Shown here: positions 1 through 61,603 of the stretch, piece by piece
Layout of the letters: each line of letters opens with the position of its first letter
Position numbering within the stretch: the first letter of the stretch is position 1
Origin: a virus
Taxonomy: Duplodnaviria > Caudoviricetes
DNA: 61,603 bases
Strand: one strand, 5' to 3'
Virus record (IMG/VR): IMGVR_UViG_3300032322_001005
Location: 1-61,603 of that record
Translations under genes and position numbers: made by a program
The notes under the pieces: model-generated
The model's database searches: none
Seen by the model: the letters and a program-made list of their open reading frames with translations, nothing else
What the model was told of the DNA's origin: nothing

Positions 1-558
<558 letters not shown>

Positions 559-562
<4 letters not shown>

Positions 563-1335
563 AAGATTCCATGATGTTTGGTGTGGCACTTATCGCAAAC
601 ACAAGTAAGAGACTTCTTTCCTTCTTGTGTATGTTCCAATCCATGGAACTTATAGTTGCTGTGATGAACTCTTAAACTTTCGCTTGAGCTACACATCGCG
701 CACTTATATTCAGCCTTCTTCCTAATTTTGCTGGCAATAATTCTCCAGTAAGGCGTCACTAGAAAATCCTCATAAGGCATTGATTTTATGTGTTCGCTTA
801 TTCTTTCATTGTCTGAATGAAAAATTATTCTATCAAATTCAGAATCAATTTGATGCCATTTAATTCCTTCCTTAAATTTTGCATTCGGCAATAGGTAATT
901 ATTGATTATTATATCTGTATATTTTGTTTTACTTTGATTATTGGTTGCAAAGAACTGCGATCGATCTTCTTCTTTTATTCTTTTTTTGTCATATAACTCT
1001 TTGTCTTTGCATGATTTGCATGTTGATGCCTTCAGCCAGTTATATTTGGCTGTGCCATTTTCTTTTTTCCTAATCTCTTCCATGTGAGATATTAGTTGAG
1101 TTTTTGTTATAGTCCTTTTCTCAATACCTTCACACCTGTCGCAAACAACCTCGCACGTAAACAATGACGGGAGTCCTTTATTTGTTCCAAACAGTTCTCG
1201 TATATCTCTATTTTCTGGAACCTTAATCGCTATGGCCTTTATCGTGTCTTTGTCCAATATTGCTCCATGTATTAGCGGCTTATTTCTCAGGACACGTATG
1301 TATCCCAAGCATTCTTCTATTAAGTTTGAATCCAT
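559..1335 (-). CDS. HNH endonuclease with zinc-binding CxxC motifs
   Basis: C-terminal YEDFLVTPYW...CAMC...VHHSNY...CDKCHTKHH; AT-rich gene. Confidence 0.8.
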
Positions 1336-1348
1336 ATCTGGGTAGGGC

Positions 1349-1488
1349 GATCCCTGCGGTGGCGAACTAAAGCGGCAACTGACGCATGAGAGTGGTGAAA
1401 ACCACAGCAGGGATCATATATGTTGTTTGTTAATTTAGTTTAGTTCCTTTTTCTTACTCGGCTCTCACCCCGAGGCGCGGTTCCCCGC
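1349..1488 (-). ncRNA. C4-antisense-like structured leader (copy 1)
   Basis: Hairpins at 1457-1474 and 1477-1488; long stem 1349-1362/1402-1415; complementary pairs 1387-1392 vs 1462-1467 and 1364-1371 vs 1439-1446. Confidence 0.6.
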
Positions 1489-1496
1489 ACAGGTTC

Positions 1497-1524
1497 AAGG
1501 TAGCACTACTTCATTCCTCGTCAA
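1497..1524 (-). promoter_or_regulatory. sigma70-type promoter TTGACG-16-TACCTT with extended TG
   Basis: Directly upstream of the structured leader. Confidence 0.45.
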
Positions 1525-1765
1525 CTTTATTGTTCAACAATACTCCACGCTGCTCGTGCAGGAGTCCCTGAAGTTCGTTGTTTATCTTTAGCAACTTTGC
1601 GATGTTCTTCTGGAGGCGCAGCACCTCACTACGCTCTACCTCATACATCTCCACGAGGTCGCAGTAATCGCATTGTGCTTTGCCGGGGCGCACGGCTTGT
1701 AGGGGATAGCCGCAGTCGAGACAGGTTCCCGCCTCGCCGTCAAAGATTGTAGGGTTCTCGCTCAT
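1511..1765 (-). CDS. small zinc-finger/coiled-coil protein
   Basis: CLDCG...CDYCD followed by a heptad coiled coil. Confidence 0.6.
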   Translation of the reverse strand: MSENPTIFDGEAGTCLDCGYPLQAVRPGKAQCDYCDLVEMYEVERSEVLRLQKNIAKLLKINNELQGLLHEQRGVLLNNKVDEE

Positions 1766-1829
1766 AGTTCTCCTTCTCTGGCGAGTTGCATGTATATATT
1801 GTGGAATGTCGCCATTAGTGACGATTTGT

Positions 1830-2087
1830 TCATACTAATGCTGGTCTGTTTAGTAGATCGTTTAGCCTGTCGCGCAGATCGTCGCGCTCGCGTTCGGTGT
1901 CCAACAATTTGCATTGAATCTGGACTAGTTCCGCATGCGGTCGGTGGTGCCATTTCATTTCTTCCTCTAGTTTTTCTATAGCCTCGTCGCGCTCGCGTTC
2001 AAGTTGGGCGAGGCGTTTGGCAATAGGTGAGTTTGTGGACTCAACCATTTCTGCAAATTCTGCGTCCGTCTCTGGTGTGTCGCTCAT
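1830..2087 (-). CDS. hypothetical coiled-coil protein
   Basis: Start MSDTPETDA at 2087; duplicated ERERD motif. Confidence 0.65.
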   Translation of the reverse strand: MSDTPETDAEFAEMVESTNSPIAKRLAQLERERDEAIEKLEEEMKWHHRPHAELVQIQCKLLDTERERDDLRDRLNDLLNRPALV

Positions 2088-2227
2088 ATCGTTACGGTGA
2101 TTCGTTCGATCTTCGGTTTGTTGTCCGTGGTCAGCCACAGCATGAACTTGAACCACGCTAGGTCTGACAAGAAGCAGGCGATAGCTCCGAGAAGCAGGGC
2201 GATTGCGATAGCGATGTAGGTCTTCAT
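2084..2227 (-). CDS. small membrane protein
   Basis: MKTYIAIAIALLLGAIACFL...; ATGA overlaps on both sides. Confidence 0.55.
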   Translation of the reverse strand: MKTYIAIAIALLLGAIACFLSDLAWFKFMLWLTTDNKPKIERITVTI

Positions 2228-2424
2228 AGTTCGACAGCGAATTCTTTCTCGGGGGTTTCAGCAACAATATCAACGAGGAGTTTCGCCGCTTCGGTTAGGT
2301 TTCTTTTGGCGATCTGCACGGAGTTGTAGCACTCCAGTAGATTGCCGATTTCCAGTTCTTCCATAGCAGTCCGTGCATAGACGGAAGCCATAGCGATTTT
2401 TGTGTGGGCGTCTGCGTTGTTCAT
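2224..2424 (-). CDS. hypothetical protein
   Basis: MNNADAHTKIAM..., 9 nt downstream of a -10 element. Confidence 0.6.
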   Translation of the reverse strand: MNNADAHTKIAMASVYARTAMEELEIGNLLECYNSVQIAKRNLTEAAKLLVDIVAETPEKEFAVEL

Positions 2425-2433
2425 GCGAGAGAG

Positions 2434-2465
2434 AAGTTGACAGATGAGTGCATATAGTGCAACCT
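2434..2465. promoter_or_regulatory. overlapping divergent promoters
   Basis: Plus strand TTGACA(2437)-17-CAACCT; minus strand TTGCAC(2462)-17-CAACTT; each 9 nt from an ATG. Confidence 0.6.
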
Positions 2466-2474
2466 CTTTTTCTG

Positions 2475-2855
2475 ATGAATGCACAACTCAACACCGAAGT
2501 AACAGGAATGTGGGACTCCAGCACGATTGGCGCACCACAGCGAGACATGATTGATGAGCCTTGGCAGGACGAACCCGTGGTTCCCTACCACGTCCTTCTG
2601 CAAAACGAAATCGAAGCACTGCGCGACGAGGTGAAGAATCTCCGTTCGCAGTTATTGTTCCCCAATAGCGAGCCGAAGTTCCTTGGGTTCCCCGTCCGGC
2701 ACTACGACGCTAGTGAAGAAGACTGCAAGCGCACCACCTACGAGTGCTTCATTCTCGGTCAGTGGAGAGAGGTAGTCACAACCGCACTCCGCTGGGGCAG
2801 CGAGGAGGCCGTCGAGTCTATTTGCAACATCCTTCGTCGGGAGGCGAAGAAGTGA
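2475..2855 (+). CDS. hypothetical protein
   Basis: First gene of the rightward unit; start MNAQLNT. Confidence 0.6.
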   Translation: MNAQLNTEVTGMWDSSTIGAPQRDMIDEPWQDEPVVPYHVLLQNEIEALRDEVKNLRSQLLFPNSEPKFLGFPVRHYDASEEDCKRTTYECFILGQWREVVTTALRWGSEEAVESICNILRREAKK

Positions 2856-3211
2856 AATGCCCAGCATGTCGCGCCAAGCTACAGGTGAAGGAATCCCGCA
2901 GGCTGAAGGACGAACACGGCAACCAATTCATTCGCCGTATCCGCTTCTGCAAGAACGAACACCAATGCGTAACGCACGAAATGCTTGCGATACGCTCCCC
3001 CATCCCAGACACTTATCGTCCTAAAAGGGAAAGGGCAGAATACCAAAGGCAATGGAGACGGCTCAATCCCCCGAAGGAGAAACAGAAGAAGGAGTCGGAT
3101 TGGCTCGAAAAGATAAACGCAAAATTGGAGACTACCTCGCCCCAGACACGATCCTCGTTATCGTCGTCTGCATCATCTGTATCCTCTACCTTATCTTCTC
3201 GTGAAAGATAG
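2852..3211 (+). CDS. NrdR-like N-terminal zinc-ribbon protein
   Basis: KCPAC...VKESRR...IRRIRFC...THE pattern; GTGA overlap. Confidence 0.65.
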   Translation: MKCPACRAKLQVKESRRLKDEHGNQFIRRIRFCKNEHQCVTHEMLAIRSPIPDTYRPKRERAEYQRQWRRLNPPKEKQKKESDWLEKINAKLETTSPQTRSSLSSSASSVSSTLSSRER

Positions 3212-4064
3212 AACCATTCCCCCGTGTCCGGCAGCAGGCGGTGGCGTCCACCTCTGGATCATGCAAGCAGGCTGGCAGTGCAGGCTCCAAGGAATGGATG
3301 CGCAAGAAGCCGTCCGCTACCTCCGAGCAGGCATGACCCGCTATCCGAACCCAAGGAACGAGGTAGAACACGCAGTAGAGAAAATATATGAAACGATTTT
3401 AGAGAATAATGGGCAGTATAATGCACAGTTCAAAGCCCCGAAATGGCCCGAGCAAGACCCTATCCAGATACGGGAGATCGCCGCTAGTAACCTTGGAGCG
3501 GTTGATCTGTGGGAAAGATCACCAATTCGCCTAGGAGATGACCTAGAGGAGCAGGCACAGCGAGTCCTGCCGAGGCTATTCCCGAACAATCCGTGGGTCT
3601 GCGCTGGAGATAAGTGCAAGTTCTTTACCGAGCGATTAGACCAGTTCCTGCAATCGGCTGGAGGGCTGGAACAGATCGTTCCTAGCCCGATGACAGCGAA
3701 GTATGGCAAGACCAAAGACGGCAAGCAAAGCCAGCATACCCTAGACGCTACAGGTGAAAGAAGATTCCTCGTCGTAGAGGGCGACAAGATCGACAAGGAT
3801 ATACAGGCGGCTATACTTCTGAAGCTCGCAGAGAAGATGCCACTAGCTCTGGTGGTAGACTCTGGTGGCAAGTCACTACACGGATGGTTCTATGTAGAGG
3901 GTCAGAATGAAGACAAGGTTCTCTCTTTCTTCCGTAGAGCGTGTGTTCTCGGGGCAGATCGAGGGCTTTGGACGCGCTCCCAGTTCGCTCGGATGCCGGG
4001 GGGCATGAGGTCAAACGGAAATAGGCAGAACATTCTGTATTGGAACCCAGAGGCTATAGCGTGA
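3201..4064 (+). CDS. DNA primase, AEP / RepB'-like
   Basis: FLVVEGD, VVDSGGKSLHGWF and QFARMPG motifs. Confidence 0.7.
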   Translation: MKDRTIPPCPAAGGGVHLWIMQAGWQCRLQGMDAQEAVRYLRAGMTRYPNPRNEVEHAVEKIYETILENNGQYNAQFKAPKWPEQDPIQIREIAASNLGAVDLWERSPIRLGDDLEEQAQRVLPRLFPNNPWVCAGDKCKFFTERLDQFLQSAGGLEQIVPSPMTAKYGKTKDGKQSQHTLDATGERRFLVVEGDKIDKDIQAAILLKLAEKMPLALVVDSGGKSLHGWFYVEGQNEDKVLSFFRRACVLGADRGLWTRSQFARMPGGMRSNGNRQNILYWNPEAIA

Positions 4065-4291
4065 TCGACTTGTATACATTTATGGGGATAGACGATAACG
4101 GAGACCACAGAATATATGTATCTCCGTTCAGGCTCAACCATTTGAGCGACATGCACGAGCGGGACGATGCGTTTCCGGCTGGAGTCAAAGGAGCCATCCC
4201 TGAAGAGAAGTGTGTTGAAGCACTCCACAAGATAAGAAAGTATTACGATGATAACGAGAAAGGTCGGACTAAAAAGAGGAAGGCCGCTTAA
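4061..4291 (+). CDS. hypothetical protein
   Basis: GTG start overlapping the primase stop. Confidence 0.5.
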   Translation: MIDLYTFMGIDDNGDHRIYVSPFRLNHLSDMHERDDAFPAGVKGAIPEEKCVEALHKIRKYYDDNEKGRTKKRKAA

Positions 4292-4553
4292 AGCTAGGAA
4301 GGGACTGAACCGAGTCAGCAAGAAGCACAGGGCTGAACTCGCGGTCTATTCGGGTAAACGGAAAGCTTATCTTTTAAGCAATCCATGTTGCGATATCTGC
4401 GGTGTTGAAGCAACCGACATTCACCACAAGGCTAGACGCGGAAAGAATCTGAACAACGTAGAGACGTGGATGCCAGTATGTCGCCAGTGTCATCAATACA
4501 TCGAATCAAACGGCAAGTGGGCACGGGAACACGGCTACATAACACAGACTTGA
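4248..4553 (+). CDS. small HNH endonuclease-like protein
   Basis: CDICG...DIHH...N...CRQCH. Confidence 0.75.
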   Translation: MITRKVGLKRGRPLKARKGLNRVSKKHRAELAVYSGKRKAYLLSNPCCDICGVEATDIHHKARRGKNLNNVETWMPVCRQCHQYIESNGKWAREHGYITQT

Positions 4554-4554
4554 T

Positions 4555-5007
4555 ATGACAATATTCGCAATAGACCCCGGCCCCGAGAAAAGCGCGTTCG
4601 TCCAGTTCGACGGGAAGATCATCGACTACGGGCACGTCCCTAACGCAGAGATGCGCCAGCTTCTAATTGGCAGGGAGTATGACCACGTAGCAATAGAGAT
4701 GATCGCAAGCTACGGTATGGCGGTAGGAGCAAGTGTATTCAATACCTGTATGTGGGTAGGACGCTTCTGCGAAATCGCTAGGAAAGAGCCACAATTGTGC
4801 TACAGAAAAGACATTAAACTGCTTTTATGCGGCACGATGCGGTCAAAAGACAAAGACATCAGACAAGCTCTTCTCAAAAAACTAGGCGGGCAGGGAACCA
4901 AAAAACAACCCGGTGCAACCTACGGCATAACCTCGCATTGCTGGGCAGCGTTAGCCGTAGCAGTGTATGCAAAGTCAACTATTGACAACCAAACAGAACT
5001 TCAGTAA
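4555..5007 (+). CDS. RuvC-like Holliday junction resolvase
   Basis: IFAIDPG...AIEMIASYG...K..I...L...WAALAVA. Confidence 0.7.
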   Translation: MTIFAIDPGPEKSAFVQFDGKIIDYGHVPNAEMRQLLIGREYDHVAIEMIASYGMAVGASVFNTCMWVGRFCEIARKEPQLCYRKDIKLLLCGTMRSKDKDIRQALLKKLGGQGTKKQPGATYGITSHCWAALAVAVYAKSTIDNQTELQ

Positions 5008-5010
5008 CTT
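4982..5010 (+). promoter_or_regulatory. sigma70 promoter TTGACA-17-TAACTT
   Basis: Perfect -35 and 17-bp spacer; no plus-strand ORF before the terminator. Confidence 0.65.
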
Positions 5011-5088
5011 CTACATACAACGGTTATTGGTTTCCCGTTGTTTACTGTAGTGTTCATCACTTGGAGGCTCCTCGAAAGGGGAGCCTTC
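5011..5088 (+). ncRNA. candidate small RNA antisense to start codons
   Basis: Promoter, hairpin 5011-5050, linker GTGTTCATC and terminal GC hairpin. Confidence 0.55.
5063..5088. terminator. hairpin terminator between convergent units
   Basis: GGAGGCTCCTC-GAAA-GGGGAGCCTTC. Confidence 0.7.
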
Positions 5089-5350
5089 AAAGTTTCGGGC
5101 GATAGTAGACGCATGGCCTTTTCTTAGCGGCGATAAGAGTCTTGATCGTTCTTTTCTCGACCTTTCCCTCTTTAAACAATCGGCTCAGCTTCTTCTTGCC
5201 GATCTTGAATTTACTTTTAAGTCCGCCGTCTCGATACCATCCAGTCGATTCAATTTCCTTTTCTGTCTGGCCCGATGTTTCTTCAGCGAGCCTCTTCCAC
5301 GCCTCGCTTACAGCGGCAATATCCAAGGATTGTTTGGTTTTCGTTCGCAT
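5087..5350 (-). CDS. small basic, possibly winged-HTH, protein
   Basis: MRTKTKQSLD...KLSRLFKEGKVEK...VYYRP. Confidence 0.55.
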   Translation of the reverse strand: MRTKTKQSLDIAAVSEAWKRLAEETSGQTEKEIESTGWYRDGGLKSKFKIGKKKLSRLFKEGKVEKRTIKTLIAAKKRPCVYYRPKL

Positions 5351-6078
5351 AGGTTTACTGTTAGTTGGTTGTCTGTGTAGTAGCCGTAACCGAATCCTTG
5401 GCTCCAAGCCAAAGTAGCGCGGCGGGTTTTCGCGTAGTCTGCATCGAGCTTCATCAGTGTCCCGACGCAGTAAGCTGTTGAGGGGTTCAGTGTCCTGCCG
5501 GGTTCAACGCCTACCCTATGCAAGTGTCCCATGATACAGTTGCCATGTGACTCTGCATGATCGCGGATGGCTGATAGATTGAACATGAACCCGTGGATGA
5601 ACTTGAACCCACCCAAAGAACAGTATGACCGAATGTCATACGGATACATCCTCGCCTTGAGGTTCTTCGCCACCTTCTCAAGCTCTTGTATAACAATAGT
5701 CGCAGCATGTGCAGCTAGCGCATTAGGGGAGTGCGCCAGCTTGAACAGGCGATCCTCGTGATTGCCGTAAAGGATATGCTGGGGGCGAAGTTCTTGGAGG
5801 AAGTCCACACCAGCAGCGAGATCGTCAGCAACACTCGCCGCTCTATCCGCCGAGTTCGGGTCGTTCATTGCCCCGCTACGAGCCGCCGCCATATCCACGA
5901 AGTCTCCTAAATGGATAGTGGTATCTGGTTTGAACCTGCCTTTAAATGCGAGAACTGCGTCCCGCGCCTCTGGGTCGATGTGATCGCCGTGTGAACATGA
6001 CACAGCCATCCACTTCTTCCATTGTTTACCCACGTTGAACGGAGCGAACTTATCGCTACGCTTCTGGTTTTTTTTCAT
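5308..6078 (-). CDS. calcineurin-like metallophosphoesterase
   Basis: SCSHGD, HLGDFVD, GNHED, FIHG and GHLHR motifs. Confidence 0.85.
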   Translation of the reverse strand: MKKNQKRSDKFAPFNVGKQWKKWMAVSCSHGDHIDPEARDAVLAFKGRFKPDTTIHLGDFVDMAAARSGAMNDPNSADRAASVADDLAAGVDFLQELRPQHILYGNHEDRLFKLAHSPNALAAHAATIVIQELEKVAKNLKARMYPYDIRSYCSLGGFKFIHGFMFNLSAIRDHAESHGNCIMGHLHRVGVEPGRTLNPSTAYCVGTLMKLDADYAKTRRATLAWSQGFGYGYYTDNQLTVNLCERKPNNPWILPL

Positions 6079-6286
6079 CTTGTTTTTCTATTACGGGACA
6101 CGGGAATTCGTCCTGTGACCACATTGGGTTCCCTCTTTCATCAAGGAAGGGAAAGTGTCTCAAGCAAGAATAGGCTCTGTCTTTAAGTTCCTTCACGGTC
6201 TTAGGTCTGGTCGAGCTATGCAGAAGATCGCGCAAGAAGTTGCGAGTCTTGTAGAGTGCGTATTGTTGTTCGCTTCGAATACTCAT
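6056..6286 (-). CDS. hypothetical phage protein
   Basis: MSIRSEQQYAL...RNFLRDLL...AYSCLRHFP. Confidence 0.6.
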   Translation of the reverse strand: MSIRSEQQYALYKTRNFLRDLLHSSTRPKTVKELKDRAYSCLRHFPFLDERGNPMWSQDEFPCPVIEKQDEKKPEA

Positions 6287-6474
6287 ACTGTTGATTTCTC
6301 CGTGTCTGGGGTGAACAACTGAAAGAAAAGATTTGTGGGGCCGAACCAAGAGAACCCGTTACCCCACGTAACGATTCCTGCTGTGGAAGATTCCACGACT
6401 TGTTGTGACTTACCGCAGCCTTGCTGGTCGCCACGGAATGTCCACCACGTTCCTTGTTTCGGTAGTTGGTTCAT
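6283..6474 (-). CDS. hypothetical protein
   Basis: Coupled by ATGA overlaps. Confidence 0.5.
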   Translation of the reverse strand: MNQLPKQGTWWTFRGDQQGCGKSQQVVESSTAGIVTWGNGFSWFGPTNLFFQLFTPDTEKSTV

Positions 6475-6785
6475 AATTCAAATGCTGTTTCTTTGCACAG
6501 GTATTGTTTCGGGAACACAGAGAGGAGTCGCATCACCGCATCTTCAGCACGGGCAATAGAGTCCTCGTCGTTGTCCGGCAGAACTGCGTGTAAGACTTCG
6601 TGGATCGCTGTGCCGAGTGCCTCGCTGCTGGGCTTGATGTAAATCGTGTTGTCCTCATACGAGCAAAGCCCCTCGTCATCATCGGCGATGTTGACCTCCG
6701 GTGCGTCGGACTTTCTAGGGGCACGGAAGAGCAGCTTCCACTTCTCTCCGTTTATTGTCAGCGTTCGCCTGACTACGTTTGGCAT
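6471..6785 (-). CDS. small zincin-like metallopeptidase
   Basis: GLC...IYI...TAIHEVLHA (HExxH). Confidence 0.7.
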   Translation of the reverse strand: MPNVVRRTLTINGEKWKLLFRAPRKSDAPEVNIADDDEGLCSYEDNTIYIKPSSEALGTAIHEVLHAVLPDNDEDSIARAEDAVMRLLSVFPKQYLCKETAFEL

Positions 6786-6828
6786 GTGAATAACTCTGAA
6801 GGAGGTTAAAAGAAATGTAAAGAATTTT

Positions 6829-7119
6829 TTACCACTTCACCCTTGAAGACCAATATGCCGCAGACATTGTGCCTTTAGAGATATTCTTTGAATGTCTCGC
6901 TTTAAATGACTCGCGGCGTTTACGATAGGCGGCAGACTCTCCTTCTTTTTTTGGGCTTCCGCTAACTCCCTGCTGCCCGAAGCGAATAACCTTCTTTTGG
7001 CTTCCGCTCTTTGCGTAAACAACGTGGCTTTTGGTAGGGTGGGACGGAGTGCGCTTCGGCTTGTTGTATCCCGAAAGACCAAGCCGCTTCATTGTCCCGT
7101 TAGATTTTTCTGTCGCCAT
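6829..7119 (-). CDS. basic phage protein (DUF6321-like)
   Basis: KVIRFGQQG...RRESFKARH...SAAYWS..KW. Confidence 0.65.
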   Translation of the reverse strand: MATEKSNGTMKRLGLSGYNKPKRTPSHPTKSHVVYAKSGSQKKVIRFGQQGVSGSPKKEGESAAYRKRRESFKARHSKNISKGTMSAAYWSSRVKW

Positions 7120-7332
7120 AAGTAAGTGCCTCCTTGATGATTTGCTTTACGTGGTTAATCTGCCGCGCCTTCAGACATTTGGCAAGCACTTCCCGCAACC
7201 TAGCGATCTCCTTGCGGAGTTCCTCTTCAGTAGGCATAAGCAATCTTCATTATCCCGTAGACCGCGATCAGCGACGTGCAAATGGACATTAAGGCCAGCA
7301 CGAATATTTTGTATTCATCTTCGTTCATATTG

Positions 7333-7905
7333 TTAAACAATAAAAGTCTTGGCAAAATCGTAGGCTTTGTTCCAGCGGTTGACCAGCCCCACCCAGAACT
7401 TGGCCCTCGCCCCTACAGGTGGGGCTACCTTGCGCTCATACGCCTCTCTAGCGCGTCGGAGGGAGGTAAGCAGGGCATCGGGCTTCTTCAGCGCCTCAAG
7501 CAGCGTAGCGCGGGTTTTAGGCCCAAAGTTGCCGTCATCTATTACACGCAAGGCAATCTGCAAAATACGTAAAGCTCCACGTGGCCCACGGTTGAATACA
7601 GAATCTCGCAAGAATGCCTCTATCGCAGGATGAGTTGTCCACTTCGTAACAATATCCGTATAAGCCAGTAGGTAGTCTACGATGTATTCCTCCGCAGCGG
7701 GGAACCTCTTCGCCTCCAGAAGTTCTTTAAGCCGTCTCGCCGCATCTGGGTGAAACCTGTCGTTGATTCCGGCGATCTCGTAAGTCCCTCCCCCGTCAGC
7801 AGCGGGTAGCTTGTAAACACGTAGGCTCCCGTTCTTGTCCCGCCTCGCCTCGACGGAAACGATGAACCGCGCCATCTCCAGCCTCTGTGCCAAGGTGGAT
7901 CGCAT
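7333..7905 (-). CDS. endolysin, glycoside hydrolase family 108-like with peptidoglycan-binding C-terminus
   Basis: E...DGGGTYEIAGI; DSVFNRG...LQIAL...DG.FGPKT...F..GLVNR. Confidence 0.8.
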   Translation of the reverse strand: MRSTLAQRLEMARFIVSVEARRDKNGSLRVYKLPAADGGGTYEIAGINDRFHPDAARRLKELLEAKRFPAAEEYIVDYLLAYTDIVTKWTTHPAIEAFLRDSVFNRGPRGALRILQIALRVIDDGNFGPKTRATLLEALKKPDALLTSLRRAREAYERKVAPPVGARAKFWVGLVNRWNKAYDFAKTFIV

Positions 7906-8378
7906 TAGAAGTCGGCGTTACCTCTGATCTCGCCTTTCAGCGGGAAGACAGACATACTGAAAAACAAACTGTCCAGCAGACGCACAATAAACGAACGGCG
8001 ATCTTCAATAGGATGAACCTCAATCGGGTTATCATACCACACGTGAGACGGATACGGTATTTGCGAATAGCAAATGTTCGCACAGATGAGCAGCAGGAAC
8101 ACGCCGAATACCTTCTTGCGGACTGGTTTCGCTCTGCGAACCTCTGCCTTAGGATTGAACTTGCCTCCGGGTGTCGTTCGCTTGATCTGCTTCCTAGCTT
8201 TAACCCGCCCGTAGATCGCAAGCGATGCGCCTGCAAAGTCCATCACGAGCGTAACGATCTCGGTCAACTCCTCGTTAACAATATCGACCTTGAGATACTT
8301 AAGAAGCTGGGCAAGAAGCAGGACGATAACACCGATAATCGTCCGAGATTGCCACCAAGCTTTCGTCTCTTCGCTCAT
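7905..8378 (-). CDS. holin-like membrane protein
   Basis: KAWWQSRTIIG motif, two N-terminal TM segments ending AIYGR, plus a third hydrophobic segment. Confidence 0.65.
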   Translation of the reverse strand: MSEETKAWWQSRTIIGVIVLLLAQLLKYLKVDIVNEELTEIVTLVMDFAGASLAIYGRVKARKQIKRTTPGGKFNPKAEVRRAKPVRKKVFGVFLLLICANICYSQIPYPSHVWYDNPIEVHPIEDRRSFIVRLLDSLFFSMSVFPLKGEIRGNADF

Positions 8379-8665
8379 TGTTTGATCCGCTGCACAGCCA
8401 ACTCGATTGCAAGGTTGATAACAGAGTTCGCGGCTTCGATCCCGCGTTGTTTGGCGGCTGTCTCGATACGAACAAACGCAGCCTTGCGCTTCTCCTCGTT
8501 CGTCTTGTTGCTCGTCAGCAAAGAGGAGACAACTTCAAGAGCGATAGGAAGAATGTCCGCAAGCAGCTTAGACGTGCTGTCCCGCAGAATAGGAACGATA
8601 AAGGTAAGAACCGTCTTGGATGCCCCTGTAAGAAGGGCGAGTAACTTAGTTAGTATGTTTTTCAT
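8375..8665 (-). CDS. holin-like protein (LL-H type C-terminus)
   Basis: EEKRKAAF...INLAIELAV. Confidence 0.55.
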   Translation of the reverse strand: MKNILTKLLALLTGASKTVLTFIVPILRDSTSKLLADILPIALEVVSSLLTSNKTNEEKRKAAFVRIETAAKQRGIEAANSVINLAIELAVQRIKQ

Positions 8666-8870
8666 TTCTCTTCTCTTTCTCGATGTGTCGTTTTTCCAGC
8701 ATAATAAAGATGGAAACAATCGCGGCAATCGTTCCGAATGCAAGCGACGAGACGCGGAGCCACGCCTCAAGATGAGGGAGGAAGCTGATAGCGAATGCGA
8801 GAAGAGATGTCATACTTCCAAGAACTCCGTGGGTTTGGGATTGAATCGGTGTATCAATATTCATATCCAC
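8646..8870 (-). CDS. two-TM holin-like protein
   Basis: Two hydrophobic helices and a charged tail. Confidence 0.55.
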   Translation of the reverse strand: MDMNIDTPIQSQTHGVLGSMTSLLAFAISFLPHLEAWLRVSSLAFGTIAAIVSIFIMLEKRHIEKEKRNEKHTN

Positions 8871-8882
8871 TTATCTATATTG

Positions 8883-9458
8883 TTAAGAATAGGTCGCTGT
8901 CAATCTATCATCCCACTCTACGTTAGTCGCAGTAGTGGTAGTTACGTTGCCGCCAGAGTCAACTACGTTGCGGTAGATTGTCCACACAGGAGAGGATTCG
9001 GAGGAGCCTAAAGGAGCCAGACCGATGTAAGATGTATCTGTAACAAAATCAGAGCGAATCTCTTGAGACAGTTCAATCGTTCCGTCTTTGTTAGGGATAG
9101 TAAGAGTTCTAACAGTAGCGGTAGATACCCCCGAGACGTCGAACTGAACTTCTCGCGTAGAATCTGCATCGTGATAAATAGTAAAGTTCGCGTCCGAGAA
9201 TACGTCGGGGAATGTCCCTGCGTATGTCCAGTCGGTCAAAGCTCCCGCATTACTCAAGCGAACGTATATACCCGCCGGATGCCTGCCGATAAACCAAGTG
9301 CCGGATGCCTCACGAACTAAGTAAGCCGAGTTGACTGCGGGAGTTCCGACAGTAATAGGCAGATCGGCGTAGTATTGCACTTCGCCGTCGATGTAGGAAG
9401 ACCCGCCTCCTCCACCGGAGAAGTCCAGCTTTCCAGTAAATGGATTAAATACCCACAT
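8883..9458 (-). CDS. virion fibre/decoration protein
   Basis: MWVFNPFTGKLDF start; TRTLTIPNKDGT-type fibre motif; C-terminal WDDRLTATYS. Confidence 0.65.
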   Translation of the reverse strand: MWVFNPFTGKLDFSGGGGGSSYIDGEVQYYADLPITVGTPAVNSAYLVREASGTWFIGRHPAGIYVRLSNAGALTDWTYAGTFPDVFSDANFTIYHDADSTREVQFDVSGVSTATVRTLTIPNKDGTIELSQEIRSDFVTDTSYIGLAPLGSSESSPVWTIYRNVVDSGGNVTTTTATNVEWDDRLTATYS

Positions 9459-9715
9459 TAGCTGATATTAGAAAGACGGTCATTATCCGCCACCGCACCA
9501 CCCACGTAAGTTAAAGTAAGAGTTTTTACGTTACTCCCGCCATTCTTGTAAAAGACTTGGTATATGTTATTTGTGGAACCGTAATAAGTAATGTCCACCT
9601 CGTCATACGGGGGGATTGGAAAAGACGATACCGAGCCTGCCGTCTGGTAGGTGTTCTCTGTGATTTTACGGAGCAGGTTGTTCTGTCCGTCGCCAAGTAT
9701 CGGTAATGCTGCCAT
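9458..9715 (-). CDS. small virion protein
   Basis: GDGQNNLLRKI motif shared with 13772..14542. Confidence 0.6.
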   Translation of the reverse strand: MAALPILGDGQNNLLRKITENTYQTAGSVSSFPIPPYDEVDITYYGSTNNIYQVFYKNGGSNVKTLTLTYVGGAVADNDRLSNIS

Positions 9716-9756
9716 ATCAAACTTTTAAGCCTTTAGTTATCGTTAAACAAGTAAAT

Positions 9757-10122
9757 TCACTCTTGGAATACAGCGTAGTTTAGCTTCGCGTCTGTCATTG
9801 TCCAGCGCATCCACGCCCTCGCTATATCGTTCGGATCGTCAAAGTAAGCCCTGATCTGCACAGACTTCCAATGCGAATCCCACACCCAGAGTCTATTCTT
9901 CCCAGTAGGATACATATAAACACAGACAGCGTGACCCCACTTGTCGGTGTAAATAACAAGAACCTTTGCCTGAATACCGTTCGCTTTCAGCCCCTGCGTC
10001 ATTACAATCGCCTCGGGGAGACAAGCGTTCTTATACTTGCCTACCCACGGAGGGGTATTCGCAGGAGGATTCGCCGTGCATCCCGCTACGAGCAACGCCA
10101 GCAGCAGGATGAAGACTCGCAT
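9757..10122 (-). CDS. lipoprotein with papain/transglutaminase-like Cys-His-Asp triad
   Basis: MRVFILLLALLVAG-C lipobox; NAC, GHAVCVY, WVWD. Confidence 0.6.
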   Translation of the reverse strand: MRVFILLLALLVAGCTANPPANTPPWVGKYKNACLPEAIVMTQGLKANGIQAKVLVIYTDKWGHAVCVYMYPTGKNRLWVWDSHWKSVQIRAYFDDPNDIARAWMRWTMTDAKLNYAVFQE

Positions 10123-10493
10123 TAGCTCAAGGCTGCGGCAAGCTGTGCGCCAGTCGTAGCAACCGTGCTGGAGTTCTTCAGGCGGGTTCCGATAGCACCA
10201 CTCGTAGTAAGCGTGGATGTCTGCGTATCCCAAACTTCTGTAGCAGTAAGTGTTGAGACAGGAACTTCATTCGTGCCATCCCAAACTATGCTACCAGAAC
10301 CGACGTTCGTAGAAGCAGCGATAAATGCAATTTCGTATGTTCCCGCAGAGCCAGTCATATTCCCGCTGTAGAAGCCAGAGGAACCAACCTCCGTAAGCGA
10401 GATGGCGGAACCTACTGAGGCTCCATTTTGAAAACGTTGAGCGGTAACTGTAAGCCCGCTTGTCGGAAGTGCGATGTTGAGTTCGTTTGCCAT
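10122..10493 (-). CDS. virion structural protein
   Basis: Ser/Thr/Gly-rich beta protein in the fibre cluster. Confidence 0.6.
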   Translation of the reverse strand: MANELNIALPTSGLTVTAQRFQNGASVGSAISLTEVGSSGFYSGNMTGSAGTYEIAFIAASTNVGSGSIVWDGTNEVPVSTLTATEVWDTQTSTLTTSGAIGTRLKNSSTVATTGAQLAAALS

Positions 10494-10501
10494 ATTAGTA
10501 G

Positions 10502-10738
10502 TTAGTTAGCTGGTTCCCATTGACGCTCCACCCTATCGTCAAACCATACGACAACAGGATTCCATTCGCCTTCTTCGGGTTTATCAAGTTTAACGAGAGG
10601 AACGATAGTCGGCGTGACCCAATCTTCGGGTGTAGGATAAGGTGCAAGAGTATCAAGGCGGGGATTGCCCTCGTCATCCAGCACGATGCTGATCAGTTCC
10701 TTGGTTCCGTCTGCGAAGATTACTCCGTATGTTTTCAT
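10502..10738 (-). CDS. small protein downstream of fibre gene (chaperone-like)
   Basis: Position and size. Confidence 0.5.
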   Translation of the reverse strand: MKTYGVIFADGTKELISIVLDDEGNPRLDTLAPYPTPEDWVTPTIVPLVKLDKPEEGEWNPVVVWFDDRVERQWEPAN

Positions 10739-10741
10739 AGA

Positions 10742-12061
10742 TTAAGTTCCCCTTGTGATTTCAACGGCATCCACCGAAGCAACCCAGCGCCATGTTTCGG
10801 AGGCGATGCCGGTGACCTCGATCTTAAGTGAATCATTTGTATCATCGGCTGTAAGCGAAATGCTTGTTCCAGCAGCGTTATCTGTTCCGATAGTCACTGG
10901 GGCGTAAACTTCCGTGGTTGTGCCAGTAACATTCTTCAAGCAATACTGGCGCAAGTAGTGTGCTACTGCGGAGCCGTCGCTCTTGACGCCAGAGATATTG
11001 ATCGTGCAGGCGAAGATTTTATTGGATGGGATCGTGAGGCGAACTGTTCCCGCAATTCCTTGCAAAGACAATTCAACTGGTGAGTTGGTGGTAGTTTTGT
11101 TACTTAAAACAAATCGAGCGCGCTGAGCATCGCCTTTTGCTGCAAACTGCCTTCCAGAATGGGCTTGCATTGAATATCTATCAGCCAAACCTTGGCACCC
11201 ACCAAGAATGGCTCCATATATGGCGGAAGTTTCGTTTTCATCTCCTGCGCCAATAAAAGAACGAGCATTTCCGCCGCCAGCTTTGTTGGTAGAACCAGCC
11301 GCAACAGCACTGTTGGTTTGTGCCTCATTAGATGCACCACCACCAACAAATCCTTGTTGTCCAGCCGTATTACTATTCCCACCAACAACGCTTCCGTCTG
11401 CGCCGCTGGCTGTATTATTTTGACCAGCGCCAATAAATGACCTTGCTCCAGAAGCAACTTGTGCCGCAGTTGATCGAACGGTTTGCCAATCCACGGCATT
11501 AGCTCCACGAGCGTTTCCGCCACTTGCCGCGCCGTTTGGCTTTTGGGCGAGCAGCGCCCCCGTGCCTTTCGGCGTGAGGACGAGGCTGGAGTTGGTTTGC
11601 CCGCTGTGTTGGTTGGTGATTGCGACATTGTTTTGAGTGCTTGTAGTTGCGTCATCTATAACAATGTCGCTGCCTTGTGCAGTATAGCCACCCGTGCTGT
11701 CTGCCCTAGGAATCGCATTATCAACCGTGCCGAGAGTTCCACCGATACCTGTGATGTTGCCTCCAGAAACCGTGATGCCTACGGGAGTCAATTGCTCCAT
11801 CACGCCTGTTCCCGCAGTGCTGCGGCCTACGATACGGTTGGTGGCGATGCTAGTAGAAATGTCGGGTGTGGCCCCACCGGAGCTACTCAAAGGAGCGGTA
11901 GCAGAAACAGATGTTACACCACCCGATGCGTTAAGTGTGGTTCCTGAAAGAGAAAGCCCGGTTCCCAGCGTGATCTCTTCAATCGCACCAGTCCCCGCAG
12001 TTCCGCGTCCCAACAGTTTGTTGGTCGCCATGATTGTCTTGCCCGAGCTTGTTCCGATCAT
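10742..12061 (-). CDS. tail fibre protein
   Basis: GRxTAGTG repeats, GGxxNxA beta-roll repeats and a C-terminal beta domain. Confidence 0.75.
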   Translation of the reverse strand: MIGTSSGKTIMATNKLLGRGTAGTGAIEEITLGTGLSLSGTTLNASGGVTSVSATAPLSSSGGATPDISTSIATNRIVGRSTAGTGVMEQLTPVGITVSGGNITGIGGTLGTVDNAIPRADSTGGYTAQGSDIVIDDATTSTQNNVAITNQHSGQTNSSLVLTPKGTGALLAQKPNGAASGGNARGANAVDWQTVRSTAAQVASGARSFIGAGQNNTASGADGSVVGGNSNTAGQQGFVGGGASNEAQTNSAVAAGSTNKAGGGNARSFIGAGDENETSAIYGAILGGCQGLADRYSMQAHSGRQFAAKGDAQRARFVLSNKTTTNSPVELSLQGIAGTVRLTIPSNKIFACTINISGVKSDGSAVAHYLRQYCLKNVTGTTTEVYAPVTIGTDNAAGTSISLTADDTNDSLKIEVTGIASETWRWVASVDAVEITRGT

Positions 12062-12063
12062 CG

Positions 12064-12435
12064 TTATGTATAAGTTAGCGTTTCTCTGTCAGACCAAGCA
12101 CCTGTAGCACTCCCGTCTGAAACAACTTCTCCCGCAGAGTTTATTTCTGTTTTGTAAATTGTCCAGTCATTTGAATCTTCTGGATCGCTTTCTGGATAAT
12201 CTTCCCAAGCAAGCCGTCCGATATAAAGTTCCAATCCGTCTGAACTGGTGGCGGATAAAAACAAATAAAGCGAAGTATCGCGTGGTCTAGCCAGCCTAAA
12301 TACTTCGCCCGATTCGTCTTTGCTGTAGAGCCTGCGATCCGTTAGATTGATCGCAAGCTCCCCAGCGGTGAGGTCTTGCGCCTCGGGAACTCGTCCCGAG
12401 ACGCTTGACCGTTTTAATTTGATCGTTGTAGGCAC
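12064..12435 (-). CDS. fibre-associated protein (Mtd-N/hyaluronidase-like N-terminus)
   Basis: IKLKRS...LTAGELAINLTD..LY; C-terminal WSDRETLTYT. Confidence 0.65.
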   Translation of the reverse strand: MPTTIKLKRSSVSGRVPEAQDLTAGELAINLTDRRLYSKDESGEVFRLARPRDTSLYLFLSATSSDGLELYIGRLAWEDYPESDPEDSNDWTIYKTEINSAGEVVSDGSATGAWSDRETLTYT

Positions 12436-12452
12436 GATCCTTCTAACTTATA

Positions 12453-13454
12453 TTAGAAGGTTCCGCCGTCAACTTCTCCCTCAAGAGCGGAGATGCGGGA
12501 CTCGTGGTCCGCAACGTCGGTCTCAAGGCTGGTAGCACGTCCCTCAAGGGCGTCGATGTCGGACTCAGCCGTATCAACGCGACCGCTCAGGGTGCTAGCC
12601 GCAGACTCAATTGCAGTAATGTCGCTCTCAGCAGTATCAAGCCGACCGTCGAGTGACTCAACGTCACCTTCCAGATCGGTAGCACGGCCTTCCAGAGCGT
12701 CGATGTCACCTTCAGCAGTCGTAACGCGACCAGCAAGCGTGGTGGCGGCGGACTCGATAGCGGTGATGTCGGACTCGGCTGTGTCAACGCGACCAGCGAG
12801 GGTGGAGGCGGCTGTTTGGATGCTAACTACATCGCTTTCAATGTTTGTCAATCGACTGTCAGTTGAATCGTCCAATGAGCTTAAGCTGCTCTGAAGGGAT
12901 GACACATCACCTTCAAGGGTGGTGGCACGACCTTCAACAGCGGTGGCGCGGGACTCAAGCGAGTCGATGTCACCTTCAGCCGTGGTGACACGTCCGCTCA
13001 GGGTAGAAGCAGCACCTTCAATCGCTGTAATGTCTCCCTCAATCGCTGAAAGGCTGTTCGCCACAGTCGAGGCGAAGTTAGCATCATCGTTAAGAGCGGC
13101 AGCGAGTTCGTTCAGGGTGTTGAGCGCAGCGGGAGCAGCGTCGATAACGTTGCTGATCGCGGTGTCAACATATCCCTTGTTGGCGGCGTCGGTAGAAGCA
13201 ACAGGAGTTGCAACGTTCTCAACGACGAGTGAGCCAGCGTCAATACCACCCGAGAAGGTTTTCTTACCGGAGACGGTCTGAGCAGAGGATTTGTCAACGA
13301 ACGTGCCCTTACCAGCGATGGCCTCAATCGAGGTGCCATTGCCGATGTAGAGTGTTTCGTTTACGAAGTTATGTGCCAATTCACCAGCAAGCAAAGAGGC
13401 AGGTGCGCCCGAAGCTCCGGTTAGACGGCGTTTAATGCGGATATTAGTAGCCAT
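12453..13454 (-). CDS. coiled-coil fibre with Mtd-N-like N-terminus
   Basis: IRIKRR...LLAGELA; DAANKGYVD; APAALNTLNELAAALNDD; heptad repeats; ends DGGTF. Confidence 0.75.
   Translation of the reverse strand: MATNIRIKRRLTGASGAPASLLAGELAHNFVNETLYIGNGTSIEAIAGKGTFVDKSSAQTVSGKKTFSGGIDAGSLVVENVATPVASTDAANKGYVDTAISNVIDAAPAALNTLNELAAALNDDANFASTVANSLSAIEGDITAIEGAASTLSGRVTTAEGDIDSLESRATAVEGRATTLEGDVSSLQSSLSSLDDSTDSRLTNIESDVVSIQTAASTLAGRVDTAESDITAIESAATTLAGRVTTAEGDIDALEGRATDLEGDVESLDGRLDTAESDITAIESAASTLSGRVDTAESDIDALEGRATSLETDVADHESRISALEGEVDGGTF
12480..13050 (-). repeat. degenerate heptad coding repeats (TLxGRVxTAExDI)
   Basis: Repeated units visible at DNA and protein level. Confidence 0.7.
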
Positions 13455-13536
13455 ATTATTATTTCTTTCTGGTTGTTGTTTTGTTTGAAGCTAGGGTTAC
13501 TTAGCCCCAGCCCTTCCTTGCGAAAGTGTCGCTGTT

Positions 13537-13770
13537 TTAAAACTCTCCCCCGTCGTTGTCAACACGCAAAGGAACATATTTATTTTGATCGCTATTCCAC
13601 AGATAAGGAAGACCTTCTTCTTCTTCAAAATAGATGCGACCACGTTCTCCTGTTGCGGGGAAACTATCTTTTGTTTGATAAGTTACCACATCGTCAAAGT
13701 CTGTAGGCAAGCTATCTGCGACAAGCTTACCCTTCTCTTCGACCACTCGTCCGTTGTAGATTACTTTCAT
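13537..13770 (-). CDS. small virion protein
   Basis: FPATGE.GRIY...Y.W motif; ends DGGEF. Confidence 0.6.
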   Translation of the reverse strand: MKVIYNGRVVEEKGKLVADSLPTDFDDVVTYQTKDSFPATGERGRIYFEEEEGLPYLWNSDQNKYVPLRVDNDGGEF

Positions 13771-13771
13771 A

Positions 13772-14542
13772 TTAAGGCGCGTCTGCGTTTACGATGTTGT
13801 TGTCTCCGTCTAGGCAGAAGCGGATGATGCCAGAGCCAGATGGGGTTGGGAATCCACCATTAATAACTTTTGAGGAAATAATTTGTCCTGACATTTCTCC
13901 TCCGGTTTCTCCAAATGAATCAAAATCTGCCAAACAATTAAAATAATAACCTGCCGCCGCATTTCCAAAACTTGCCGTCCCGCCCACGCATCCAAAAAAT
14001 CTTCCGCTGGTTGTTAAATTATTTGAAAAACTTCCCTCTCCACCTTTGCAATTTTCAAATGTTTGCAAAGTTTTGTTATTTGCAACTTTGAAAGCCTGCG
14101 TTCCGACAGAAATTCCGCTAACCCTTACATCGTTAGCAGTTACGTTCAGCGTGTTATTGGAAACAATAACAGCGGGGTTTTGAAATTGTGCGCCTAGTCC
14201 TACGAGGTCTACATACTCTGCGTCTATCGCAAGTTCGGAGGAAAGTGAGTAAGTTCCGGGAATGATGAAAACTGTAATGCGATTGCTCGCTGATGGGCTT
14301 TTAGCTTTAGCCTCGGCGTATTTTGCAGCAAGGCTGTCGCCGGGTTGGACGAGAACATAATTATTACCACTCTCTTGTATCGCGGTAGCAAGTAGCCCAG
14401 AGCTTGCGTAAGTATTCTGCGCGATCTTGAACAGCAGATTGTGCTGTCCGTCACCTACTCGCGGTTGAGACTCGCCTGTGTTGGCGGCTATTTTCGCAAG
14501 GAGGTTGTTCTGTGAATCGTTAAGTTGTGGGAACTGTGCCAT
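13772..14542 (-). CDS. virion decoration/spike with beta-helix (pectin-lyase-like) domain
   Basis: Two N-terminal DxQxNLLxKI repeats; PGTY motif; paralogous to the C-terminus of 39955..42510. Confidence 0.6.
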   Translation of the reverse strand: MAQFPQLNDSQNNLLAKIAANTGESQPRVGDGQHNLLFKIAQNTYASSGLLATAIQESGNNYVLVQPGDSLAAKYAEAKAKSPSASNRITVFIIPGTYSLSSELAIDAEYVDLVGLGAQFQNPAVIVSNNTLNVTANDVRVSGISVGTQAFKVANNKTLQTFENCKGGEGSFSNNLTTSGRFFGCVGGTASFGNAAAGYYFNCLADFDSFGETGGEMSGQIISSKVINGGFPTPSGSGIIRFCLDGDNNIVNADAP

Positions 14543-14543
14543 T

Positions 14544-14867
14544 TCAAGCAATTCCTGCGCGTTGACGTAGACGCTCTTGGAACGGCACTTCCTCTTCTAC
14601 GGACTCTTCCTCTTCCATTTCACCCTCGGGCATCTCCTCTTCTTCCATTTCTTCCTCTTCTTCTTTAGCAAGAGGATACCCGTCGATTGAAACAAGGGTG
14701 AACTCTCCATCTCCGCAGTAACAAACTTTAGCGAGAACCTCTTTTTCCTCGCCTTCCTTCATATCGGAATAATCGAAACCCTCTGGAGCATCGAACTCGA
14801 CGCCCTCTTTCTCGGGTTTGCCCATACCGATAATAACAGCCATTCCGCCTTTGCCTTCGTTTTTCAT
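14544..14867 (-). CDS. acidic hypothetical protein
   Basis: Glu-rich ORF after the capsid gene, start MKNEG. Confidence 0.6.
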   Translation of the reverse strand: MKNEGKGGMAVIIGMGKPEKEGVEFDAPEGFDYSDMKEGEEKEVLAKVCYCGDGEFTLVSIDGYPLAKEEEEEMEEEEMPEGEMEEEESVEEEVPFQERLRQRAGIA

Positions 14868-14891
14868 ATTGTTCGATCTTTCTTTAGTTAA

Positions 14892-14922
14892 GGTGCGAGG
14901 AGGGATCGAACCTCCCCGCACC
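14892..14922 (-). other. 12-bp hairpin with a canonical tRNA T-loop (minihelix-like)
   Basis: GGTGCGGGGAGG-TTCGATC-CCTCCTCGCACC. Confidence 0.6.
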
Positions 14923-14949
14923 GTGAGCGTAGCTTACGCTACCAACTGC

Positions 14950-16137
14950 TTAGGAGCAGGACTGGTAGATCGTGGCTGGCGAGCAGCGGAGGTGCATGAT
15001 AGCATAACCCCACTCAACACGCTTCGGCTGAGAACCCTGCATGAACAGAGCGTAGAAGTATCCGGTCAGGCCAAGGATGTTGTTCACGTTGTCCTTGTTG
15101 TTGATCCAGATGAACTCACCGCGATAGTTGACAGGATCGAACTTCAGTCCCGAACCGGGGCTGGTGATGACCTGAGCAACACGCGAAGTGAAGACGTGCG
15201 GGTTGTAGATAACGCTAACCTCGTAAGGAGCGGTGCGGTAAGCCGGATTGACAACCGCTTTGCTGCCCGTGGTGGCTGCGGCGTTCGCGTAGAACGGAAC
15301 GCGGACAAACTGCCCGTTGACGAAGTTGTAACGAGGAGCTTGACGATCAACGATGTGAACGAAGCCAGAATAGGCGAACGAAGCGCCGAAGGGCTTGATC
15401 AACTCGTCAACCTGCGAGGAGAAGCGGAGGTCTTGACGGATGTCAGAGTTCTGCTTCTTGATGTAGTTCGACGTTTCAGGCGAGCAGATGAGCGCGTATT
15501 GCGGCTCACCGTCAACCATCGCGTAATGACCCTCGGCGGAATCACGAGCCAGATCAAGATAGAACTGGTCGAGCATGCCTTGGTCGAGAGCGAAGGTCGG
15601 GGCAACGGCAGGGAACGCCTGATCCGAACCGCTGACAGACATCGCAAGGGTGTCGTTCACGTCGGTAACAACCTTGTTGCCGCAGAGACGGATGAACTCG
15701 TCGCGGTAACGGTTGCTCCAGAACCACTGGCTGTTCTCTTTGAGAACCTTAACCTCACCAGCCAACTGCTCCTCGGCCTTCCACGCAGTGCGGAGGTCGT
15801 TGACGCAGAAGCCGGGGCTACGGATAGCCGACTGCTGGAGGTTGTAGCTCTTGAGGGTGCGAGCAAACTCAACGGTTTGCGGGGTCGGGTTACAGGAATT
15901 GCCTGTTCCGTCGTTGGTTCCGACGTCTTCCCAAGCTGTAGAACTGACGTTTCCGACAGTCGAACGCTCTTGGATAAGGGTCTGGATGGACTCACCCATT
16001 CCGGCAGGGAAGGTATCCTGCTTGATGAGGCGGTTCCACACATCGGTTCCGATAAGTTTCGCGGAGATCATTTCTCCGATACGACCAGCTTCTTGCTGGA
16101 GTTGCTGATTCACATCAGCGAGATTGTATTGTGACAT
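14950..16137 (-). CDS. major capsid protein
   Basis: 395 aa, strong codon bias, follows portal and scaffold. Confidence 0.8.
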   Translation of the reverse strand: MSQYNLADVNQQLQQEAGRIGEMISAKLIGTDVWNRLIKQDTFPAGMGESIQTLIQERSTVGNVSSTAWEDVGTNDGTGNSCNPTPQTVEFARTLKSYNLQQSAIRSPGFCVNDLRTAWKAEEQLAGEVKVLKENSQWFWSNRYRDEFIRLCGNKVVTDVNDTLAMSVSGSDQAFPAVAPTFALDQGMLDQFYLDLARDSAEGHYAMVDGEPQYALICSPETSNYIKKQNSDIRQDLRFSSQVDELIKPFGASFAYSGFVHIVDRQAPRYNFVNGQFVRVPFYANAAATTGSKAVVNPAYRTAPYEVSVIYNPHVFTSRVAQVITSPGSGLKFDPVNYRGEFIWINNKDNVNNILGLTGYFYALFMQGSQPKRVEWGYAIMHLRCSPATIYQSCS

Positions 16138-16374
16138 TTGTTTATATTTCTAAATGATTGTTAATTGTAAGTCGCCCCTCCCGCATTTGCGGAAACGGCA
16201 TTTTCTCTTATCTCCTCCGAGCCACTTGAGAAGCCCTTGCGGGTTTTTTAAGCTCACAATTAGTCTATACTATGTATGCGGAACACAGCCTCCGTGGAAC
16301 CTTTTTCAACAGGTTATCCAACCCTGCATCGCAAGGGGTAATGTATTATTTAAAGTTATGCAAGGATTATTTAC

Positions 16375-16410
16375 AAAAAAGAAAGGCGCACCATTTACGA
16401 TGCGCCCTTC
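16375..16410 (-). terminator. rho-independent terminator after the scaffold gene
   Basis: GAAGGGCGCATC-loop-GGTGCGCCTTTC followed by a T-run. Confidence 0.75.
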
Positions 16411-16431
16411 AATCAGATGACGACTTCTGAA

Positions 16432-17625
16432 TTATGCAACCATTCGGGACACCATGTTTTTCACGAAGTCTTCCGTGTCAACTTTGGTGTAGTCTACAGG
16501 TTTGTTTGTATCTTGAGGAGTCCTCGGTGAGGAACCTCCAGCGGCGGGTGCGGCGCCTCCGCGCAACTTGACGTTCTCCTTACGGGTTGTTTCTAACTCG
16601 CTTTGGAGTGATGTGATGCGATCCACGAGATCGGGGAGAATAGCAGCCCCTGCGATTCCGTAAACCTTGAGGTCTTCGGGCCATTCGTCGTAGTTCATAA
16701 TCTCCTGCTGGAGTTTGGCTACGTCTGGGCGCTTGTCTTCCGGCAGAAGGTTAAACACCTTTTCTCCGATCTTGGGGATGACCGTATTGATCGCAGTTTC
16801 GCGTTGAGCGATAAACTGTTTATACGCCTGTTCGCGTTCGGCTAGTTCGCGTTTCTGCGATAACTCAAACGCTTCTTTGCTGTTCTGCTCGATCTCTTGT
16901 TTGCGGTTGTGGATGGCAAGCATGTTGTCTGCAAGGGTGTAAATCTTTGTTTTGTCCCTTTCAGACCAATCGGCAAGCAACTCTTCCAAGGCTTTTGGGT
17001 TGCCGTTAATGTCGGCTTCCAAAGCATCAACAATATCCGAACCGTCTACGTTGTTTCGCTTGGCGTAGAAGTCCACGTCATCGAACAACTTGTTAAGAGG
17101 CTCCGTAACGTATTGCTTATACTCCTTGCTGGATTGAACTCGCGAGATGTAAAGCTCTCCGTCCAAAGCTTCGCGCTCTGCCTTGATCTCTTCGATCTGG
17201 GCCTTAAGCGTGTCGACTTCTTTTGAAGTAGACTCAAACTCCTCGCCGCGTTTTTTAAGTTCGGCAAGTTCCTTTTGAGCGGACTTCAAGTCTTTCTCTG
17301 CTTGCTTGAGTTCCTTCCAGCGAATCTTTGACTTTTCGTCGGTAGGCTGGGGTTCCTCGGATTCTGCGGCAACTGGCTCCTCTGTAGAAGGTTCTTCTAC
17401 TTCTGGAGTGGATTCCACTTTTTGCCCCGTCTTTTCTGGAGCAGGTTCCGCCTTCGCCTCTTCTTTGATAGCGTATGAAGGAACGGGTGTGTTTGGATTC
17501 GGGGGACGCTCGGTTAGCGTGGACTCCGCGCTAAGATCATTCCTAGCAATGGAATCCAATGCTCCGCGTAGATTTGTAATTGCCTCGTTTGTAGAAGCTG
17601 GTGCCTCTTGTGCTTGTTCGGACAT
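16432..17625 (-). CDS. capsid scaffolding protein
   Basis: Acidic disordered N-terminus, long coiled coils, located between portal and capsid genes. Confidence 0.7.
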   Translation of the reverse strand: MSEQAQEAPASTNEAITNLRGALDSIARNDLSAESTLTERPPNPNTPVPSYAIKEEAKAEPAPEKTGQKVESTPEVEEPSTEEPVAAESEEPQPTDEKSKIRWKELKQAEKDLKSAQKELAELKKRGEEFESTSKEVDTLKAQIEEIKAEREALDGELYISRVQSSKEYKQYVTEPLNKLFDDVDFYAKRNNVDGSDIVDALEADINGNPKALEELLADWSERDKTKIYTLADNMLAIHNRKQEIEQNSKEAFELSQKRELAEREQAYKQFIAQRETAINTVIPKIGEKVFNLLPEDKRPDVAKLQQEIMNYDEWPEDLKVYGIAGAAILPDLVDRITSLQSELETTRKENVKLRGGAAPAAGGSSPRTPQDTNKPVDYTKVDTEDFVKNMVSRMVA

Positions 17626-17641
17626 GTTGCCTTTCTATTGT

Positions 17642-17776
17642 TTACTTTTTGATGCCTGCACGGTGACGGGCGCCCCAAGCCTTGCCTTTGGTGGCAACGC
17701 TGGTTTTTTTGCCGATTGTTTTCTTCGCAGGTGCCATAGCGCCCATGCGACCACTTTCTTTTTGCATTGTTTTCAT
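17642..17776 (-). CDS. small basic protein
   Basis: MKTMQKESGRMG...RHRAGIKK. Confidence 0.45.
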   Translation of the reverse strand: MKTMQKESGRMGAMAPAKKTIGKKTSVATKGKAWGARHRAGIKK

Positions 17777-17780
17777 ATCT

Positions 17781-18149
17781 TTACTCCGGTTGGTTGTTGA
17801 TTTGTGAGAGCCTTTCAGCCTCGTTGATTTCGTCCACAGTGTATAACCCTGTAGAGAAAAGTCGTTCTCTTGCTTGCTTAATGTATTCCTGCTCAAGCCT
17901 GTTGTCTTTAAGTTGAGGACGCTTGGCAAGCGATTGCAACTTGTTGTGAAATTCGTTAGCTCCGATAGACTTGCCTGCCTCCAGCGATAGAACGTCACGC
18001 ATATCCACGTCGCTGCGAACTGCTGGCTCTTTAGGAAACGATTCTTGTCGAACAATAACAAGTGCTTCCTTCATAACTGGATCGTCAAGCAATGCCTCAA
18101 GCCTGACTAGTTTCTCTGAGTTGAGTTGGAATAACTGCCTTGCGGTCAT
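17781..18149 (-). CDS. hypothetical head-module protein
   Basis: ATGA-coupled to the portal gene. Confidence 0.65.
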   Translation of the reverse strand: MTARQLFQLNSEKLVRLEALLDDPVMKEALVIVRQESFPKEPAVRSDVDMRDVLSLEAGKSIGANEFHNKLQSLAKRPQLKDNRLEQEYIKQARERLFSTGLYTVDEINEAERLSQINNQPE

Positions 18150-20461
18150 ACGCGGATGCCCTGACGTTGTATTTTACTCGCAGCTTCCGCATCGCGGATT
18201 GCAAGTTTCTGGTTTGCTTCCTGTTGTTTCATAATCATCTTCTGCTGGTGTGACTGGTAATCCATCTCCAGCTTGGCTTGACGTTCGGCACGCTGTGCTT
18301 CGATCTTCGCAATAACGTCAGGCGAGATGCCTTGAGGGGTAGCCTCTACAGCCTGTCCTTGCGCCATAGCGGCCTGCTGCGCCTCCATCTCTTGAGCCTG
18401 CATCTTCTGAACCTTGAGCGTTCCGTTGTGCAGAATCTCGTCAGCCTGCTGAAGCATCTTGCGGAACATCGCAGATTCTTGACGAAGTAGCGGGTCTTGA
18501 GACATGCGCTCAACGTGTTGTGCCATGTGCTGGTTAAGATTGTTGATACCCGGCAGCACTCCAGCGATAGACATCGGATCAACCTCCAATGCGTCCTGTG
18601 TTTGAGTGACCAGTGGGTTAAGTGCTTCGGCGTGAACCTTGGCGTGGACAAGATCGTTCTGTCCGTCGAGGACGGTAATCTGCCCGCCCTGAACGAGGAC
18701 GTTGTTCTCAACTTGAGCAAGCGATGCATCCCAAGTGGGCGTTTCGGTTTCGCCGGGGGCAACAGCGTAACGTGCTGCATTCTCGTAACCAGCAGTCTCC
18801 GAAGCGATGTCCCAGATAAGGTTCTTCTTGCCGAAGTCAGGCAGCGAACCAAAGATTGCCATCAACCTATCGTAAGCCAACATACGCGCAGCTTCAGACC
18901 CAGCACCGACTGGTTTGGTGATTCGCAGTCGATCTGTATCCAGCGCGTAAAATGCTTGGAGGTAGCGGTCTTTCGCACCAAATCCTTCCGATCCACGCAT
19001 GAGCAAGCGTTTCTTGAGTTCGGAAATATATTGCCCTCCAGACTCGTTAGAGTCGTAGTCGCGGCGTTTCATCCGATTAATCATCTGGCGCATCAAGCTC
19101 TCCCAAGGATCGAAGAACAAGTTAAGCGCAGAGATGGACATCTTCGCAATGTTGCCAAGTTCAGCGCGAACTTGGGTAGCCGACTTCTCTACGCTCGTAT
19201 TGATAAGCGATTCCGTATTGTATGACGAGGTTCGCTCGCGGAATAGCTGGGTAAACGCGTTAACGATTGGCAGTGTCCCGTTACTGACGTTGGGAACTAT
19301 AGTATCCTTAATGACCTCAATACCCGGAGAAAGCAAATTATAGACTCCATTCGGGATGAACTGCATCTCTTGCAATGCAGACTCGTCTTTAGGTTGGAAC
19401 GTAGGAGCCGAACCAAAAGACGCAATTTCTAGCAAAGAACAATACGCACGGTTCAGTGCGCCGTTAATTGCGAAGACGTCGTATCCCTGCCCGCGAACGC
19501 CGTGATAGTATCCGTTAGTTCCGACTCCGTAAGTAAATACAGTATAGGCTTGGTAGCTGTCTTCAAATCGCCCGATCTTTTTGTAAAGGAAGTTTTGCAC
19601 TCCGTTGTCATCCACGATCATGTAATGACTCACCTTATCGTCAAACTCTTTAACCCAGATGTGGACAACGCGAATTGACTGCTGGTTTGCCGCTTGTGTG
19701 GTGAAATACAAGTCGTTGTTGCGAAGCTCGATCTCAAGTTTCTCCCAATCGTATTGTCGGAACTGGTAGTAATTGTTGTTGTTGTTGACGCACTGGATGA
19801 TCGCTCGCTTGCATGCCTCTACGTTGAATCCGTTGATTGTGGCGACCTCTTCGTCTTTGATCAACTGATAAAGCTGTGTGGGACTGTAGAATCGCAGGCA
19901 GGCGGCAACGTCGATATTTTCCTGACCGATCTCCGTCTTACGGGGAATTTTGAAGTCGGACATGTCGGTTGACTTCCAACGCCAATCCCATTCGTCGTTG
20001 AAGAGAGCAACGCCAACTCCGTGTTTAATAAACGCATTGCAAAGTTTGAGATACGTCGGGAAGAAATTCCTCCAAGAGCGAATACAAGCAGTCACCTCTT
20101 GGGCAACAACCTGCTCAAGCTCGTCCCTTTCAGCCATCGGCCCGTAAGTAGTCGGGCAGCTAAAGAACGTTTGGGGCGCATTGATGATATCCGTGTATCC
20201 TGCAATCGCGGTGTCGAGAACCTGCTTGGCGAATCCCCAAGAGACGTTGACTCGGTATCCTTGTCCAGCGTTGATAAGCGCACGTTCGTCGTAAGGTCGC
20301 TCGTTGTCGTAAGCAGCGTCAATCTTGCTACGGTCAAAGGCGCTAACCGCATCCGCCCTGCGCAATGTCTCCCAAATCTCATAAGCTGATTTAGCGTCCT
20401 TAATGCGGGAAACTGGCGGCTTGCCCGTCTCCTGCGAAAGTGTTTGCAATACGTCACTCAT
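18146..20461 (-). CDS. portal protein (podovirus type, Q-rich coiled-coil C-terminus)
   Basis: 771 aa, HGVG motif, position upstream of scaffold and capsid. Confidence 0.75.
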   Translation of the reverse strand: MSDVLQTLSQETGKPPVSRIKDAKSAYEIWETLRRADAVSAFDRSKIDAAYDNERPYDERALINAGQGYRVNVSWGFAKQVLDTAIAGYTDIINAPQTFFSCPTTYGPMAERDELEQVVAQEVTACIRSWRNFFPTYLKLCNAFIKHGVGVALFNDEWDWRWKSTDMSDFKIPRKTEIGQENIDVAACLRFYSPTQLYQLIKDEEVATINGFNVEACKRAIIQCVNNNNNYYQFRQYDWEKLEIELRNNDLYFTTQAANQQSIRVVHIWVKEFDDKVSHYMIVDDNGVQNFLYKKIGRFEDSYQAYTVFTYGVGTNGYYHGVRGQGYDVFAINGALNRAYCSLLEIASFGSAPTFQPKDESALQEMQFIPNGVYNLLSPGIEVIKDTIVPNVSNGTLPIVNAFTQLFRERTSSYNTESLINTSVEKSATQVRAELGNIAKMSISALNLFFDPWESLMRQMINRMKRRDYDSNESGGQYISELKKRLLMRGSEGFGAKDRYLQAFYALDTDRLRITKPVGAGSEAARMLAYDRLMAIFGSLPDFGKKNLIWDIASETAGYENAARYAVAPGETETPTWDASLAQVENNVLVQGGQITVLDGQNDLVHAKVHAEALNPLVTQTQDALEVDPMSIAGVLPGINNLNQHMAQHVERMSQDPLLRQESAMFRKMLQQADEILHNGTLKVQKMQAQEMEAQQAAMAQGQAVEATPQGISPDVIAKIEAQRAERQAKLEMDYQSHQQKMIMKQQEANQKLAIRDAEAASKIQRQGIRV

Positions 20462-21393
20462 TCTTCATCCTTTACTTTGCGATCCTTGAACATGCTGAAG
20501 AACGATTTTGGTTTTTGCTTAACCTCTTTCTTTTCCTCGGTTTCCTCAAACTCCTCGGCAATTCGTTCGGCATCTTCTACGGATACTTGTTTAGCTACTT
20601 TCATATCGTTGTTGTTATTGTCCAACAATAGGTTGATGAGACTTCCATCCTTGCAACCGTGAACGAGAACGGCGTCCTCGTGAATCGGATTGTTGAAATG
20701 AATGTCCCAAGCCAAGTTGGCAATCGAATCACATACAACATCGCACTTCTCTTTGCGATAGTTTTTTGTCCTCCAATTATTTTGAATGGATTTCGAATCG
20801 TTTAAGGACGGCACAGTATACCATTGGATGACCGATGACCAATGACGCGTTGTCGCGGAGAGTGAGGATAAAACTGGAGCGTGGCAGATTTCTGTCGAGT
20901 AGATGCCGACAGGAGCCATGCGGCTTCCAGCAGCGGATTCAGGAAGCAGTTCGCCGTTGCGTCCTTCGTAGTTTCGTTCTTTTGTTCCGAAGTAAAGTAA
21001 TGGTTCACGCTTCTCCTTCACTGCTTTGGTTGTATCCGCATAATATTCTGCACTCAAAATATCCAGCCAGTTATCCGTAATCGGCGTAGTATCCAACTCA
21101 AACCACAAAAAGGCATCGAGTTCTTCGTCGTTACGTAGATGGTAGCAAGTCTGCTGGAAATAATGATTGCAAGCCATAGGCCAGCCGTAGTTGTTGTCTG
21201 GGATGATAAGTTTATCAACAGTATCGAACTTACCGCGAAGTTGCTCCACAGCAGCGTCTACATCCGTCTGAACGGAATGCGATCCAACAACGAGCAGGTC
21301 GTGGTCTGGCGTGTTTTCGTATTTGTCAAAGGCTGCGTAGAGGTTAGGCAGCAATTCGCGGTCTGATTGCGAGATAGGAATAACTAATTTCAT
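20458..21393 (-). CDS. glycosyltransferase-like protein (GT-A fold)
   Basis: LVIP start, GWP..CN, FLWFELDTTP, LVHGCKD. Confidence 0.55.
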   Translation of the reverse strand: MKLVIPISQSDRELLPNLYAAFDKYENTPDHDLLVVGSHSVQTDVDAAVEQLRGKFDTVDKLIIPDNNYGWPMACNHYFQQTCYHLRNDEELDAFLWFELDTTPITDNWLDILSAEYYADTTKAVKEKREPLLYFGTKERNYEGRNGELLPESAAGSRMAPVGIYSTEICHAPVLSSLSATTRHWSSVIQWYTVPSLNDSKSIQNNWRTKNYRKEKCDVVCDSIANLAWDIHFNNPIHEDAVLVHGCKDGSLINLLLDNNNNDMKVAKQVSVEDAERIAEEFEETEEKKEVKQKPKSFFSMFKDRKVKDEE

Positions 21394-21394
21394 A

Positions 21395-21913
21395 TTAAAA
21401 AAGCATCGAAAAAGTCGCTTTAAAGCGTATGGGTGAGGACGGTCTTTTATCGTCCACAAACTCTTGGCAGTTTACTTTTCGCCAAACGCGGCGAGGCATA
21501 AAGAAGCCATACTCGTAAATACCGCGAGATATAATGATAACTTTAAAACCCGCACGATCCAACACGAACGGCGATCCTTGGAGTGAACGTTTAACAGCCA
21601 GAGCCAGAGGACTGTTAAGAGGATCGTGCTTAGTGCCGTTATCATAGTCGGAGGGATTTACTTGGATGTGGAAAGTAACATCCTCGCGTTTTGCGTCAAT
21701 AAACTTTTCGGCCTGCGTTTTCTCCAGACCGAGAGCTTGAAGGAGCGTCATACCATTCCGGCTTCGCGCTTGGCTTTTTGGATTTCCTTCTTGAGCCAAG
21801 AAGTGAACGTGGTTCCCTTCATCATTAGCCAAGCCCGAAAGAACTTCCAATCGTCTGGATTCAGCTTGGCAACTGTCCTGTGTTTGCACTCTTTTTCGTT
21901 TGACATGGGGCAT
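21395..21913 (-). CDS. hypothetical protein
   Basis: ORF divergent from TerL; start uncertain. Confidence 0.5.
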   Translation of the reverse strand: MPHVKRKRVQTQDSCQAESRRLEVLSGLANDEGNHVHFLAQEGNPKSQARSRNGMTLLQALGLEKTQAEKFIDAKREDVTFHIQVNPSDYDNGTKHDPLNSPLALAVKRSLQGSPFVLDRAGFKVIIISRGIYEYGFFMPRRVWRKVNCQEFVDDKRPSSPIRFKATFSMLF

Positions 21914-21954
21914 AGTTATACACTAATACACACCCGTTGCAACAATTTTTTTGA

Positions 21955-23772
21955 ATGAATATAGACGGCGACCCAAGCACTCCTATTTACGGCGAGCCGA
22001 TCAAAGGGAGAAAATACAAATACGGATTCAATTGGCGGCAGGGAACGCACGATCTCGCTATTGAACTAGCGATGTTCCGCGAGAAGATTACTCGCAGGAT
22101 TCCAGAAGATACAGGAGGACATAAAACATCAGACCACTTCCTTGCGATTGCTAGGGCGCTTTGGCCCGAGAAGGAAGGCAAGGCAGCAGCCAACTTTATC
22201 TGGCACCCTTGGGCGACTCGCATGTTAGAGGCCTCTTGCAAGTATGACTACCTTGCGATTGCTGGCTCGGGCGGCTTCGGTAAGTCAGAATTTTATGCAA
22301 TATGGGCTATTATCAACTATTTAGCCGATCCAGAGAACACGATTGTCCTCGCTACTTCTACTACAATCAAAGCATCAAAACAGCGTATCTGGGGTAAGAT
22401 CGTCAAGTATTGGCAAATCTGCGAACAGCTTGGATTGCCGGGTAAGCTTGTAGATTCGCTTAATACGATTCGCTATGTGGATGGCAAGGGTAAGGCAAGC
22501 AAGGGCGATCTCGCTGGGATTACGCTGATACCGGGTGAAAAGAAGAAAGAGAAGGATGCCACTGGAAAAATGCAGGGTATCCACCAAAAGAACGTTATCT
22601 TTGTCGCGGACGAGCTTTCAGAACTATCCGAAGCGATTACTGAAGTAGCATTTTACAACTTGAGCAAAGGTTGTGAACGCTTTCAGTTTATCGGCATCTC
22701 CAACCCAGCATCTTACGTCGATGCGTTCGGAAAGTTCGCCAAGCCTAAAGCAGGATGGGATTCAATCTCTGTAGACGATGACGATTGGGAGACCGAGCGT
22801 GGGACATGCATCCATTTTGATACACTAAAGAACCCGAATATGATGAAGGGTAAGAAGGTATATTCGTGGATGGATGGGCCGGAAGACCTAGAGAAGGTTC
22901 CCGTATCAGAACGCAATACAGCCTCGTATTGGCGAATGTATCGCGGGTTCTGGTGCCCTGCTGGGGTTACAGATCAAATTTACAGCGAGGTAGAAATCAT
23001 CAACGCCAAAGCTACAGACAAGGCGATCTGGCTGGATAACGAACTTGTTAAGGTCGCGTTCCTCGATCCTTCGTTTACCAATGGAGGAGACAGGGCGATT
23101 CTTTACTTCGGCACGGTTGGCAAACTAATAGAACCTTATGGATACAAGGGGCTACAATACGACGAATTCCTTAAATTCGCGGAAGATGTTACAGATCAGT
23201 CCTCCACCCGAACCGAGCAGATTGTTCGCTGGTTTAGAGACGAATGCATAAAGCGTGGAGTTCAGCCGAAGAACGCAGGATACGATAAGTCTGGCGCAGG
23301 CGGGCCGCTGGGAGACGTTATCTCAATCGCTTGGAGTAAAGATGTCTTTGGCCTTCAGTTCGGTGGAAAGGCATCAGAGAAACCAGTCTCAGCATACGAC
23401 CAGACACCTGCGTATGAGCGGTATGTTAACTCGGTTAGCGAGATATGGTATTCACTTAAGGAATACATGCGAGCCGGACAGATTAAAGGTGTCTCAGGCG
23501 ATATGATGCAAGAGATGTGTCAGCGCAAACTTGATAAGCACGGAGTTAAAGACTTGAACATGCGCATCAAAGTAATGCCTAAGTCTGAAATGAAGTTATC
23601 TTACGGCATGTCGCCGGATATTGCAGACGCAGGAATGGGACTTCTTGCGCTTTGCAGGGAGAGACTAGGCTTAGACAGCACCACCGTTACCAAGGCGATC
23701 AATCAGAACAACAGGGTTGAAAGCAAAGGCTGGAAAGAAGCGTTCAGCAAATTCCGCACGGTTTATCGCTGA
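21955..23772 (+). CDS. terL: terminase large subunit
   Basis: Walker A GSGGFGKS, Walker B VIFVADE, coupling motif ISNP, nuclease FLDPS...GGD and SPDIADA. Confidence 0.9.
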   Translation: MNIDGDPSTPIYGEPIKGRKYKYGFNWRQGTHDLAIELAMFREKITRRIPEDTGGHKTSDHFLAIARALWPEKEGKAAANFIWHPWATRMLEASCKYDYLAIAGSGGFGKSEFYAIWAIINYLADPENTIVLATSTTIKASKQRIWGKIVKYWQICEQLGLPGKLVDSLNTIRYVDGKGKASKGDLAGITLIPGEKKKEKDATGKMQGIHQKNVIFVADELSELSEAITEVAFYNLSKGCERFQFIGISNPASYVDAFGKFAKPKAGWDSISVDDDDWETERGTCIHFDTLKNPNMMKGKKVYSWMDGPEDLEKVPVSERNTASYWRMYRGFWCPAGVTDQIYSEVEIINAKATDKAIWLDNELVKVAFLDPSFTNGGDRAILYFGTVGKLIEPYGYKGLQYDEFLKFAEDVTDQSSTRTEQIVRWFRDECIKRGVQPKNAGYDKSGAGGPLGDVISIAWSKDVFGLQFGGKASEKPVSAYDQTPAYERYVNSVSEIWYSLKEYMRAGQIKGVSGDMMQEMCQRKLDKHGVKDLNMRIKVMPKSEMKLSYGMSPDIADAGMGLLALCRERLGLDSTTVTKAINQNNRVESKGWKEAFSKFRTVYR

Positions 23773-23779
23773 AGTATTG

Positions 23780-24424
23780 TTAAACAATACCTTTACGCTT
23801 CGCTTCGTCTAATTCTTCCTGCGTCCACTGCTGGGCATACCACACGGGTTCGTCCCAAGGAATCGGCCTTTGTCTATCCACACCGAACGAGATTCGTCCG
23901 TAAGTGTTGGGAGATTGCTCCTCCAGCTTAACGAACTTGTCTTCTGGAAGCATGTCTTTATCGCTGGGAAGAAATAGATAATCGCGGATGAATTCAAGAA
24001 TACACCAGTGTTTGATAAGGAATGTCGCTTGAGCGCAAGCCATCCAAGGTGCTGCGGTCATCTTTGCGCCGAATACCATGCCCTTATCTCCGCAATCTTC
24101 GTATAGTTTATTTGGAACATCGCCGTGCCAAATGCAGTCTGACTCTTTGAAGATTAGGTCTTTATTCGCCCCGTAGGCTATCAATGCCAGCGTCAGAACA
24201 GAATGTGACCACCCGCACAATCCATCTCGATTCTCCTTAATGCAGTCCCCTACATGACCCAAGTTATCGTTTAACAAGATCATGTTATCGCAATCAGCAG
24301 GAACTTTCGTGCAGACTACGTAATAATCTTTCGTGTATTTCTCGGTATTCTTCTTCCAAAGTTGAAAGAATTCGGAGTCCCAAGTGGAGCGGTAATGATA
24401 GCCGGAACCGACGATGTAGTTCAT
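23780..24424 (-). CDS. glycosyltransferase-like protein
   Basis: LIFKESDCI (DxD-like motif), PEDKF; in the glycosylation cluster. Confidence 0.5.
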   Translation of the reverse strand: MNYIVGSGYHYRSTWDSEFFQLWKKNTEKYTKDYYVVCTKVPADCDNMILLNDNLGHVGDCIKENRDGLCGWSHSVLTLALIAYGANKDLIFKESDCIWHGDVPNKLYEDCGDKGMVFGAKMTAAPWMACAQATFLIKHWCILEFIRDYLFLPSDKDMLPEDKFVKLEEQSPNTYGRISFGVDRQRPIPWDEPVWYAQQWTQEELDEAKRKGIV

Positions 24425-24987
24425 TTAAAATATGCGCAGACTGTTGGCTTTACCCATCTTGCTGTAGCAATCCCACGAAGCTTGTTTGTGTAAAACTCCT
24501 GCCTCTTAAACCCGTATTTCTTGAACACATCGTCCCAATATTCTTGAGGCTTGCAGTTAACGTGGTGATGCCCACCCTCAGACCACTGCGGTTCAGAATA
24601 GGTCAAAAATACAAGGTTCGCCGTTGAGAATAACCGCATGTAGTTGTCTTGGTATTTTTCCTCAACATGCTCAAGAAACTCGCAAGACCAAATGATGTCT
24701 GGTTTAAGCATACTTCCGATTGGTAGCGGGCCTTGTGTAAAGTCATGAATGAGTATGCGATCTTGGACAGGACTGTTGTCCAATGCTAGTTTACTTCCGT
24801 CTACACCGATTGCCTCTACACCGTGATCGAGAAACCATTTAACAGCATGCCCTTCTCCGCAACCGATATCCAGCATTGTTCGCGGTGTGAACTTCTTAAC
24901 GATATCCATCCACACAACAGGGTCGAACGTATCTGGATCGCCACCAGTAATGAATCCACCAAGATGTCCGTCGCACACCAAACTCAT
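24421..24987 (-). CDS. class I SAM methyltransferase
   Basis: MLDIGCGEG, GVDGS, SCEFLEHV. Confidence 0.85.
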   Translation of the reverse strand: MSLVCDGHLGGFITGGDPDTFDPVVWMDIVKKFTPRTMLDIGCGEGHAVKWFLDHGVEAIGVDGSKLALDNSPVQDRILIHDFTQGPLPIGSMLKPDIIWSCEFLEHVEEKYQDNYMRLFSTANLVFLTYSEPQWSEGGHHHVNCKPQEYWDDVFKKYGFKRQEFYTNKLRGIATARWVKPTVCAYFK

Positions 24988-25508
24988 TTGATCCCCTCCC
25001 CTGCAATGGATTCAACCCAATTCGCATGATCTCCGATAACTTTCCAATGCCCCTCAAGGTTGCATAAATTCCTATCCGGCGACATTCCAATTGCAACGTA
25101 GCGATAATCAAATCCGGCAGCATTGAGTGCAACGCTCAAAATTTCTTCAGACCACATTGTTTTATGTCCATGGTTGACCATAAGATTCCGTATTGCCGAA
25201 TCCAGCGTGGCCTCGCCGAAGCCAGACGATCCGAGCCAATAAAGATATTCGTTATCTGCTTTAGCTGCAACGCGAGTAATAGACGGAACGCAGACTCGCA
25301 ATACTCCACCTTTCTTCAAAATGCGATAGCACTCCGAAAAGAAGTTAAATACCTCTCTGCTATCTAAATGCTCTACAACATGTTCCGCAAAGATGCAATC
25401 TGTTGAATTGTCTGCAAATGGAAGTGATTTTGTTATGTCCACGTCCAAATCATAATTCTCCCACCCATCAAGCAGATTTCCACCACAGCCAAAGTTTAAT
25501 TTCTTCAT
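24984..25508 (-). CDS. class I SAM methyltransferase
   Basis: LNFGCG, LPFADNS, EHVVEHL, RILKKGG. Confidence 0.85.
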   Translation of the reverse strand: MKKLNFGCGGNLLDGWENYDLDVDITKSLPFADNSTDCIFAEHVVEHLDSREVFNFFSECYRILKKGGVLRVCVPSITRVAAKADNEYLYWLGSSGFGEATLDSAIRNLMVNHGHKTMWSEEILSVALNAAGFDYRYVAIGMSPDRNLCNLEGHWKVIGDHANWVESIAGEGIK

Positions 25509-26038
25509 GGCTTTTGAAATGCAACCGCACCATTGATTAGGTCGGTAATCCAGATGGAATTTGCAGGAGAATAGTTTGCCTCAAACTTCTTGGTCATATC
25601 CATCAGATATCCATGCTGCTCGTGCGTAATATCATCAAACACAAGCCATCCCTTAGAATTAAGAAGCTGCCATCCGTCGATAAGATCGCGTTCGCCGCCT
25701 TCGTAGGAATGATCGCCGTCGATTGTCACCAAATCAAATGACACACATTCAGCGATAAGTTGTGGCAGAATGTCGTGAGAATTGCCATCTATGAACCTTG
25801 CTTCACCAGTATAGCCAAGCTTGTTCAACAAGTCTTTAATGTGGGCGTTACTGCCCCTTCCTGTGCCGCCATACTCTTTACCCCACATATCAACAAGCGT
25901 TAGGCTTTTGACTGTAGTGCATTCGTTAATAACCACCTCAAGGCTGGTCCCTTCGTTTACTCCAACCTCTAGGTATGATTCTGCTCCTCCGCATACGCGA
26001 GAGAGGGCTTCTCTGATTGCATATTGATGTTTGCTCAT
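25505..26038 (-). CDS. SAM methyltransferase (Methyltransf_24-like)
   Basis: YLEVGV..GTS, IDGDHSYEG, LVFDD. Confidence 0.85.
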   Translation of the reverse strand: MSKHQYAIREALSRVCGGAESYLEVGVNEGTSLEVVINECTTVKSLTLVDMWGKEYGGTGRGSNAHIKDLLNKLGYTGEARFIDGNSHDILPQLIAECVSFDLVTIDGDHSYEGGERDLIDGWQLLNSKGWLVFDDITHEQHGYLMDMTKKFEANYSPANSIWITDLINGAVAFQKP

Positions 26039-26853
26039 AGTTGTATAAATTCCCGTATCCACTCCGAGTATCCCATCGTTCCCTCGCATCCACGTCTTGC
26101 GTCGATAACAAGATGCTTTTCCACAAAGTTTCGCATGGAATCAACTCGTTGTTTTATTTCACTTTCTGTCATGTTTTGTAGATGTTTCACAATATCGTTC
26201 ATGTTCGTGTTGTCCAAGTTGAATCTCGGGGAGAAATCCAACTCTTGACCGAACGGCATCGTCCAGTCATCGAGACGAACTGGTATCGCTCCTAGCAACA
26301 TGGATTCAAATAGCCGCATAGAACTCGGGCCGTTCCCTCTGGGACAAAGCGAGAATACGGAATCTTTAAGTTCGTTCGCATACGCTTCGGCTAGTTGAGG
26401 TCTGCGCTCTGCTGGTGTTTTCCACCAATCAATCCACGTCAGCCGAATGCCGTCCACCTGCATTCTGTGGCGGTTGTGCCAAGTCTGTCTGTGTCCTCGA
26501 AAGCTGATCTTTGTATTGCGTTTGCGGTTATCGAAATCTCCGCGCAAGTAGTTTGGGATGAACCTATCGTATTCGTAAGGAATGTTGAACCCGCAATTCG
26601 TTCCGAAGATGTATCCGTAGGGGACAAACGCTGGAGCTTGGTCGCCCGTGATGATAGCGATAACTCGCTTGTTCAGATTGCTGATCCTGCCCAAGTCTTC
26701 CGTAACCTCGTGGCTATCTCCTACTGTGTGATACCAAATGAAATCCGCCTCACTCAAGTTCTGGACGACCTCGATATTCGGGTTGTTGCCCATGAACCCT
26801 TTGTAGCCAAAGTGGTGTATAGATGTATGTAGATGTGGAAGTGTAATCTTCAC
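26035..26853 (-). CDS. exostosin-family (GT47) glycosyltransferase
   Basis: SFRG...SVFSLCPRGNGPSSMRLFESMLLGAIPV; GTG start overlapping the upstream stop. Confidence 0.8.
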   Translation of the reverse strand: MKITLPHLHTSIHHFGYKGFMGNNPNIEVVQNLSEADFIWYHTVGDSHEVTEDLGRISNLNKRVIAIITGDQAPAFVPYGYIFGTNCGFNIPYEYDRFIPNYLRGDFDNRKRNTKISFRGHRQTWHNRHRMQVDGIRLTWIDWWKTPAERRPQLAEAYANELKDSVFSLCPRGNGPSSMRLFESMLLGAIPVRLDDWTMPFGQELDFSPRFNLDNTNMNDIVKHLQNMTESEIKQRVDSMRNFVEKHLVIDARRGCEGTMGYSEWIREFIQL

Positions 26854-28526
26854 CACCAATTCCTCCCGTTCGCAGCCAGCCAAGCCGAAGCTAGTCGCTT
26901 GTTGTATTCGTTGCCTGCACATCCCCGATTCTGCAACCAATGGCTCTCGTGCATCTCGTGGTAGATCGCGTTGTGCAGCTCGATTCCGCCCGTCATGCGA
27001 ACCAAGTCCCGCATAATCATATCCCACGCCTCTCTGCCGAGCAACATGTCGGGAAACAGACCCTTCCTCTTGACCCACCATTCCTTCGTAAAGGCAAACA
27101 GATCAGCGCCGGGATACTTCCTCCCAGCAGCGCACTCCACCTCGTTTAACGCCAGCCTGTCGATTCTACGGAAGTCGTTGCGCTGTGCGTAGCAAGAACC
27201 GAAGTTATAGCAGGCGTCAAGTATCTCTCCCGTAATGCCCGGAGTTAGATTGATGTCCGCGTTCAGAATGCAGATGATGTCGTTGGCATTCGCTTTTGCG
27301 TTCGTTTGGTCGAGCATGTCGTGGATGAACGGAACGGGTGCGTCGTTTATACAAGTCGCGTCTCTGGTCGAAGTGAAGTCCACTTCCTTCCATTTTCCTC
27401 CAGAAAGCCAATTCTCTTGCAAAATACTACGATCCGCTGTGTCGTATCTCCTTTGCGTTTCCGCGTCGTTCTGCGCCTTCCTAGAGCGAACAAACCATAT
27501 CTCGGGAGGGATTCGCTTGTCGGATACCGCACTAGCGATGTCATCAATCTTTTTGACTACATCCGAGTAAGGAACCCGCAGATTGTGATGCGGTTTCCAG
27601 CTAGACTGATGCCACATCGTATTCTGGTCTGTCACCAAAGCGATTGTGTTGATCCCCGATGCTGATGCCAAGTGGAGTGGAGCCGAGTCGATTGCGATAA
27701 GCGAATCCGCCTCGTCGTATAGCCCCAGCAAATCGTAGAGTCTCGCAGACCGGATGCCAGATATGTTGATGAAATTGTATTCGGGCAGGGCTTTGAACAG
27801 CCCTTTCATCAGTTCCTCGCCCCAGAAGAAGGGAGAAGAATGCCCATCCATTGCCAAAAGCACGTTCTTCTTGTTAAAAGAAATGTATTGTTTTTTCAAC
27901 ACGTCTTCCCGAATTTGATCTCTATTGTCGAACAATAACCGTTTGGAATGCGGAGAGATAGGTATTCGCGAGTTGACCCAAATATCTCTGTCGAACGACC
28001 ATCCCTTCTGGTCGATACGCATATCTTCTGCGCACACAGCACAGTTGATTACGCACGACTCTGGGAAACTCCTCGTTGCCCAGTTAGTTGCATGAGCGGG
28101 GAGCCTGAAGTCCTTCTCAAAGACAATCGGTTCTACGTAGGTGCAGCCGTCCAGCAACGGAGCGAATTCTTTTGAAACAACGAGCTTCTGTTTTGTCCCA
28201 AGTCTTTCGTATTCAGACTGAATCGCGGGGAGTAAACAAAGAATATCTCCCGCCCTGCCGAGCATGACGTGCAGGCTTTTGTCCGAAAAATGTATATCTT
28301 TTTCCGACAAAAACCCTGTCAGGTGATTCTGTCTCGGGATGTGCGGCATGGTTTCTCTGATGATGTCGTGCATAATTTCATCCTTCTTGCGCTGGTCGCC
28401 AGCACTCTTCGCCCACATGGCTAGCTGACGGATGCAATAGCTCTTTTGCATCTTGCCGTTGATCGTGTAGCGCCAATCTCCGGGCGGGGTCGTATTGATG
28501 TCGATCCCGAATTTCTCAACGCTCAC
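26850..28526 (-). CDS. two-domain glycosyltransferase (GT9-like plus GT-A)
   Basis: GRAGDIL, IAIDSAPLHLASA (GT9); ILNADI, DLFAF, WD (GT-A). Confidence 0.75.
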   Translation of the reverse strand: MSVEKFGIDINTTPPGDWRYTINGKMQKSYCIRQLAMWAKSAGDQRKKDEIMHDIIRETMPHIPRQNHLTGFLSEKDIHFSDKSLHVMLGRAGDILCLLPAIQSEYERLGTKQKLVVSKEFAPLLDGCTYVEPIVFEKDFRLPAHATNWATRSFPESCVINCAVCAEDMRIDQKGWSFDRDIWVNSRIPISPHSKRLLFDNRDQIREDVLKKQYISFNKKNVLLAMDGHSSPFFWGEELMKGLFKALPEYNFINISGIRSARLYDLLGLYDEADSLIAIDSAPLHLASASGINTIALVTDQNTMWHQSSWKPHHNLRVPYSDVVKKIDDIASAVSDKRIPPEIWFVRSRKAQNDAETQRRYDTADRSILQENWLSGGKWKEVDFTSTRDATCINDAPVPFIHDMLDQTNAKANANDIICILNADINLTPGITGEILDACYNFGSCYAQRNDFRRIDRLALNEVECAAGRKYPGADLFAFTKEWWVKRKGLFPDMLLGREAWDMIMRDLVRMTGGIELHNAIYHEMHESHWLQNRGCAGNEYNKRLASAWLAANGRNWW

Positions 28527-29152
28527 AACCCCTCCCGCTTCCAGCAGTGCGTAATTTGCCTAAAGTCGTTTTTGAGTTCATCATTTAGCCCGTTGTGTTG
28601 CACGTCGAGGGGAACGTGAACAGCGGACTTTAGCTCACAGGAGCATACAAGGCAAGCACCGAGAGCATAATCGTTCTTGGTTTTTCTGTCGCCTAGAACT
28701 CCGTGAATAAGCTTCATCACTCCTCCCATACACGCACCGCAGGAGAATTGGAGCGTAACGTTGTTCGGGCATCCCGCACAGATGTTCGCCCTGCGCTCTG
28801 CTTCCTCTTGCGAGACGAATGCAGCCCTGCCGTTCAAGACCTGCATCGCCCACGACTTGATCATATTCAAGAACGACAGCACAGCCTGCAACGAAAGCTT
28901 CCGGCGAACCACCTTGTCCAGCGAGACGGGATTGCAGAGCTTTCCCCACCCATTCTGGATGCACATCTCCGAGATTAACTCGTCCTCCCAGTCTCCCGTC
29001 AGAACGATATTGTTTGCCAAGCAATGATTCACATACGCTTTGATGAATGCTCGGTAATCATAATGTTTGAGAAGCAGTCCTGTAATAGGATGCTTGTAGC
29101 GCCACTCACCGGGGGGACACGTGGCCTTGTCCGTGTAGCGATATTGAACCAT
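28523..29152 (-). CDS. Cys-rich metal-binding protein
   Basis: RRANICAGCP, CGAC, CLVCSC, CW. Confidence 0.7.
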   Translation of the reverse strand: MVQYRYTDKATCPPGEWRYKHPITGLLLKHYDYRAFIKAYVNHCLANNIVLTGDWEDELISEMCIQNGWGKLCNPVSLDKVVRRKLSLQAVLSFLNMIKSWAMQVLNGRAAFVSQEEAERRANICAGCPNNVTLQFSCGACMGGVMKLIHGVLGDRKTKNDYALGACLVCSCELKSAVHVPLDVQHNGLNDELKNDFRQITHCWKREGL

Positions 29153-32100
29153 TACTTGTAAAGGTTCTGTAATCTCTTCTCTGCCTTCTCGCGTTCTTTG
29201 CCCTGCTCGATCACGTCTTTGTTCATCTGCCTAATCATCCTCGCAACGTCCGTGTCGTTCAAGCGCATTGTGTATAAAAGTTCGCTAACCCCAGCAACGA
29301 ACATTACCCTGCGCTCTTCAGGGGTCAACGTATCGGCAAGCTCTTGGCTGGACAATTCTTTAACCCGATCCGAAAGTTCTGCAAATTGCCCGGGCATGAT
29401 TTCCAGCATACCAAGATTTACTCCCGATCCTTTGCCAGTATAACGATACAAGAAAGCGCGGTCTTTCATGTATTTATCAAACGGCATTACCTCGCCGCTA
29501 TCATCCAGCGCATTTTCGTTTTCGATCTGCGATTCGATGATGTATTGCATGTAGTTGATTGAATCAATCGCTTTGCTTTCAAAAATCTCAGGGAAACCGC
29601 CCAAAACAATATTGGAAAACAATTCTGTCCTGAACTTGCGCCAGATCAAATTTGCTTCTTCTTTCTGCTTTTCTTCGTCGGGTTCGTCCATATCTACTCC
29701 TAGGAGCGCGTAGATAGTAGAAGCACCGAGTCCGTAAACAGCAGGCAGAAGGAATCTGCGAGCTGCATTGAATGTAATCATTCCAGCAATTGTTCCGCTA
29801 AGCCCCTTTGCCGCAGCTTTCCTTTGATCTGAATCGCCAAAGATTGCATCTCGCGCATCCGAAAACATGCGAAGTCTTTCTTGAAGAACGAACGAATAGA
29901 ATGGCATGAAGATCGCTTTGAATAGATTGGCGTATCCATTGTTACCCCTCTGCGATAGTTCTGCCATCCTTGTCGGGTCTGAAGAGCCTTGATACATGTC
30001 GATCATTTGTTCGGCATACATCGCAGCCTCAAGGCGAATCGGGTCGCTTTCAGCATTTAGTCTCGATTCGTTCTCCCATCCAGTAAACTCAACACCTTTG
30101 TCTTGAAGATACTTTCTGTAATAAGAAAGCCATCCAGAGCCAGCCGCCAAGAAGTCAGACTTTTTGAGTGCGTATAACCAAACATTGTTAAGGCGCTCTA
30201 CAGCATCAGATACAACTACCCATCTTCCGTCCTCGACAAATCTTTCAATCTTGCCGTAATTTCCTTCTGTTTGGTTAATCCACTTGGTTCCACCAGCAAT
30301 CTCGCCACGCTCTCCGATGGAGTATTGCCGCAGTAAACTCATGGCACCTTCGCTTGATAAGTCTCTCGTGCTTTCGGCAATCAACGCAGGGTCGCCTACA
30401 TTTGCCAACGTCGTAGCCATTTGCGAAGGATATTGCTTAAAGAATTGTCCGTATCCGCCGAGTGCAAGGCCGATGCCAAACCTGCGCGTAACGTTTGCAA
30501 TCGTGTTGGCAATCGCGCTACCTCCATCTCCGTCGTATGTTCTTGCTAGTGCGTTTGAAAGAACAGCGAGCCGCCTGTTAAGGAAATCAAGGTTCTCTGC
30601 GCCGCCAACAGCCTTCTCTGCATCTGGAGAGTCGAGGAACGCGATAATCTGTTGCCAAGCCGCGTTTGTATTCGCTTTGGAGATTTGATCTGAAAGCGAG
30701 TTGAGAACGTTTTTCGTAAGGTTGTAATCAATTACAGAATCTTTAGGAAGAACTGTAACCTTCTTGCGCTTAATTGAGTTCGCCGCTTGCTTTGGCTTGG
30801 AAACATCTTTTCCTGTTGTAATAACAACCTTGTCTGGTGGTTTTACCTTTGAACCGACCTGCCTATACCGAATTGGCAGGTAGTTCGGATTGTTGTAATT
30901 GTCGGTTTGATTATTAAACAATTCGTCATGTTCCTTTAACATCGGCTTATATTCTGGAAGAACCTGATCTTTTAAGAATATAAGTGCCTCGTAGTTCGCA
31001 ATGTGTGTTCTCTTTAGGTTTTCAAGAATACCCTGCACACTATCGGCATATACCTCATCCAATGCCTTTTTAATAAACGGAACGCTTTCTCTATCAGACC
31101 TTGATGGCGAGCGTTCTTTAACTGCTATATCCTCTTCGATAAGTTTTCTAATTCGCTGAATCCCTTCAGCCTCAGTCTCGTCTGGATCAATCTGAATAAG
31201 ATTTCCAGCTACCCCCATAGAGAACATTCCTTGTTTGTCGGAAATCTTTTGTTTTGTTTCGTCTTCAATCTGTAAATACCTTTCGCGTATACCGTCAGAT
31301 ATTTCGGCGTTGATTTTATTTGCCCTTGCTGTCCCTTTAGAAAGCCTTGCCATTCCCATTTGAACAAGAAGACGCGGCGCTCCATTTTTGCCAGCAATAT
31401 TGCGAAATGTGTCCGCAACAGACTGAACGCTAAGATTCAATGCACGACCAGTTCTTTCTCCAAGGAACGAGTTTAGGAAATTAAACATCGCCTCATTGCG
31501 TTTGATTTGGTTTGGGTCGTTTGCAGCTTCCGCCGCTCCCATTTGCCCCTTGGCTGTCGCTGAAAACTTCTGCGCTCCGAAAAAGTAATTGTTAACAAGA
31601 ATCGAGTTTGCCGCCCGAATAAACTCCTTACGCGCACCTACGTCCAACTGCGACAAATTAAGTCGCTTCATATCGTCAAGTATCTCTGTCGTATCGTCTG
31701 TCGGGTTTGGATTTTTGTAGTTTACCAAAGCGATCTGAGCTTCTTCAGAAATCTTGTTGATCGCAGCTTCAAGTGCCTCTGCTCGCTTTACTCGGCGTTC
31801 ATCACGAGCATCTTGCTTGCGGGCCTCGATCATGCTGGTGAATTCCTCTTCGGACATATCCAGCAAATCAACAGCCTCGTCTTCGGTGATACCTTCTCTT
31901 CCTAGCTCTTGAGACAATGCACGGAGATACAGTTGGCGCTCCGCTTCTTGGCGAGTAGCGTCTATCTCTGTATAAAGATCGTTGAGATAGCTCTGCATTT
32001 CTGCGTCTGGAATAACAACATAATCCTCCGCAGTCACAGGTCCATAGCCCTTCATATACTCGGTTAGAACTGCCGCAAACTCACCGGGGTTGTTTATCTC

Positions 32101-35100
32101 CCTAGGGTTGATTCCAGCGAACTCTTTCAGAACGTCTTTTACTGGTGCTGGGATATCTTTCTGTTTTGCTAGATTCTTTGCAGAGCTAATGGCTTTCTTC
32201 GCATCCGACACGTCCCTGTCGTAATTCGCGTTGTCGATTACCTTGTTCGCGTAGTTCAAGAACGAGAGGATGGACGCGTCGTTGTCGAAACGGACTTGCA
32301 TCGCCTTGTTGACGATAGCGCGAAGCTGCGGGGCTTTTACCCTACCGCGAATTGTTTCCTCGCGGAGTTGGGCTGTCAGGTCTTTTACGAACTCCTTCTG
32401 CTGCGCGGCATCCAGCCTGCGCTTCTTCGCCCCGAGTTTGAGTTGATCCTTCAACGCGGTCTTCTCGTTTATCGTTAACAAGTCACGCTTGCGCTTCACT
32501 CCAGTTGTCGCCTCGATCAATCGCTGGATTGTTGTTGGGCGTGGTTTCTTTTGCGGAGCCTCTGCGGCGGGTTCTACTGTAGGCTCGGCTTCTACTGCCG
32601 CCTCTGGTTCAGCCGCCATCCTAAATATTCCTGCATCCATCTCGCGGATGATTCGCTCTCCGCTCTGGAAGCGTTTAATCGCTGAAGAGAGGACTGCCTG
32701 CGCTCCTCGGTCTGTCAGCCTGAACTTGGTTCCGACCAGCCTGTTCAGCACAGCCTTTACGGCATTTACAAATCGCTCCCACTTCGGGGCGATCCTATTC
32801 TCTGCGATCAGCGTCCCGAATGCGCGGACTTGGTTCTCCTCCATCTGCACGGACTGAGACTCTTCCGAGTAGTGGCGGCGAATAATATCGTCTGCCTGCG
32901 CCTGTTGCTCTGGTGACAACGCGTTCCAAAACTCTTTAAACGCAGCCTGCACTTCAGGATCGCCGTAGACGAAGTGACCGAGTTCGTGCGCGATATTGTC
33001 TGCGATGTTGTCTTCTTTGGAGAGATACGCTTGGTTGAGGATAATCTGACCAGTCTCTAGGTTGTATCCCGCCTTGAAGCGATAGTCTGGGTCTGTGCTA
33101 TCGTTAACAATTGTGAGGTTCGCCGGGGCTTTTCCGCCGAAGAACTTCTTCGCCGCTACCAAGATTTGCTCGTATGTGTAGCGATTGCTTTCTTGAACTG
33201 GGCTTGGCTCAACCGCCATGTATCTTTGGTCTGGCCCGATTATTCCAGTTGGGCGGGCTTCCGTTTTGGGATTCTTAACAAATACGCGAGAGCCAACCAT
33301 TATTGCCTCATCGCCACCGACAACCGTCCTCTTACTTCTTACATCAATAAATTGGCTTGATCGTATCGGATTATAGCCAACCTCCGTCCACACATTCGGA
33401 TCGTTAATGTCGGCAGGGAGTTCAGCGATTGGCTCGTAGTTGCCCTTGACTGTAGCTAGTCGGAACTTGCCAGCACCCATTGCAATGGTTAGCGCCCCGC
33501 CTTCTCGCATGTTGCGAGTCATAAATCTTGGATTTGTAACTTTAGCTATGCCAGTAAATGCAACAACGTCTCCAATTTTTTTAGAATCATCGGCAACTGG
33601 AAGATGTGCCGTAATTGCATATACCGTGTCGCCTGCCTCTGTTGATTTGTTATAAGTTGGAATGTCTATTCTAAATTCATACTCGGAACCTTCTTGGAGG
33701 CGAGAATTCCCATTTTTGTCAAGCAATCCAACCTGATCAATTTTATTGCTCTGAATGTATTGTTTTATTTTTGCATCTGTCGGAATTGGGTCTGGCCCTT
33801 TGGCAACGAATGGGTCAAGCGCGCCTACCAAATTAGCATACTCATCAACAGTAATCTCCTTGTTCTTCATCCTTACCGCAGCGACAGCTAGTTGCGGGTT
33901 CCTAGCCATAACCCTGTTTGAAGATGCTTTATCAAATGCCGCCTGCTCTTCTTGGGTTCGCGGTTTTATCGCTTGCGGCTGAATCGCCATTCTCCGCACT
34001 CCTTTCGCCTTTACGGGCTTTACGTCGTTCTTCTCTACGACCTGCACCTCTCCGGTTCGCTCGTTCTTTACGGAGTAATACTGCTCTCCTAGATCGCGCT
34101 CTGTTGCTGTCTGCGGGATGACTTTTTCTACTACGTAGGTCTGCGGGCTTTTGCCGAGCTTGATGCGGTTGCCTACTGCGATTCCCTCTGGTGCTGCTTC
34201 TGGTGCGGGTGGAGTTGTTACAGCGGGGGCGACGGGTGCGGGTGCTGGCGCAGGGGCCGCTTGTATCTCCGCGACTCGCTCTGCTGGGGTGAGGCGAGGA
34301 AGAGGAGCTTGCGCTCTAGATAAAATAGCCTCTCCGTCTTGATTTATGACGGGCTGGCCTTTGATAATATCGACAAGCCCCGCTGCGGATAGCGCGGAAA
34401 TCTGTTCGCGTTTTGCCGTGTTTTCCGCTACAGAGCGCAAATTGTTTATTACTTGTGCATCGGCAGAAGTTATTGGTTCTGCTGCTACTGGCTGCGGGGC
34501 GGCTGCGGCTGGCTGGGCTGCTCGTTCTCTGCGCTCAAGCTCTTGGACGCCGGACTCAACTTCGCTAATAGTTTCTGGGAATGCGACAGCTTCGCCAGAA
34601 GGGCGAACCTCCCTGCGTAGCGAGGACTTGTATTGTTGGTATTTGGGGTTGCTTTCATAATTTGTGATGTCTTGGTCAATTAGCAGATATGGTTCAGCTA
34701 ATGCTTGTTTTTGCTCTTCGGATATCGGAAGTCTGTCAATAACTCGCAGTGCTGTATCAATCTGTCGATTTGCCACCTCGATCTGCTCTGGGCTGATCTG
34801 CGTGTAAAACTCTGGTGTGCTTGAGATTTTGACAGACCTCTTTCCCTCTTTAACCAATTTAGATTCGCCAACGTCAAATATGTCGGCAATCGCGTTAAGT
34901 GTTGGAGAGTTTTCAATTTCAATTAACGCCTGCGGAATTTCAAAATCGTCCTCTGTTGCGGCGATTTCTTCTTCTGTTACCTGAGGCTTGGATTCGATAA
35001 CCGACGCAACCTGTGGCAACGCAGGCTCGGCAGGAGCCTGTCTAGTCTGCCCTTTGCGAACCCACTCAACCCCTTCGATCTCGCTGATAGGTTGGTTGGG

Positions 35101-36768
35101 ATTTACTGGAACTTCATACTTTTCAGCGGTGGCGAACGGCCTGAATACCGTCACCCCATCTTCAACAGATATTGCTCCGCGCATTCCGTTGAATACGAAT
35201 GTGTCTTTGTCTCTGATTGATTCGGCTATGGTTCTTTGCGGAGCGGCAAGCTCTTCTGGAGCGGCAGGCGTAATGGGTGCGGCAGGTGCTGCTGGCTGCG
35301 TAACAGCCGCAACTGCGGGAGCTGCCTCTTCTACGGGTGGGACTGTAATCGGCGTGGGTGCTACCCCTGCACGGAACTCGGCAAGTGCGTCCAGCCCAGC
35401 TTGAGCGAATGCACGGGTATCCGCGTCTTCGCTTTCGAGTTCTTCGCGGAAGCCCCGCTCGGTCTGGGCGATAGACTCCGGCGACATTTTGGCGAAGGTT
35501 GTTTTGAACTCTTCTTTGGCGGGAACCTCGTATACCGTGGGCTTGGGTGCAAACTTCTCGCGCTCTTGCGCAAGTTCGGTTTCTGTCTGTTCGTTGGTCT
35601 GTTTCTCTTGCTGCAACGCATCCTTTGCTGAAGTAACCGTAACTGCCTGTGCAGTAAGGGGAGCGTTATTGTTTTCCAAGTTTGACGCAACCTTCGCGGC
35701 CTCTTGAAGTTGACGTTGTTTTCTACGCTCGGCAAATCCTTGTTGCACTTTACCGATTGCGATTTCCGCAGCACCCGGCCCGACCTCGCCAACGATTTCA
35801 GCAAACACATCCTTTGGTCTAATTTCTTCGCCAGCAGCAAGCGATCCAGCAACTTCACCACCGCCACCCAGAGCGGCTTGAATCGCTGTTTCTGCGGCGA
35901 CTTCACGCACTGGCGTCTTAAACGCAGCCTTGGTGATTTTAGCCACCTTACCGCCGATACCAGCGGATAGTGCATCAAACGCAGCGACAGGAACGCCTCG
36001 CTTGAGTGCTTTGTCTTTTGCCTCGTCAACCAGCTTTTGGTTGGAAAAGAATTCGGTGATGCTGTCTGGATTGTTTATGTCCATTCCTGCATTCTGTAGT
36101 TCCTCAAGCATCTTGCCGCCGTATTCGGTAGCCAGCGAACCAGCAAATGTTCCTGCAATCTGACCACCCAAGAATCCAGCGGGTGCCCCAATTACTGTAG
36201 GTGCGCCAATAGCAGCGCCAACCGTTCCAGCGGCAAGACCAGTGCCCAATGCTGGAAGATTTCCAGAAAGACCCTCTGCGACGATATTTGTCGTAACCTC
36301 AAACGGATTGGTGACAAACGCCTTTACCGCATCCATTCCTTCGGCATCCTGATACGCCTTGTAGTCGGGCGATACCTCTCGTGCCTTTTTTTCAAATTCC
36401 AACTTAGAGATTTCTTTTGCTTCCTCTGGAGTTACGCCTCCGACTGTTTTGATCGCTTGTTGGGATGAGGCAAAAGCGTTCTGTGCCGCGTTGGCGATTC
36501 CTTCAAATACACCAACCTCTGGCTTTAGCTTCCTTTTGGAAAGTTGACCAAAATCAGCAAACTCTTCCTCGTCGCCATACTCTTTGGCTTTCTGATTATA
36601 CCATCCTGTAAACCCAGAAGCGAACTCCTCGTCACGATACAGTCCTTGCTGCATGGCGCGGTCAACCGCAGTCCTGCTCCACTTGCCAAAGTAATCTTTC
36701 TTCTTTGCCGTGTCTAAAGACTGAAATTCAGGATCGGATTCTACTTCTTTCCAAGTCGGAAACCTCAT
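29152..36768 (-). CDS. giant internal virion/DNA-ejection protein (polyvalent type) with a zincin HExxH domain
   Basis: About 2540 aa; Gly/Ala-rich hydrophobic N-terminal segment; AHELGH at 32974-32988; helical C-terminus; likely start MRFPTW at 36768. Confidence 0.75.
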   Translation of the reverse strand: MRFPTWKEVESDPEFQSLDTAKKKDYFGKWSRTAVDRAMQQGLYRDEEFASGFTGWYNQKAKEYGDEEEFADFGQLSKRKLKPEVGVFEGIANAAQNAFASSQQAIKTVGGVTPEEAKEISKLEFEKKAREVSPDYKAYQDAEGMDAVKAFVTNPFEVTTNIVAEGLSGNLPALGTGLAAGTVGAAIGAPTVIGAPAGFLGGQIAGTFAGSLATEYGGKMLEELQNAGMDINNPDSITEFFSNQKLVDEAKDKALKRGVPVAAFDALSAGIGGKVAKITKAAFKTPVREVAAETAIQAALGGGGEVAGSLAAGEEIRPKDVFAEIVGEVGPGAAEIAIGKVQQGFAERRKQRQLQEAAKVASNLENNNAPLTAQAVTVTSAKDALQQEKQTNEQTETELAQEREKFAPKPTVYEVPAKEEFKTTFAKMSPESIAQTERGFREELESEDADTRAFAQAGLDALAEFRAGVAPTPITVPPVEEAAPAVAAVTQPAAPAAPITPAAPEELAAPQRTIAESIRDKDTFVFNGMRGAISVEDGVTVFRPFATAEKYEVPVNPNQPISEIEGVEWVRKGQTRQAPAEPALPQVASVIESKPQVTEEEIAATEDDFEIPQALIEIENSPTLNAIADIFDVGESKLVKEGKRSVKISSTPEFYTQISPEQIEVANRQIDTALRVIDRLPISEEQKQALAEPYLLIDQDITNYESNPKYQQYKSSLRREVRPSGEAVAFPETISEVESGVQELERRERAAQPAAAAPQPVAAEPITSADAQVINNLRSVAENTAKREQISALSAAGLVDIIKGQPVINQDGEAILSRAQAPLPRLTPAERVAEIQAAPAPAPAPVAPAVTTPPAPEAAPEGIAVGNRIKLGKSPQTYVVEKVIPQTATERDLGEQYYSVKNERTGEVQVVEKNDVKPVKAKGVRRMAIQPQAIKPRTQEEQAAFDKASSNRVMARNPQLAVAAVRMKNKEITVDEYANLVGALDPFVAKGPDPIPTDAKIKQYIQSNKIDQVGLLDKNGNSRLQEGSEYEFRIDIPTYNKSTEAGDTVYAITAHLPVADDSKKIGDVVAFTGIAKVTNPRFMTRNMREGGALTIAMGAGKFRLATVKGNYEPIAELPADINDPNVWTEVGYNPIRSSQFIDVRSKRTVVGGDEAIMVGSRVFVKNPKTEARPTGIIGPDQRYMAVEPSPVQESNRYTYEQILVAAKKFFGGKAPANLTIVNDSTDPDYRFKAGYNLETGQIILNQAYLSKEDNIADNIAHELGHFVYGDPEVQAAFKEFWNALSPEQQAQADDIIRRHYSEESQSVQMEENQVRAFGTLIAENRIAPKWERFVNAVKAVLNRLVGTKFRLTDRGAQAVLSSAIKRFQSGERIIREMDAGIFRMAAEPEAAVEAEPTVEPAAEAPQKKPRPTTIQRLIEATTGVKRKRDLLTINEKTALKDQLKLGAKKRRLDAAQQKEFVKDLTAQLREETIRGRVKAPQLRAIVNKAMQVRFDNDASILSFLNYANKVIDNANYDRDVSDAKKAISSAKNLAKQKDIPAPVKDVLKEFAGINPREINNPGEFAAVLTEYMKGYGPVTAEDYVVIPDAEMQSYLNDLYTEIDATRQEAERQLYLRALSQELGREGITEDEAVDLLDMSEEEFTSMIEARKQDARDERRVKRAEALEAAINKISEEAQIALVNYKNPNPTDDTTEILDDMKRLNLSQLDVGARKEFIRAANSILVNNYFFGAQKFSATAKGQMGAAEAANDPNQIKRNEAMFNFLNSFLGERTGRALNLSVQSVADTFRNIAGKNGAPRLLVQMGMARLSKGTARANKINAEISDGIRERYLQIEDETKQKISDKQGMFSMGVAGNLIQIDPDETEAEGIQRIRKLIEEDIAVKERSPSRSDRESVPFIKKALDEVYADSVQGILENLKRTHIANYEALIFLKDQVLPEYKPMLKEHDELFNNQTDNYNNPNYLPIRYRQVGSKVKPPDKVVITTGKDVSKPKQAANSIKRKKVTVLPKDSVIDYNLTKNVLNSLSDQISKANTNAAWQQIIAFLDSPDAEKAVGGAENLDFLNRRLAVLSNALARTYDGDGGSAIANTIANVTRRFGIGLALGGYGQFFKQYPSQMATTLANVGDPALIAESTRDLSSEGAMSLLRQYSIGERGEIAGGTKWINQTEGNYGKIERFVEDGRWVVVSDAVERLNNVWLYALKKSDFLAAGSGWLSYYRKYLQDKGVEFTGWENESRLNAESDPIRLEAAMYAEQMIDMYQGSSDPTRMAELSQRGNNGYANLFKAIFMPFYSFVLQERLRMFSDARDAIFGDSDQRKAAAKGLSGTIAGMITFNAARRFLLPAVYGLGASTIYALLGVDMDEPDEEKQKEEANLIWRKFRTELFSNIVLGGFPEIFESKAIDSINYMQYIIESQIENENALDDSGEVMPFDKYMKDRAFLYRYTGKGSGVNLGMLEIMPGQFAELSDRVKELSSQELADTLTPEERRVMFVAGVSELLYTMRLNDTDVARMIRQMNKDVIEQGKEREKAEKRLQNLYK

Positions 36769-36812
36769 AGCGGTCAACTATACAGCAATGGTTATTGTTT
36801 CCAAGAACTTTA

Positions 36813-37598
36813 CTACTCCCCGATAAACGAGCGAAGTGCATTCAGCCCGCTACCCTGTGTGGACTGCGGTGTGGGCTGGGCAGACGGCATTGTCGGCATT
36901 GTTGGAGAGGGCATCGCTGGTGCTGCGCCGCCGAATCCTCCGCGAGGAGCGTTCTGCTGCTGGTAATCGAATATCATTCTGTTGAGTTGCTCAATTGCAA
37001 ATGCTTTATCTGGCTCATTTTCTTGCAACTCGGCAAGGTCTTTTTTGCCTAAAAGCATATCTCTACGAACGATCATATCTTCGTAGTCCTTTGGAGATAG
37101 ACCAACCGTTTCCGGCTGTTTTTGCCTTAGTTTATTTGATTGGAACATTTCATTCCTGCGAACAAGTGGATCAACAACCGTTTTTTGGAAATCTGGATTT
37201 TCGTAAGCAAGCGGGTTTTCAGACTGCAATGTGATGAGTTGGTTCAAAAAGTCATCGCTCGCTGGGTCTAATTGAGAAATAGCGGAGCGGGCTTCTGGTA
37301 TCTGGCGATACATCTCGCGTGTTTGATTCACAAGAGAATCTTGAATCTGAAGATCGGCTTGACGCTTTGCTAGTTCTGCTTCACGAAGATTTAGCATAAC
37401 GTCCTCTTCAGCCAACTCCTGCCTGACAACCCTTGGCGCTGTTGCACGGCGAATGTCTGCAAGGGGATACTTTTGCGACATTTCTTCGTAATCAAACCCA
37501 AGTCCACCAGTTCTGGAAAGACGCGACGTTCCACCTTCGATCAAACGCTCGGAAAGCGATCCGCCAAATTGTGGAATTGTTTGTCTTTGCGGTGGCAT
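36813..37598 (-). CDS. internal virion (ejection) protein
   Basis: Helical protein upstream of the giant protein. Confidence 0.55.
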   Translation of the reverse strand: MPPQRQTIPQFGGSLSERLIEGGTSRLSRTGGLGFDYEEMSQKYPLADIRRATAPRVVRQELAEEDVMLNLREAELAKRQADLQIQDSLVNQTREMYRQIPEARSAISQLDPASDDFLNQLITLQSENPLAYENPDFQKTVVDPLVRRNEMFQSNKLRQKQPETVGLSPKDYEDMIVRRDMLLGKKDLAELQENEPDKAFAIEQLNRMIFDYQQQNAPRGGFGGAAPAMPSPTMPTMPSAQPTPQSTQGSGLNALRSFIGE

Positions 37599-37599
37599 A

Positions 37600-38823
37600 T
37601 TAAGACGCGTTTCTCCTTCTAAGGTTTTCTTCTTCTCGCCTTTGTTGTTCAGCGCGGAGTCTGTTTTCGATCAACTGCGCGTTTCTTGCGCGACCGGCCT
37701 CTGTTTGAAAAAACTTAACCCTTTCTTTTCTGTCTCTTGGAACATCTGCTGTATATGTTGAAATCATGTCTTCAATCGCAGCTTGCGCTCCGAAGTCCCT
37801 AGCTCTACGCGCCTCCCTTGCCGCTCGGTAAAGTGGTTTGATAGTTGCTGTGTATCTCTTTTCAATTTCTTCTGCCTCTTGTTGCTGCGCTTTTCCTGCA
37901 AGACGCTCGCGTGTTTGTTCTCGCGCTTTGAATACCTGCCTTTGAGTTTCAAGCTCTCTTTCGCCGCGTCGTTGCAATACTCCAGAAACACCAGTTTGAA
38001 GTTTTTTCTTTTGCTCATCGCTCATCCCGCGTGTTCCCTGTGCAAGCATTTGCTCAAGGCGAACAGCTTCAGCTTGAATTCTCGCTTGTGCTTTAAGCTC
38101 TGGAGTCGCTGCTGCATCGTATTCTTCAGCAGCCTGACGCATCCTGCTTACGCGGTCAGCGGCTTCCTTCTGTCTGGCAGCGTATAGCTGTGCCAAATCA
38201 GCTTTCCTTGTTTTTTCAGTCTGAAGCCCTTCTCGGTATGCCGCTTCTTTTTGAGCCACATCCTCCGCTGATTTTCCTTTGAAGCTAATTCCTGCAACAA
38301 CACCCTCCTTGCCAGTTCCCTTTAAATAAGACTCGGCGGCTTCTTTTGTATCAAAAAGCTCATCACTTTCGGGTTCACCGCGAATTATAGCGCGATACAT
38401 TCTGCGAGGAGCCGATTCTGCTGGCTTTTCCTTTTCAACAGCCCTTTGTGGCTCTTGTTTTGTGCGCGGCTTTGAGACGGTAATCGTAGGGACTTCCTCT
38501 TGTTCTGAAGCTTGAGTCCTATCAAACCTTGTAGGAAGATCATAATAAGGATACCTTCCAAGATCAATTGGTCTATTTGCAAGTCCAGCAGCGGCTTCCC
38601 CAGTTGCGGCAGCCACATTAACTGCCTGTGGATATACATTTAAAAGTGGCTCGGAAACATATTCCCTAAATGCATCTGTAATATATTCATCGGCAGACTT
38701 TGCTCTTCCAGCAAAAGAAGACGCCCCAGACCGAATGGCCCGCCCAGCAGATGACGCCTTGGAGGAAATAGATTCTCTAAATCGTTTTCCGGCTCTTCCT
38801 GCCTCTGTATATTCTTCTGCCAT
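37600..38823 (-). CDS. internal virion (ejection) protein
   Basis: Charged coiled coil; SD-like AAGGAG. Confidence 0.55.
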   Translation of the reverse strand: MAEEYTEAGRAGKRFRESISSKASSAGRAIRSGASSFAGRAKSADEYITDAFREYVSEPLLNVYPQAVNVAAATGEAAAGLANRPIDLGRYPYYDLPTRFDRTQASEQEEVPTITVSKPRTKQEPQRAVEKEKPAESAPRRMYRAIIRGEPESDELFDTKEAAESYLKGTGKEGVVAGISFKGKSAEDVAQKEAAYREGLQTEKTRKADLAQLYAARQKEAADRVSRMRQAAEEYDAAATPELKAQARIQAEAVRLEQMLAQGTRGMSDEQKKKLQTGVSGVLQRRGERELETQRQVFKAREQTRERLAGKAQQQEAEEIEKRYTATIKPLYRAAREARRARDFGAQAAIEDMISTYTADVPRDRKERVKFFQTEAGRARNAQLIENRLRAEQQRREEENLRRRNAS

Positions 38824-38876
38824 TTTCTTAGCTCCTTATTGTTGAACAATAATTCTTTCTACGCATTGCGACAAGA

Positions 38877-39953
38877 CTAATCCACGGAGATGGCTACTAT
38901 GCGTCCCCTTTGGAATGAAATGTTTGTTGTGCCAGAATGGTTTGCCACAAACAATGCGATCTCGTCGTTGTTCGCTAGGCTGACGATCCAATTCGTTACG
39001 AGCTTTGCGAAGTTGTTTGAACTTGTATTTGAGCGGCACTCTGTCTCTGGAATGGTTGTCCCGTTTTTAGCCAACCGGACACCGAGGAGTTGGTTATTTC
39101 CAGCGGATGCGTCCATGCTGGCAAATACTTTGACCACCCTTGTCTCTCCAGAGGTGTTCTTGATCGCAAAGGCATCCGTTGTTCCCAAGACAATCCCGCT
39201 TGCTGTGGACGAGTCTAGGGTCGCTGTAAGCCCCGTTGTCTTGTAAACATCCTGCGTGAGGCCGGAGATCGTCCCGCTGTCCATCTTGGATACCTGCCCA
39301 CGGATTGAAGTAATAGCCCCCGTCTTGATAGAGCCTGCGTTGTTGTAGTCCACGAACACATCGTCTCCGCTTGCACGGAAGGCTACAGCACCGCGAGGGA
39401 GGGTTCCGACCGCTTCCGATCCTGCCGTAGCACCTCCGTCTGCCAGAGCCGTGGAACCGCTTGCAGTTGTAAGAGCCGCCATCCCTGTAGAGTCAGTGCG
39501 AATCGCCCCGTTTCTAGTAGACGGCCCAGACCAATACCCGAACTCGGATGTATTCGCTACGGTTGTTTTTGCAAAGTATCCGAACGCAGAAGAGCTTGCA
39601 CCGCCGCCGTAACATCCGTATCCGAATGCGCTTGAGCGAGTGCCGTAGGCCCAGTTTTGAAAACCAAATGCAGAAGAATAAAAACTTGAAGATTTATTTT
39701 CGCAACCAAAAGCAGATGAATAGTTTCCACTTGCAATATTTATAAACCCAAACGCACTATCAACATCTGTAGTTGCCTGATTGCCAACGCCAATTGCAGA
39801 ACACCCTTCTCCGAGAGAAGTATTATTTACTCCAACTGCAATAGACTCTGTATTGCTTGCTACACAACCAACTCCGGCAGCGAACGCATCTGACCCCGTA
39901 GCGGCCTGCCCCGTCCCACCTTTAGCGATTGGTAATGGAATTGAAATAGGCAT
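38877..39953 (-). CDS. fibre with YadA-head-like repeats
   Basis: LPIAKGGTG; 14-aa SSAFG repeats. Confidence 0.7.
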   Translation of the reverse strand: MPISIPLPIAKGGTGQAATGSDAFAAGVGCVASNTESIAVGVNNTSLGEGCSAIGVGNQATTDVDSAFGFINIASGNYSSAFGCENKSSSFYSSAFGFQNWAYGTRSSAFGYGCYGGGASSSAFGYFAKTTVANTSEFGYWSGPSTRNGAIRTDSTGMAALTTASGSTALADGGATAGSEAVGTLPRGAVAFRASGDDVFVDYNNAGSIKTGAITSIRGQVSKMDSGTISGLTQDVYKTTGLTATLDSSTASGIVLGTTDAFAIKNTSGETRVVKVFASMDASAGNNQLLGVRLAKNGTTIPETECRSNTSSNNFAKLVTNWIVSLANNDEIALFVANHSGTTNISFQRGRIVAISVD

Positions 39954-39954
39954 A

Positions 39955-42510
39955 TTAGTTAATATCCGAGTCTATTAGGTTGTAGCTCTCCGTCAACGTT
40001 CCGAGATTGTTGCTGACGTTCGCGTTAATGTTGTTGTTCATCCGGCATCCCGCAAGGGAGATTGTAACCGCGCTGCCTGCCGTGATGCTGTTTCCTGTGC
40101 CTGTGGCGATTAAAGTGGAGTCGAATATTCTTGCTCCCGCTTCTACATTAAGCGCATTGTTGTTTATTCCCGTGCAGACAAAGCGACAACGGCGTATAGT
40201 TCCTGTAAATGTTCCGGCGTATGAATTGTTATTGGTCAACAAGCATTCTGTAAATGTTCCAGTTGCGGTTGCTCCGCTTCTTGAGCCAAACCCATGCCCA
40301 GATGTTACAACGCAATTTTCAAATGTTCCACTTGCTGTAAAAAATCCAAAACAATCGCTTGTTCCCGTGCAGCGCCTAAATATTCCAGTTGCATTGAATG
40401 AGCCGCCCGGATATCCACCGAACGACTGCGTTGTTGCAGTGCAATCCTCAAATAATCCAGAGGCAAACTCTGTTCCAAATGAATTTGATGTTGCCACACA
40501 TCTACGAAATGTTCCCGTAGCCTGAGCATTTCCAGCGCCAGCATGTCCAGCAAATGAATCACTTGTTGCTACACAGTCTTCAAATAATCCCGATGAAAAA
40601 GAAGACATGCACCCAAATGATGCTGCACCACCAACACACTTGCGATATGTTCCAGCATACTCTGTTGCCCTGCGCATTCCAGAACTGCTATCTCCGCTGA
40701 ATACGCAGTTCTCGATATACGTAAGATTGAACCGTTCTGTCGCTGTTCCGATGCTTCCCGCAGCATTAACCGTAGAAGGATAAGAAAACGAGTTATCGTC
40801 AATCCTCGTGACGGTAAACACCCCGTCCACGCTAGAGTTGCCAGACCCGCTGATGCGAACAGAGTCGCCTGTCTGGAGTCCGTGTCCGTTCGCCGCGATT
40901 GTCATCGTTGTTCCGTCTCCAGACCACGTAGTAATCGCTGTGGCTTTAGGGAACGGGAAGTATGCCGCCGTTCTGCCAGCACCCGATCCTGCTGGCGCAC
41001 CCGTGCGGTCTATTGTAACTCCCTTAATCTTCACGTCGTTCGCGGTCTGATAAATCGTTCCGCTGTCTGAAAGGATGACTTGGCTTGTGATAACAACCTG
41101 CTCTGGCGTGTCGGTAAGCCCGATGATGTCTACGAAGTCTGTGTCGAGGTTAAGGCGGGTTGTTCCTAGATCGTATCTGCCGGGGAGGAGGATAACTGTA
41201 GCGCGGTTGGTTGCGCTTAATGCGGCTGTATTGGGAGTAAATGCCTTGGCTGCTGCGTAGGCGTTGCGAAGCTCTGCGCCGTTGGTTGTCGCTGAAGCGG
41301 AAGGACGGACGATGATGTAGGCTCCTGTGGATAGGTTGCCAGCAGTCGTGTCCATTAAGCGAAGCGGAAGGTCTTTAGACGCAGTTCCAGTAACATGCAT
41401 TAACCCATTTCCTGATCCGCCGCCCCAAGTAGCAACCAGATTTCCACTAAGGTCATTAATACTAGTTTCTTCTGCGGAAAAAACAAGCGCACCAGCCCAA
41501 TGAACTCCGCTGCTATACATTCCCAAGTCTCCACCGTTTGCAAAAAACCCTCCGTCCGTAGTAAAATATCCGTTGCTTGGGTTGAACTTCAACTTCGTGC
41601 TGGAGCCATAGAGGGTAGTGGCTGTTCCTGCGGATTGGTATGCGAAGACTGGAAAGAAATCTCGGTTGGCTGTTGTGTTGTCGTTTATTGTCGCCGTAAG
41701 AGCAGAATTTGCACTGCTGGCGGTTCCTGTAAGCGTCCCCACAATACTCGGTGCAGAAAGCGTATTTGTTGAAGGGTTAAACGTAACCCCGCTTGCAACG
41801 CGAATCGTCTCTGCTGATTGGCTAGTGGCATTAGAAACAAATGGAACGTAGTAATCTGCATTCGTCGTTGTTGCGGTTGTTGCTACAGCAGTACTTGTTG
41901 TTGCATTTGATGCCGTTCCCGTTACGTTTCCTGTAAGGTTTCCCGTAAAGGATGTCGCCGCAAGATCGCCCGTGGACGGATTAAAAGAAAGCTTGGTAGT
42001 AGAAACCTTGGCTGGTTGACCGCTTCCAGCCGCCGCAACAAATACAGGAAAGAATGATGCGTTGGTTGTAGTATCGTTTGCAGCATTGATGTTTACAGCC
42101 GCTCCTGTAAGTGAGGTAAGCGTGATGTTAACCTCTGGAGTTTCGATAATAACGTCGTTATTTGATTCTACTGCTTGACCTATTGGAATATCAGAAAGTT
42201 CAAACCTGCCGGAAATAATTGTGTTTTTCGTTGATCCTGTAGTCCAATCCAAATACCATTTTTTATTTGAAATCGGGCCAATTGCAGATGTTTCGATATC
42301 GGTGAGATTCAGTGATATTAGTCCATTCGGAGCATCGTTCACTGTAACCGTGATTGGCTTAATGTTTTTTGTAGGATATTCTTGTAAAACAATACCAGCC
42401 TCAAATGTATATCCAACAAGAGATACGTTGAAATCAAGGTTGCACGAAAAGTCTGCGCCTACGACGCCTTTAATATTCAGAAGACCGGGGACTTGTGTAT
42501 AGTTAGCCAT
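39955..42510 (-). CDS. tail spike/fibre (N-terminal adaptor, repeats, beta-helix)
   Basis: Ig/BppU-like N-terminus, FNPST repeats, GHGLQTGDSVRISG beta domain, SFG/GxF beta-helix repeats. Confidence 0.75.
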   Translation of the reverse strand: MANYTQVPGLLNIKGVVGADFSCNLDFNVSLVGYTFEAGIVLQEYPTKNIKPITVTVNDAPNGLISLNLTDIETSAIGPISNKKWYLDWTTGSTKNTIISGRFELSDIPIGQAVESNNDVIIETPEVNITLTSLTGAAVNINAANDTTTNASFFPVFVAAAGSGQPAKVSTTKLSFNPSTGDLAATSFTGNLTGNVTGTASNATTSTAVATTATTTNADYYVPFVSNATSQSAETIRVASGVTFNPSTNTLSAPSIVGTLTGTASSANSALTATINDNTTANRDFFPVFAYQSAGTATTLYGSSTKLKFNPSNGYFTTDGGFFANGGDLGMYSSGVHWAGALVFSAEETSINDLSGNLVATWGGGSGNGLMHVTGTASKDLPLRLMDTTAGNLSTGAYIIVRPSASATTNGAELRNAYAAAKAFTPNTAALSATNRATVILLPGRYDLGTTRLNLDTDFVDIIGLTDTPEQVVITSQVILSDSGTIYQTANDVKIKGVTIDRTGAPAGSGAGRTAAYFPFPKATAITTWSGDGTTMTIAANGHGLQTGDSVRISGSGNSSVDGVFTVTRIDDNSFSYPSTVNAAGSIGTATERFNLTYIENCVFSGDSSSGMRRATEYAGTYRKCVGGAASFGCMSSFSSGLFEDCVATSDSFAGHAGAGNAQATGTFRRCVATSNSFGTEFASGLFEDCTATTQSFGGYPGGSFNATGIFRRCTGTSDCFGFFTASGTFENCVVTSGHGFGSRSGATATGTFTECLLTNNNSYAGTFTGTIRRCRFVCTGINNNALNVEAGARIFDSTLIATGTGNSITAGSAVTISLAGCRMNNNINANVSNNLGTLTESYNLIDSDIN

Positions 42511-42511
42511 T

Positions 42512-43486
42512 TTATCGTCCGGGCCACAAGTTGTTGAACTGCATTGAAACTGGGTCGATATTCAGCGTCCAGCGTGATCCGCCACGAGTTTCTTTTGTCT
42601 CGCCGTTAAGAAGTTGAAGAGCCTTCATAAAGAACATCTCCGACCTTTCGAGATCGGCCTCGTCTTCGTATCGCAGGGAAATCAACATGTTCTTCAATGC
42701 TCCAAGGTTGGATACAAAAACCTCGTCCGTATCCAGAATGCAGGGAACATAGCGAATCTTGCAAAGAACATCAACATAATCAATTTCCGGCTCGTTCGGA
42801 ACTGCGTAGCGATGATAGCTCGCCGTAGTTTCTGAATTCTCGTATTCGCCGATTAGCGTTTCTTGTGCGGGATTCGCGTTGTTGACGGCGTAGAGATTGA
42901 TGGTTCCAGTCGTAATCGGCTTTTGGAACATCGTGAGTTGTCCTTTGAAAACTTGATTGATCGTAATGTCTGGGTTGACCAATGCCGTTGTTAGCGTAAC
43001 GCTGTTTCCGTTTTGGTCGTTTCCCTTGATAACAACAGACTTTCCTGCATCCGCTAAATTTTCAATCTCAACCTTCAGCTTGTATTCCTCGTATGGAGAA
43101 TCTTTGAACGTGCAGAATCCATCCCCAAGATCGTCAATAAAGGTTTCGTTAAACCCGTAGCGGGGCCAATACGTCGCGCTCCATAAATCGGTAATCGGAG
43201 TAAGATAGGTGAACCACCCGTTGCGAATCCGTATAGGGCCGCTGGCTTCGTCTTTAACCCATTTGGCAGCAAGCGCGGAGATATACTGACGTGGCAACGT
43301 AATCATTCCGTCAGGCGAAACAAAGCGAACTGGGAAGATTGTCCCGTTCCACTTCCCGCTGTTAATCAACCTCTCTTGAGCAAGGTTGAGATATGAATTA
43401 AATCTGTCTACGCTCGCTTGGTTATCCAGTGAAGGAACGATTGCGGTGTAAAGTTGTTGCCGCGCCTCTCCAAGCGTAATTCTCAT
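42512..43486 (-). CDS. head-tail adaptor / tail tubular protein
   Basis: ITLGEARQQL...YLNLAQERL..W pattern. Confidence 0.6.
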   Translation of the reverse strand: MRITLGEARQQLYTAIVPSLDNQASVDRFNSYLNLAQERLINSGKWNGTIFPVRFVSPDGMITLPRQYISALAAKWVKDEASGPIRIRNGWFTYLTPITDLWSATYWPRYGFNETFIDDLGDGFCTFKDSPYEEYKLKVEIENLADAGKSVVIKGNDQNGNSVTLTTALVNPDITINQVFKGQLTMFQKPITTGTINLYAVNNANPAQETLIGEYENSETTASYHRYAVPNEPEIDYVDVLCKIRYVPCILDTDEVFVSNLGALKNMLISLRYEDEADLERSEMFFMKALQLLNGETKETRGGSRWTLNIDPVSMQFNNLWPGR

Positions 43487-43487
43487 T

Positions 43488-43874
43488 TTAAGATGAAAAT
43501 GCTCCGCTGCCAAATCCAGTTGCTTTACCGATCCCGCGAGTGTCGGCAACCCCATACTTTGTCCCAACGATGGGTGTTCGTTGACGGAATTGCGAGTATC
43601 CGATCTCTTCCTCTTGTGCTTCTCTCTCAAGTTGCCGCCTGAGCGGGGCGAATTTCTTTTCAGCCTCCAACTCGTTTTCAACTTCTTGCATTGCAACAGC
43701 GCGACGCAAATCCAATATTTGCTTCATTTGGGGGCTGAGATTTTCCTCTGAATCTTCCCCAAACAATTTGCTGTATGAGGATCGCATTAAGCCCTTTGCT
43801 TTATTTTCAGCCTCGACTGTAGCCAATGCACCAGACCGTGACGTCATTCCTGACCTGTAAGTTGTTGGACTCAT
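43488..43874 (-). CDS. hypothetical virion-associated protein
   Basis: Helical ORF in the tail module. Confidence 0.55.
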   Translation of the reverse strand: MSPTTYRSGMTSRSGALATVEAENKAKGLMRSSYSKLFGEDSEENLSPQMKQILDLRRAVAMQEVENELEAEKKFAPLRRQLEREAQEEEIGYSQFRQRTPIVGTKYGVADTRGIGKATGFGSGAFSS

Positions 43875-43919
43875 ATTGCGTTATTTATATTTCCAATACA
43901 GACTCTTTCAAGCAAATAA

Positions 43920-44147
43920 TCAGGCATCGCAGGATTCTGTCTCCAGCCACGTCAACTGCCCACCAACAGAACCAAGAACAAACGTTCCGCTCCCGCTGGG
44001 GGGTGGCAAAAACTTGGGTATTGCTGGGATATCTTTTCCGTTAAGCGAATATTGTTCACCAATAGGAATATATTGTTTTCCAGAATCAAATGACGGCGGA
44101 ATAAGAATCTGCATGTTATCCACCGTTGCTGTCGTGATGGTTTGCAT
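43920..44147 (-). CDS. small virion protein
   Basis: PPPSGSGTFVLGSVGGQLTW; coupled to the upstream gene. Confidence 0.55.
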   Translation of the reverse strand: MQTITTATVDNMQILIPPSFDSGKQYIPIGEQYSLNGKDIPAIPKFLPPPSGSGTFVLGSVGGQLTWLETESCDA

Positions 44148-46081
44148 TATGTATATCTGTTGTCGATTGTTACTGTTGTAGCTGTAACTTTAACAAAACC
44201 CCATTTGTATAGCTCCACATTGGAATCAACCAAATAGTTTCCATTGGGGAATTTTGGAGCGTCAACCTCAACTCCATTTATATTTGCCTTTGTTGTTGGA
44301 AGTGTTTCTGGCCTTACCCCGTATGTTGGTTGACCAACACCTTTGGTGTCGCTTGGTATTGACCCTATAAATTGCGGAACTATGTTAATCGGCCCGTGTA
44401 GTGTCTCTGGGACATTTACAGAGTTTGCAGATACATTTACATCAAAAGCACTGCTGGTTCCAAAAGAACTAGCCGTTCCATTAATTCCTATTGTGCTGCT
44501 TGTTGATGATGATTCTGACTTAGACCTTCCCCCAGTAACAACAACGAGGTTTTCGGTTTTAAGCCTTAAATAAGGCCAAGGACTGTATGCTGGGCCACCT
44601 CCACCTGAAATTGGTATTGTTGAACTTGGGAAAAGATAGCTAATACTTCCGCTGGTTGGTGTTTCTACTATATCTGGAAGACCAGTATTAAAAATAACAA
44701 CAGTTGAAAAAGTAATATTAAACCTATCAAGTCCATTTAATGTTGCGCTATAAACACCGGGAATTGAAACAGTTATAGTATTTGAGCTAAAAAATCCAGA
44801 TACTGTGCAAAATAACGATCCGCCGGAAACAAAATATGAGGTAATTGTTTTTGTAAATATTTGATCTGGAATTCGTTGTTGAACGCCAAACTGAGAAAAA
44901 TTATTTAACGTTGTTAATAATGATTCTTGCGTTATTCCACCACTTGCTATCTCCATAAAAAAGATATGCTTCTTTCCTTCGATGCTTCCGCTGAATCCTT
45001 TTTCTATTTCAAAGTAAATGTCTCCACCAATCGACCAACCGCTTTTACTTGATCCAGAATTTGAGCTACTTACCGAGCCTGTAGACGTGCTGCCGCTTGT
45101 GTCAAAACTTGATCCGGCTCCATAGCTCTGCCCAAAATATGGAATTACATTTAACAGCTTGTCTGGTAAACTAATTGGAACCGCCGTTGTAAATTGATAG
45201 TATTGTTTCTTGAGGGCTTCTGCTATCTTGTTTCTGTCGTATGTTCTGCTTAAACTTTTCCATTGGTCAATAGGCCTAAATTCCTTTCCAGTTACAGTAT
45301 TGACTCCAGTATAAGTGCTGGGCGCTACAATCGTTTGATCGTAATAAATGCCAAGCCCAAGTTGTTCGTCATACTCAACTCCAGTAGTCGTAGGCCAAGA
45401 GTCAGCAACGATTCTGTTCCTTTGACCTTTATACGTGTCTTCTGCCTTTACGACGTCCTCAAGCGTTGTAAGCGATCCACTAACGCCAGCTAATGGATTA
45501 TTAATTAAATTCTGCCTAGTAACGGTTGCTGGAACAAGGCCAAGCGGAGAGTCTACCAGCGCCCTAGAACTTACAACTGGGCCGTTCAGCGTCTCATATA
45601 CGCGGACAACCTTGATGTATTGCGAGTCAAGTTCACCTTCAACCCTCTCTGCCTCTTGCTCTGTGAGTATCGCTCCAGCGAATAGCGGGTCTGGTTCACC
45701 GTCTTCCAAAGGTTCATACTCATCCCTTGGAATTATATAGCTGCGAACATACATTGGATGGTCTTTAGAACCTTCGATATACTTAATTGTATAGTTGTAG
45801 GTGTCTTGATCTACCCTGTCATTCGCCCAGATGCGCTTTACCCATTGCCCGTCCTCGCTGTTCGGGGCTTGGCTGATTAGCTTGTGGTCTGGGAAACTGC
45901 CTTGCACTGAAGCGTGGGGAACGTCATCCCACTTTGTTCCATATTCCAGCGGAACGTATTCTCCCTTCCACGCGTTAACGACCTCTACGATAATCGTGTC
46001 TTTGATGACAGGAGTAGGATACGACGAGATGCCCTTACCGGGGGCTGGAGCCATTGCTTTTGTCGTAGGAATCGGATTCAT
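44147..46081 (-). CDS. tail/structural protein
   Basis: 644 aa beta-rich, S/T/G-rich, with an AT-rich internal insert. Confidence 0.6.
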   Translation of the reverse strand: MNPIPTTKAMAPAPGKGISSYPTPVIKDTIIVEVVNAWKGEYVPLEYGTKWDDVPHASVQGSFPDHKLISQAPNSEDGQWVKRIWANDRVDQDTYNYTIKYIEGSKDHPMYVRSYIIPRDEYEPLEDGEPDPLFAGAILTEQEAERVEGELDSQYIKVVRVYETLNGPVVSSRALVDSPLGLVPATVTRQNLINNPLAGVSGSLTTLEDVVKAEDTYKGQRNRIVADSWPTTTGVEYDEQLGLGIYYDQTIVAPSTYTGVNTVTGKEFRPIDQWKSLSRTYDRNKIAEALKKQYYQFTTAVPISLPDKLLNVIPYFGQSYGAGSSFDTSGSTSTGSVSSSNSGSSKSGWSIGGDIYFEIEKGFSGSIEGKKHIFFMEIASGGITQESLLTTLNNFSQFGVQQRIPDQIFTKTITSYFVSGGSLFCTVSGFFSSNTITVSIPGVYSATLNGLDRFNITFSTVVIFNTGLPDIVETPTSGSISYLFPSSTIPISGGGGPAYSPWPYLRLKTENLVVVTGGRSKSESSSTSSTIGINGTASSFGTSSAFDVNVSANSVNVPETLHGPINIVPQFIGSIPSDTKGVGQPTYGVRPETLPTTKANINGVEVDAPKFPNGNYLVDSNVELYKWGFVKVTATTVTIDNRYT

Positions 46082-46108
46082 CGCGGAACTATATTGTTAA
46101 CAAGTCTA

Positions 46109-46333
46109 TCAATCAATGTAATTTCTGGCTGAGTCGCAGCAGCCGCTAACTCTTGGAGCGGAACTTGGGTGGCTGCGTTCCGCTTTGGCGAAGAGTTCTT
46201 TTGCGTAGGATTCGTTGTTCTGTCCCTTGCTTATGCAAACCTTGCAAGTCCCGTGGCTTGGTTTGCCGCCATACATTCCAAGGCCGCAGGCGTTGTATTC
46301 TTTCGTGCTGGCAGTGATGTGTGGGCAAGTCAT
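46109..46333 (-). CDS. small Cys-rich protein
   Basis: MTCPH...CGLG..GGKPSHGTCKVC...GCC. Confidence 0.6.
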   Translation of the reverse strand: MTCPHITASTKEYNACGLGMYGGKPSHGTCKVCISKGQNNESYAKELFAKAERSHPSSAPRVSGCCDSARNYID

Positions 46334-47049
46334 GAGACGGAGCCTAGTGTATAGCTTCCAACTGGTGTATTTTGAAACCCAGATTTTTCTCCAGAGCTTG
46401 CATCTAATTGAATGCAATCTCCGACTGGGCCAAAATAGTCAAGCCATCCAATAACCCAGAGTGCATCAGTGTTAAATTGTCCAGAATTATATGTCAACGT
46501 AACCTTATTTCCGCAAGAATCTAATCCCTCCCACTCGCATAATGATATCCTTGTAACTGCGACATCGCCTCCCGGCGGCCCAGACACCGTATAAGTATCC
46601 GCGAATTGGTCTTCTAAACTGAAATAATCAAGCGGATCATTAAATATTGGAGCAAATAAGCATGCTCCATATTGTGATGATTCATTTGCAACTTCCGATC
46701 CTTTCCATGTCGGCCCAGAATTTGGCCCCTCATCGTCGTTTGAATAAATTCCAATTCCAACTGTTTCATTATTAGAATCTATTCCTAAAAAATATGTTGT
46801 CGGAACGCCGGGCGCTCCGGCTCCAGTTCCGGTTTGAGGAGATGAAAGTTTTGTAAAAACAGTCACTACCGGAGGAACATCACTACTGACTTGAACAACA
46901 GTATCAGGCAAATCCTCGTAAGTATATAATCCATCAAACAACGCTTGCGCCGGATACATGCAGCACTCGCCAGCCTCGCAACAAGTGCAACTCACCTTCC
47001 CGTTCTTCGTGATAATCTTCCCGTTGGGGTTTAACTTAATCGTCGGCAT
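46330..47049 (-). CDS. protein with Cys-rich N-terminus, probably virion-associated
   Basis: KVSCTCC...CC followed by an acidic beta domain. Confidence 0.6.
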   Translation of the reverse strand: MPTIKLNPNGKIITKNGKVSCTCCEAGECCMYPAQALFDGLYTYEDLPDTVVQVSSDVPPVVTVFTKLSSPQTGTGAGAPGVPTTYFLGIDSNNETVGIGIYSNDDEGPNSGPTWKGSEVANESSQYGACLFAPIFNDPLDYFSLEDQFADTYTVSGPPGGDVAVTRISLCEWEGLDSCGNKVTLTYNSGQFNTDALWVIGWLDYFGPVGDCIQLDASSGEKSGFQNTPVGSYTLGSVS

Positions 47050-47052
47050 ACC

Positions 47053-47919
47053 TCAATACCTCTGTATCCAAGACTCCATCTCGTCTACGGTATACGACAA
47101 TCCCTGCTGAATCAAGTCCGCTCTCAGCATCGCTACGACTAGGTGTTTGTCTTTTGCTTTGTAAATGTGGTTGTTGAACGTGATCTGGTATCCGTTCTTG
47201 GGATACTCTGGACTCGCTGAAAAGTGTTTTCCTTTAAAGGTAAACGATACCTCTCCGTAGTTAACGTGCTTCTTGTTCTCTCTCGGGAAATAGCAGTCGT
47301 AGGCGTAAAGGCAGCACTCTTGGATCGCGTTGTGCTTTAATCCCTCGCAGATGGCGTTAGGCGAGCTTTGGTTCCCGATAAAGAGGTCTGATGCCTTGAT
47401 AGCCTGCGCGACGTCATACAGGTCGTTTGTGCGCAAATACTCGACCTTCCCGAACTGCTCGCAGAACGTGTGGTGTTCCTCCGGCAGTCCGATAAAGAGA
47501 ATATCGTCCTTAAACTTTTCGACTATCTTCCTCCATGGAAAGTATTCACCGTGCCACCTTGCCCCGCGTGAGATGACGATTCTGTTCTTTGCGTCCAGAC
47601 TTCCAAGTGGAACATCCAGCCAAGGCTGCGTCAAATCCGGCTTTACCATCATCCACCTCGCTACCCGACTGGCGATGTTTTCCCCGTAGCGCATCCCGCC
47701 GTTTCGATACGTCGAAATATCGAAGTTAATTTTTTCTCCTTCATGTTTGTGGACAGAGATGCCCGGAGATTCGATTAGCCTCCTGAACGTATCTATCCTA
47801 TGCAAGATTGGCTTCGTCCAAGGTCTGTCCGCGATAAACAACTTCTTCACCCCATACTCCTTCATCGAGGGAATGGAATAGATTATATCGCCGATACAGC
47901 CGGAATGGAATGCGTTCAC
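47053..47919 (-). CDS. GT9-like glycosyltransferase
   Basis: HSGCIGDIIYSIP; LFIGNQSSPNAI. Confidence 0.75.
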   Translation of the reverse strand: MNAFHSGCIGDIIYSIPSMKEYGVKKLFIADRPWTKPILHRIDTFRRLIESPGISVHKHEGEKINFDISTYRNGGMRYGENIASRVARWMMVKPDLTQPWLDVPLGSLDAKNRIVISRGARWHGEYFPWRKIVEKFKDDILFIGLPEEHHTFCEQFGKVEYLRTNDLYDVAQAIKASDLFIGNQSSPNAICEGLKHNAIQECCLYAYDCYFPRENKKHVNYGEVSFTFKGKHFSASPEYPKNGYQITFNNHIYKAKDKHLVVAMLRADLIQQGLSYTVDEMESWIQRY

Positions 47920-48012
47920 CTGTCTTATTGTTGAACAAGCGTGGAAGAAAAACAAGTCACTTTTCCTTTCAAAAGATTGTTGCGAAGTTCAAAGAAGTGG
48001 TGTTTACTTGCC

Positions 48013-48158
48013 TTGTCGTGGAAATAGAGAGCCACGACGATAAACATAGCAAGCAACACCGAACAATAAATGTAAGACCCTTCTTTTGGCGTATTCTGGA
48101 GATTCCGCAGTTGCTTGCTAAAAATCTCTAACTCTTCAGATGCGCCAAAAGAGGGGTC
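48013..48158 (+). ncRNA. C4-antisense-like structured leader (copy 2)
   Basis: Hairpin 48015-48038; long stem 48076-48158; pairs 48025-48030 vs 48125-48130 and 48047-48057 vs 48110-48120. Confidence 0.6.
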
Positions 48159-48170
48159 AATTTATTGTGT

Positions 48171-48617
48171 ATGAGTGTAAAAGTTCTGTCGGAGGTATTC
48201 GACAAAAGCCTTACGAGCGGCAATGCGAGGCTTGTGCTTCTCGCGTTGGCTGACTGTGCAAGCGAAGATGGGGCATGCTGGCCTTCGCTGCGGAAACTGA
48301 AAAAGAAATCAGGCGTATCTGAAGAAACAGTTCGCAAGTATCTCCACGCTTTTGAGGCAATCGGGCTTATCTCTTCTGAAGAGCGATATGATGTTGGAGG
48401 AAGGCGAACATCCAACGTCTATACAATCAACCTCGAAATGCTCGGAAGGGATTCGCCGGAGCATAAAACCTTGTATTCTGTCATACCGAAAAGCAAAAGG
48501 CGGGGGAGGGGTAGGTATGAACCAGTTCAGAGGGGGGTAGGTATGAACATGTTCATAGGGGGTAGGTATGAACCAGTTCATAGGGTCTATAATGAACCGT
48601 CTATAGAACCGTTATAA
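48171..48617 (+). CDS. HTH (HTH_36-like) replication-initiator-like protein, short
   Basis: MSVKV...ARLVLLALAD.A...G.CWPS...SGVSE.TV...GLI...SNVY. Confidence 0.8.
   Translation: MSVKVLSEVFDKSLTSGNARLVLLALADCASEDGACWPSLRKLKKKSGVSEETVRKYLHAFEAIGLISSEERYDVGGRRTSNVYTINLEMLGRDSPEHKTLYSVIPKSKRRGRGRYEPVQRGVGMNMFIGGRYEPVHRVYNEPSIEPL
48508..48580. repeat. iterons (3 x GGGGTAGGTATGAACnnGTTCA)
   Basis: Period 25-26 bp; each copy has a TGAAC-nn-GTTCA palindrome. Confidence 0.8.
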
Positions 48618-48659
48618 AGAACCGTCATGTTGCTTTTGTTGTTTTGAAAGGATAATCGC

Positions 48660-49358
48660 ATGGGATACACAAATAAGATCGGCAGGAGAGATCGCCGAAA
48701 GATAAAAAAGATCGGCAAATTCAAGATGACTCGCTGGGAGTATCGCAATGAGTATCTGAAGTCGCCGGAGTGGCAGGCACTACGCGAATCGTTTTTGAGG
48801 TCGCATAGCGGACTTTGCGAACGATGCGGAAAGCCCGGCTGCGATGTTCACCACACAGCATACAAGTTCAAAGAAACCGAGTGGGAACAGAAACAGCGAT
48901 TGATGCTTCTTTGCAGAAGCTGTCACAACACGGTTCACAAAGCGATAAACTGCAAACTCCTTTGGTTTCCGCACCACAAAGAGGATGTTATTGCGCTGAC
49001 AGATGATGCTCTAAAGAGGCGATTGAGTAGATCGAAAAAGAAAGAACTTGTTCCAATGATGCTGATTAGCAACATCGTTAAGAACGGAACTTCGCATGGT
49101 ATCTGCTTGGCGTGTGCCAAGCTAAAGATAACACAAAGCACGTTTTGCTCGATTCCAGCAAACCTAAAGGCGACTCAAGCACAGATTGATTACTTGCGAT
49201 GGGTGGAAAAGACAAGGCCGACCAAAGACGGCTGGAAATACAAGAACAACAAAAAACAAACCAAGAAGAGTGCGAAAGAAAAAGAAAAGCTACGCAAACT
49301 AAAGATAAGCCTCGGATTACGAAGTGCTAATGTTCAAGAAGACCTTTGCCCGTTTTGA
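48660..49358 (+). CDS. HNH endonuclease
   Basis: EYLKSPEW...CERC...DVHH..Y...LCRSCH. Confidence 0.8.
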   Translation: MGYTNKIGRRDRRKIKKIGKFKMTRWEYRNEYLKSPEWQALRESFLRSHSGLCERCGKPGCDVHHTAYKFKETEWEQKQRLMLLCRSCHNTVHKAINCKLLWFPHHKEDVIALTDDALKRRLSRSKKKELVPMMLISNIVKNGTSHGICLACAKLKITQSTFCSIPANLKATQAQIDYLRWVEKTRPTKDGWKYKNNKKQTKKSAKEKEKLRKLKISLGLRSANVQEDLCPF

Positions 49359-49417
49359 TGCAAAGCGTATGACGTTTGACAAAAATGTATACACTTTGGA
49401 AAATCTATTAACAAAAC

Positions 49418-49819
49418 ATGCGATACGAAGAATACGCTTTAAGCATTGCCGAGACGGTAGCGCAGAAGAGCAAAGACCCTTGGAGGAAGGTGGGTGCCTG
49501 TATCCTGCGGCACGACAACTCGATTGCTTCTGTAGGGTATAACGGGTTTCCGGCAGGTATGACTGAGGATTGGTCAGACCGCGAGGAAAGGAGGCTGTTC
49601 GTCGTGCATGCCGAGCAGAATGCTCTGCGATATATCAGACCTGAAGAGTGCGGGCTAATCGCCGTTACGACGCTACCCTGCAATGATTGCCTGAAAGCGA
49701 TTGCCTCCTACGGCATCAAGCGAATCGTTTACCGCGATTGTTACGAACGAGATTCTTCCAGCGAGCGGATTGCCGAGAAGTTCGGCATCGAACTAATCCA
49801 ACTTCCTACTGCGAGTTGA
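49418..49819 (+). CDS. dCMP deaminase
   Basis: SKDP..KVGA, GYNG, HAEQNA, PCNDC. Confidence 0.9.
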   Translation: MRYEEYALSIAETVAQKSKDPWRKVGACILRHDNSIASVGYNGFPAGMTEDWSDREERRLFVVHAEQNALRYIRPEECGLIAVTTLPCNDCLKAIASYGIKRIVYRDCYERDSSSERIAEKFGIELIQLPTAS

Positions 49820-49954
49820 GAGACTGAAACGTTTTGTTCTTCAGCTTCTTTTTAGCGAGACGCTTGTCGTAGATGCTGCGATAATTATCCGTATATTTCG
49901 GGATATCCTTTTTAGGCGGATAGTTCTCGTAGTCTGATTTGGAAGATTTCTTTT

Positions 49955-50269
49955 TCATGCCAGCGATCCCATCTGAGTTCCGTAAGGCGATGACAAAATA
50001 CGCGGGTCTTTTGCAAGTGCTTTTTTCTTTTCCCTGTCTGCGAGCATTTTCTTATACTCGTCCAAACGAGATGTCTTGGCGGTTCCAAGCCTTCTTTCTC
50101 CGTCCTTATCTACAACCTGCGCTTCATCGTCTTCTTCTTCGATGCCCCTGCGGCGACGCTTAGAGTATTGGCCCGAATATTCTCCCCCTTGCGACAAGGG
50201 TTTCTGCCCCCGAGACATTCTGCGCTCGTTAACTCGGGCAAGTTGCCCTTCTGTCCAACCGTATGCCAT
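49955..50269 (-). CDS. hypothetical charged protein
   Basis: ORF coupled to 50269..50481. Confidence 0.55.
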   Translation of the reverse strand: MAYGWTEGQLARVNERRMSRGQKPLSQGGEYSGQYSKRRRRGIEEEDDEAQVVDKDGERRLGTAKTSRLDEYKKMLADREKKKALAKDPRILSSPYGTQMGSLA

Positions 50270-50481
50270 TAGCGATCAAATCCTGTTCCTTGCGATCCCA
50301 TTTTGAATCCACGAGCGCGTTCTGCGGCTTCGCGCTGATCAGCGGTAGCCCTTTCTCCTTGAATTCGCCCCTGCATAAATGGATCGCTCATTGCTTTTTT
50401 GCGTTCTTCTTCAGTCATCCTATCCCATCTGTTCCCATACATTCTGCGATAAGCCTGACCGATGTAACTGTTTTCCATCAT
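50269..50481 (-). CDS. hypothetical protein
   Basis: ORF divergent from 50528. Confidence 0.5.
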   Translation of the reverse strand: MMENSYIGQAYRRMYGNRWDRMTEEERKKAMSDPFMQGRIQGERATADQREAAERARGFKMGSQGTGFDR

Positions 50482-50527
50482 AATTTTAACTTTCTATTGT
50501 TTGCCGATAAACTATACTACCTCCGGT

Positions 50528-50773
50528 ATGAGTAAAGAAAAACTTTTCGCGCTATATCTTGCGAAGAATCCCGGCTTCGACAGCGAGACGATTACGTTCA
50601 CGCAAGAAGGTCTGAAGAAGTTCTTCAACACAACCTACGACGCGGCCTACAAGCAAGGGTTCAATCAACAGCCCGACACCGACGAATACGAGGAAGAAGA
50701 TTTTTCGCCTGCGTATTCGGCTAATACAGCGAGCGTTGACGAGCTTCTCGGAATGTTCGGTATGCGGAGATAG
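50528..50773 (+). CDS. hypothetical protein
   Basis: MSKEKLF...VDELLGMFGM. Confidence 0.6.
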   Translation: MSKEKLFALYLAKNPGFDSETITFTQEGLKKFFNTTYDAAYKQGFNQQPDTDEYEEEDFSPAYSANTASVDELLGMFGMRR

Positions 50774-50802
50774 TTGACGAGGTGCCCAGCATTTCGTATG
50801 CT
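50774..50802 (+). promoter_or_regulatory. sigma70 promoter TTGACG-17-TATGCT (leaderless dnaB)
   Basis: 8 nt upstream of ATG 50811. Confidence 0.65.
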
Positions 50803-50810
50803 CTTCTTCG

Positions 50811-52079
50811 ATGAACACCAACCTACCCGCCGATCTGGCGTCGGAGCAGGGATTCCTATGCTCCGTCATTACAAACCCGAAGATAATCGACAAGTCCGTT
50901 GACCGCGTAACCGAAGAGCATTTCACTTCCTTCGGCAACCGCGAAATCTGGAAGGCTACGTTAGCCCTGTGGCAAGAAAGGCGGGCCGTAGACCCGATTA
51001 CTGTAGCAGGAAGTCTTGAGAAGGCTGGCGTATTTGAAGAAGCTGGGGGGAAAGAGTATTTAACCCAAACCGTAGAGTATTGCCTTACGCCTTCGCATTG
51101 GAAAGAATACCTGCAAAATATCCACGAGTGCTTTGTTCGTAGAAAGATACACGCCGCAGCACAGAAGATGATCGAAGGTGCGCTCGACAAAGGAAAGAAG
51201 ATCGAAGAACTGCAAGAGAATGCGAGTAAGGATATTGTCTCGCTAAGTGCGACAAATGCCGAGAACCGTCACATATCGGCGGTTCTGAGCAATTGTATTA
51301 CGAGGTGGGAGGAGGCAGCAAACTCTGGAGGTGCGGTTAATCGCGGGCACGAGTCTGGGATCAGCAGGTGGGATCACGCGACCAGAGGATTCAGACCAAG
51401 AACCCTGCACGTTATTGCGGGTGCGGCTAAAGCAGGCAAGACTACTTCTGCCTTGCAGATGGTAACGAATCCAGCTTTCGAGAAAAACGTTCCTATTGCC
51501 TTGATCTCGATGGAGATGGGCGCGGAAGAACTGCTCGACAAGTATATCGCGCAGAAAGCCAAGGTGAATATCTCCGATCTACTGGACGGAAGGCTGGATC
51601 ATGGAGCGCACGAGAGGATGTCACAAGTTATCGCTAAATCTTCCAAACTACCAATTTACATCGCAGACGAGGCGTGTATGACAGTGACGCAATTCAAGGC
51701 GAGATGCAGGAGGCTCGTGTCCGAGAACAAGGTAGAGATCATCATGGTCGACTACGCCCAGTTGATGGAGGCATCCGGCGATCCCAAGAATAGAGAGCGC
51801 GAGGTGGCAGAGGTAAGCAGAACGGCGAAGATTCTCGCCAAAGAACTGAATGTCTGTATTGTCCTTCTGGCCCAGCTAAACGACAACGGAGCCGTCCGCG
51901 AGTCGAGGACATTCTACATGGACTGCGACTCTTTTACAAAAGTCCACAAAGACGAGGAGAATACAGACCCGTATGCTTATTGTCTAACAATAACCCACAA
52001 CCGACACGGAGCTACAACAATGGTTCCCGTCAGGTTCGTGAAGTCCCAAGCCAGATTTGAGGAGGCCAGTTATGAATAG
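50811..52079 (+). CDS. dnaB: DnaB-like replicative helicase
   Basis: N-terminal EQGFL domain; AGAAKAGKTT; ISMEM; VDYAQLM; LAQLN; NRHG. Confidence 0.9.
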   Translation: MNTNLPADLASEQGFLCSVITNPKIIDKSVDRVTEEHFTSFGNREIWKATLALWQERRAVDPITVAGSLEKAGVFEEAGGKEYLTQTVEYCLTPSHWKEYLQNIHECFVRRKIHAAAQKMIEGALDKGKKIEELQENASKDIVSLSATNAENRHISAVLSNCITRWEEAANSGGAVNRGHESGISRWDHATRGFRPRTLHVIAGAAKAGKTTSALQMVTNPAFEKNVPIALISMEMGAEELLDKYIAQKAKVNISDLLDGRLDHGAHERMSQVIAKSSKLPIYIADEACMTVTQFKARCRRLVSENKVEIIMVDYAQLMEASGDPKNREREVAEVSRTAKILAKELNVCIVLLAQLNDNGAVRESRTFYMDCDSFTKVHKDEENTDPYAYCLTITHNRHGATTMVPVRFVKSQARFEEASYE

Positions 52080-52311
52080 AATAGAAGAAACGCTGGCGAT
52101 GATGGAGCTTGTATATCGCTGTGAGACACTTGAAAGGGAAAGAGACGAGTGGAGAGAGTGCTGCGAGAGGATGCTTTGGTCTGCACCAGCGGCGTTTGCA
52201 AACAATATCGAGTGGCTTAAAGCCATGCTTCTCGCAAAGAAACTTATAGAAAAACAACTTGCTACAAGAAAAGTAAATGCGATTCTAGAAGAGAAGAAAA
52301 CTGATCTTTGA
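52072..52311 (+). CDS. hypothetical protein
   Basis: LERERDE motif as in 1830..2087. Confidence 0.55.
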   Translation: MNRIEETLAMMELVYRCETLERERDEWRECCERMLWSAPAAFANNIEWLKAMLLAKKLIEKQLATRKVNAILEEKKTDL

Positions 52312-52320
52312 AACATTTTA

Positions 52321-52662
52321 GGACAATTCCGAACGGTTCGATGCGCGTCTCCAAGGCGCGGGCATAACCGAAGAGGATAAAGTCCACCCCGTTCCTATGC
52401 CGGACGATGCAAATGCCGACTGCCCAAAATTGAGGACAGGGCTATGCAAAGCGTGATGCGGCAACGCTTCTGGATTCTGGAAGAGCATCACGGCGGGGAA
52501 AAGAATTTGCGGTGGAGCATTGAGGGCGGCACGCTAATTGGTCGTAGCTCTAGGGAGGTAGAACGGCATCCGCATGGTTGACCACTACCCTTACTTGGCG
52601 CATTCGTGCGTTATTTTCCAAGGAAAAGCATAGAGCAGCCGAGCGACCTGAACTCCACCGCA
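52321..52662 (+). ncRNA. candidate large structured RNA
   Basis: Intergenic; many nested stems; GCAA and TTCG tetraloops on the plus strand. Confidence 0.5.
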
Positions 52663-52766
52663 CCACTTTTTGTTTAGAAATCGCTGTATAGTTCAAGCAA
52701 AACTTGAGTTGCAGCGTAAATACCAAACATATTGCGCTAGACGAGAAATAAGGTAAGATAGATCGC

Positions 52767-52994
52767 GTGACCGCAGAAGAAACAATCTCCAAGTTCAAGC
52801 AAGCCTACGAAGAGGCAATCGAAGAGAACAAGCTCCTGCACGACGAGGCGGTAGAAATGGCGCAGGAGATCGAGGAGTTGGAGCAAGAGTTGCAACTCGC
52901 GGAGTCCGACATGCAGATCATCCTCTCGGAGATGGGGCGTCAGGGACTGGATATGCAGTTCGTTTCGCGGTTAAGGAAGGTAGTCGAGGAATGA
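52767..52994 (+). CDS. coiled-coil hypothetical protein
   Basis: GTG 7 nt after TTGCGC-16-TAAGAT. Confidence 0.6.
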   Translation: MTAEETISKFKQAYEEAIEENKLLHDEAVEMAQEIEELEQELQLAESDMQIILSEMGRQGLDMQFVSRLRKVVEE

Positions 52995-53215
52995 AAAAAG
53001 CGGCAAAATCTGCCCACCAGAGTCATACCCCCGAAGAGGGTGATTCAAATATCATACCCGAAAGCGAAAGTGCTGTAGAGACATTCCTCCAAATTATCGG
53101 TATGATTAAGCCGCATAAAACAGAGATCAACCTGATTTTCGAGCAGGACTTCCTCTACGAACTCGCGGAAGAAGTCAAAGAACTCGCGGAGTCCTCCAGA
53201 GCAATCCTCCGCTAG
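52991..53215 (+). CDS. hypothetical protein
   Basis: ATGA-coupled. Confidence 0.55.
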   Translation: MKKAAKSAHQSHTPEEGDSNIIPESESAVETFLQIIGMIKPHKTEINLIFEQDFLYELAEEVKELAESSRAILR

Positions 53216-53219
53216 GAAC

Positions 53220-54060
53220 ACACAGGTATATCAGGGATACCAAAAGCGAACCCTACACCGAACGGGTATAGAGTCGCAGAGAAGGGTAGGAATAGCAGTA
53301 GATCGGGTATACAGAAAAGCTTCGTAAAAGCCCGCTATTCGCGTTAGGGTAGCCAAACCGAGCAAAGTATCGGAAAGAAGAAGAAAACTCGCTGTAGAGG
53401 CTATAAACGCAAAAGAGAGGCTGGCTATACAGTGGGAGAGAGTCGTGTTTCGATAGGCAACAAATACACGAGTGGTGTCGCTATACAAGCAACGTAGTGA
53501 GTAACAAATAGTTAGGCGTATAGTATAGGCATAGATGTAGAGTTTGTGTAGAGATAATTTTTAATTTTTAATTTTGATTCGGGAATTTAAATTTTGATTT
53601 TCCCCTAGGTCGTTTTTTTACCCTGCGGCGCCGTGCCAAGTCCCCCTCCCCCTACCACGGGTGGCGTGTGGTGTGCTGCTGCCGCTCCGTCACTCCGCCC
53701 GCCGCTCTACCCTACCGCCCGCCCCGCTTGGCATGGTGCGGTGCCTCTCATGTGGTGCGGTGTGCGGTGCGGTGCCTGCCATGCTTGGCCTTGTGTGGTG
53801 CGCTGCCAGTCTCAACAATAGCGGCTGCCTTACCTTGTGCGATGGGCCGCGCTTGCCTAACCCGTTGATGCTGTGTCGCGCTACACTATAACATGATATA
53901 AACAGCAATAGTCGATAGCTGAACATTGCGCGAGGATGCCCGTAGAATGCGCGAAACGATTGGCAAGGGGTAGCATAGCGGGGCAAATTGCGATGCAATA
54001 GCGGGGCGATTAGCGCGAAGGAATAGGCAATGCGAGATGCTGGCCTGATATCACCGGAGC
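53220..54060. other. long non-coding region, candidate genome terminus/packaging region
   Basis: Purine-skewed segment, T-tracts at 53556-53619, C-run and a GT-rich low-complexity tract. Confidence 0.4.
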
Positions 54061-54079
54061 GAATCACCTTGCGCGAAGG

Positions 54080-54334
54080 TTGGCATGAAAGATGCTGCGC
54101 ATTTCCGCAAGGCTATGCAAAAGCGCAACTTGCAAAAGGCATGGCAAGAATTGCACGGAAAGCGGCAACCTTTGCCGGGTAAATCCTGCCTACCGGAAGA
54201 AATTGCCATTTCGGAAAGGTGTTGCGTTTGCGGAGCTTATGGCTTGGCATGGGAGATGCTGCGCAATTTCGTTGCGTAAGTGCTTGAAATTGCACCTTGC
54301 CATTGCCTTGGCAACACTTGGCATGGCGAATGCT
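54080..54334 (+). promoter_or_regulatory. three sigma54-type (-24/-12) promoter motifs TTGGCATG-N4-ATGCT
   Basis: 54080-54096, 54244-54260 and 54318-54334, all with GG-N10-GC spacing. Confidence 0.6.
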
Positions 54335-54386
54335 ATGTATTTTGCCAAGCGGGGGAACCCGTCAAACACCAAACCAAACCAAACCA

Positions 54387-54602
54387 ATGATCATCGAAAC
54401 CAAAGAACAGTTCGCAATATTCAGAATCCTTCAGCTTCGCGCCGCTCTCCGTTTGGAGTGTGCGGGAATGCGTCATTCAAGCGGAAGATCGGTTGCCAAG
54501 CTAATCAAGCAACAGTACGGATTTAAGGGGAGCAAGCAAGCCATACTGGAACAGCTTTGCGCACATATCGAAGCTATCAAGGCGGGGGAGGCTACCGCTT
54601 AA
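54387..54602 (+). CDS. early hypothetical protein
   Basis: MIIETKEQ...ALRLECAGM..S.GRS..K; (AAACC)n leader. Confidence 0.65.
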   Translation: MIIETKEQFAIFRILQLRAALRLECAGMRHSSGRSVAKLIKQQYGFKGSKQAILEQLCAHIEAIKAGEATA

Positions 54603-54649
54603 CCTTTCGGCGGGGGTTCTATCCCCTCGCCACCTAACCAATCAAAAAT

Positions 54650-54853
54650 ATGACAACCGAACAGATTCTTGAAATTTACCCCGGTCCGTGGAAGGTAGAA
54701 ACGAAAATAAAAAAAGACCGTGCTTGGGTAATTTTAACAGACTACAACGGGAACGACATTGCGGAGATTTATGGCGAAAAGGTTTCAGAAGCGCAAGCCC
54801 TCGCCACCTTGCTTTGCAAGCTCCCAGATGCCGTCACTCTCTCAACAATCTGA
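54650..54853 (+). CDS. early hypothetical protein
   Basis: PGPW...IAEI...P motif. Confidence 0.6.
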   Translation: MTTEQILEIYPGPWKVETKIKKDRAWVILTDYNGNDIAEIYGEKVSEAQALATLLCKLPDAVTLSTI

Positions 54854-54892
54854 ACCATGCGCACTTTCACTATCCACAAACAGAAACCTATT

Positions 54893-54988
54893 ATGAAACT
54901 TGCAAACAGGATCGAAATCTACACGCAACCGGAGGAAATTCCGGTTCGCGGAAATGCGCTGGCATCCGGTGACGATGCGGCGCTCTAA
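54893..54988 (+). pseudogene. short or truncated early ORF
   Basis: MKLANRIEIYTQPEEIPVRGNALASGDDAAL then stop; well-formed AC-rich leader. Confidence 0.35.
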
Positions 54989-55035
54989 TTTGTTCCCCCC
55001 GGAACGCCTAACTTAAACCAATAGATAAATACATA

Positions 55036-55314
55036 ATGAACCGCATCACTAAAAAAACACTTCAGGCCCGAATCGATACCATCAACTCTATCCTTGGCCT
55101 TCCGGCTACGCCTTACACCTTGCAAGAGGACGGGACGCGAGCTGTAAATCAAGGCGTCTTTATTCTTACCATGGCATATGGAGGATACGGCGTTGGAAAG
55201 ATGAGCGAAGAGGGCGGGACATGGAGCGAAATCTGGAATGGTCACATATCGGCGCGTGATGCTTATGAGCGCATTTCCGCATTCATTCGCGGCCTCACAT
55301 TCAAGACAACATGA
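55036..55314 (+). CDS. early hypothetical protein
   Basis: RITKKTL...IN...AYGGY...I.AFIRG. Confidence 0.65.
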   Translation: MNRITKKTLQARIDTINSILGLPATPYTLQEDGTRAVNQGVFILTMAYGGYGVGKMSEEGGTWSEIWNGHISARDAYERISAFIRGLTFKTT

Positions 55315-55511
55315 CAACGCCAAAAATTGACGCCGCAAAACATTTCGACCTGCACAAAAGCCTCATCCGCCTATCCGCATTACGCCTTGCCTTGGGTGAG
55401 GCACAAAAGCGGGAGGAATTCATAGACTGGCGCAAACTGGATCGCATTCTCGACAAGTGGCGGTTGCGGGACGCCTTCGCATTCTACTCCGCGCGGCCCG
55501 AAATGTTCTAA
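55311..55511 (+). CDS. early hypothetical protein
   Basis: ATGA-coupled. Confidence 0.55.
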   Translation: MTTPKIDAAKHFDLHKSLIRLSALRLALGEAQKREEFIDWRKLDRILDKWRLRDAFAFYSARPEMF

Positions 55512-55608
55512 CCTAACCCGGTGCGGGTTCCATCCCTCGCCTTTTATTGTCAAACAAGCAAACCAAAAAACGAACACAACACAAACAACTAAGGAGACTA
55601 AAGAAAAA

Positions 55609-55824
55609 ATGAACACAACACAACACATTACCCGTAGCGAAGGGATGCGATCCCGCTGCACTTGCGAGCATTGCAGAGAATCACGGCGGATTCGTTTAAA
55701 TGATTCCGCCCCCGATATGTTCGACGCCCTTCAAGCTGTCTGCGATGCCTACGGGGAACAGGATTCGCTACTAATGGCGCAAGTCAAAGCGGCACTTGAT
55801 AAAGCGAAAGGAGGCGCTAAATGA
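55609..55824 (+). CDS. early hypothetical protein
   Basis: CxCxxC; APDMFDAL...AALDKAKG. Confidence 0.6.
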   Translation: MNTTQHITRSEGMRSRCTCEHCRESRRIRLNDSAPDMFDALQAVCDAYGEQDSLLMAQVKAALDKAKGGAK

Positions 55825-55958
55825 AACCGCACAAAACACCGGAATGGATTCTTCAGACTAAATCAATCCGCCAAACACGGGAACGCAACGCAACTATACT
55901 TGTCGCGCTTTGCATCCTCACAATCTCATTCGCAATCGTCGCACTCATCGCAAAATGA
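55821..55958 (+). CDS. small membrane protein
   Basis: MKPHKTPEW...TILVALCILTISFAIVALIAK. Confidence 0.5.
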   Translation: MKPHKTPEWILQTKSIRQTRERNATILVALCILTISFAIVALIAK

Positions 55959-56140
55959 TTCACTTACACACACAAAACAAGAAGCTGACATTCGACACGC
56001 GAGCGGAAGCAGAAGCGTTCGCGGATTCGGAAGGGCTGGACGAAAACCTTTGCATTCTTCACGGGGACGGGCGTGTCCTGTCCTTCCGTAGAAAAGGGGA
56101 CTCAAAGTTCACCACGATCACGAAAAGGGAGGGAGAATGA
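55955..56140 (+). CDS. early hypothetical protein
   Basis: MIHLHTQ...FDTRAEAEAFA. Confidence 0.5.
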   Translation: MIHLHTQNKKLTFDTRAEAEAFADSEGLDENLCILHGDGRVLSFRRKGDSKFTTITKREGE

Positions 56141-56296
56141 AACCGCCAAGCGCAACGATTCATCAACTGCGGGCGATTCTCAAACTCAAAAAGCGGGTCG
56201 GGTTGCCTGCTGGCTACCTGTGGGAACTAAACAAAGCAGAAGCGGAGCGGGTCCTCCTGCTCCTGCGAATCCAAGCGAGACGAATAGCCAGATAGT

Positions 56297-56809
56297 CTAA
56301 GACTCCTCCAGCAACAAAGGCTCTCCGTTCTTCGGGATGGAGAGCCTTTCGCTTACAAGCTGGATTGCGATGTTCGTCTTGTTCTCCTCGTCGTTCAACT
56401 CCCCGGCTGCACGCATATCAAGTTCAATCGCCTTGAGTTTATCGGAGACTCGCGGCCCTTGCAGGGTTCTCCGTCCTTCCCCGTCCACCGAAAGCGCGAC
56501 ATAGGGTTTCGTTTCGTCAATCTCGTTGGGCTTGGCGCGGACTAACTCGGCGAGCATGGAACGCTTCTCAAGAATCGACATGACATTGTTAGCCCAAGCG
56601 GACTCGCGGAGTGTCTGCATATACTGCTGGACTCTGGGGCGTTCGCTGATTTTCTTTCCACGGAGATAGGAATAGCGAGGGCAGCCAGAAGGTTTATAAC
56701 CGGACTCGTTGTAGGCTTTCGCATAAGACATTCCAGCAACTAAATTGCGGGCAAAGGCCGTCTCGTAAGGCGTAAGCTCGTTCTCAAATCCTTTTTTTCG
56801 GCGTGGCAT
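56297..56809 (-). CDS. terS: terminase small subunit
   Basis: LTPYETAFA...GMS..KAY..SGY HTH; P.VQQY; DKLKAIEL. Confidence 0.75.
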   Translation of the reverse strand: MPRRKKGFENELTPYETAFARNLVAGMSYAKAYNESGYKPSGCPRYSYLRGKKISERPRVQQYMQTLRESAWANNVMSILEKRSMLAELVRAKPNEIDETKPYVALSVDGEGRRTLQGPRVSDKLKAIELDMRAAGELNDEENKTNIAIQLVSERLSIPKNGEPLLLEES

Positions 56810-56810
56810 A

Positions 56811-57359
56811 TTATTCGCAGGAGTAAATCTGGTTGTTCAATTTCAATTTCGGCAGCGGAATATCGGAAACAATAAAAGAACGATCCACAAATGCAACTCT
56901 GTTAGTTGGTTGGATTGTCAGCCTGTCGTTGTCGAGGCGGATGAAGAAAAACTCTTTGTCTTGTTCGGGGGTCATCGAATAGCCATCGAGAATATGCGCC
57001 GCGCTGAATAGATATTCCCCTCCGTAAATCTTGCCGTCGATCAGCACGGAGACTCGGAGGCCGGAGAGATGATCGTTTTCCAATAATGTGAACTCGAAAG
57101 CGTAGCAGTTCCAAAGTTGCGCCTGCGAAATTGTCCAACGCGTGTCGTTCTCGGGGGAGAAGGAGACTAAATGCGGCGGGATGTTGCGATATAGTGCCCC
57201 GCCTTCGCGCAGAATGACGTTAATTCCCCACGTTCTTGCTGGAATGGCAGTCACCCCTACCCAACAGACTTCGACCAATCCTCGTGGCTCCTCGTGCGTA
57301 AACGAGCTATCAATATAAATGTATTGATGCCTTGGTAGATGACCGATCTTTGTGAACAT
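56811..57359 (-). CDS. hypothetical phage protein
   Basis: GALYRNIP, QLWNCY, GEYLFS, IQPTNRV. Confidence 0.65.
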   Translation of the reverse strand: MFTKIGHLPRHQYIYIDSSFTHEEPRGLVEVCWVGVTAIPARTWGINVILREGGALYRNIPPHLVSFSPENDTRWTISQAQLWNCYAFEFTLLENDHLSGLRVSVLIDGKIYGGEYLFSAAHILDGYSMTPEQDKEFFFIRLDNDRLTIQPTNRVAFVDRSFIVSDIPLPKLKLNNQIYSCE

Positions 57360-57685
57360 TACTTGGAATCGTATTCTTGTCCGTCGTTAAAGTGATCTAT
57401 TCCAAAGTGTAGCGTGAGCCAAACGAACGGCTTTCCAGTATCCTCGTCCACGCCCTCTCGGAATCGTGCCGTGAACCCGCCGCCAGCGGAACCTTCGTGC
57501 TTCACCGCATTCTTGAGGTGACTACGGGCGTTCTTCTTAATCTCCCATAGTTCGGGGACTGCCTTCGGGTTTTCGGCTGTTGCCCATGTCCACTTGAGCG
57601 CGGTCATTATCTGATGGACTTTCTCAAACTCGAAATCGTCCATGATATTGTCGATCTGTTCTTGAATTGCTTCTTGCCTCGTCAC
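57359..57685 (-). CDS. hypothetical protein
   Basis: IMDDFEFEKVH.IM..L.WTW...GGF. Confidence 0.65.
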   Translation of the reverse strand: MTRQEAIQEQIDNIMDDFEFEKVHQIMTALKWTWATAENPKAVPELWEIKKNARSHLKNAVKHEGSAGGGFTARFREGVDEDTGKPFVWLTLHFGIDHFNDGQEYDSK

Positions 57686-57912
57686 AGGTTCCTCCTCGCC
57701 TTGATCTTGCGATACTCCAAAATCAAATCCTTGCCCGTCTGCGGAGAATGCTCCTGCAAAAATGCGGCGAATCGCTCGTTCATCTTCACAAGTTCAAAGA
57801 CAGTCCCGCGAAGGTTGTATTCCCTCTCTTCGCTCTTGCCCAAGAGTTTGCACTGCTCGTTTAGTTCTGTCTGAAGGGAACGAATCTCGTCCTCCTCTTC
57901 CATGAGGATCAT
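57682..57912 (-). CDS. coiled-coil hypothetical protein
   Basis: Coupled ORF. Confidence 0.55.
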   Translation of the reverse strand: MILMEEEDEIRSLQTELNEQCKLLGKSEEREYNLRGTVFELVKMNERFAAFLQEHSPQTGKDLILEYRKIKARRNL

Positions 57913-58139
57913 CGGTAGGAGGCAGCTTTCGCTGCGATCTTCTTGGGTTGCTTGACGAATTGTTTGCCCGCGCGATTGCCTTTAGCCTTCGCTCGGTTCG
58001 TAGCTGCTTTCTCTGAGGGACTAAGGGATTTCCACGCAGCCTTAGGGAGATAACGTTTCTTGCCCTTGGATGGCGACCCGTCAGAGGTTGTCCACTCCTG
58101 TTCCGTCCATCGCTTGAGAGATTGTTGCGGAGCTTTCAA
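57909..58139 (-). CDS. DUF5872-like protein, C-terminal half
   Basis: QQSLKRWTEQEWTT...RYLPKAAW..LS..EKAATNRAK. Confidence 0.6.
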   Translation of the reverse strand: MKAPQQSLKRWTEQEWTTSDGSPSKGKKRYLPKAAWKSLSPSEKAATNRAKAKGNRAGKQFVKQPKKIAAKAASYR

Positions 58140-58315
58140 TTTTTGTATCCTCCTCCAGCCTTTTTGTATTGAGAAGCAAGTAGTTGTGCCTTCCTCGCAC
58201 TCCACTCTCCGGGGTCGCCGCCTTTAGTTCCAGCCTTGATCTTGTTGAACAAGCGTTTCCTCATCGTTGGCTTGGTGTAGTTCCCAGCCGCGTTGACTTT
58301 GCTTTTTGCTTTCAA
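58136..58315 (-). CDS. DUF5872-like protein, N-terminal half (not in ORF track)
   Basis: NYTKPTMRKRLFNKIKAGTKGGDPGEWSARKAQLLASQYKKAGGGYK. Confidence 0.6.
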   Translation of the reverse strand: MKAKSKVNAAGNYTKPTMRKRLFNKIKAGTKGGDPGEWSARKAQLLASQYKKAGGGYKN

Positions 58316-58319
58316 GGGA

Positions 58320-58502
58320 CTATTTCTTTTTGACTCCAGCCGACCTGAGCGCGATGGCTACTGCTTGGCGACGGCTCTTGACGATTGGTGCCTTTTTCGG
58401 CCCCTTCGGGTTGACTCCGCCGTGCAGTTTACCTGCCTTGTATTCCCGCATGACGGTGGCGATTTTGTTTTGTTGTCCTTTTTTTGTTGTGGGCTTTTTC
58501 AT
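58320..58502 (-). CDS. small basic protein (DUF6496-like)
   Basis: KIATVMREYKAGKLH...VKSRRQAVAIAL. Confidence 0.65.
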   Translation of the reverse strand: MKKPTTKKGQQNKIATVMREYKAGKLHGGVNPKGPKKAPIVKSRRQAVAIALRSAGVKKK

Positions 58503-58503
58503 A

Positions 58504-58689
58504 TTAAGCGAAGTATTTGTTGCACATTCCTGCAATGTTGTTGATGTTTTCAAGGTGGAGTTTAGCCACCTTCTTTGGTTGTTTACGCTCCATACGAAGC
58601 GCAAAGTTCATGTCTTCAAGATACTTGATGCGTCGCTTAAGCGATTCAACTGTATCTGTCATCTGCTGCATGGTTTTTATTGCACTCAT
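58504..58689 (-). CDS. hypothetical protein
   Basis: MSAIKTMQQ... Confidence 0.5.
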   Translation of the reverse strand: MSAIKTMQQMTDTVESLKRRIKYLEDMNFALRMERKQPKKVAKLHLENINNIAGMCNKYFA

Positions 58690-58907
58690 TTTGTGTTCTC
58701 CTTGTCTTCTTGTTCTACGAATTCTATCTCTGAATAGCCGTCTGCTATACGCCATCCTACGTATATAAGCGCAAGGCATACGAGCGTCAGCCAGATGGGA
58801 AGCCACTGAATAGCGGCGAACAGGATGACTCCAGAGCCGCCGAATATGGAGACTAAGGCGAAGATCGCCAACGCCACATCTCCCCACGTTACTTCTTCGG
58901 GCCGCAT
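58686..58907 (-). CDS. two-TM membrane protein
   Basis: MRPEEVTWGD followed by hydrophobic helices. Confidence 0.55.
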   Translation of the reverse strand: MRPEEVTWGDVALAIFALVSIFGGSGVILFAAIQWLPIWLTLVCLALIYVGWRIADGYSEIEFVEQEDKENTK

Positions 58908-59176
58908 ATAATCTGTTCCATCCCTTCTGTTAGTGTTGCGAAGTATGTCGGCTCGTGCTTGGTGTCCATCAACTTCTCCAGCGCACGGACGAGGACTGCG
59001 CCGAGCTTGAGAATCTCGCGTGTCTCTTCGATACTCTTGACTGTTGACTCGCCAAAGTTTGTGCCAATCTCGTTCTCGTTCTTGTCCACGATGATCGCCC
59101 CGTTCTTTGCGAGAATGTCTTCGCACTCTTGAGCGAGGTCGAGCAGGTGGTTCCAGCGTTCGTTAAAGTATTTCAT
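58889..59176 (-). CDS. hypothetical protein
   Basis: Coupled ORF. Confidence 0.55.
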   Translation of the reverse strand: MKYFNERWNHLLDLAQECEDILAKNGAIIVDKNENEIGTNFGESTVKSIEETREILKLGAVLVRALEKLMDTKHEPTYFATLTEGMEQIICGPKK

Positions 59177-59427
59177 TGTAATTCGATTTTGCAGGAGACT
59201 ACGGGCGTTGGCTTGAGTTGCTTGACTTCTTGCACGATAACAAGTTGGCTAGACCAATCTGTATTCTCTCCGAGTTCGATTGAATCGCTGCAAGAGAACG
59301 TCTCTAAGCAATCTTCTGCGATCCATTTCTCTGCCGCTGCGACGGAATCAAACGGCCCCGTTGCCTCACGGCGTTGCTCGGAACAACATCCGTATTCCAA
59401 GTCTATTACCCAGTATTTGTTTTTCAT
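59173..59427 (-). CDS. hypothetical protein
   Basis: GPFDS..AAE.W motif. Confidence 0.55.
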   Translation of the reverse strand: MKNKYWVIDLEYGCCSEQRREATGPFDSVAAAEKWIAEDCLETFSCSDSIELGENTDWSSQLVIVQEVKQLKPTPVVSCKIELQ

Positions 59428-60452
59428 TTGATTATTTTCTCCAGAATTTCATTGGTTTGTTCGTCAAAGGTTTCTTCCTTCGCCATATCCGTGAGGAACT
59501 CGCGGAGTATGCCTTGGGTTTTGTCGGACAACTGGTGGAAACTTTTCACCAGTGCGACAGCGAAGTGGAACGAGGCTTGCCCTGCGTTACACATCGCACA
59601 CTTAGTAGCGATAATCAGAAGCTCTTCTGCGCCTCCGAATTCTTTAATCCAAGCGGTTGATGATTTATCCAGCTTTTGCAGAGGCTCTTTGCCTTTCAGC
59701 ATGCGGACGTGTGACCGAGCTTCGGCGCATGTCCAGCTTTCTCTACGCGCTTGATCTATCAGCGACTTGATCTGCTCGTTGTTTGTAGCTTCGTCCTCGC
59801 TGAACTTTGCGGTGGCGATCTCGACTGCTACTGTCGGGCTGATCTCGTGGCGCTGGTGTAATGGGATTCGCTGGGCTGTCCGGTGCCAGTTGGACACAGC
59901 AGAGTAGGACATCTTGAGACTGGCTGCGATCTGATAAACAACGTTCTCGTGCCCGAGGCGGATGAGGTTGCTGATTCCATCACCAGCAAGCCACATTCCC
60001 TTTGAAGACATGTCCACGCCCATACCAATAGCTGCGGCGTAGTCTTCAGGTGTAGGGATTGTCCCCTGCTTTGGGCGGAACTGCGTCATGAACTCACCGA
60101 AGTCGAAGCGTTCGGAGAGGCGCGAGTAACTGTTATCGAGTCGAGAGGTAAGCGCGGACTCAAGGATGGACTGCTCCGTGCCCTCTGCTTGTTTAACAAG
60201 TTCGACTGGTAGTTCTTCCAACTCGCCATCGGAGTATTTGATTAAGGCGCATGCTTCTTCAAGCAGCGCCCAGTGATTTTTCGGGGAGTCCTCGTCAATT
60301 TCATCCTCCCGCTCACAGCAAGCGATGAGTTTTAGAGCCGTTTTGATATCTGCCTTGTGCTTTATAGCAAGCATTTCGGCGAACTGCTGGCGAGATACCT
60401 CGCCTGTCGGGAGCTTAAAGGTGGCCCGTAACCTTGGTGTTTGTGTGTTCAT
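59424..60452 (-). CDS. HTH-containing protein (LmbU-like WxxGD plus HTH segment)
   Basis: MWLAGD...IAASLKMSYSAVSNW.R.A..IP..R. Confidence 0.5.
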   Translation of the reverse strand: MNTQTPRLRATFKLPTGEVSRQQFAEMLAIKHKADIKTALKLIACCEREDEIDEDSPKNHWALLEEACALIKYSDGELEELPVELVKQAEGTEQSILESALTSRLDNSYSRLSERFDFGEFMTQFRPKQGTIPTPEDYAAAIGMGVDMSSKGMWLAGDGISNLIRLGHENVVYQIAASLKMSYSAVSNWHRTAQRIPLHQRHEISPTVAVEIATAKFSEDEATNNEQIKSLIDQARRESWTCAEARSHVRMLKGKEPLQKLDKSSTAWIKEFGGAEELLIIATKCAMCNAGQASFHFAVALVKSFHQLSDKTQGILREFLTDMAKEETFDEQTNEILEKIIK

Positions 60453-60485
60453 CGAATTTCGTTGTAGCAAATGACGTGCCAAGTT

Positions 60486-60692
60486 CTATCCCACGTTAAT
60501 GTCACGCTCGTAGCCCTCCTTCTCTGCGCGGCCCTCAAGTGTGCAAATGATCTCGGATGAGAAACTTCTGCGATTCTCGGCGCAGGCTCGCTGGTAATGT
60601 TTGTATAGGGCGACTGGCATTTGGAACCCTACGTAGTGGGTAGGTTCTTGTAGCTTCTTAGCCACAGAGGTGTTTCTTTTTTTCACTGGCAT
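60486..60692 (-). CDS. Arc-like ribbon-helix-helix regulator
   Basis: VGFQMP..LY....A.ENRRSFSSEI..L. Confidence 0.65.
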   Translation of the reverse strand: MPVKKRNTSVAKKLQEPTHYVGFQMPVALYKHYQRACAENRRSFSSEIICTLEGRAEKEGYERDINVG

Positions 60693-60961
60693 GATTCGCA
60701 CTCCTCGTCCAAGTTGCATTGCGGCGTGATAACTTCGCTTGGGATATCGTCATCTTCCGCAAACTTGGGCTTTGCCTCAGGAACATTTGTCCCAGAGTCT
60801 TTTTCTTTTAAAAGGTTCTCGTTTATCTCCATAATCTTATATGAATAAGTTCCGGCTGGAATAGTATGAACCCAGAACTGGGCCTCGCCGTGGGTAGAGA
60901 ACCACTTTCCGTATGTCCACTCCGTCGAGTTGACGGGCTTTGCGAGTAACAAGTATCCCAT
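60683..60961 (-). CDS. hypothetical protein with CESCQ C-terminus
   Basis: Ends CNLDEECESCQ. Confidence 0.5.
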   Translation of the reverse strand: MGYLLLAKPVNSTEWTYGKWFSTHGEAQFWVHTIPAGTYSYKIMEINENLLKEKDSGTNVPEAKPKFAEDDDIPSEVITPQCNLDEECESCQ

Positions 60962-61010
60962 ATCTGATGTGCGGGACGGGATTAGGGGAGTCTCCCGCCC
61001 CGCTTGCCCC

Positions 61011-61235
61011 TCAGAAATCGTTGTCCGAATCGACTCGCTGTCCGTTCACGACAACTTTCGCCTCGCTAATCTTGAGCGAAAGGAATGTCGCGCCTTTCTG
61101 GCTGGTCTTCTTCCAGCCAGCGAGTGCGTAGTCTTTGCCGTCAACGTTGATGTTGCCGTCGTAGTCTGGTTGCTTCTCGTTCTTCTTGTTCTTCTTAACG
61201 AAGAGAACACCGCGATTTGTTTGGTCGAATGCCAT
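61011..61235 (-). CDS. small ssDNA-binding-like protein (DUF736-like)
   Basis: GVLF.K..K..KQPDY.G.I.V.G..Y.LAGW.K...FLSL; acidic DNDF tail. Confidence 0.65.
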   Translation of the reverse strand: MAFDQTNRGVLFVKKNKKNEKQPDYDGNINVDGKDYALAGWKKTSQKGATFLSLKISEAKVVVNGQRVDSDNDF

Positions 61236-61243
61236 TGTATTTG

Positions 61244-61603
61244 TTAGGGTTGTGCAACCGCACGATAGGCGATCACGTCTTGTTTGATTTTGGCGATCCC
61301 ATCCGCGAGGAATGCCGCCGAGGTTGTGTCTGACATGCGGAAGAAGTCGTTGGCTTTGGCAGGAACACGCTCGTCCTTCTGCCATTTGCTCGTTGCGAGG
61401 AACTCGTCTGGAGTAATGTCCTCCTGTATTAGCTGCTCGAAAAGTGCCTTGTGGTTCTCGCCGTTGAAGCGTTTGCCTGTAGCTTCTTTAGCTGGGGCTT
61501 CCGCTGTCTCTACCTTCGGGGCGGGTTTGGACGATTCTACGGGCTTTGTAGGCGCAGCATTAGGCTTTCCTTGGGGGCGTCCCATTGCCGCTTCTCCGTC
61601 ATC
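61244..61603 (-). CDS. erf: ERF-family ssDNA annealing protein, C-terminal part (5' truncated)
   Basis: Reading frame enters from the contig end as DDGEAAMGR, the ERF DDDG motif; upstream of the SSB-like gene. Confidence 0.55.
   Translation of the reverse strand, partial: DDGEAAMGRPQGKPNAAPTKPVESSKPAPKVETAEAPAKEATGKRFNGENHKALFEQLIQEDITPDEFLATSKWQKDERVPAKANDFFRMSDTTSAAFLADGIAKIKQDVIAYRAVAQP

Follow-up and report, generated by a model that had tools for sequence, protein, structure and literature searches.

The replication-initiator operon of a phage is preceded by a 5' leader that has its own promoter, starts at a hairpin (H1) and covers positions 1490-1349 on the minus strand of the window, the whole stretch of 61,603 bases that was analysed. 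The leader holds a self-contained two-site RNA lock, in which two short segments close to its 5' end, a1 and b1, pair with a' and b' in the open interior of a stem-loop (SL) further downstream. Both long-range pairings are real and covary among homologous leaders. These leaders form a new RNA family, absent from Rfam 15, and a literature search found no description of it.

Genomic context of the leader

The window comes from an IMG/VR virus record with a completeness estimate of 90%. On the minus strand, an ORF of 84 aa (1765-1511) is followed by a gap of 175 nt, the gene of a 258-aa protein with an HNH motif (1335-559) and the replication-initiator gene (589-2), see Table 1. The HNH protein matches HNH endonucleases of PHROG only weakly (E = 2.4e-4 at best) and nothing in Pfam. 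At the contig end, 71 consecutive C (1-71), probably an assembly or sequencing artefact, cut the initiator gene; a full-length copy of the initiator is found in contig L001 at 439-1419.

A second replication module, on the plus strand at 48165-52076, comprises an O-like initiator N-terminal domain of 150 aa, a further HNH protein, a dCMP deaminase and a DnaB-like helicase. This makes two initiator-like genes in the phage, and the leader is present only at the one at 2-589. Elsewhere, an ORF of 2541 aa (29155-36777, minus strand) has no match in PHROG or Pfam, and the same is true for most structural genes of this phage.

Table 1. Coordinates of the leader elements and neighbouring features in the window.
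Feature	Position	Strand	Description
-35 hexamer	1519..1524	-	TTGACG, within the last codons of the 84-aa ORF; based on conservation
-10 hexamer	1497..1502	-	TACCTT, weak TAnnnT-type match; 16-nt spacer in the window
H1	1475..1490	-	hairpin, 6 bp and GGAA (GNRA) tetraloop; predicted transcript 5' end
H2	1457..1474	-	hairpin CUCGG-GGUGAGAG-CCGAG, 5 bp and 8-nt loop, abuts H1
a1	1462..1468	-	GUGAGAG, H2 loop positions 2-8; partner a'
b1	1439..1446	-	single-stranded 8-mer GAACUAAA in the A-rich linker; partner b'
Conserved linker	1416..1438	-	CUAAAU..UAACAAAC..AUAUAU, unpaired, 23 nt; last base is the U at -1 of SL
uORF	1367..1417	-	16 codons, MIPAVVFTTLMRQLPL; no Shine-Dalgarno sequence
SL	1349..1415	-	67-nt stem-loop closed by GAUCCCUGC..GCAGGGAUC; outer stem 9+4 bp, open interior, one central hairpin; candidate excised RNA
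a'	1386..1392	-	CUCUCAU, 5' strand of the SL interior; complementary to a1, one G.U in the window
Central hairpin of SL	1372..1385	-	GCG-UCAGUUGC-CGC
b'	1364..1371	-	UUUAGUUC, 3' strand of the SL interior; complementary to b1
RCC tail	1346..1348	-	GCC just past the outer stem; GCC in 43/45 leaders
First gene	559..1335	-	258-aa protein, C-terminal HNH motif; ATG without Shine-Dalgarno sequence
Replication-initiator gene	2..589	-	truncated by contig end; PHROG replication initiation protein, E = 2.1e-18

Architecture of the leader

The first-pass annotation had proposed a C4/a1b1-like leader with two hairpins, a linker 8-mer and a long stem whose loop holds complements to the upstream elements. 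All of these elements are found on the minus strand between 1490 and 1349, as listed in Table 1. Most agree with the earlier description, including the second hairpin, the 8-mer, the long stem and both loop complements. The first hairpin had been given as GCGG-GGAA-CCGC, which is present but makes up only the inner 4 bp of H1; the full stem has 6 bp (GUGCGG-GGAA-CCGCGC).

The same architecture is seen in the 45 distinct leaders described below. The H1 loop is GAAA in 30 of them, GGAA in 5 and GAGA in 5. TTAAAT stands directly 3' of b1 in most leaders, and the linker ends in ...AT immediately 5' of the SL stem in 43/45, so that the U at -1 of SL is kept in the same number. Folded alone, all 45 SLs, which range from 59 to 67 nt, form an outer stem of 13-16 bp and a central hairpin with an open interior between them. 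In these isolated folds the mean unpaired probability of a' is 0.91 over the 45 SLs (0.76 in the window), and that of b' is 0.87 over the 45.

Past the GCC that follows the stem, at least 5 T within 6 nt are found in 28 of the 45 leaders. This T-run is absent in the window, and where it exists the GCC separates it from the stem. A generic promoter/terminator scan reports no terminator-like site at the SL or within the leader, and no terminator was found between b1 and the SL.

Promoter, upstream region and upstream open reading frame

A TTGnnn hexamer, a spacer of 16-18 nt and a TAnnnT hexamer, ending 7-10 nt before H1, are present in 45/45 leaders, with TTGACA as the -35 hexamer in 28. The leader promoter goes unflagged in the generic promoter scan, and its -10 hexamers are weak; the case for it therefore rests on conservation. 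In the distant relative L005, a gene of 182 aa (3270-3818) is located between the 84-aa ORF and the leader, and the promoter is still present there. This shows that the leader is linked to the Rep gene rather than to the upstream ORF.

Just upstream of the promoter, palindromes are seen in many leaders: TATTGTTGAACAATA in the window at 1528-1542 (minus strand), TTGTT-N-AACAA in 7/45 and TTATCG-N4-CGATAA in 30/45. These are possible operators for a phage regulator.

The 16-codon uORF that the first-pass annotation had placed at the stem base exists in the window, but it is not a conserved part of the leader. An ATG at this place is present in 33 of the 45 leaders and absent in 11, two different reading frames are used for the peptide, and the position of the stop varies, lying inside the SL in the window. 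Six leaders have the uORF in the frame of the first gene. In 24 of those that have the ATG, it ends 10-77 nt after the SL, often as UAAAAUG beside the gene start, and in this part of the group translational coupling to the first gene is possible.

Homologous leaders

With the 84-aa ORF as query, two close relatives (L003 and L004) and one distant relative (L005) were found in IMG/VR, together with two metagenome contigs (L016 and L017). Their leaders share a common 5' part and then diverge. A covariance model was built from the window and L016 using only the nested helices, with the a and b helices left out, and it recovered 6/6 of the initial leaders. A scan of IMG/VR for two strings of the central hairpin gave 70 new loci, of which 52 have a full-length leader at E <= 5.4e-4. 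Added to the first five sources, these give 57 contig matches, a sample skewed by the search route to two subfamilies, and 45 distinct leader sequences with about 24 different a/b combinations. The near-invariance of the central hairpin among the homologues is an artefact, since its strings were the search query.

Other routes to homologues gave little. Searched by DNA similarity, the 3-kb region had no match in phage or plasmid collections and the leader of L052 had none in the phage collection. The HNH protein as query found one contig, which is cut within the gene, while two Rep alignment queries returned the same six contigs, four of which end before the leader; a protein search of genome contigs found nothing. 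The pattern ATGATCCC..GGGRTCGCCCT was also tried on viral contigs and set aside, as the 11 stretches found besides the one in the contig of L004 (12 in all) resemble chance matches in coding DNA. A 20-mer searched against genome contigs gave 3 stretches, none with a full-length match to the model, and neither a prophage copy nor a host was found.

Two long-range pairings

Within the window alone, the pairings are only weakly significant. When the SL interior was shuffled 5000 times, a co-linear pair of complements of equal length arose in 86 cases. For the 175-nt intergenic RNA the folding z-score is -1.48, with folds as good or better in 16 of 200 shuffles; the plus strand of the same region gives z = 0.06.

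The evidence comes from the family. Conservation and covariation in homologous leaders, on which the first-pass annotation had made its proposal depend, are both present, and both pairings are kept across the 45 distinct sequences. When the register is left free, a has 7 bp in 41 leaders, and of the other four three have 8 bp and one has 6 bp; b forms at least 8 bp in 44/45, with a single loss in L048. The result is similar in a fixed register, with a1 defined as the final 7 nt in the loop of H2 and a' as the 7 nt that immediately precede the central hairpin: 7/7 positions pair in 41/45 leaders, and the other four are displaced by one base. For b, the 8 nt 3' of the central hairpin against the linker are fully Watson-Crick paired (8/8) in 37 leaders, 7/8 in 7 and 4/8 in 1.

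As the a and b helices are not part of the covariance model, this pairing is a test independent of the model. With the two added as pseudoknot helices on alignment A7, 96.6% of cells are paired, compared to 81.2% in shuffles, and 0/500 shuffles reach the observed value. Sliding the partners by 1-3 columns leaves 36-52% paired. Taken separately, helix a pairs in 95.1% of cells and helix b in 84.4%, the value for b being reduced by register slips in the linker; both sides have changed in 5/7 pairs of a and 4/8 pairs of b. The nested helices were fitted to the model, so their values are biased towards it: H1 is paired in 100% of cells with 6/6 pairs changed on both sides, H2 in 98.7% with 5/5, and the outer stem of SL in 99.7% with 11/13. 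All helices vary, not a and b alone, and this variation consequently does not show a and b to be hypervariable keys.

At one position of a, G.U is the commonest pair (30 G.U vs 9 G-C), and the same holds at one position of the outer stem. This shows that the structure belongs to the RNA of the sense strand and not to DNA or to the opposite strand. Examples of the keys are given in Table 2; among the non-cognate ordered combinations, only 12/552 match fully at both sites.

Table 2. Matched a and b keys in the window and in four homologous leaders.
Leader	a1	a'	b1	b'
Window	GUGAGAG	CUCUCAU	GAACUAAA	UUUAGUUC
L004	GUGAGAG	CUCUCAC	GAAGCAAA	UUUGCUUC
L003	GUGAAGC	GCUUCAC	CCAAAAGA	UCUUUUGG
L017	CUAGGAA	UUCCUAG	AAGAAAAG	CUUUUCUU
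L005	AUGGAAA	UUUCCAU	ACAGAAGA	UCUUCUGU

The leader of L048 (8269-8415, minus strand) has kept a1/a' and b' and has lost b1 (4/8 pairs), which its close relative L042 retains. This single natural variant without b1 may represent an escape from repression.

Downstream genes and mosaicism

The first start codon lies 11-19 nt past the SL, with a Shine-Dalgarno sequence in 0/45 leaders. The first genes encode 21 distinct products, of which 14 match replication-initiator or DnaD-like families, one is of the HNH type and six have no match (five of 85-95 aa and one of 378 aa). An HNH gene follows only 3/45 leaders; at the other loci the leader adjoins the Rep gene or a short ORF, and in the relative L064 an initiator of the window type comes directly after it. 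The HNH gene is thus a local insert outside the device. As to the operon named in the earlier description, the element is a promoter-proximal leader of the replication-initiator operon.

The region is mosaic. The initiators of close relatives share identical C-terminal 170 aa and have different N-terminal domains, and the a/b cassettes differ between close relatives whose flanks are identical. Conversely, one a/b type precedes at least five different first genes. No second a/b target was found elsewhere in the window, and in the four complete genomes tested a composite a..b target was found in the own leader only. It follows that the leader is a portable unit that targets only itself.

Five complete carrier genomes (52.7-54.9 kb) contain one leader each. 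Neither in these five genomes nor among the ORFs of the window was a tyrosine integrase or a resolvase-type recombinase found, which argues against lysogenic immunity of the P1/P4 kind. Five assemblies break in or beside the leader/Rep cassette (the contig ends of L001, L011, L012 and L015, and positions 1-589 of the window), a pattern that fits co-existing cassette variants in the samples.

A proposed mechanism and its alternatives

We suggest, by analogy with C4 and CI, that the SL may be excised, bind a1 and b1 of other leader transcripts and lower the expression of the initiator; to us the chances for and against this are evenly balanced. The SL would be cut out of the leader, and its U at -1, G-C first pair and RCC tail are features that mark RNase P substrates, C4 among them. 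Once excised, the RNA would accumulate and bind a1/b1 of new leaders, both those of its own genome and those of co-infecting phages of the same type. Such binding would lower the expression of the replication operon, with termination at the SL, RNA decay or a block of translation as possible routes, and the outcome would be a copy-number-dependent, type-specific shut-off of the initiator.

This C4-like reading is favoured by the P1-like layout, the RNase P-type marks, the precedent of P4 CI, the matched keys in some 24 classes and a promoter in 45/45 leaders. The points against it are that Rfam gives no match, that the SL has one inner hairpin, that the order of a' and b' differs, and that there is neither an a2/b2 site nor a terminator before the SL. 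The T-run is also patchy, the carriers are without integrase and the -10 hexamers are weak.

Pairing within one molecule would account for the covariation of a and b just as well. In a purely cis-acting folded leader, which we consider rather unlikely, a1/a' and b1/b' would be intramolecular tertiary or pseudoknot contacts and there would be no RNA acting in trans; a compact shape of ~150 nt would set the translation of the first gene, read-through or RNA stability, or serve as a docking site for a protein or ligand. This would agree with both partners always being in the same transcript, with the lack of any other target in the window and the four complete genomes, and with the covariation of all helices beyond a and b. 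A GNRA tetraloop, as in H1, and conserved unpaired bases, as in the linker, are typical of folded RNAs, the 23 nt of the linker appear from the lengths long enough for both helices to form in cis, and the base of the SL is close (11-19 nt) to a start codon that has no Shine-Dalgarno sequence in any leader. However, the pairings touch neither the arms of the outer stem nor the start region, so that no cis switch is evident. A cis-acting leader would also give the RCC tail and the U at -1 no role, and its layout would copy the a1/b1 region of P1, the partner of which is a trans-acting RNA. Finally, near-identical phages have different and yet always matched keys, and few non-cognate combinations fit.

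The T-run in 28/45 leaders, the A-rich linker with the U-rich end, the strongly conserved -35 hexamer and the single copy per complete genome would also suit a separate small RNA gene, in which transcription mostly stops at the SL and T-run to give a structured RNA of ~150 nt, the replication genes being reached by read-through. The job of this RNA would be elsewhere, for example binding of a host protein (Hfq) or self-cleavage. We find this improbable: the T-run is missing in the window and 17/45 leaders, stands 3 nt off the stem and is not flagged by the terminator scan, no known ribozyme or sRNA family in Rfam matches, and the 11-19 nt between the SL and the first gene hold no separate promoter. 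Control by a leader peptide in the style of IncI-alpha/IncB, where ribosomes on the uORF would melt the SL and restart at the first gene, with a1/a' helping or hindering, seems to us about as improbable. It would account for the ATG that 33/45 leaders have 2 nt ahead of the stem, for the 24 uORFs that end 10-77 nt after the SL, for the 6 in frame with the first gene, and for a first gene without a Shine-Dalgarno sequence; but the 11/45 leaders that lack the ATG retain all RNA features, the peptide has two frames and a variable stop (within the SL in the window), and the uORF itself has no Shine-Dalgarno sequence. The position beside a replication-initiator gene could, in principle, also point to signals in the DNA, either inverted repeats to which the initiator or some other protein binds, or a hairpin in single-stranded DNA at an origin. 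We have rejected this reading, the least probable of all and very nearly negligible, because of the G.U pattern: at some positions the commonest pair is one that DNA, or the opposite strand, would have as a mismatch. A composite inverted repeat would also have another order than a1, b1, a', b', and the plus strand shows no excess of folding.

Returning to the excised SL, a broader statement can be put forward tentatively, as possible and no better than that: the portable two-site lock may divide apparently virulent, uncultured phages into at least 20 replication-control groups that are mutually orthogonal, in which an SL released by RNase P would shut off the initiator operon of all genomes in the cell that have the same a/b type.

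Implications

If the proposal is true, the SL would be a sensor of copy number in lytic growth and, between co-infecting relatives, a weapon or exclusion device. The principle of C4 and CI would then be an ancient and widespread device for replication control that goes beyond lysogenic immunity. The roughly 24 natural and nearly all perfectly matched key combinations make up a ready set of compensatory mutants, useful for studying two-site RNA recognition and possible incompatibility or exclusion groups among phages. The keys of the leaders could also supply orthogonal RNA regulators for engineering.

Comparison with known systems

Sense RNAs that are derived from leaders and act as antisense regulators are known from a few temperate elements, among them P1/P7, P4 and their relatives. 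The present family has the same logic and module sizes as C4/CI in a different fold, and it is located before replication initiators on at least 57 phage contigs.

The likeness to C4 and c4-a1b1 claimed in the first-pass annotation finds no support in Rfam. At gathering scores, C4 (RF01695), c4-a1b1 (RF03163) and isrK (RF01394) have no match in the window, and they have none in 1200-1650 even at E up to 10, where a single chance match to an IRES was obtained (E = 8.6). None of the 4227 Rfam models matches the leader in the window or at 18 other member loci; 13 of these gave a tRNA only, and the other 5, searched at E up to 10, three irrelevant weak matches. The same models work well on the controls, with 74.9 bits for C4 and 60.8 bits for isrK in P4, and 68.8 bits for C4 and 51 bits for c4-a1b1 in P1, where isrK is below threshold.

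The 5' half, on the other hand, has the layout of P1. From the annotated record and the sequence, P1 has a promoter, two abutting hairpins, the second with an 8-nt loop whose positions 2-8 are the 7-nt a1, an 8-nt b1 4 nt later, then the 77-nt C4 RNA (with U at -1 and an ACC overhang) and finally a2/b2 before icd. The promoter-proximal abutting hairpins, the position of a1 in the loop and the single-stranded 8-nt b1 are the same in the leader family, and in both cases a1/b1 are complementary to a stem-closed RNA downstream in the same transcript. C4 has the U at -1 and ACC after the stem; SL has the U at -1 and GCC, and its stem is closed by the ends of the RNA. These are the parts of the C4/a1b1 likeness that stand: the layout of a1 and b1, the U at -1 and the RCC tail. 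The Rfam match, the two inner hairpins, the order of a' and b', the a2/b2 site and the terminator do not.

The differences lie in the RNA and in what it could act on. C4 has 77 nt and two inner hairpins, whereas SL has 59-67 nt and one inner hairpin in all 45 leaders. C4 carries b' in its second hairpin loop and a' in the 3' junction, while in all 45 SLs a' is in the 5' and b' in the 3' junction strand; as a' is 5' of b', the two helices cross, unlike in C4. Between b1 and the RNA there are 66 nt with an isrK-like part in P1, compared to 23 nt without a hairpin in the window. P1 C4 represses through a2/b2 over the ribosome-binding site, but a composite site of this type (at most 1 mismatch per half, within 400 nt downstream) was found in only 2/45 leaders, compared to 44/45 for the control with the own leader. 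P1 controls icd and ant, while the leader family precedes replication initiators, and P1/P7 have a system of lysogenic immunity, while in the carrier phages of the leader family no integrase was found. According to a passage in a review, the keys of the related phages P1 and P7 differ in sequence, as do those of the leader family, and the C4 precursor is cited in the literature as a substrate of RNase P.

P4 CI is described in the literature as a leader-derived sense RNA that controls the replication genes of P4 through a complementary upstream site in the same leader. The leader family shares with CI/seqA this position in the leader of the phage's own replication genes. In P4, however, there is one pairing of ~8 nt, between the CI loop and single-stranded seqA, with a second target downstream, while the leader family has two pairings. 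An intrinsic terminator follows right after seqA (isrK-type part) in P4; none was found in the leader family, which has no isrK match.

Rep control in IncI-alpha/IncB plasmids involves a leader peptide, an activating pseudoknot and an antisense RNA. Here too, a hairpin loop before the initiator gene pairs at long range, as in the leader family. The pairing partner is near the initiator gene in IncI-alpha/IncB but is not at the gene start site in the leader family, where a short ORF runs through the structure in only part of the members. The IncI-alpha/IncB leader peptide is conserved and coupled to rep, in contrast to a uORF that is missing in 11/45 leaders and variable in frame and stop. As for an antisense RNA, the G.U pattern of the leader family fits the sense strand only, with no sign of a transcript from the opposite strand. 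By the membership tests, the leader family is outside C4, c4-a1b1 and isrK of Rfam, yet in its design it is C4/CI-like.

Follow-up and report, generated by a model that had tools for sequence, protein, structure and literature searches.

A small noncoding RNA of about 75 to 85 nt, predicted from the plus strand where two gene blocks of an uncultured phage converge, is very probably a real, functional and conserved molecule of a previously undescribed family, to judge from its pattern of sequence conservation. Members of the predicted family occur in a clade of phages that are uncultured and roughly 60 to 70 kb in size. We propose that a sigma-70-like promoter within the 3' end of a resolvase gene drives transcription of the RNA, or that the RNA is cut from the resolvase 3' untranslated region, and that its single-stranded linker would pair with phage mRNAs at the sequence 5'-AUGAACACAC(AA), located at their 5' end or close to it. 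The mRNA of an Erf-like recombinase would be the leading target; those of a gene of 342 aa, of another of about 125 aa and, in the lineage studied here, of dnaB would follow. By pairing, the RNA would mask the start codon and keep ribosomes from loading, in a system where Shine-Dalgarno sites are few. Taken whole, mechanism included, this small RNA is the best explanation that we can offer, though we hold it tentatively and at slightly under even confidence.

The window, that is, the whole stretch of 61,603 bases that was analyzed, is the linear IMG/VR record IMGVR_UViG_3300032322_001005, which is about 90% complete. Positions 4982 to 5095 form the meeting point of the two gene blocks. On one side, the last genes of a plus-strand replication block are those for an HNH endonuclease and then a Holliday junction resolvase (4555 to 5007, plus strand; phrog_1770, E = 3.7e-13); on the other, a long minus-strand block closes with a metallophosphoesterase gene (5308 to 6078, minus strand; phrog_221) and then a conserved 87-aa open reading frame (ORF; 5087 to 5350, minus strand), whose stop codon lies in the foot of the second hairpin of the RNA and which has full-length relatives at 31 to 46% identity (tblastn). 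In a near-identical relative, L004, the body of this ORF has been swapped for unrelated sequence of similar length (L004 2238 to 2430 against window 5102 to 5295). The protein encoded there is just 46% identical, while what flanks it, the RNA unit to one side and the phosphoesterase gene to the other, is still 94 to 97% identical; the mosaic boundary falls just outside hairpin 2.

No tRNA was found in the whole window, and most proteins of the phage have no family match. A 2,538-aa ORF in the structural block (29152 to 36768, minus strand) has neither a PHROG nor a Pfam family. Between 53500 and 54340, an AT-rich segment (53500 to 53620) is followed by a GGTGCGGTG-rich stretch (53640 to 53800); TTGCG/TGGCA motifs are repeated across this region, in which no convincing gene was seen, and it may be a regulatory or origin region. 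Cultured phages in the phage collection searched gave no match by DNA or with two proteins, and a genome scan with DnaB returned a single match, at 27% identity, to an Oligoflexia MAG, which provides no host lead.

The predicted RNA spans positions 5017 to 5095 on the plus strand, about 79 nt with inferred ends, as placed by two covariance models (R1 and R2). Hairpin 1 (5017 to 5041) consists of a stem joining 5017 to 5023 with 5035 to 5041 and an 11-nt loop at 5024 to 5034, UUAUUGGUUUC; the loop motif UUGGUU is retained in most lineages, though not in all. A single-stranded linker (5042 to 5061) carries the conserved seed GUGUUCAUCAC at 5050 to 5060. It leads into hairpin 2 (5062 to 5089), a terminator-like structure with a 12-bp GC-rich stem and a GAAA tetraloop (5074 to 5077), and a weak U-containing tail, AAGUUU (5090 to 5095), lies over the last codons of the minus-strand 87-aa ORF. 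A hairpin, a linker and a second hairpin in one unit had been described in the first-pass annotation of this DNA, and all were located at 5017 to 5089. The plus-strand fold has an energy of -35.8 kcal/mol (z = -4.75), which was equalled by none of 200 shuffles. In one sequencing run, made up of contigs that are probably DNA and say nothing of transcripts, a 214-nt contig covers 4845 to 5056.

A search with the phosphoesterase gave 213 relatives, and among the best 80 of these, 30 loci had a convergent resolvase in a window-like arrangement; together with the window they make up 31 sequences, 23 of them unique. All 23 present the same plus-strand order of promoter-like site, about 7 nt, hairpin 1, linker, hairpin 2 and tail. 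The unit occurs as about 11 sequence types in related uncultured phage contigs, and its architecture is found in the further lineages L147, L149, L154, L155 and L200. Among the same best 80, the 37 loci with a co-oriented resolvase (group B) had no unit near the phosphoesterase gene. Searches with blastn-short and nhmmer matched the unit in near-identical relatives only, with weak matches in L012 to L014. When 18 of the 23 unique sequences were aligned with MAFFT and passed to RNAalifold, no pairs resulted because the hairpins were misaligned, and covariance-model alignments were used instead. Built from three lineages, R1 matched the window unit (5017 to 5095, plus strand) with E = 0.0037, L041 with E = 1.9e-6 and L015 with E = 0.069. 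R2 scored 71.2 bits on window positions 5017 to 5095 (plus strand), matched L013 and L014, which lie outside its training set, with E values of 3e-4 to 5e-4, and found a single copy per genome in six of six genomes. Across the whole window, Rfam gave no match at gathering scores; the best sub-threshold match on the plus strand was ar15, with 17.1 bits where the gathering score is 40, and matches taken by E-value were no better than chance.

Covariation was assessed in an alignment of 17 distinct rows and 19 pairs that had been fitted to the model. In this model-fitted alignment, 93.7% of paired cells could pair, compared with 69.2% in shuffles, and both-sided changes were present at 18 of the 19 pairs, a count reached by none of 500 shuffles. 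Sliding the partners by 1 to 3 columns lowered pairing to 52 to 61%. Helix 1 shows both-sided changes at six of seven pairs, and in helix 2 all 12 pairs covary, with 100% of cells paired, 19 of them as G.U and none unpaired. The structure of the unit, which the first-pass annotation had suggested seeking in relatives, is therefore both present there and conserved through covariation. The fold is more stable on the plus than on the minus strand in all 23 unique sequences, the hairpin 2 loops of relatives read GAAA, GCAA or UUCG on the plus strand, and the G.U pairs of helix 2 become C.A mismatches if read on the other strand. Together, these one-strand properties indicate that the functional molecule is an RNA read from the plus strand. 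They also bear on the idea that the conserved feature is a DNA-level element at the block junction, such as a cruciform or a protein-binding site for recombination, replication or packaging. The adjoining Holliday junction resolvase gene and the inverted repeats would suit such an element, but G.U-specific covariation and GNRA or UUCG loops are properties of RNA on one strand, and the motif recurs only at gene starts; we regard a DNA-level element as very unlikely.

Directly upstream of the RNA, a -35-like TTGACA (4982 to 4987, plus strand) lies within the last codons of the resolvase gene, and a -10-like TAACTT (5005 to 5010, plus strand) overlaps the resolvase stop TAA (5005 to 5007). The promoter had at first been described as a consensus one; TTGACA is indeed present, but TAACTT agrees with the consensus at three of six positions and a consensus promoter scan of 4000 to 6500 called no promoter-like sites. 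In relatives, TTGAC[AGT] or TTGCAC is found in 23 of 23 unique sequences, as is TAnnnT 16 to 17 nt after the -35 element. The TTGAC block is retained even though the resolvase frame across it differs (ATT GAC as against TTG ACT), which argues for a DNA signal rather than a protein constraint. At the other end of the unit, hairpin 2 shares with intrinsic (Rho-independent) terminators a GC-rich stem and a stable tetraloop followed by U residues. Its description as terminator-like holds for stem and loop, but it went unlisted as a terminator in the 4000 to 6500 scan because its tail, AAAGTTTC, has just three T. The usual definition of an intrinsic terminator, a stem-loop followed by at least five U within 8 nt, likewise does not extend to the window tail AAAGUUUC. 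Tails of relatives, which likewise run over the end of the minus-strand ORF (its final codons and stop), are richer in U (for example, CUAUUUUA and UUCAUUUUUUU) and range from 3 to 7 U.

These signals are open to a second reading, in which the two hairpins are the structured 3' end of the resolvase operon (a tandem terminator or stabilizer) and the linker serves termination, processing or protein binding, with no role in trans. The site is, after all, where two gene blocks converge; hairpin 2 is terminator-like with its tail over the end of the neighboring gene, UUUUUG follows hairpin 1 in three lineages as it would in a terminator, the statistics for target pairing are modest, and R2 also matches a hairpin-UUCAUAG-terminator arrangement after a capsid-like gene in two of five smaller related phages. 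However, an exact 10-nt linker stays constant as the stems drift, which a plain U-tract or spacer does not need, the promoter-like site directly upstream is kept regardless of reading frame, and no U-run follows hairpin 1 in four of the first seven lineages. A terminator alone would leave the conserved promoter-like site, hairpin 1 and the constant linker unexplained. We therefore consider a purely 3'-end role unlikely, though it deserves to be kept in view, and continue with the discrete small RNA. The elements in the smaller phages are worth describing in their own right. L118 and L119, two of the five such phages examined (35 kb, group B), carry them at 1501 to 1573 and 1501 to 1583, respectively (both minus strand; E about 1e-6), directly 3' of a 318-aa capsid-like ORF. 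Each comprises a hairpin, GU-rich UUGGUUU repeats, UUCAUAG or UUCAUAC, and a GCAA-loop terminator with a long U-tract, and the element may be a 3' untranslated relative of the RNA.

Within the small RNA, the linker (U)GUGUGUUCAU stays the same from lineage to lineage even as both hairpins drift. The seed has an unpaired probability of 0.48 to 0.85 in predicted mature RNAs of 73 to 85 nt. Exceptions to the seed are GUAGUGUUCAUCAC in the window lineage, GUGUGUGUGU, which lacks UUCAU, in G002, UUCAA in L041 and UUCAC in L147. Constancy of the linker could in principle reflect a coding sequence on the opposite strand, a rival that the first-pass annotation had itself named: a minus-strand mini-ORF of 18 codons (MNTTVNNGK...; 5001 to 5057), beginning with ATGAACAC (MNT...) and encoding a small protein or leader peptide. 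Its ATG stands in a favored start context in 21 of 23 unique sequences, all of which keep MNT. Its frame, length and peptide are nevertheless all unconserved. The mini-ORF varies from 7 to 21 codons among relatives, the close relatives L013 and L014 having 20 and 8, respectively; L029 is out of frame with L016 through a 1-nt indel; and the start has no ATG in L015 and is TTG in L041. Moreover, G.U pairs in the stems become C.A mismatches on the minus strand, the minus strand showed no promoter, and 6 to 8 nt upstream of the ATG there is a GC-rich hairpin. That this mini-ORF is the conserved feature is extremely unlikely.

What the linker might recognize was addressed through its complementarity to start codons. 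The matches first reported were confirmed as to position: GTGTTCATC at 5050 to 5058 has its complement, GATGAACAC, at 50810 to 50818 and at 60445 to 60453 (minus strand), the 8-nt match ATGAACAC is at 55609, and the leader match AAACCAAT is at 55015. A further 12-nt pairing had been attributed to the hairpin 1 loop; AAACCAAT is present at 54381, but the pairing uses two stem bases (5022 to 5023), the loop proper being 5024 to 5034. In the window, ATGAACAC occurs four times against 1.71 expected (11 of 100 shuffles reach four) and AAACCAAT four times against 2.72 expected (27 of 100 reach four). The totals of both words are thus at chance level, and the sole unusual aspect is that they are placed at gene starts. 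The seed motif is found elsewhere in the DNA at gene starts only.

Targets were tested in the window and five whole related genomes, using simple codon-score gene calls (73 to 99 genes each). Start regions with at least nine contiguous Watson-Crick pairs to the linker number three to seven per genome, compared with 0 to 0.64 expected from gene interiors. Against 300 dinucleotide-shuffled linkers, matches of at least 9 nt gave P values of 0, 0.037, 0, 0.12, 0.11 and 0.013 in the six genomes, and their count lies above that of shuffled linkers in four of six. The longest match per genome is marginal by the same comparison (P = 0.06 to 0.28). Duplex energies of starts against interiors gave P values of 0.73, 0.96, 0.97, 0.02, 0.13 and 0.002, and in four of the six genomes starts were no better than interiors. 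ATGAA opens 195 of 547 genes, and ATGAACAC, which opens 11 of 547, is among the commoner start words. With ATGAA starts so favored, any GU-rich RNA containing UUCAU will match starts to some degree. The proposed concentration of seed matches at starts is therefore borne out in part, by the count of matches of at least 9 nt, but some of it reflects the general ATGAA preference and the longest match is marginal. Shine-Dalgarno-like 4-mers are present upstream of 11 to 26% of starts and in 16 to 20% of interiors (window and five genomes), and regions upstream of starts are A-rich (34 to 42% A). Phage starts are poor in Shine-Dalgarno motifs, as had been claimed, and their lack of enrichment suggests that the host probably initiates translation largely without Shine-Dalgarno pairing.

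Among individual genes, erf is the best conserved candidate target for which start-codon pairing is predicted. The gene beginning MNTQSENI (about 244 aa) encodes an Erf-like single-strand annealing recombinase (PF04404, E = 5.6e-27; phrog_2324, E = 1.5e-44). The window holds its C-terminal 119 codons (61244 to 61603, minus strand), a fragment 97% identical to residues 123 to 241 of the Erf of a near-identical relative. The record ends inside the gene, placing the N-terminal codons (about 122) and the start region beyond its end, which is why erf went unseen in the first reading. Across relatives, erf ranks first of 50 ortholog clusters both by match length and by duplex energy. Its start offers 8 to 13 contiguous pairs across or beside the AUG; when each linker is compared with its own erf start, the match is 9 to 13 nt in nine of nine records, and three further lineages give 11 to 13 nt. 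Near-identical relatives of the window have an 11-nt erf match, GUGAUGAACAC.

Whether linker and erf start change together is less clear. The window-lineage linker matches 11 nt at its own erf flank and 8 to 9 nt at erf starts of other lineages, and the G002 linker matches 10 nt at its own erf leader and 7 to 8 nt across lineages; these own-versus-cross comparisons of flanks are few and were picked post hoc from about ten lineages. By own-minus-cross score, erf is first of 41 clusters. Seed-target covariation, a prediction of the first-pass annotation, accordingly finds its best case in erf, but the signal is weak, at about 2.2 standard deviations above the mean. In G002, UUCAU is gone from the seed while the erf start is unchanged. 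A search with an Erf alignment gave 244 relatives, and among the best 80 of these, a sister clade of 12 loci has an identical erf start, ATGAACACACAATC. In this clade, R2 found nothing within 10 kb of erf at the 12 loci, nor in two complete genomes, and the seed word occurs solely opposite the erf start, as its complement; two one-mismatch matches to the word (L205 and L206) were rejected as not RNA-like. The sister clade keeps the erf start with no detectable RNA, which implies that the 5' sequence of erf either predates the RNA or does not depend on it. Its constancy owes something to the protein as well, since the start ATGAACACACAA encodes the conserved N terminus MNTQ.

After erf, the ranking of clusters continues with the neighboring 87-aa ORF, the 342-aa gene and a gene of about 125 aa. 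The start of the 342-aa gene, third of the 50 ortholog clusters, has 9 nt complementary to the seed (60445 to 60453, minus strand); the "HTH" label once attached to this gene, listed at 60452, finds no support, its product having no Pfam or PHROG family. A possible 71-aa gene has 8 complementary nt at its start (55609 to 55616, plus strand), although the gene caller chose a later start. For dnaB, proposed as a target, the 9-nt complement at its start is present (50810 to 50818, plus strand; ATG at 50811), but the site is lineage specific: dnaB starts in relatives differ, and the seed match is confined to the window lineage. The broader suggestion of a trans-acting RNA that shuts off phage genes gains from a discrete plus-strand RNA gene and an exposed, conserved linker, and loses from the marginal length of the best matches and the poor conservation of the dnaB site. 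Masking the start codons of these genes, erf foremost, is the best mechanism on offer for the RNA, but we put the chance that this is its job at somewhat below even.

The architecture of the candidate target promoters offers one way in which such masking might work. At erf loci, TTGAC[AC]-N16-TAnnnT ends exactly 9 nt before the ATG at 26 of 65 ATGAACAC[AG]CAA sites, and the dnaB ATG of the window follows 8 nt after the end of TTGACG-N17-TATGCT. More generally, sigma-70-like TTGAC-N16/17-(T/C)AnnnT sites end 6 to 11 nt before the ATGAA starts of dnaB, erf and the gene of about 125 aa (window 50774 to 50813 and 2437 to 2477; erf loci of relatives L120 to L169), which suggests that the early mRNAs of these genes would be near-leaderless. 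Motifs resembling sigma-54 -24/-12 elements, TGGCAY-N5-WTGCT, occur four times in the window against 0.18 expected, a count that none of 100 shuffles reaches. Three stand in tandem upstream of a small gene at 54387 (54081 to 54096, 54245 to 54260 and 54319 to 54334, all plus strand), and the fourth belongs to the 342-aa gene (60466 to 60481, minus strand), where TGGCAC-N5-TTGCT ends 13 nt before the ATG, a position kept in relatives. If these promoter motifs are real, the AUG of a candidate target would fall within about 0 to 3 nt of the mRNA 5' end, and the seed would pair with that very end. We speculate that the RNA family is specialized to silence near-leaderless mRNAs, with the seed UGUGUGUUCAU pairing with the extreme 5' end 5'-(1-3 nt)AUGAACACACAA. 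Such a 5' end would be common to the erf mRNA, from a sigma-70-type promoter, and that of the 342-aa gene, from a sigma-54-like one. Pairing would stop ribosomes from loading at a 5'-terminal AUG in a host that hardly uses Shine-Dalgarno sites. Recombination and replication functions would thereby be shut off posttranscriptionally, by an RNA whose gene closes their own module. This specialized mechanism remains doubtful.

Among known systems, DicF of the Qin prophage is a phage-encoded trans-acting small RNA. PreS of lambda and VpdS of VP882 are likewise phage encoded and, as their accounts describe them, regulate by imperfect pairing with mRNAs made elsewhere (PMC12197685; bioRxiv 10.1101/2024.10.31.621285), PreS activating host dnaN (bioRxiv 10.1101/2024.10.31.621285; PMC12197685). 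The window RNA has no sequence relation to any of the three, and, as far as those accounts extend, they act on host genes, whereas the best candidates here are the phage's own recombination and replication genes. By analogy with PreS on dnaN and with VpdS, as described there, the main targets could instead be host mRNAs, or a host RNA-binding protein, with complementarity to phage starts a by-product; the seed does fit a generally favored start context. The longest conserved matches are nonetheless phage genes, no cultured relatives were found in the phage collection searched and the genome scan gave no host lead, and we consider such a host-directed role quite unlikely.

The proposed RNA acting on phage starts can also be set beside RNAs with similar modes of pairing. 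GcvB (RF00022) of enterobacteria appears alike in its working, insofar as the published description covers it: through a single-stranded seed rich in G and U, it pairs with A/C-rich sequences that enhance translation and lie in many mRNA initiation regions (PMC3879156). In contrast, the window RNA is phage encoded and falls below every Rfam threshold, so that it is no member of that family; its seed includes an anticodon-like CAU that would cover the AUG itself, and upstream regions here are A-rich, not C/A-rich overall. Sar of P22 and OOP of lambda are described as short phage cis-antisense RNAs, transcribed opposite their target (PMC12197685). According to that description, they resemble the window RNA in the proposed block of phage-gene translation initiation through start-region pairing, but they are fully complementary to their target, whereas the candidate targets of the window RNA lie kilobases away and would pair over 8 to 13 nt. 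Nor is the window RNA itself cis-antisense, its sole overlap being with about 9 nt at the end of the 87-aa ORF, the final codons and stop (5087 to 5095). It belongs to none of these named families.

To our knowledge, lytic or uncultured phages have so far yielded few small RNAs, and the majority of characterized phage small RNAs act on host genes. At the least, the RNA described here represents a new structured family ready for curation, in a phage group for which no cultured relatives were found. It also offers a concrete candidate regulon, consisting of erf, the 342-aa gene, the gene of about 125 aa and dnaB. If the proposed mechanism is true, phage recombination and replication would be controlled at the RNA level, through start-codon masking on near-leaderless mRNAs.

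Follow-up and report, generated by a model that had tools for sequence, protein, structure and literature searches.

A structured leader RNA with long-range loop complementarity precedes the gene for a lambda-O-like replication initiator in a lake-phage cassette

In a Caudoviricetes record from IMG/VR, the gene for a lambda-O-like replication initiator is directly preceded by a strongly structured and conserved RNA leader (48015-48170, plus strand), in which the apical loop of a long hairpin is complementary to two sequences further upstream. It is plausible, although we rate it somewhat below an even chance, that the element is a cis-regulatory 5' leader of about 155 nt in the initiator mRNA, and that it sets the amount of initiator made through pairing of an upstream linker with the apical loop, which would delay closure of the hairpin. 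The record, IMGVR_UViG_3300032322_001005, has 61,603 bp and was analysed over its full length, hereafter called the window. It is classed as linear and about 90% complete, and Pfam matches are sparse among its genes. DNA nearly identical to it is found in lake-water metagenomes of many studies.

The leader lies in the gap between two divergent genes, and no function is assigned to the one on the minus strand. It comprises a 5' hairpin, an A/C-rich linker and a hairpin of 26+9 bp with a 31-nt apical loop (Table 1). A first-pass annotation of this stretch had described a hairpin, a linker, a long stem, complements of the hairpin loop and of the linker in the apical loop, and an ATG-TAA at the stem base; all of these are present, with the coordinates refined here. 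The ATG-TAA is a feature of the window, but it is absent from two of the related leader types described below (L003 and L126). There is no conserved open reading frame in the leader, since an in-frame TTG extension of the L003 gene meets a stop in the window.

Table 1. Positions of the leader, its parts and the surrounding features (window coordinates unless another contig is named)
Feature	Position	Strand	Details
Intergenic gap with leader	between minus-strand gene 47053 to ~47913 and plus-strand ATG 48171		~255 nt, between divergent genes
Swappable replication cassette	47983..49365	+	promoter, leader, initiator, iterons, HNH gene
Putative sigma-70-type promoter	47980..48008	+	TTGCGA (47980-85), 17-nt spacer, TTTACT (48003-08)
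5' hairpin	48015..48038	+	7-bp stem: GTCGTGG (48015-48021), 10-nt loop AAATAGAGAG (48022-48031), CCACGAC (48032-48038)
5' hairpin loop as RNA	48022-48031	+	AAAUAGAGAG
Linker, 5' strand of long-range helix	48047..48057	+	TAGCAAGCAAC; perfect 11-nt complement of 48110-48120
Outer A-U helix	48063-71 with 48160-68	+	9 bp, ACAATAAAT with ATTTATTGT; extends long stem; 3' strand U-rich
ATGTAA	48070-48075	+
Long stem	48076-48102 with 48133-48158	+	3' arm contains AGAGGGG (48150-56)
Apical loop	48103..48132	+	GTTGCTTGCTA (48110-48120; RNA GUUGCUUGCUA) and TCTCTA/UCUCUA (48125-48130)
Lambda-O-like replication initiator	48171..48617	+	HTH_36 N-terminal domain ~48171-48500; frame continues through iterons
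Iterons	48508-48585		three, 26-27 bp, each with palindrome TGAAC..GTTCA
GAACCGT repeats	48593, 48605, 48618 (within 48593-48624)		three, 12-13 nt apart, just past iterons
HNH endonuclease gene, cassette end	48660..49358	+	PHROG HNH families E 1.3e-11; Pfam HNH just under cut-off
Sister module	L146-L168, e.g. L150:1313-1400	-	locus equivalent to window 47983 onward

As many as 21 of the 31 nucleotides of the apical loop complement the 5' domain, 11 nt matching the linker and 6-7 nt the loop of the 5' hairpin. These partners are located upstream (48025-31 and 48047-57), and none is found beside the start codon. The linker sits in an A/C-rich stretch (48039-48062) that is unpaired in the predicted fold, 109-132 nt before the AUG; in the same fold the start region is held within the long hairpin, which extends from -108 to -3 as counted from the AUG (48063-48168). 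The sole Shine-Dalgarno-like run, AGAGGGG, is also inside this hairpin, 14 nt from the AUG, a distance that is long for Shine-Dalgarno spacing. At its base the long stem (GACCC/GGGGUC) is followed by AAUUUAUUGUGU in the window and by UUAUUUAUUGUU in L003, the U tract being better in the latter. The stem resembles a terminator and may end transcription; its loop places it outside the reach of the terminator scan tool, which takes loops of 3-8 nt only.

The folding strength of the leader is exceptional for this genome. The plus strand folds with -63.4 kcal/mol (z -7.0), and none of 200 shuffled sequences does as well. Among 120-nt windows covering both strands of the whole record, 48061-48180 (plus strand) has the most extreme GC-corrected energy, at -5.05 sd. 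The record holds 12 perfect inverted repeats of at least 10 nt within 220 nt, which is approximately the number expected by chance, and two of them interleave at the leader. Two scans for interleaved complementarity, one restricted to perfect pairs (22 interleaved pairs in total) and a second allowing G.U, both rank the leader first.

The first-pass annotation had named frequent dual complementarity in shuffled controls as a result that would speak against the element. Here, the two pairings behave differently. When the apical loop is shuffled, a complement of at least 11 nt to the 5' domain arises in only 8 of 20000 trials, but a 6-nt match to the 5' hairpin loop arises in 1271 of 20000. Thus, the linker complement is rare by chance, while the hairpin-loop match taken alone is not significant. 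A further complementarity, between the apical loop and the coding region (48103-11 with 48287-95), is missing in L003 and was dismissed as chance.

The same annotation had regarded the leader as the second of two copies with a common architecture, and had read the differences between them as internal covariation. No second copy is found. Run over the record with filters off, a covariance model of the leader (R1) matches only the leader, its own reverse strand and a 10-bit site with E 3.6, and three architecture scans of the window (perfect interleaved repeats, interleaved repeats with G.U allowed, and pairs of hairpins with complementary loops) returned nothing comparable. The best other interleaved site, at 54141-54350 (8+8 nt), was rejected, its fold being no better than that of shuffled sequences (z -1.4). 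Similarly, a tblastn search detected no paralogue of the initiator elsewhere in the window. With no second copy in the window, internal covariation is not supported, and the covariation described below is that between genomes.

Other parts of the window carry structures or repeats of their own. Between two structural genes of the minus strand, 12230-12480 (minus strand) is predicted to fold very strongly, into five or six hairpins (-120 kcal/mol, z -11), and none of 200 shuffled sequences folds as well. It overlaps an open reading frame of 123 aa that has no family match. An ORF-poor stretch of about 800 nt (53500-54390), with a G+C content locally up to 73%, contains many short repeated motifs, among them TTGGCATG..GATGCTGCGCA, which occurs twice, and repeats of GGTGCGGTGCC. 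It folds no better than shuffled sequences (z -1.4), and may be an array of protein-binding sites. At 56316-56349, a perfect 11-bp hairpin (AAAGGCTCTCC...) between convergent genes, embedded in a larger predicted structure, is probably a bidirectional terminator.

The leader is carried by five IMG/VR contigs and four metagenome contigs, as identified in protein-anchored and DNA-anchored scans. These collapse to four distinct sequences, namely the window type, the L003 type, the L005 type and L126, a metagenome contig that is a natural chimera of an L003-like 5' domain and a 3' domain identical to that of the window. The first-pass annotation proposed a search for further instances ahead of initiator genes, and R1 does match such instances, with one copy per relative genome. 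No leader appears in 19 loci that share the neighbouring gene, beyond a weak match in L147 (18.8 bits, E 0.073), which falls on the L147 version of the sister module described below. Of 119 matches listed for a 15-nt pattern, only the known contigs had the 3' arm, and patterns of 19, 21 and 33 positions recovered the same 4-5 contigs and no further ones. There were no leaders in 185,579 species genomes of bacteria and archaea, and no DNA match in a phage collection. Protein-anchored scans reached two more distant contigs (L130 and L136, 40-43% identity) that lack the leader, and otherwise only the same lineages. Rfam 15 gives no match across the whole window at gathering score, nor for 47850-48700 at E up to 10. 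The leader is real and conserved, but so far confined to a small clade.

Covariation was counted over the structure including two pseudoknot helices, in a set of four variants that amounts effectively to two or three lineages. Pairing is retained in 92.7% of 245 paired cells, as opposed to 42-48% when the partners are shifted by 1-3 columns. Changes on both sides are seen in five pairs, three of them in the 5' hairpin and two in the linker:loop helix; this number is reached in 1 of 500 shuffles. Across the variants, the stem of the 5' hairpin reads GTCGTGG/CCACGAC, TCGAGG/CCTTGA or CCAAGG/CCTTGG, and the linker:loop helix reads TAGCAAGCAAC/GTTGCTTGCTA or AAGCAAACAAC/GTTGTTTGCTT. The claim that pairings are kept with changed sequence is thus borne out between related phages for the 5' hairpin and the linker:loop helix, but not for TAGAGA:TCTCTA, which is identical in all variants of the leader. 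The chimera L126 has an A.C mismatch inside the 11-bp linker:loop helix, so a perfect helix is not essential; a lake run contains the 5' domain of this contig once more, as a loose end.

The long stem follows a different pattern. RNAalifold returns it together with the 5' hairpin and the outer helix, and 22 of its 26 pairs are invariant, with no compensatory double changes. The 26 nt of the 5' arm beginning at 48076 are identical in all four variants, while the 3' arm and the surroundings vary. This invariance could have its cause in a protein site or in recent recombination rather than in pairing. In the comparison of the window with L003, the stem arms are 84-90% identical (90% over 48063-48102), the 5' domain 68% and the apical loop 61%, as against 67% for the coding region and 44% for its third codon positions. 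Despite its low identity, the apical loop has kept both complementary blocks. In lake contigs from three runs there are no variants in 48013-48170, one at 48012 and 11 variant sites in 48171-48500, although the strains are close and the comparison has low power. The lake runs also include a more divergent leader variant that agrees with the window only as far as 48101.

The evidence favours an RNA read from the plus strand. Two U.G pairs of the long stem are invariant, and four other pairs alternate between G-C or A-U and G.U. In the 5' hairpin, one G.U pair fits the plus strand only. In all four variants the plus strand folds better than the minus strand, by 5.7-10.5 kcal/mol; in the window the minus strand reaches -58.1 kcal/mol (z -5.6). 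Because the U.G wobbles fit the plus strand only, the element is an RNA, and in this respect, as in the placing of the element directly before a replication-initiator gene, the first-pass annotation was correct. The putative promoter in the window matches the consensus at 8 of 12 positions, under the 9-of-12 call threshold of the scan tool. In L003 and L126, promoter-like sites with 10 of 12 matches stop 7-10 nt ahead of the hairpin, and the -10 hexamers align. Given these 10/12 sites and the aligned 8/12 site of the window, all preceding the hairpin, we infer a plus-strand transcript that would start at the foot of the 5' hairpin, at about 48015. The promoter region of L126 resembles that of L147, a phage with an alternative cassette. 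A consensus scan found no minus-strand promoter-like site in the window, L003 or L126 regions.

The initiator matches Pfam HTH_36 (E 8.6e-12) and PHROG families for replication initiation or O-like proteins (E 1e-19 to 1e-20), the latter over the first ~100 profile positions only, and is about 37% identical to lambdoid O proteins. An O-type C-terminal domain is absent according to the PHROG profiles. The reading frame in the window runs on through the iterons, but the L003 homologue stops inside them, which suggests that the protein is essentially the N-terminal DNA-binding domain and that the repeats are likely the origin. L003 has the same iteron layout and the same GAACCGT repeats, which may represent a second class of origin repeats; iterons and GAACCGT repeats together (48508..48624) form the probable origin.

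Promoter, leader, initiator, origin repeats and HNH gene appear to move as a unit. The closest backbone is that of L146, which shows 100% identity to the window as far as 47982 and 94.7% from 49366 onward; between these points it has about 600 nt of unrelated DNA. Lake contigs also break at 47982. Accordingly, 47983-49365 is regarded as a swappable cassette. A second junction, at ~48074 and just before the 5' arm, is seen in L126 and in lake contigs. The neighbouring gene is common to 23 viral contigs, among which the initiator is found in L003-type contigs only. Downstream of the HNH gene are genes for a dCMP deaminase and a DnaB helicase. The slot after the iterons holds the HNH gene in the window and a MUG113/T5orf172 (GIY-YIG-related) gene in L003 (L003:3488-3817); homing-type genes may drive the exchange of cassettes.

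Phages with the alternative cassette (L146-L168) have a sister module at the equivalent locus. This module of ~95 nt, directly after the early promoter, consists of a 5' hairpin, a linker and a canonical intrinsic terminator, and is followed by 320-690 nt without open reading frames of at least 60 aa and then by the next gene, mostly that for dCMP deaminase. Among 18 distinct sequences, 17 have a terminator loop of 6-7 nt that is perfectly complementary over its entire length to the loop of the 5' hairpin. Twelve different loop pairs occur, and among 290 non-cognate loop combinations none reaches 7 nt and four reach 6 nt. The 5' arm of the terminator is identical in 15 of the 18. L148 and L149 differ by a single compensated loop change (ATCACAG/CTGTGAT and ATCACGG/CCGTGAT). 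The exception, L158, has two loops of the same sense that are not complementary, and its lineage also carries the present leader downstream; in its siblings L153 and L155 the 5' hairpin has been lost. A remnant of the module that has likewise lost its 5' hairpin, with a second promoter (9/12) and a terminator, lies upstream of the leader in the L003 lineage (L003:2710-2800). Rfam has no match to the sister module, and there is no proper copy of its terminator stem in the window.

Similar to the leader, the sister module follows the early promoter at the same locus and pairs a 5' hairpin loop with the loop of a downstream terminator-like hairpin. It differs in having no linker helix, a canonical terminator and no initiator gene after it, and in its hypervariable loops, whereas the hairpin-loop pairing of the present leader is invariant. 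By analogy, the module lends indirect support to this invariant pairing and to the idea of cassette-specific complementary RNAs. The ORF-free stretch behind it (L146:800-1294, minus strand, with equivalents in L147-L168) replaces the initiator, iterons and HNH gene. It has conserved blocks and several hairpins with GNRA-like tetraloops, a fold z of only -1.8 and no Rfam match at E up to 5, and could be another kind of origin or a large non-coding RNA.

How might the leader act? In the reading that we tentatively prefer, transcription would begin at about 48015, at the foot of the 5' hairpin. The apical loop would serve over nearly its whole length as a landing pad for the 5' domain. Because the loop is made before the 3' arm, the linker:loop helix would form first on the nascent chain, and by enclosing the 5' arm it would hinder the winding of the 26-bp stem. 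This would give each new transcript a brief window for read-through and translation, after which the RNA would settle in a closed, silent form. In the finished RNA the hairpin 48063-48168 would bury the start region and AGAGGGG, block ribosome entry and possibly terminate transcription; it can hide the start region and may terminate because it covers -108 to -3 and ends in a U-rich tract. The order of the predicted folds agrees with this sequence of events. In prefix folding, the linker:loop helix is part of the minimum free energy fold for transcripts ending at 48126-48139 (-30.4 kcal/mol), and is displaced only after the 3' arm exists. The ViennaRNA folds are pseudoknot-free and never contain the linker:loop helix and the long stem together; that the helix would coexist with the stem, delay it or compete with it is a matter of reasoning rather than computation. 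The assignment of on and off to the two conformations is likewise inferred, as would be any activity in trans.

A less likely reading, to which we give a modest chance, is that the leader is a trans-acting specificity RNA. Terminated or processed leaders would present their loop or 5' domain to nascent leaders of their own or of a co-infecting phage, so that initiator expression would be set by gene dosage and replication "incompatibility" groups would be defined. Each pairing has its two partners on a single transcript, and from lineage to lineage the complementary blocks change in concert. The 12 perfect loop pairs of the sister module, in close relatives that mostly share an identical terminator 5' arm, are better explained by selection for separate specificities than by selection for folding alone. 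The first-pass annotation had suggested orthogonal, cassette-specific switches, but orthogonality is only partial: against cognate energies of -24.7 and -25.5 kcal/mol, the L003 5' domain with the window loop is clearly weaker (-15.9 compared with -25.5 kcal/mol), but the reverse combination reaches nearly cognate strength (-22.8 kcal/mol). Also against a role in trans, the hairpin-loop pairing is the same in all leader variants, and TAGCAAGCAAC at up to two mismatches has 21 matches where 17.9 are expected, none of them near 48171. Nor is there an Rfam match, and Rfam presumably includes a C4 family. It is unlikely, in our estimate, that the leader chiefly binds a protein or ligand. The 5' arm or the fold would then be recognised by the initiator (autoregulation), by a small molecule or by a host protein, for instance ribosomal protein S1 acting on a standby site. 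Such binding would explain why the 5' arm is identical in four of four variants, beyond the needs of pairing, and it would suit the unpaired A/C-rich stretch, which lies beside a 5' structure and 109-132 nt upstream of a sequestered start in a tisB-like geometry. However, that conservation may reflect recombination, given the breaks at ~48074, the leader contains no iteron-like sequence, and neither a riboswitch nor any other known family gives a match at E up to 10.

About equally unlikely is a static element, in which the 5' hairpin would stabilise the transcript and the long stem would be an RNase III site whose cleavage frees or destroys the start region, the loop complementarity merely aiding the fold. 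A duplex of 26+9 bp suffices for RNase III, and the near-perfect one found here is long enough; the 5' hairpin stands at the inferred transcript start, and the stem is strongly conserved. What this leaves unexplained is the complementarity of 21 of 31 loop nucleotides and the covariation of the linker:loop helix. A role at the level of DNA, as an origin accessory site or cruciform, as a recombination boundary between modules or as a target of a homing endonuclease, seems very improbable. The iterons are 340 bp away, junctions occur at 47982 and ~48074, and there are endonuclease genes in the cassette. Such a role is disfavoured by the wobble pairs, because in a cruciform, or on the opposite strand, the six G.U positions would become A.C mismatches. 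It is also at odds with the better folding of the plus strand in all four variants, and with the location of the compensatory changes, some in the hairpin stem and the others in a helix that joins regions left single-stranded by the RNA model.

Beyond the individual element, there is a modest chance that leader and sister module represent a single, undescribed class of RNA regulators that are sense-encoded and specificity-coded. In this class a hairpin loop close to the promoter, alone or together with a linker, would recognise the loop of a terminator-like hairpin further downstream, in cis as well as from one genome to another; the complementary address would diversify, and each cassette would answer only its own RNA. 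If true, phages would possess an equivalent of the incompatibility determinants of plasmids, located on cassettes that swap between near-identical phages. These phages offer a natural experiment, since near-identical lake-phage backbones have, at this one locus, either the protein-based or the ORF-free cassette, and each of the two opens with its own complementary RNA loops. Should pairing set specificity, they would reveal how control of replication stays private to each of several co-infecting phages, and would provide a compact set of natural orthogonal RNA-RNA pairs.

Leader RNAs that gate the synthesis of a replication initiator are a classic plasmid theme. The repZ/repA leader is a pseudoknot switch that works with the antisense RNAI, and the papers of Asano & Mizobuchi from 1998 reportedly deal with the pseudoknot of a plasmid rep leader. 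We know of no such leader for phage initiators of the lambda-O type, and literature searches returned no description of one for a phage O-like initiator. As in the plasmid leaders, a structured leader precedes the initiator gene, the start is sequestered, the origin lies downstream of the initiator gene and the long-range pairing of a hairpin loop is a candidate switch. Leaders of this kind belong to I-complex, IncB and IncL/M plasmids, whose replicon components are set out in PMC10286972. Unlike the plasmid rep leaders, the present one has no conserved leader peptide, the ATG-TAA being missing from L003 and L126, and no antisense promoter in a consensus scan. The loop pairs with an upstream linker, whereas in the plasmids it pairs with a sequence adjacent to the ribosome-binding site. 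In addition, this is a phage element before a lambda-O-like protein, with no sequence or Rfam similarity to those leaders.

Another parallel is the tisB +42 mRNA, in which, according to PMC7708055, a standby site is accompanied by a 5' pseudoknot. A single-stranded region ~100 nt before a sequestered start, together with a 5' structure, is also the geometry predicted for the leader. The gene there encodes a type I toxin and not an initiator, and the single-stranded region of the leader differs in having a complement in cis, in the apical loop.

The closest phage systems are the CI RNA of P4 and the c4 RNA of P1 and P7, which are sense-encoded regulators with complementary elements on the same transcript; in P4 the genes under CI RNA control are replication genes. 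The leader shares with them short complementary blocks on one strand and one early transcript, which co-change between related phages. It differs from P4 CI and P1 c4 in lacking a second target copy at a downstream ribosome-binding site and an Rfam match. Finally, the start of the maturation gene of MS2 is accessible only while the RNA is nascent, before a long-distance pairing shuts it. The predicted folding order of the leader resembles this delayed folding. MS2 is an RNA phage genome, whereas the leader lies behind a DNA promoter, and the delaying element proposed here is the helix between apical loop and linker.

Follow-up and report, generated by a model that had tools for sequence, protein, structure and literature searches.

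To our knowledge, only a small number of large structured RNAs has been described in phages. The put RNAs of HK022 are cis-acting antiterminators of about 70 nt that consist of two hairpins and occur in two copies per genome. In phage lambda, the late leader (pR'-tR') is followed by an intrinsic terminator and subsequently by the late genes. The ornate RNAs GOLLD and ROOL are described as phage-encoded RNAs of environmental metagenomes (including those of lakes), with elaborate covarying folds and a location beside tRNA genes. GOLLD is reported to combine a conserved 3' region with a variable 5' region, and the description of both RNAs gives neither a function nor a protein partner (10.1101/2024.12.08.627333). 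The abiF RNA is reported to be the antitoxin of the AbiF/Abi_2 HEPN ribonuclease in type III toxin-antitoxin abortive infection (10.1101/2025.04.15.648962; PMC12737573; PMC13064643). RCd22, which bears abiF motifs, is described as governing the read-through into its downstream gene (10.1101/2025.04.15.648962). Finally, pseudo-ToxI of phage PhiTE is presented as a non-coding RNA that mimics an antitoxin and neutralizes an abortive-infection ribonuclease (PMC3475682).

The locus compared here with these systems is found in the IMG/VR record IMGVR_UViG_3300032322_001005, all 61,603 bases of which were analyzed (the window; estimated completeness 90%, GC content 49%). It sits in a plus-strand replication block that comprises an O-like initiator fragment, an HNH endonuclease, a dCMP deaminase and a DnaB-like helicase (50811-52079, matching Pfam DnaB/DnaB_C and phrog_19). 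The coordinates of its features are collected in Table 1. Small ORFs homologous to the upstream ORF also precede the RNA element in two related loci (L003 and L006). The downstream ORF has no family match in Pfam or PHROG and is 82-85% identical at the nucleotide level in L004 and L109. No tRNA or tmRNA gene was detected in the record by ARAGORN, and none of 50,697 phage records matched 52250-52800 in a blastn search. The isolate relatives of the terminase and the helicase are all distant (<30% identity). Sequencing runs that contain about half of the sampled words of the stretch are labelled mostly as lake-water or freshwater metagenomes (20 runs from 16 studies in total). No RNA sequencing run was found to contain 52100-53000; of the four runs examined over the region, three represent DNA contigs, and the fourth, possibly of RNA, is confined to 52851-53000 and does not reach the element.

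Table 1. Features of the RNA locus and its flanks (positions in the window)
Feature	Coordinates	Strand	Remarks
Upstream small ORF	52072..52311	+	ATG at 52072, in the ORF list from TTG at 52057; directly 3' of the DnaB-like helicase gene
5' boundary motif	52302..52311	+	TGATCTTTGA; conservation of the array starts here; candidate start or processing site
Domain 1 (D1)	52321..52385	+	long hairpin; optional module
Domain 2 (D2)	52386..52500	+	junction closed by CCCCG/CGGGG
Domain 3 (D3)	52508..52662	+	most conserved module; ~60 nucleotides invariant
3' hairpin	52682..52716	+	CGCUGUA...UGCAGCG, no U-tract; end of the conserved unit
Downstream small ORF	52767..52994	+	GTG start, 75 aa

The sequence-only reading of this DNA had proposed a single structured RNA of about 340 nt with three domains. 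The helices quoted for it were located as described: the Domain 1 hairpin (52321-52385), the CCCCG (52387-52391)/CGGGG (52494-52498) closure of Domain 2 that encloses CGTGATGC/GCATCACG, the Domain 3 closure formed by TGCGGTGGAG (52508-52517) and CTCCACCGCA (52653-52662), and the pairs GCTCTA/TAGAGC, GGTAG/CTACC and CTTGG/CCAAG nested within Domain 3. The minimum-free-energy fold reproduces the three-domain architecture. A further nested pair, GGTCG/CGACC, is present in the sequence, but the consensus contains a local hairpin (ACG...CGU) together with AGG/CCU and CGGC/GCCG instead. The sole sequence that alters GGTCG (L110) keeps the local hairpin and not the GGTCG/CGACC pair. Of the proposed tetraloops, UUCG is confirmed in the window, with GAAA or a longer insert taking its place in relatives, whereas the GCAA motifs sit in internal loops or junctions.

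The folding energy is better than that of dinucleotide shuffles, though only modestly. On the plus strand, a stretch of 364 nt has a z-score of -1.94 (3 of 100 shuffles are as good) and a stretch of 421 nt one of -2.13 (2 of 100). For the separate parts, the values are -2.59 for D1 (minimum free energy -24.3 kcal/mol; 2 of 200 shuffles as good), -1.53 for D2 (16 of 200), -2.26 for D3 (5 of 200) and -3.64 for the 3' hairpin at 52682-52716 (1 of 200). The minus strand reaches -0.77 over the whole stretch and -1.50 over D3. In the full-length 421-nt fold, the boundary motif pairs with 52671-52683, a 3' segment that is carried only by near-identical copies. From energy by itself, the case for a structure would be weak.

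The comparison with relatives, by contrast, argues strongly for RNA structure. For D3, the relatives were gathered from the loci near helicase relatives (nhmmer) and subsequently from viral and metagenome collections, which were scanned with patterns and the hits passed through a covariance model (R1). Many candidates were discarded: of the 15 loci from the first 16-mer pattern scan, 7 had matched by chance, in the second 3 of 15 were not confirmed, and among the metagenome pattern loci the same was true for 41 of 46. In total 21 D3 copies were confirmed by R1, from phages and metagenome contigs, 18 of which are distinct. They share an architecture in which an interrupted 15-bp closing helix and a four-bp helix are followed by a local hairpin and a multiloop with two variable arms. 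Across these helices, 96.4% of 840 cells are paired, compared to 33-42% when the partners are slid by 1-3 columns, and 14 pairs are changed on both sides, although the alignment behind these figures was fitted to the covariance model and leans towards it. That number of changed pairs was reached by 0 of 500 shuffles, a statistic that is inflated by relatedness, and the D3 diversity is limited to about six lineages. An independent realignment of 17 distinct sequences (MAFFT with a free RNAalifold) yielded the same architecture with 41 pairs, 10 of them compensatory. An all-against-all search of column pairs for covarying pseudoknots was swamped by the relatedness of the sequences.

The nhmmer search around helicase relatives found the region to be conserved, in pieces. 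D2 and D3 occur together in four close helicase relatives, and twice in contig L003. In L006, D3 occurs without D2 and is nearly invariant even though the helicase is just 62% identical; the D3 core is nearly identical across phages whose helicases share 57-62% identity. No bacterial counterpart of D3 was found: none of the 38 pattern loci from 185,579 species genomes (bacteria and archaea) was a true match, in a scan with a strict 22-base gapped pattern (R1-checked) that diverged copies could escape.

In D2, the strand CCCGUUCYUAUGYCRGACGA is invariant; it is accompanied by a middle hairpin and by a second hairpin that is conserved (CGUGAUGC...GGCAA...GCAUCACG). The middle hairpin is variable or missing, and the shortest form of D2 measures 74 nt. 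Over 22 distinct sequences, 16 consensus pairs were found, 8 of which are compensatory with both sides changed. The D2 covariance model (R2) scores 119 bits in the window and detects no copy in 24 other loci, including five with D3 but without D2. A 20-base pattern from the invariant 5' strand retrieved 22 viral loci, of which 12 were new; D3 accompanies D2 in just one of these 12 (L262) and is lacking in the others (L255-L261 and L263-L266). As judged from this distribution, D2 is an independent motif that is more widespread than D3.

The remaining parts can be observed in fewer loci. D1 was found in L004, L101, L044, L009, L012 and L015, the last three of which are more distant phages and contain neither D2 (no R2 match) nor D3 (no R1 match). 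It has 15 consensus pairs, two with changes on both sides (GC/CG to AU/UA). The 3' hairpin is common to the window, L101, L003a, L002, L004 and L109, and the sequences diverge beyond it. A further conserved structured segment, termed module X, lies 3' of D3 in L006, L026, L040, L045 and L120.

The D3 helices contain 37 G-U cells compared to 11 A-C cells. The plus strand is favored by this G-U excess, the better plus-strand z-scores and the co-oriented tRNAs, U-tracts and abiF hairpins of the relatives (see below). A protein-coding origin is not indicated: in the window, D3 has at least one stop in each of the six frames, the copies differ by indels of 1, 5 and 7 nt, and none of the frames stays open throughout the 16 homologues examined, in agreement with the original remark that the stretch holds no credible ORF. 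A minus-strand ORF at 52550-52798 (82 aa) has no Pfam or PHROG match.

Likewise, the element had not been recognized as a member of a known family, and none was found. The 4227 models of Rfam 15 (covering GOLLD, ROOL, riboswitches, ribozymes, RNase P, tmRNA, 6S and group I/II introns) give no match at gathering score in the whole record. In permissive scans the best hit in the element is cow-rumen-1 with 12.9 bits (cut-off 53.4), and nothing exceeds 19 bits in 51800-54400. The segment GAGGAUAAAGUCC resembles the P4 strand of RNase P. This identity was dropped, as GAGGAUAAAGUCC is not conserved among the copies and no RNase P model matches. The self-cleavage that had been considered is also without support, as no ribozyme family matches. 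A literature search on abiF motifs in phages and on structured phage RNAs, with limited coverage of subscription papers and supplements, returned no account of the D1-D3 motifs, and an earlier description is possible.

A self-splicing intron, a self-cleaving ribozyme or another mobile RNA element would fit the varied places in which the element occurs, as well as the HNH endonuclease genes elsewhere in the record (48660-49358 and 4248-4553). We consider this extremely improbable. Models of group I and group II introns and of small ribozymes all fail to match. The element is flanked by two independent ORFs, with a stop before it and a start after it, rather than by two halves of a gene, and it lies in no ORF.

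Overall, the proposal of a multi-domain structured intergenic RNA on the plus strand is borne out by the compensatory changes in all three domains, the lack of a conserved frame and the strand indicators. To judge by these comparisons, the window encodes a real plus-strand non-coding RNA locus of conserved folded modules at 52302-52719. It matches no Rfam family, and D2 and D3 appear to represent at least two well-supported new motifs, in addition to D1 and X. The notion of one RNA of ~340 nt holds as far as the structure is concerned, but not as to its unity and length: three separable modules occur in varying combinations, and the conserved unit is longer, from 52302 to ~52719, where close relatives diverge.

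The 5' end of this unit is marked by the boundary motif. In 16 of the 17 copies examined, the array opens with GATC[TA][TA]T ahead of its first RNA module, in the fuller form (A/C)(C/T)TGATCTTT, just where the preceding ORF ends, whichever ORF this is. The sequences 5' of it are unrelated between copies, and it lies in differing frames of the upstream ORFs; in the window copy, it provides the stop codon (52309-52311) of the upstream small ORF. TGATCTTT occurs four times in the record, which corresponds to chance level and argues against a general promoter. A scan for sigma-70 promoters and terminators found nothing at the element.

Downstream of the motif, the modules are joined in many ways. 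The window and L004 share the order D1-D2-D3-hairpin, of which a version with a short D1 is found in L003a, L002 and L109. In L101 a hairpin that resembles the abiF RNA is added (D1-D2-D3-abiF hairpin-hairpin), and L044 ends in a tRNA gene (D1-D2-D3-abiF hairpin-tRNA-Cys). The order D2-D3-abiF hairpin is found in L003b, L032, L038, L039, L042 and L262. Module X is part of several arrays: D2-D3-X (L045), D3-X (L026, L040), tRNA-Met-D3-X (L120), D2-X (L255, L264, L265) and D2-another domain-X (L263, followed by a tRNA-Cys-like sequence identified by eye). In L012 and L009, D1 is joined straight to X. The tRNA-Met of L120 and the tRNA-Cys of L044 adjoin D3 on the same strand as separate genes. 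Each module thus occurs without the others and in different arrays, and the modules are shuffled between phages.

This modularity bears on the possibility that the element is an ornate RNA comparable to GOLLD and ROOL and complete in itself. Such a stable RNA, encoded at a locus like a tRNA island, would act through a higher-order architecture of its own, for example multimerizing or binding ribosomes or tRNAs, and would not serve as a decoy. The parallels include the phage-encoded origin in lake metagenomes, a tRNA-Met directly upstream in one member and a tRNA-Cys downstream in another, a universally conserved 3' domain next to a variable 5' part, and intricate multi-domain covarying folds. 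However, a single cooperative fold would not be expected to have modules that occur apart, the size (~280-420 nt) is below the 580 to >800 nt of these RNAs, and neither GOLLD, ROOL nor any other Rfam model matches, permissive scans included. This explanation is therefore regarded as improbable.

The abiF-like hairpins were compared to RF03085, which is defined by a 37-nt hairpin with the loop GCCUCUYAACRAUGC and a cut-off of 37 bits. A terminator-like hairpin located 5-6 nt 3' of D3 on the same strand matches this family in five copies, with 44.4 bits in L042 and L044 and 43.0 bits in L003b, L032 and L039. The corresponding hairpins of L038 and L101 remain under the cut-off with 36.2 bits. In the otherwise window-like L101, the hairpin lies between D3 and the 3' hairpin. 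The abiF hairpins after D3 carry U-tracts, and the hairpin doubles as an intrinsic terminator. In the window record itself, abiF RNA is absent in both gathering and permissive scans. A gene for the Abi_2 toxin (PF07751) was found neither in the window nor in any of five related phage records (E <= 0.01), and the hairpins of the relatives are consequently regarded as orphans.

As a separate observation, many phage contigs carry abiF hairpins, nearly always without an Abi_2 gene next to them.

The genes that follow D3 would fit a different type of function. Eight of the 21 D3 copies precede, on the same strand and close by, a gene whose product starts with M(P/A)SPDRHF. This product is predicted to be tail-fibre-like, as its C-terminal part is 60% identical to the window ORF 10742-12061 and a virion structural protein is the match obtained for its partner in L004; the window ORF adjoins ORFs with tail-fibre PHROG matches. 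Six further copies precede a head-maturation-protease-like gene on the same strand (phrog_7015, a weak match with E 1e-5), where the terminator and the start codon are only ~25-30 nt apart. Hence, 14 of 21 copies lie directly upstream of tail-fibre-like or head-protease-like genes on the same strand. In two others (L042 and L047) the array ends at a terminator that faces a convergent terminase gene, in three the contig ends downstream, and the copies of the window and L006 precede small, non-structural ORFs.

This placement is the basis of the main rival explanation, a cis-acting leader of phage late operons. Here, the boundary motif would serve as a late promoter or as a point of entry, D1-D3 would form a long structured 5' leader, and the hairpin with its U-tract would be a regulated terminator. 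The read-through into the tail-fibre or head genes would be achieved by processive antitermination like that of the HK022 put RNA, by a platform for an antiterminator protein like that at lambda pR'-tR', or by riboswitch-like sensing, and the window copy would be a leader that lost its cassette. Besides the 14 placements before virion genes, the hairpin and U-tract between D3 and the start codon leave too little space for a promoter. Furthermore, L003 has one copy ahead of each of two structural gene blocks, and L004 and L109 carry a tail-fibre-like cassette directly 3' of an array like that of the window. The combination of invariant junction nucleotides and variable peripheral arms is typical of aptamers and polymerase-binding RNAs, and the read-through control described for RCd22 with its abiF motifs provides a precedent.

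Several observations are at odds with a leader, however, and we regard it as somewhat unlikely. The L042/L047 copies have no co-oriented downstream gene, and those of the window and L006 lie before the small ORFs mentioned above. The modules occur singly or recombined, with D2 alone upstream of unrelated genes in distant phages, and tRNA genes are found inside the array. The element is missing from related phages, complete ones included. In the window record, the boundary motif lies beside no other operon, and no sigma-70-like promoter is nearby.

The distribution of the element is patchy. D3 was found in none of six related phage records, four of which are at least 99% complete, and it is present in four other phage records, one of which has two copies. 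From this absence and sporadic presence, the element is considered accessory and horizontally exchanged. Its 3' end coincides with a break in synteny: L004 and L109 correspond to the window with an additional tail-fibre-like cassette of 1.75 kb, situated precisely between 52721 and 52764. A tail-fibre-like block of ~2.7 kb in L003 has a direct D2-D3 copy on either side (the two are 91% identical over 222 nt). In one lake run, the summed contig depth climbs ~20-fold at both conserved ends of D3, indicating that many co-occurring variants share those ends.

It could accordingly be asked whether the element is a linker for recombination at the DNA level, used to swap host-range or structural cassettes, with incidental RNA folding. 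The block between the two direct copies of L003, the synteny with L004/L109 that is lost precisely where the array ends on its 3' side, the rise in depth at the ends of D3 and a core that stays nearly identical while the helicases diverge would all be compatible with a linker. Nevertheless, this is very unlikely as the whole explanation. Compensatory changes that keep the pairs and an excess of G-U over A-C would not be expected from such a linker, and the conserved single-stranded junction nucleotides would be left unexplained. A role in recombination may hold alongside an RNA function, without explaining the structure.

The explanation that we tentatively favor is an accessory, horizontally exchanged array of phage non-coding RNA modules that yields a stable RNA acting on a conserved host or defence factor. 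The array would either be co-transcribed with the replication-module genes that precede it or have its transcription start at the boundary motif, and the transcript would end at the 3' hairpin or terminator. It would subsequently accumulate as a stable structured RNA, of which the near-invariant D3 core would bind a conserved partner in trans. A stable, trans-acting array is favored by the autonomy of the modules, by the locus they share with tRNAs and an orphan antitoxin RNA, and by their being dispensable in relatives. It is also favored by L042 and L047, where D3 differs from that of L044 by pair-preserving changes and has thus been kept with no co-oriented gene downstream.

In its likeliest role, such a stable array would act as decoy or sponge RNA towards a host factor that binds RNA, for example an abortive-infection ribonuclease. 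The model for this would be pseudo-ToxI acting against ToxN, and the abiF hairpin would likewise neutralize AbiF. Within the trans-acting reading, the anti-defence decoy is the most concrete proposal that can be made. The link to defence is guilt by association in relatives, since the window copy has neither the abiF hairpin nor a tRNA, and it counts against a decoy that the pattern scan of species genomes found no bacterial RNA for D3 to mimic. Extended to the whole array, the proposal becomes that of an 'anti-defence RNA island', which we consider unlikely, in which autonomous RNAs would each neutralize or circumvent an abortive-infection system of their own, be it one that binds RNA or one that cleaves tRNA. 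Its members would be D1, D2, D3, module X, the orphan AbiF-antitoxin hairpins and the tRNAs, exchanged along with tail-fibre (host-range) cassettes.

Should the island exist, new classes of RNAs that mimic antitoxins would begin with D2 and D3. If the pattern of orphan abiF hairpins holds, an RNA-based evasion of AbiF may be widespread. Regardless of the function, D1, D2, D3 and X behave as interchangeable parts of one array, which is located at the border of host-range or head gene blocks and also houses tRNAs and the orphan antitoxin RNA. Two testable questions are raised, namely whether phages gain protection from AbiF-type or other abortive-infection systems through the array, and whether it controls the read-through into late genes.

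When compared to the known systems, the element most closely resembles GOLLD and ROOL in its behavior, yet it is a member of neither: it is shorter, its domains separate and recombine, and cmscan gives no match. With the abiF RNA (RF03085; RCd22 and the AbiFr systems) it has in common that a phage-borne structured RNA is accompanied by a terminator, and this RNA is found in the arrays of relatives. D1-D3 are nonetheless unlike the 37-nt motif, and no Abi_2 gene goes along with them. The decoy mechanism proposed here would be the same as that of pseudo-ToxI. Pseudo-ToxI, however, is a tandem 36-nt repeat that is related in sequence to the host ToxI, whereas D1-D3 contain no repeats. A comparison to riboswitches and other leaders is based on the D3 copies located ahead of virion genes, in part with an intervening terminator; L042/L047, the window and L006 are placed otherwise. 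The two copies in L003 and the placement before terminators and long operons are reminiscent of the put RNAs of HK022. In contrast to these, the element is four times larger, modular and absent from relatives, and in one context it has no downstream gene.

In some phages, the array of structured RNA modules to which D1, D2 and D3 belong contains a further conserved structured segment, module X. It starts with GGCAGGYAGGTG, is closed by a long-range helix and is followed by a U-tract. Depending on the phage, module X is positioned 3' of D3, D2 or D1, and it lies upstream of the tail-fibre-like gene.

Positions of module X and of abiF-type hairpins in other phage and metagenome contigs
Feature	Contig	Position	Strand
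Module X	L045	200-810	minus
Module X	L012	5400-5560	
Module X	L255	7224-7480	
abiF hairpin	L003	8046-8082	
abiF hairpin	L042	6613-6649	
abiF hairpin	L044	3218-3254	

Besides these modules, tRNA genes can be found in the array. In L120, a tRNA-Met gene (249-323) directly adjoins the 5' end of D3 and occupies the position held by D2 in other copies. A tRNA-Cys gene (L044:3138-3210) is placed after the abiF hairpin and before the tail-fibre-like gene, and apparently the same tRNA-Cys follows module X in L263, as read by eye from the sequence. The divergent D2 copy of L261 (2944-3062, minus strand) is directly followed by at least six tandem copies of CAAGTCACCGGA, which begin about 30 nt past D2 and span about 90 nt; after them comes a stretch that partly repeats the 3' strand of D2.

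Summed over the contigs of run X3, depth reaches about 230 in the bin at window 52503-52533 and about 220 in that at 52627-52657, versus about 11 in the flanking sequence. Many assembled variants in this lake sample have the invariant ends of D3 in common.

Elsewhere in the window, positions 48165-49819 encode, in this order, an O-like replication initiator, an HNH endonuclease and a dCMP deaminase. The initiator comprises just 150 aa, corresponding to the N-terminal HTH part; it may be truncated, or split through insertion of the endonuclease. The majority of this phage's large genes lack a family match, and the 2541-aa ORF at 29152-36777 (minus strand) gave no PHROG match at E <= 1e-5. No convincing ORF was found in the roughly 870 nt of window 53216-54091. 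This region contains an AT-rich stretch with three TAATTTT units and further TTTTGATT repeats (53555-53600), and, 3' of these, a stretch of 62-68% GC with 2.4 copies of a GTGCGGT-rich 31-nt unit (53734-53807). It may represent an origin of replication, or alternatively a packaging region or an end region.

The loop pattern of the abiF antitoxin RNA (RF03085) is frequent among phage contigs, with at least 118 loci in a pattern scan (viral contigs L132-L249). A U-tract often accompanies the orphan hairpins. Among the matches listed, 75 loci have an ORF of at least 100 aa beginning within 600 nt downstream. By a crude ORF choice, made on the downstream side only, an Abi_2 protein is encoded there in just one of these 75 (L209); the other downstream ORFs, chosen equally crudely, include terminase small subunits, HNH, integrase and portal. 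Orphan abiF hairpins may be widespread phage terminators or decoys against AbiF.

Follow-up and report, generated by a model that had tools for sequence, protein, structure and literature searches.

Probable sigma-54-type promoter sites ahead of a block of small genes in a family of uncultured lake phages

The stretch of DNA that was analysed (the window) is an entire virus record from IMG/VR. It is linear, measures 61,603 bp and has a completeness of about 90%. Family matches were obtained for very few of its proteins: a DnaB helicase (50811-52079), an HTH_36 protein (48165-48617), an HNH protein, a dCMP deaminase, a lysin of the GH108/PG_binding_3 type, three methyltransferases, a GT47 glycosyltransferase and the C-terminus of a tail fibre. 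Virion and lysis genes, mostly on the minus strand, extend from 559 to 47955, and the replication genes occupy the plus strand between 48165 and 53215. A non-coding stretch of 1.1 kb (53216-54386) lies 3' of the replication genes. It is followed by small plus-strand ORFs (54387 to about 56300) that converge with minus-strand genes at 56297-61585. The features discussed below are these:

29152-36777, minus strand: 2541-aa ORF among virion genes, with Ala/Pro-rich linkers and HELGH near residue 1264
53556..53850, no strand assigned: direct repeats rich in AT (53556-53610), followed by low-complexity DNA that is C-rich and G/T-rich with a strand bias
53858..53870, minus strand: IHF-like string CATCAACGGGTTA, one mismatch to WATCAANNNNTTR
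53880..54320, no strand assigned: putative regulatory region dense in TTGC/GCAA, with dyads and direct repeats
54080..54101, plus strand: P1, candidate promoter, -24/-12 element TTGGCATGAAAGATGCT plus extension GCGCA
54244..54265, plus strand: P2, candidate promoter, TTGGCATGGGAGATGCT plus extension GCGCA
54277..54289, minus strand: IHF-like string TTTCAAGCACTTA, one mismatch to WATCAANNNNTTR
54318..54339, plus strand: P3, gene-proximal candidate promoter, TTGGCATGGCGAATGCT plus extension ATGTA
54349..54362, plus strand: stem-loop GCGGG-GGAA-CCCGT, predicted at the 5' end of the P3 transcript (RNAfold -8.6 kcal/mol, z -2.2)
54363..54386, plus strand: A/C-rich leader without Shine-Dalgarno sequence, caaacaccaaaccaaaccaaacca
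54387..54602, plus strand: first ORF downstream of P3, 71 aa, no family match
54650-54853, 55036-55314, 55311-55511 and 55609-55824, plus strand: further small co-oriented ORFs, no family match
59424..60452, minus strand: conserved 342-aa protein, predicted target of P4
60466-60482, minus strand: P4, fourth core-consensus site, TTGGCACGTCATTTGCT, without the RTGYA extension

No similarity to cultured phages was found for the DNA at 53500-55000. DnaB matches in cultured phages are at most 30% identical and the 771-aa protein found no match among them by tblastn; hence, no cultured relative is known. An Rfam search of 53200-54700 gave best E values of 0.39 and 0.46, far under the gathering scores. 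Among the sequencing runs listed for the window, no RNA run contains it; one DNA run contains it in full and may be its source, and small shares are present in other runs, whose label is lake water or simply metagenome. About 70 consecutive C residues open the record (window 1-70), probably an artefact of sequencing or assembly at the end of the contig.

The initial annotation had described three copies of TTGGCATG-N4-ATGCT with exact GG-N10-GC spacing and had read them as sigma-54-type promoters. The three copies are found at 54080-54096, 54244-54260 and 54318-54334, all on the plus strand and separated by 164 and 74 bp, and they are the sole copies without mismatch in the 61,603 bp; about 0.002 exact copies are expected by chance (calculated for 13 specified bases and two strands). 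ATGCT is directly followed by GCGCATTTCC in P1, GCGCAATTTC in P2 and ATGTATTTTGCC in P3, the first two being the extensions that had been noticed at the outset. P1-P3 differ by a single base from TGGCAC, having TGGCAT, and likewise from TTGCT, having ATGCT; both variants are common in the phage family. If these are sigma-54 promoters, transcription would begin about 12 nt past the GC doublet, with predicted starts near 54107 for P1, 54271 for P2, 54345 for P3 and 60455 for P4.

When the strict pattern TGGCA[CT]-N5-[AT]TGC[AT] was used, five matches were found in the window. They include P4, which was absent from the initial list, and a match at 30478 (minus strand) that falls inside a gene, has no extension and is probably due to chance. 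In P1-P3 (GG at 54082-54083 and GC at 54094-54095 in P1) as well as in P4, the GG and GC doublets are exactly 10 bp apart, as they are in sigma-54 promoters.

The sites are conserved in relatives. Related loci (n = 27) were gathered via the DnaB protein (23 loci, 24-100% identity) and via the first small ORF (four loci); relatives of the 71-aa product of this ORF are 48-77% identical. The strict pattern matches in 13 of the 27 loci, with 30 sites that add to the five in the window. Among the 14 loci without a strict site, three have sites elsewhere in their whole records, outside the fetched stretch. The remaining site-less loci comprise numerous short fragments, two loci with a very distant DnaB, L003 (whose DnaB is near-identical and whose DNA downstream is different) and two loci with a first-ORF relative of 48% identity, in which another, palindromic element is found instead of the strict site. 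In L027, a 21-bp near-palindrome of the CTGATGGCA-TGG-TGCTATCAG type is seen at 2520-2545 and 2945-2970, where it takes the place of the -24/-12 motif some 30-40 nt ahead of two start codons. All five whole related records that were scanned contain sites (18 matches, compared with 0 for the backwards pattern); the DnaB of these relatives is only 52-75% identical.

The spacing between the two elements is fixed. In the window and loci L002-L028 taken together (328,551 bp), TGGCAY-N5-WTGCW has 35 matches, while about 1.5 would be expected from the half-site counts (262 and 3,739). Spacers of N2, N3 and N4 yield two, zero and one matches, respectively; spacers of N6 to N8 yield none, and the reversed pattern yields none either. 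In L002 and L004, whose intergenic region is 82-84% identical to that of the window, P1 and P2 are kept and the P2 extension is GTGTA. The P3 site of these two loci varies at bases -15/-14 (GTGCT, ACGCT), with GG, GC and the extension unchanged. For a log-odds matrix, 36 sites of relatives served as the training set, with the window and L002-L004 left out; it gave scores of 27.7 bits for P1, 30.1 for P2 and 30.5 for P3; the next-best place in the window scored 13.1 bits, and the maximum in twenty shuffles was 19.3 bits. The matrix takes in the RTGYA extension, and P4 falls below its 12-bit listing threshold. Chance is thus excluded as the origin of the three sites P1-P3.

The anatomy of the motif was examined in 45 distinct family sites, including the window match at 30478 (minus strand), by counting bases at the positions left free in the search pattern. 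T precedes TGGCA in 33 of the 45 sites; C and T are equally frequent at +5, and positions +6 and +7 are R and G. The base before TGC is A in 37 sites and T in eight, and the base after TGC is T in 44 of 45. RTGYA comes after ATGCT, at about -10 to -6, and its G is present in 41 of 45. The spacer bases are free to vary. The family consensus can thus be written YTGGCAYRG-N3-ATGCT-RTGYA. To our knowledge, RTGYA is absent from the sigma-54 consensus, and its conservation could be a pointer to another reader. By base sequence, the first sixteen bases of the family consensus equal the sigma-54 consensus and the last five are specific to the phage family. The excerpts available of a published survey (PMC12316311) give the sigma-54 consensus as TGGCAC-N5-7-TTGCT and describe it as common across phyla.

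The GCAT...ATGC symmetry of the window copies raised the question of a hairpin or dyad. Positions +5 and +11 do not covary among family sites (C-A 18, C-T 6, T-A 22, T-T 4). The symmetry is therefore incidental, and reading the motif as a hairpin or a dyad fails.

The placement of the sites resembles that of promoters. In G002, the one complete relative, of 67,020 bp with direct terminal repeats, all seven sites are intergenic and aimed at the next ORF, whose start lies 30-270 nt downstream; the gene-proximal site of each group is 30-63 nt away. In the window, P3 begins 68 nt ahead of the ATG at 54387 and is co-oriented with it. Many relatives have pairs of sites 53-55 bp apart, often with a third, divergent site about 100 bp upstream.

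A hairpin lies a few nucleotides past the expected sigma-54 start in 20 of 28 family sites, each folded singly. The 20 hairpins have energies of -6.2 to -12.3 kcal/mol and z values of -1.8 to -5.7, and their stems vary by lineage (CGGGG/CCCCG, GCGGY/RCCGC, GAGGC/GCCTC, GGGA/TCCC). No hairpin was found at four internal G002 sites and two P4-type sites, and those of P1 and P2 are moderate. RNAalifold detected no hairpin in 11 P3-type leaders; MAFFT had misaligned two subgroups of them, and for this reason the leaders were folded one by one. Downstream of the family hairpins the leader is A/C-rich, and relatives have leaders similar to the one at 54363..54386.

In an inspection by eye of 45 ORF starts of the window, Shine-Dalgarno sequences were scarce and A/C-rich leaders were many. 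This scarcity fits hosts that use Shine-Dalgarno pairing little.

P4 has a different layout. The next gene has its ATG 13 nt past TGCT; L029 shows the same layout, the G005 counterpart also has its ATG 13 nt past TGCT, and the distance in G002 is within 1 nt of it. A nearly leaderless message is thus implied for the 342-aa protein. This protein is 85% and 63% identical to its counterparts in two relatives (G005 and G002), and its 33 homologues (48-98% identity) are confined to this phage family. A structural model (pLDDT 83.3) had Foldseek matches only to DNA-binding domains of ParB, Spo0J, Noc and SopB with E values of 0.24-0.5, which weakly suggests a ParB/Spo0J-like fold. A small ORF on the same strand (60486-60719) ends 3 nt before P4 and has, by eye, the look of a ribbon-helix-helix repressor; Pfam yielded no match to it at E <= 0.01, and G002 has a similarly sized ORF in the same place.

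The DNA upstream of the sites is rich in repeated elements. The abundance of TTGC and GCAA half-sites remarked upon by the initial annotation is borne out by counting: 27 are found in 53880-54386, the maximum of the record, compared with 6.7 ± 3.2 per 507-bp window. TTGC-N10-GCAA dyads are present at 54130-54147, 54151-54168 and 54297-54314, and only the first is kept in L002 and L004. Two of the dyads are centred at about -132 and -111 from the predicted P2 start, and 23-bp direct repeats (53973-54017) lie at about -90 to -135 from the predicted P1 start. In ten chosen promoter regions of the family, several 6-mers are enriched 7-17-fold: ACTAGG (25 versus 1.5 expected), TAGGCA (21 versus 2.3) and GGCAAA (26 versus 3.8), the last two in 10/10 regions each. 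The DNA rich in TTGC/GCAA and TAGGCAA may hold putative sites for an activator or for a phage regulator. An examination by eye revealed no convincing site of the NtrC, NifA or KorB type. Several relatives have a TGCCA/TGGCA palindrome abutting the upstream promoter. The AT-rich repeats and the C-rich or G/T-rich DNA that precede the promoter region also do so in L010 (10390-10640; DnaB 61% identical).

IHF-like sites had been proposed to assist the promoters. The two strings are indeed at the positions reported; however, each has one mismatch to WATCAANNNNTTR, and matches with up to one mismatch occur at background frequency (63 in the window, about 1.0 per kb). Four such matches fall in 53400-54450, two of them in the AT-rich segment, and none of the five exact matches of the window lies there. 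In addition, WATCAANNNNTTR is the enterobacterial consensus and may not be that of the host. A role of IHF is therefore not upheld. The L002 counterpart of the string at 54277-54289 is TAAGTGGTTGATT, which, read by eye, fits WATCAANNNNTTR exactly.

A scan for sigma-70-like sites (hexamers 16-18 bp apart) found none that overlaps P1-P3, and three in 53200-56400 compared with 2.8 expected. One candidate, TGAACA-17-TAGAAT at 53920-53948, was discarded as its -10 box is lost in L002 and L004. In sequence, exact spacing, orientation and conservation throughout the family, the sites are as sigma-54 promoters would be expected to be; the IHF part of the initial claim is not upheld.

A relevant question is which factor reads the sites. 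The sigma-54 activator domain (PF00158) was not found in the six frames of the window or of five relatives, in agreement with the initial observation that the phage lacks an AAA+ activator. Among stop-to-stop frames of 80 codons or more, four contain a Walker A motif; two of these have a plausible function, a 605-aa terminase-like ORF and DnaB. Six-frame profile searches of five records including the phage detected neither the sigma-54 DNA-binding domain (PF04552) nor sigma-70 regions 2 and 4 (PF04542, PF08281); T7-like RNA polymerase (PF00940) had no match in the six frames of the five records, in a search that lacked a positive control. With no sigma factor, polymerase or activator domain found, the simplest reader would be host RNA polymerase with host sigma-54 and a host activator. 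This reading rests on the presence of rpoN in the host.

The leads to the host are conflicting. A DnaB scan of genome contigs retrieved a single cellular DnaB, 27% identical, from an Oligoflexia MAG. The endolysin leads to Verrucomicrobiota, and the GT47 protein to Nucleocytoviricota, Bacteroidota, Verrucomicrobiota, Actinomycetota and Cyanobacteriota. The C-terminal domain of the tail fibre (38877-39953, minus strand, residues 216-357) is 57-61% identical to that of the Synechococcus siphophages S-LBS1, S-CBS1 and S-CBS3, and 36% identical to that of the Verrucomicrobia phage P8625; this domain is common to phages of different phyla. No tRNA genes were found in the window. Cyanobacteria, as far as we know, lack sigma-54. 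The survey cited above reports, in the sections available, full-length RpoN in Bacteroidota, Verrucomicrobiota and Planctomycetota, including a freshwater Opitutia species, and sigma-54-dependent chaperone genes in Bacteroidota and Planctomycetota (PMC12316311). One speculation is that the chaperone link would offer a stress-linked activator.

From the sequence evidence, we consider it probable that P1, P2, P3 and P4 are promoters for host RNA polymerase carrying sigma-54 (RpoN), with a host activator opening them. The -24 contact of sigma-54 would be the GG of TGGCAY, and its -12 contact the GC of ATGCT. The transcript would carry the short stabilising hairpin first, then the A/C-rich leader without Shine-Dalgarno sequence, and then the small phage gene cluster. 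Promoters of the sigma-54 type stay silent as long as no ATP-driven activator opens them. As no AAA+ enhancer-binding protein is recognisable in the phage or its relatives, opening would depend either on a host activator or on something unconventional. In the former case, expression of the gene block, which may be early, would be tied to the signalling state of the host.

The resemblance to bacterial sigma-54 promoters such as glnAp2 (NtrC) and pspA (PspF) includes the TGGCAY-N5-WTGCW sequence with GG and GC 10 bp apart, the strict spacing, the location upstream of a gene and the presence of upstream DNA rich in repeats and dyads, found here at about -75 to -230 relative to P1 and about -110 to -130 relative to P2. 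Differences are that the sites belong to a phage genome without an activator gene, are arranged in tandem and have the extra RTGYA. Precedents in phages are scant: in the literature on phage sigma-54 promoters, Pseudomonas phage YuA (Yuavirus) was the only phage found with reported ones. Ceyssens et al. 2008 are said to have described -24/-12 promoters in YuA. In the first 50 kb of its GenBank entry (NC_010116), three promoter fragments are annotated as 'high activity, -24/-12 consensus'. The same stretch contains no strict TGGCAY-N5-WTGCW, and the GG-N10-GC candidates within the fragments match poorly. The available part of a study by ONT-cappable-seq presents YuA as dependent on sigma-70 and sigma-54, with one sigma-54-like promoter (PMC10914365). 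YuA is thus alike in being a virulent phage without an RNA polymerase of its own that is reported, in what that source makes accessible, to need both sigma factors. The YuA fragments lie among structural genes, at 38.4, 40.9 and 47.2 kb, whereas the sites described here lie in a module of small ORFs, are near-consensus, number 2-7 per genome and are kept across a family. A 2026 preprint, in the portion consulted, describes a protein of a T4-like phage whose fold resembles that of an activator and which lacks GAFTGA. A sigma-54 signal in a phage without its own activator is rare. The initial remark that such control would be unusual for a phage is fair, although the annotated YuA fragments mean that it is not without precedent.

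N4-like phages use hairpin-type early promoters that are read by a virion RNA polymerase. They are similar in having three repeated elements before small genes, and GCAT...ATGC is pairable in the TGGCAT variants. In contrast, the compensatory change that marks N4-type hairpins is not seen here, as the arms do not covary; no polymerase domain of N4 or T7 type was found, in a search without positive control, and the giant virion-type protein has no polymerase motif. A further possibility is that the sites serve an unrecognised phage RNA polymerase or sigma-like factor, and that they merely resemble -24/-12 elements. Since most proteins of the phage have no family match, a novel polymerase, sigma factor or activator is possible; the RTGYA extension is specific to the family; and a tail fibre like that of Synechococcus phages would allow a host without sigma-54. 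We regard this explanation as unlikely, however, because both elements and their exact spacing match sigma-54, a coincidence that would be very improbable. The profile searches described above argue against it as well. The 2541-aa ORF was considered as an N4-like or crAss-like virion polymerase and rejected: it has no PHROG, Pfam or PDB match and no motif of the D-x-D-G-D type, and its HELGH is instead an HExxH, metallopeptidase-like motif. Least probable of all is the view that the motifs are operators, partition-type binding sites or sigma-54 decoys, the last having been raised by the initial annotation. The region is certainly dense in repeated half-sites, and the phage has candidate DNA-binding proteins in the weakly ParB/Spo0J-like protein, the ORF that resembles a ribbon-helix-helix repressor by eye and the HTH_36 protein. 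Such roles are nevertheless hard to reconcile with an asymmetric motif without covarying arms that is always co-oriented with the next gene and the 5' hairpin at a fixed short distance, and that occurs in lone copies ahead of single genes in G002. The decoy idea, in particular, fits poorly with the 7/7 co-orientation in that genome.

Another explanation accepts the sites as sigma-54 promoters and has them opened by an unconventional, non-AAA+ phage factor acting via RTGYA or via TAGGCAA/TGCCA, so that no host signal would be needed. Sigma-54 holds the DNA closed just past the -12 box, and the conserved RTGYA lies directly past that box; the activator domain is missing from the phage and its relatives; and upstream of the promoters there are the enriched ACTAGG, TAGGCA and GGCAAA words and, in several relatives, the TGCCA/TGGCA palindrome. 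On the other side, we know of no natural sigma-54 system that is independent of an activator, the internal promoters of G002 have no long upstream regions, and the enriched words can be equally well explained as repressor sites. We thus find it improbable that sites of this kind are opened by such a factor, and just as improbable that this lineage of lake phages runs a gene block, probably its earliest, by an 'activator bypass' of sigma-54 that dispenses with the AAA+ ATPase. Reading of the sites by host sigma-54 with a host activator therefore remains our favoured interpretation.

If the gene block is under sigma-54 promoters, either its trigger has been handed to a signalling pathway of the host or a bypass has evolved: because such promoters are silent without an activator, the phage must cede the trigger to the host or circumvent the need for it. 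The signal is near-consensus, repeated and kept across a family of abundant, uncultured lake phages. It may hence provide a tractable system to study how the programme of a virus is coupled to the physiology of its host and, possibly, a route to new regulators of sigma-54. Since the consensus is common across phyla, a heterologous holoenzyme could be used for a first test in vitro.

Two other regions of the window deserve mention. At 48490-48620, direct repeats about 28 bp long (GGGGTAGGTATGAACCAGTTCATAGGGG type), three to four in number, overlap the 3' end of the HTH_36 ORF and adjoin its far side, and are followed by shorter AACCGT repeats; together with the ORF, they have the look of an iteron-type replication origin with its initiator. 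Within the virion gene region, a minus-strand block (23780-28526) contains the three methyltransferase genes, the GT47 (exostosin-type) glycosyltransferase gene and a gene for a 558-aa protein without assigned function, and may be a surface- or DNA-modification island.
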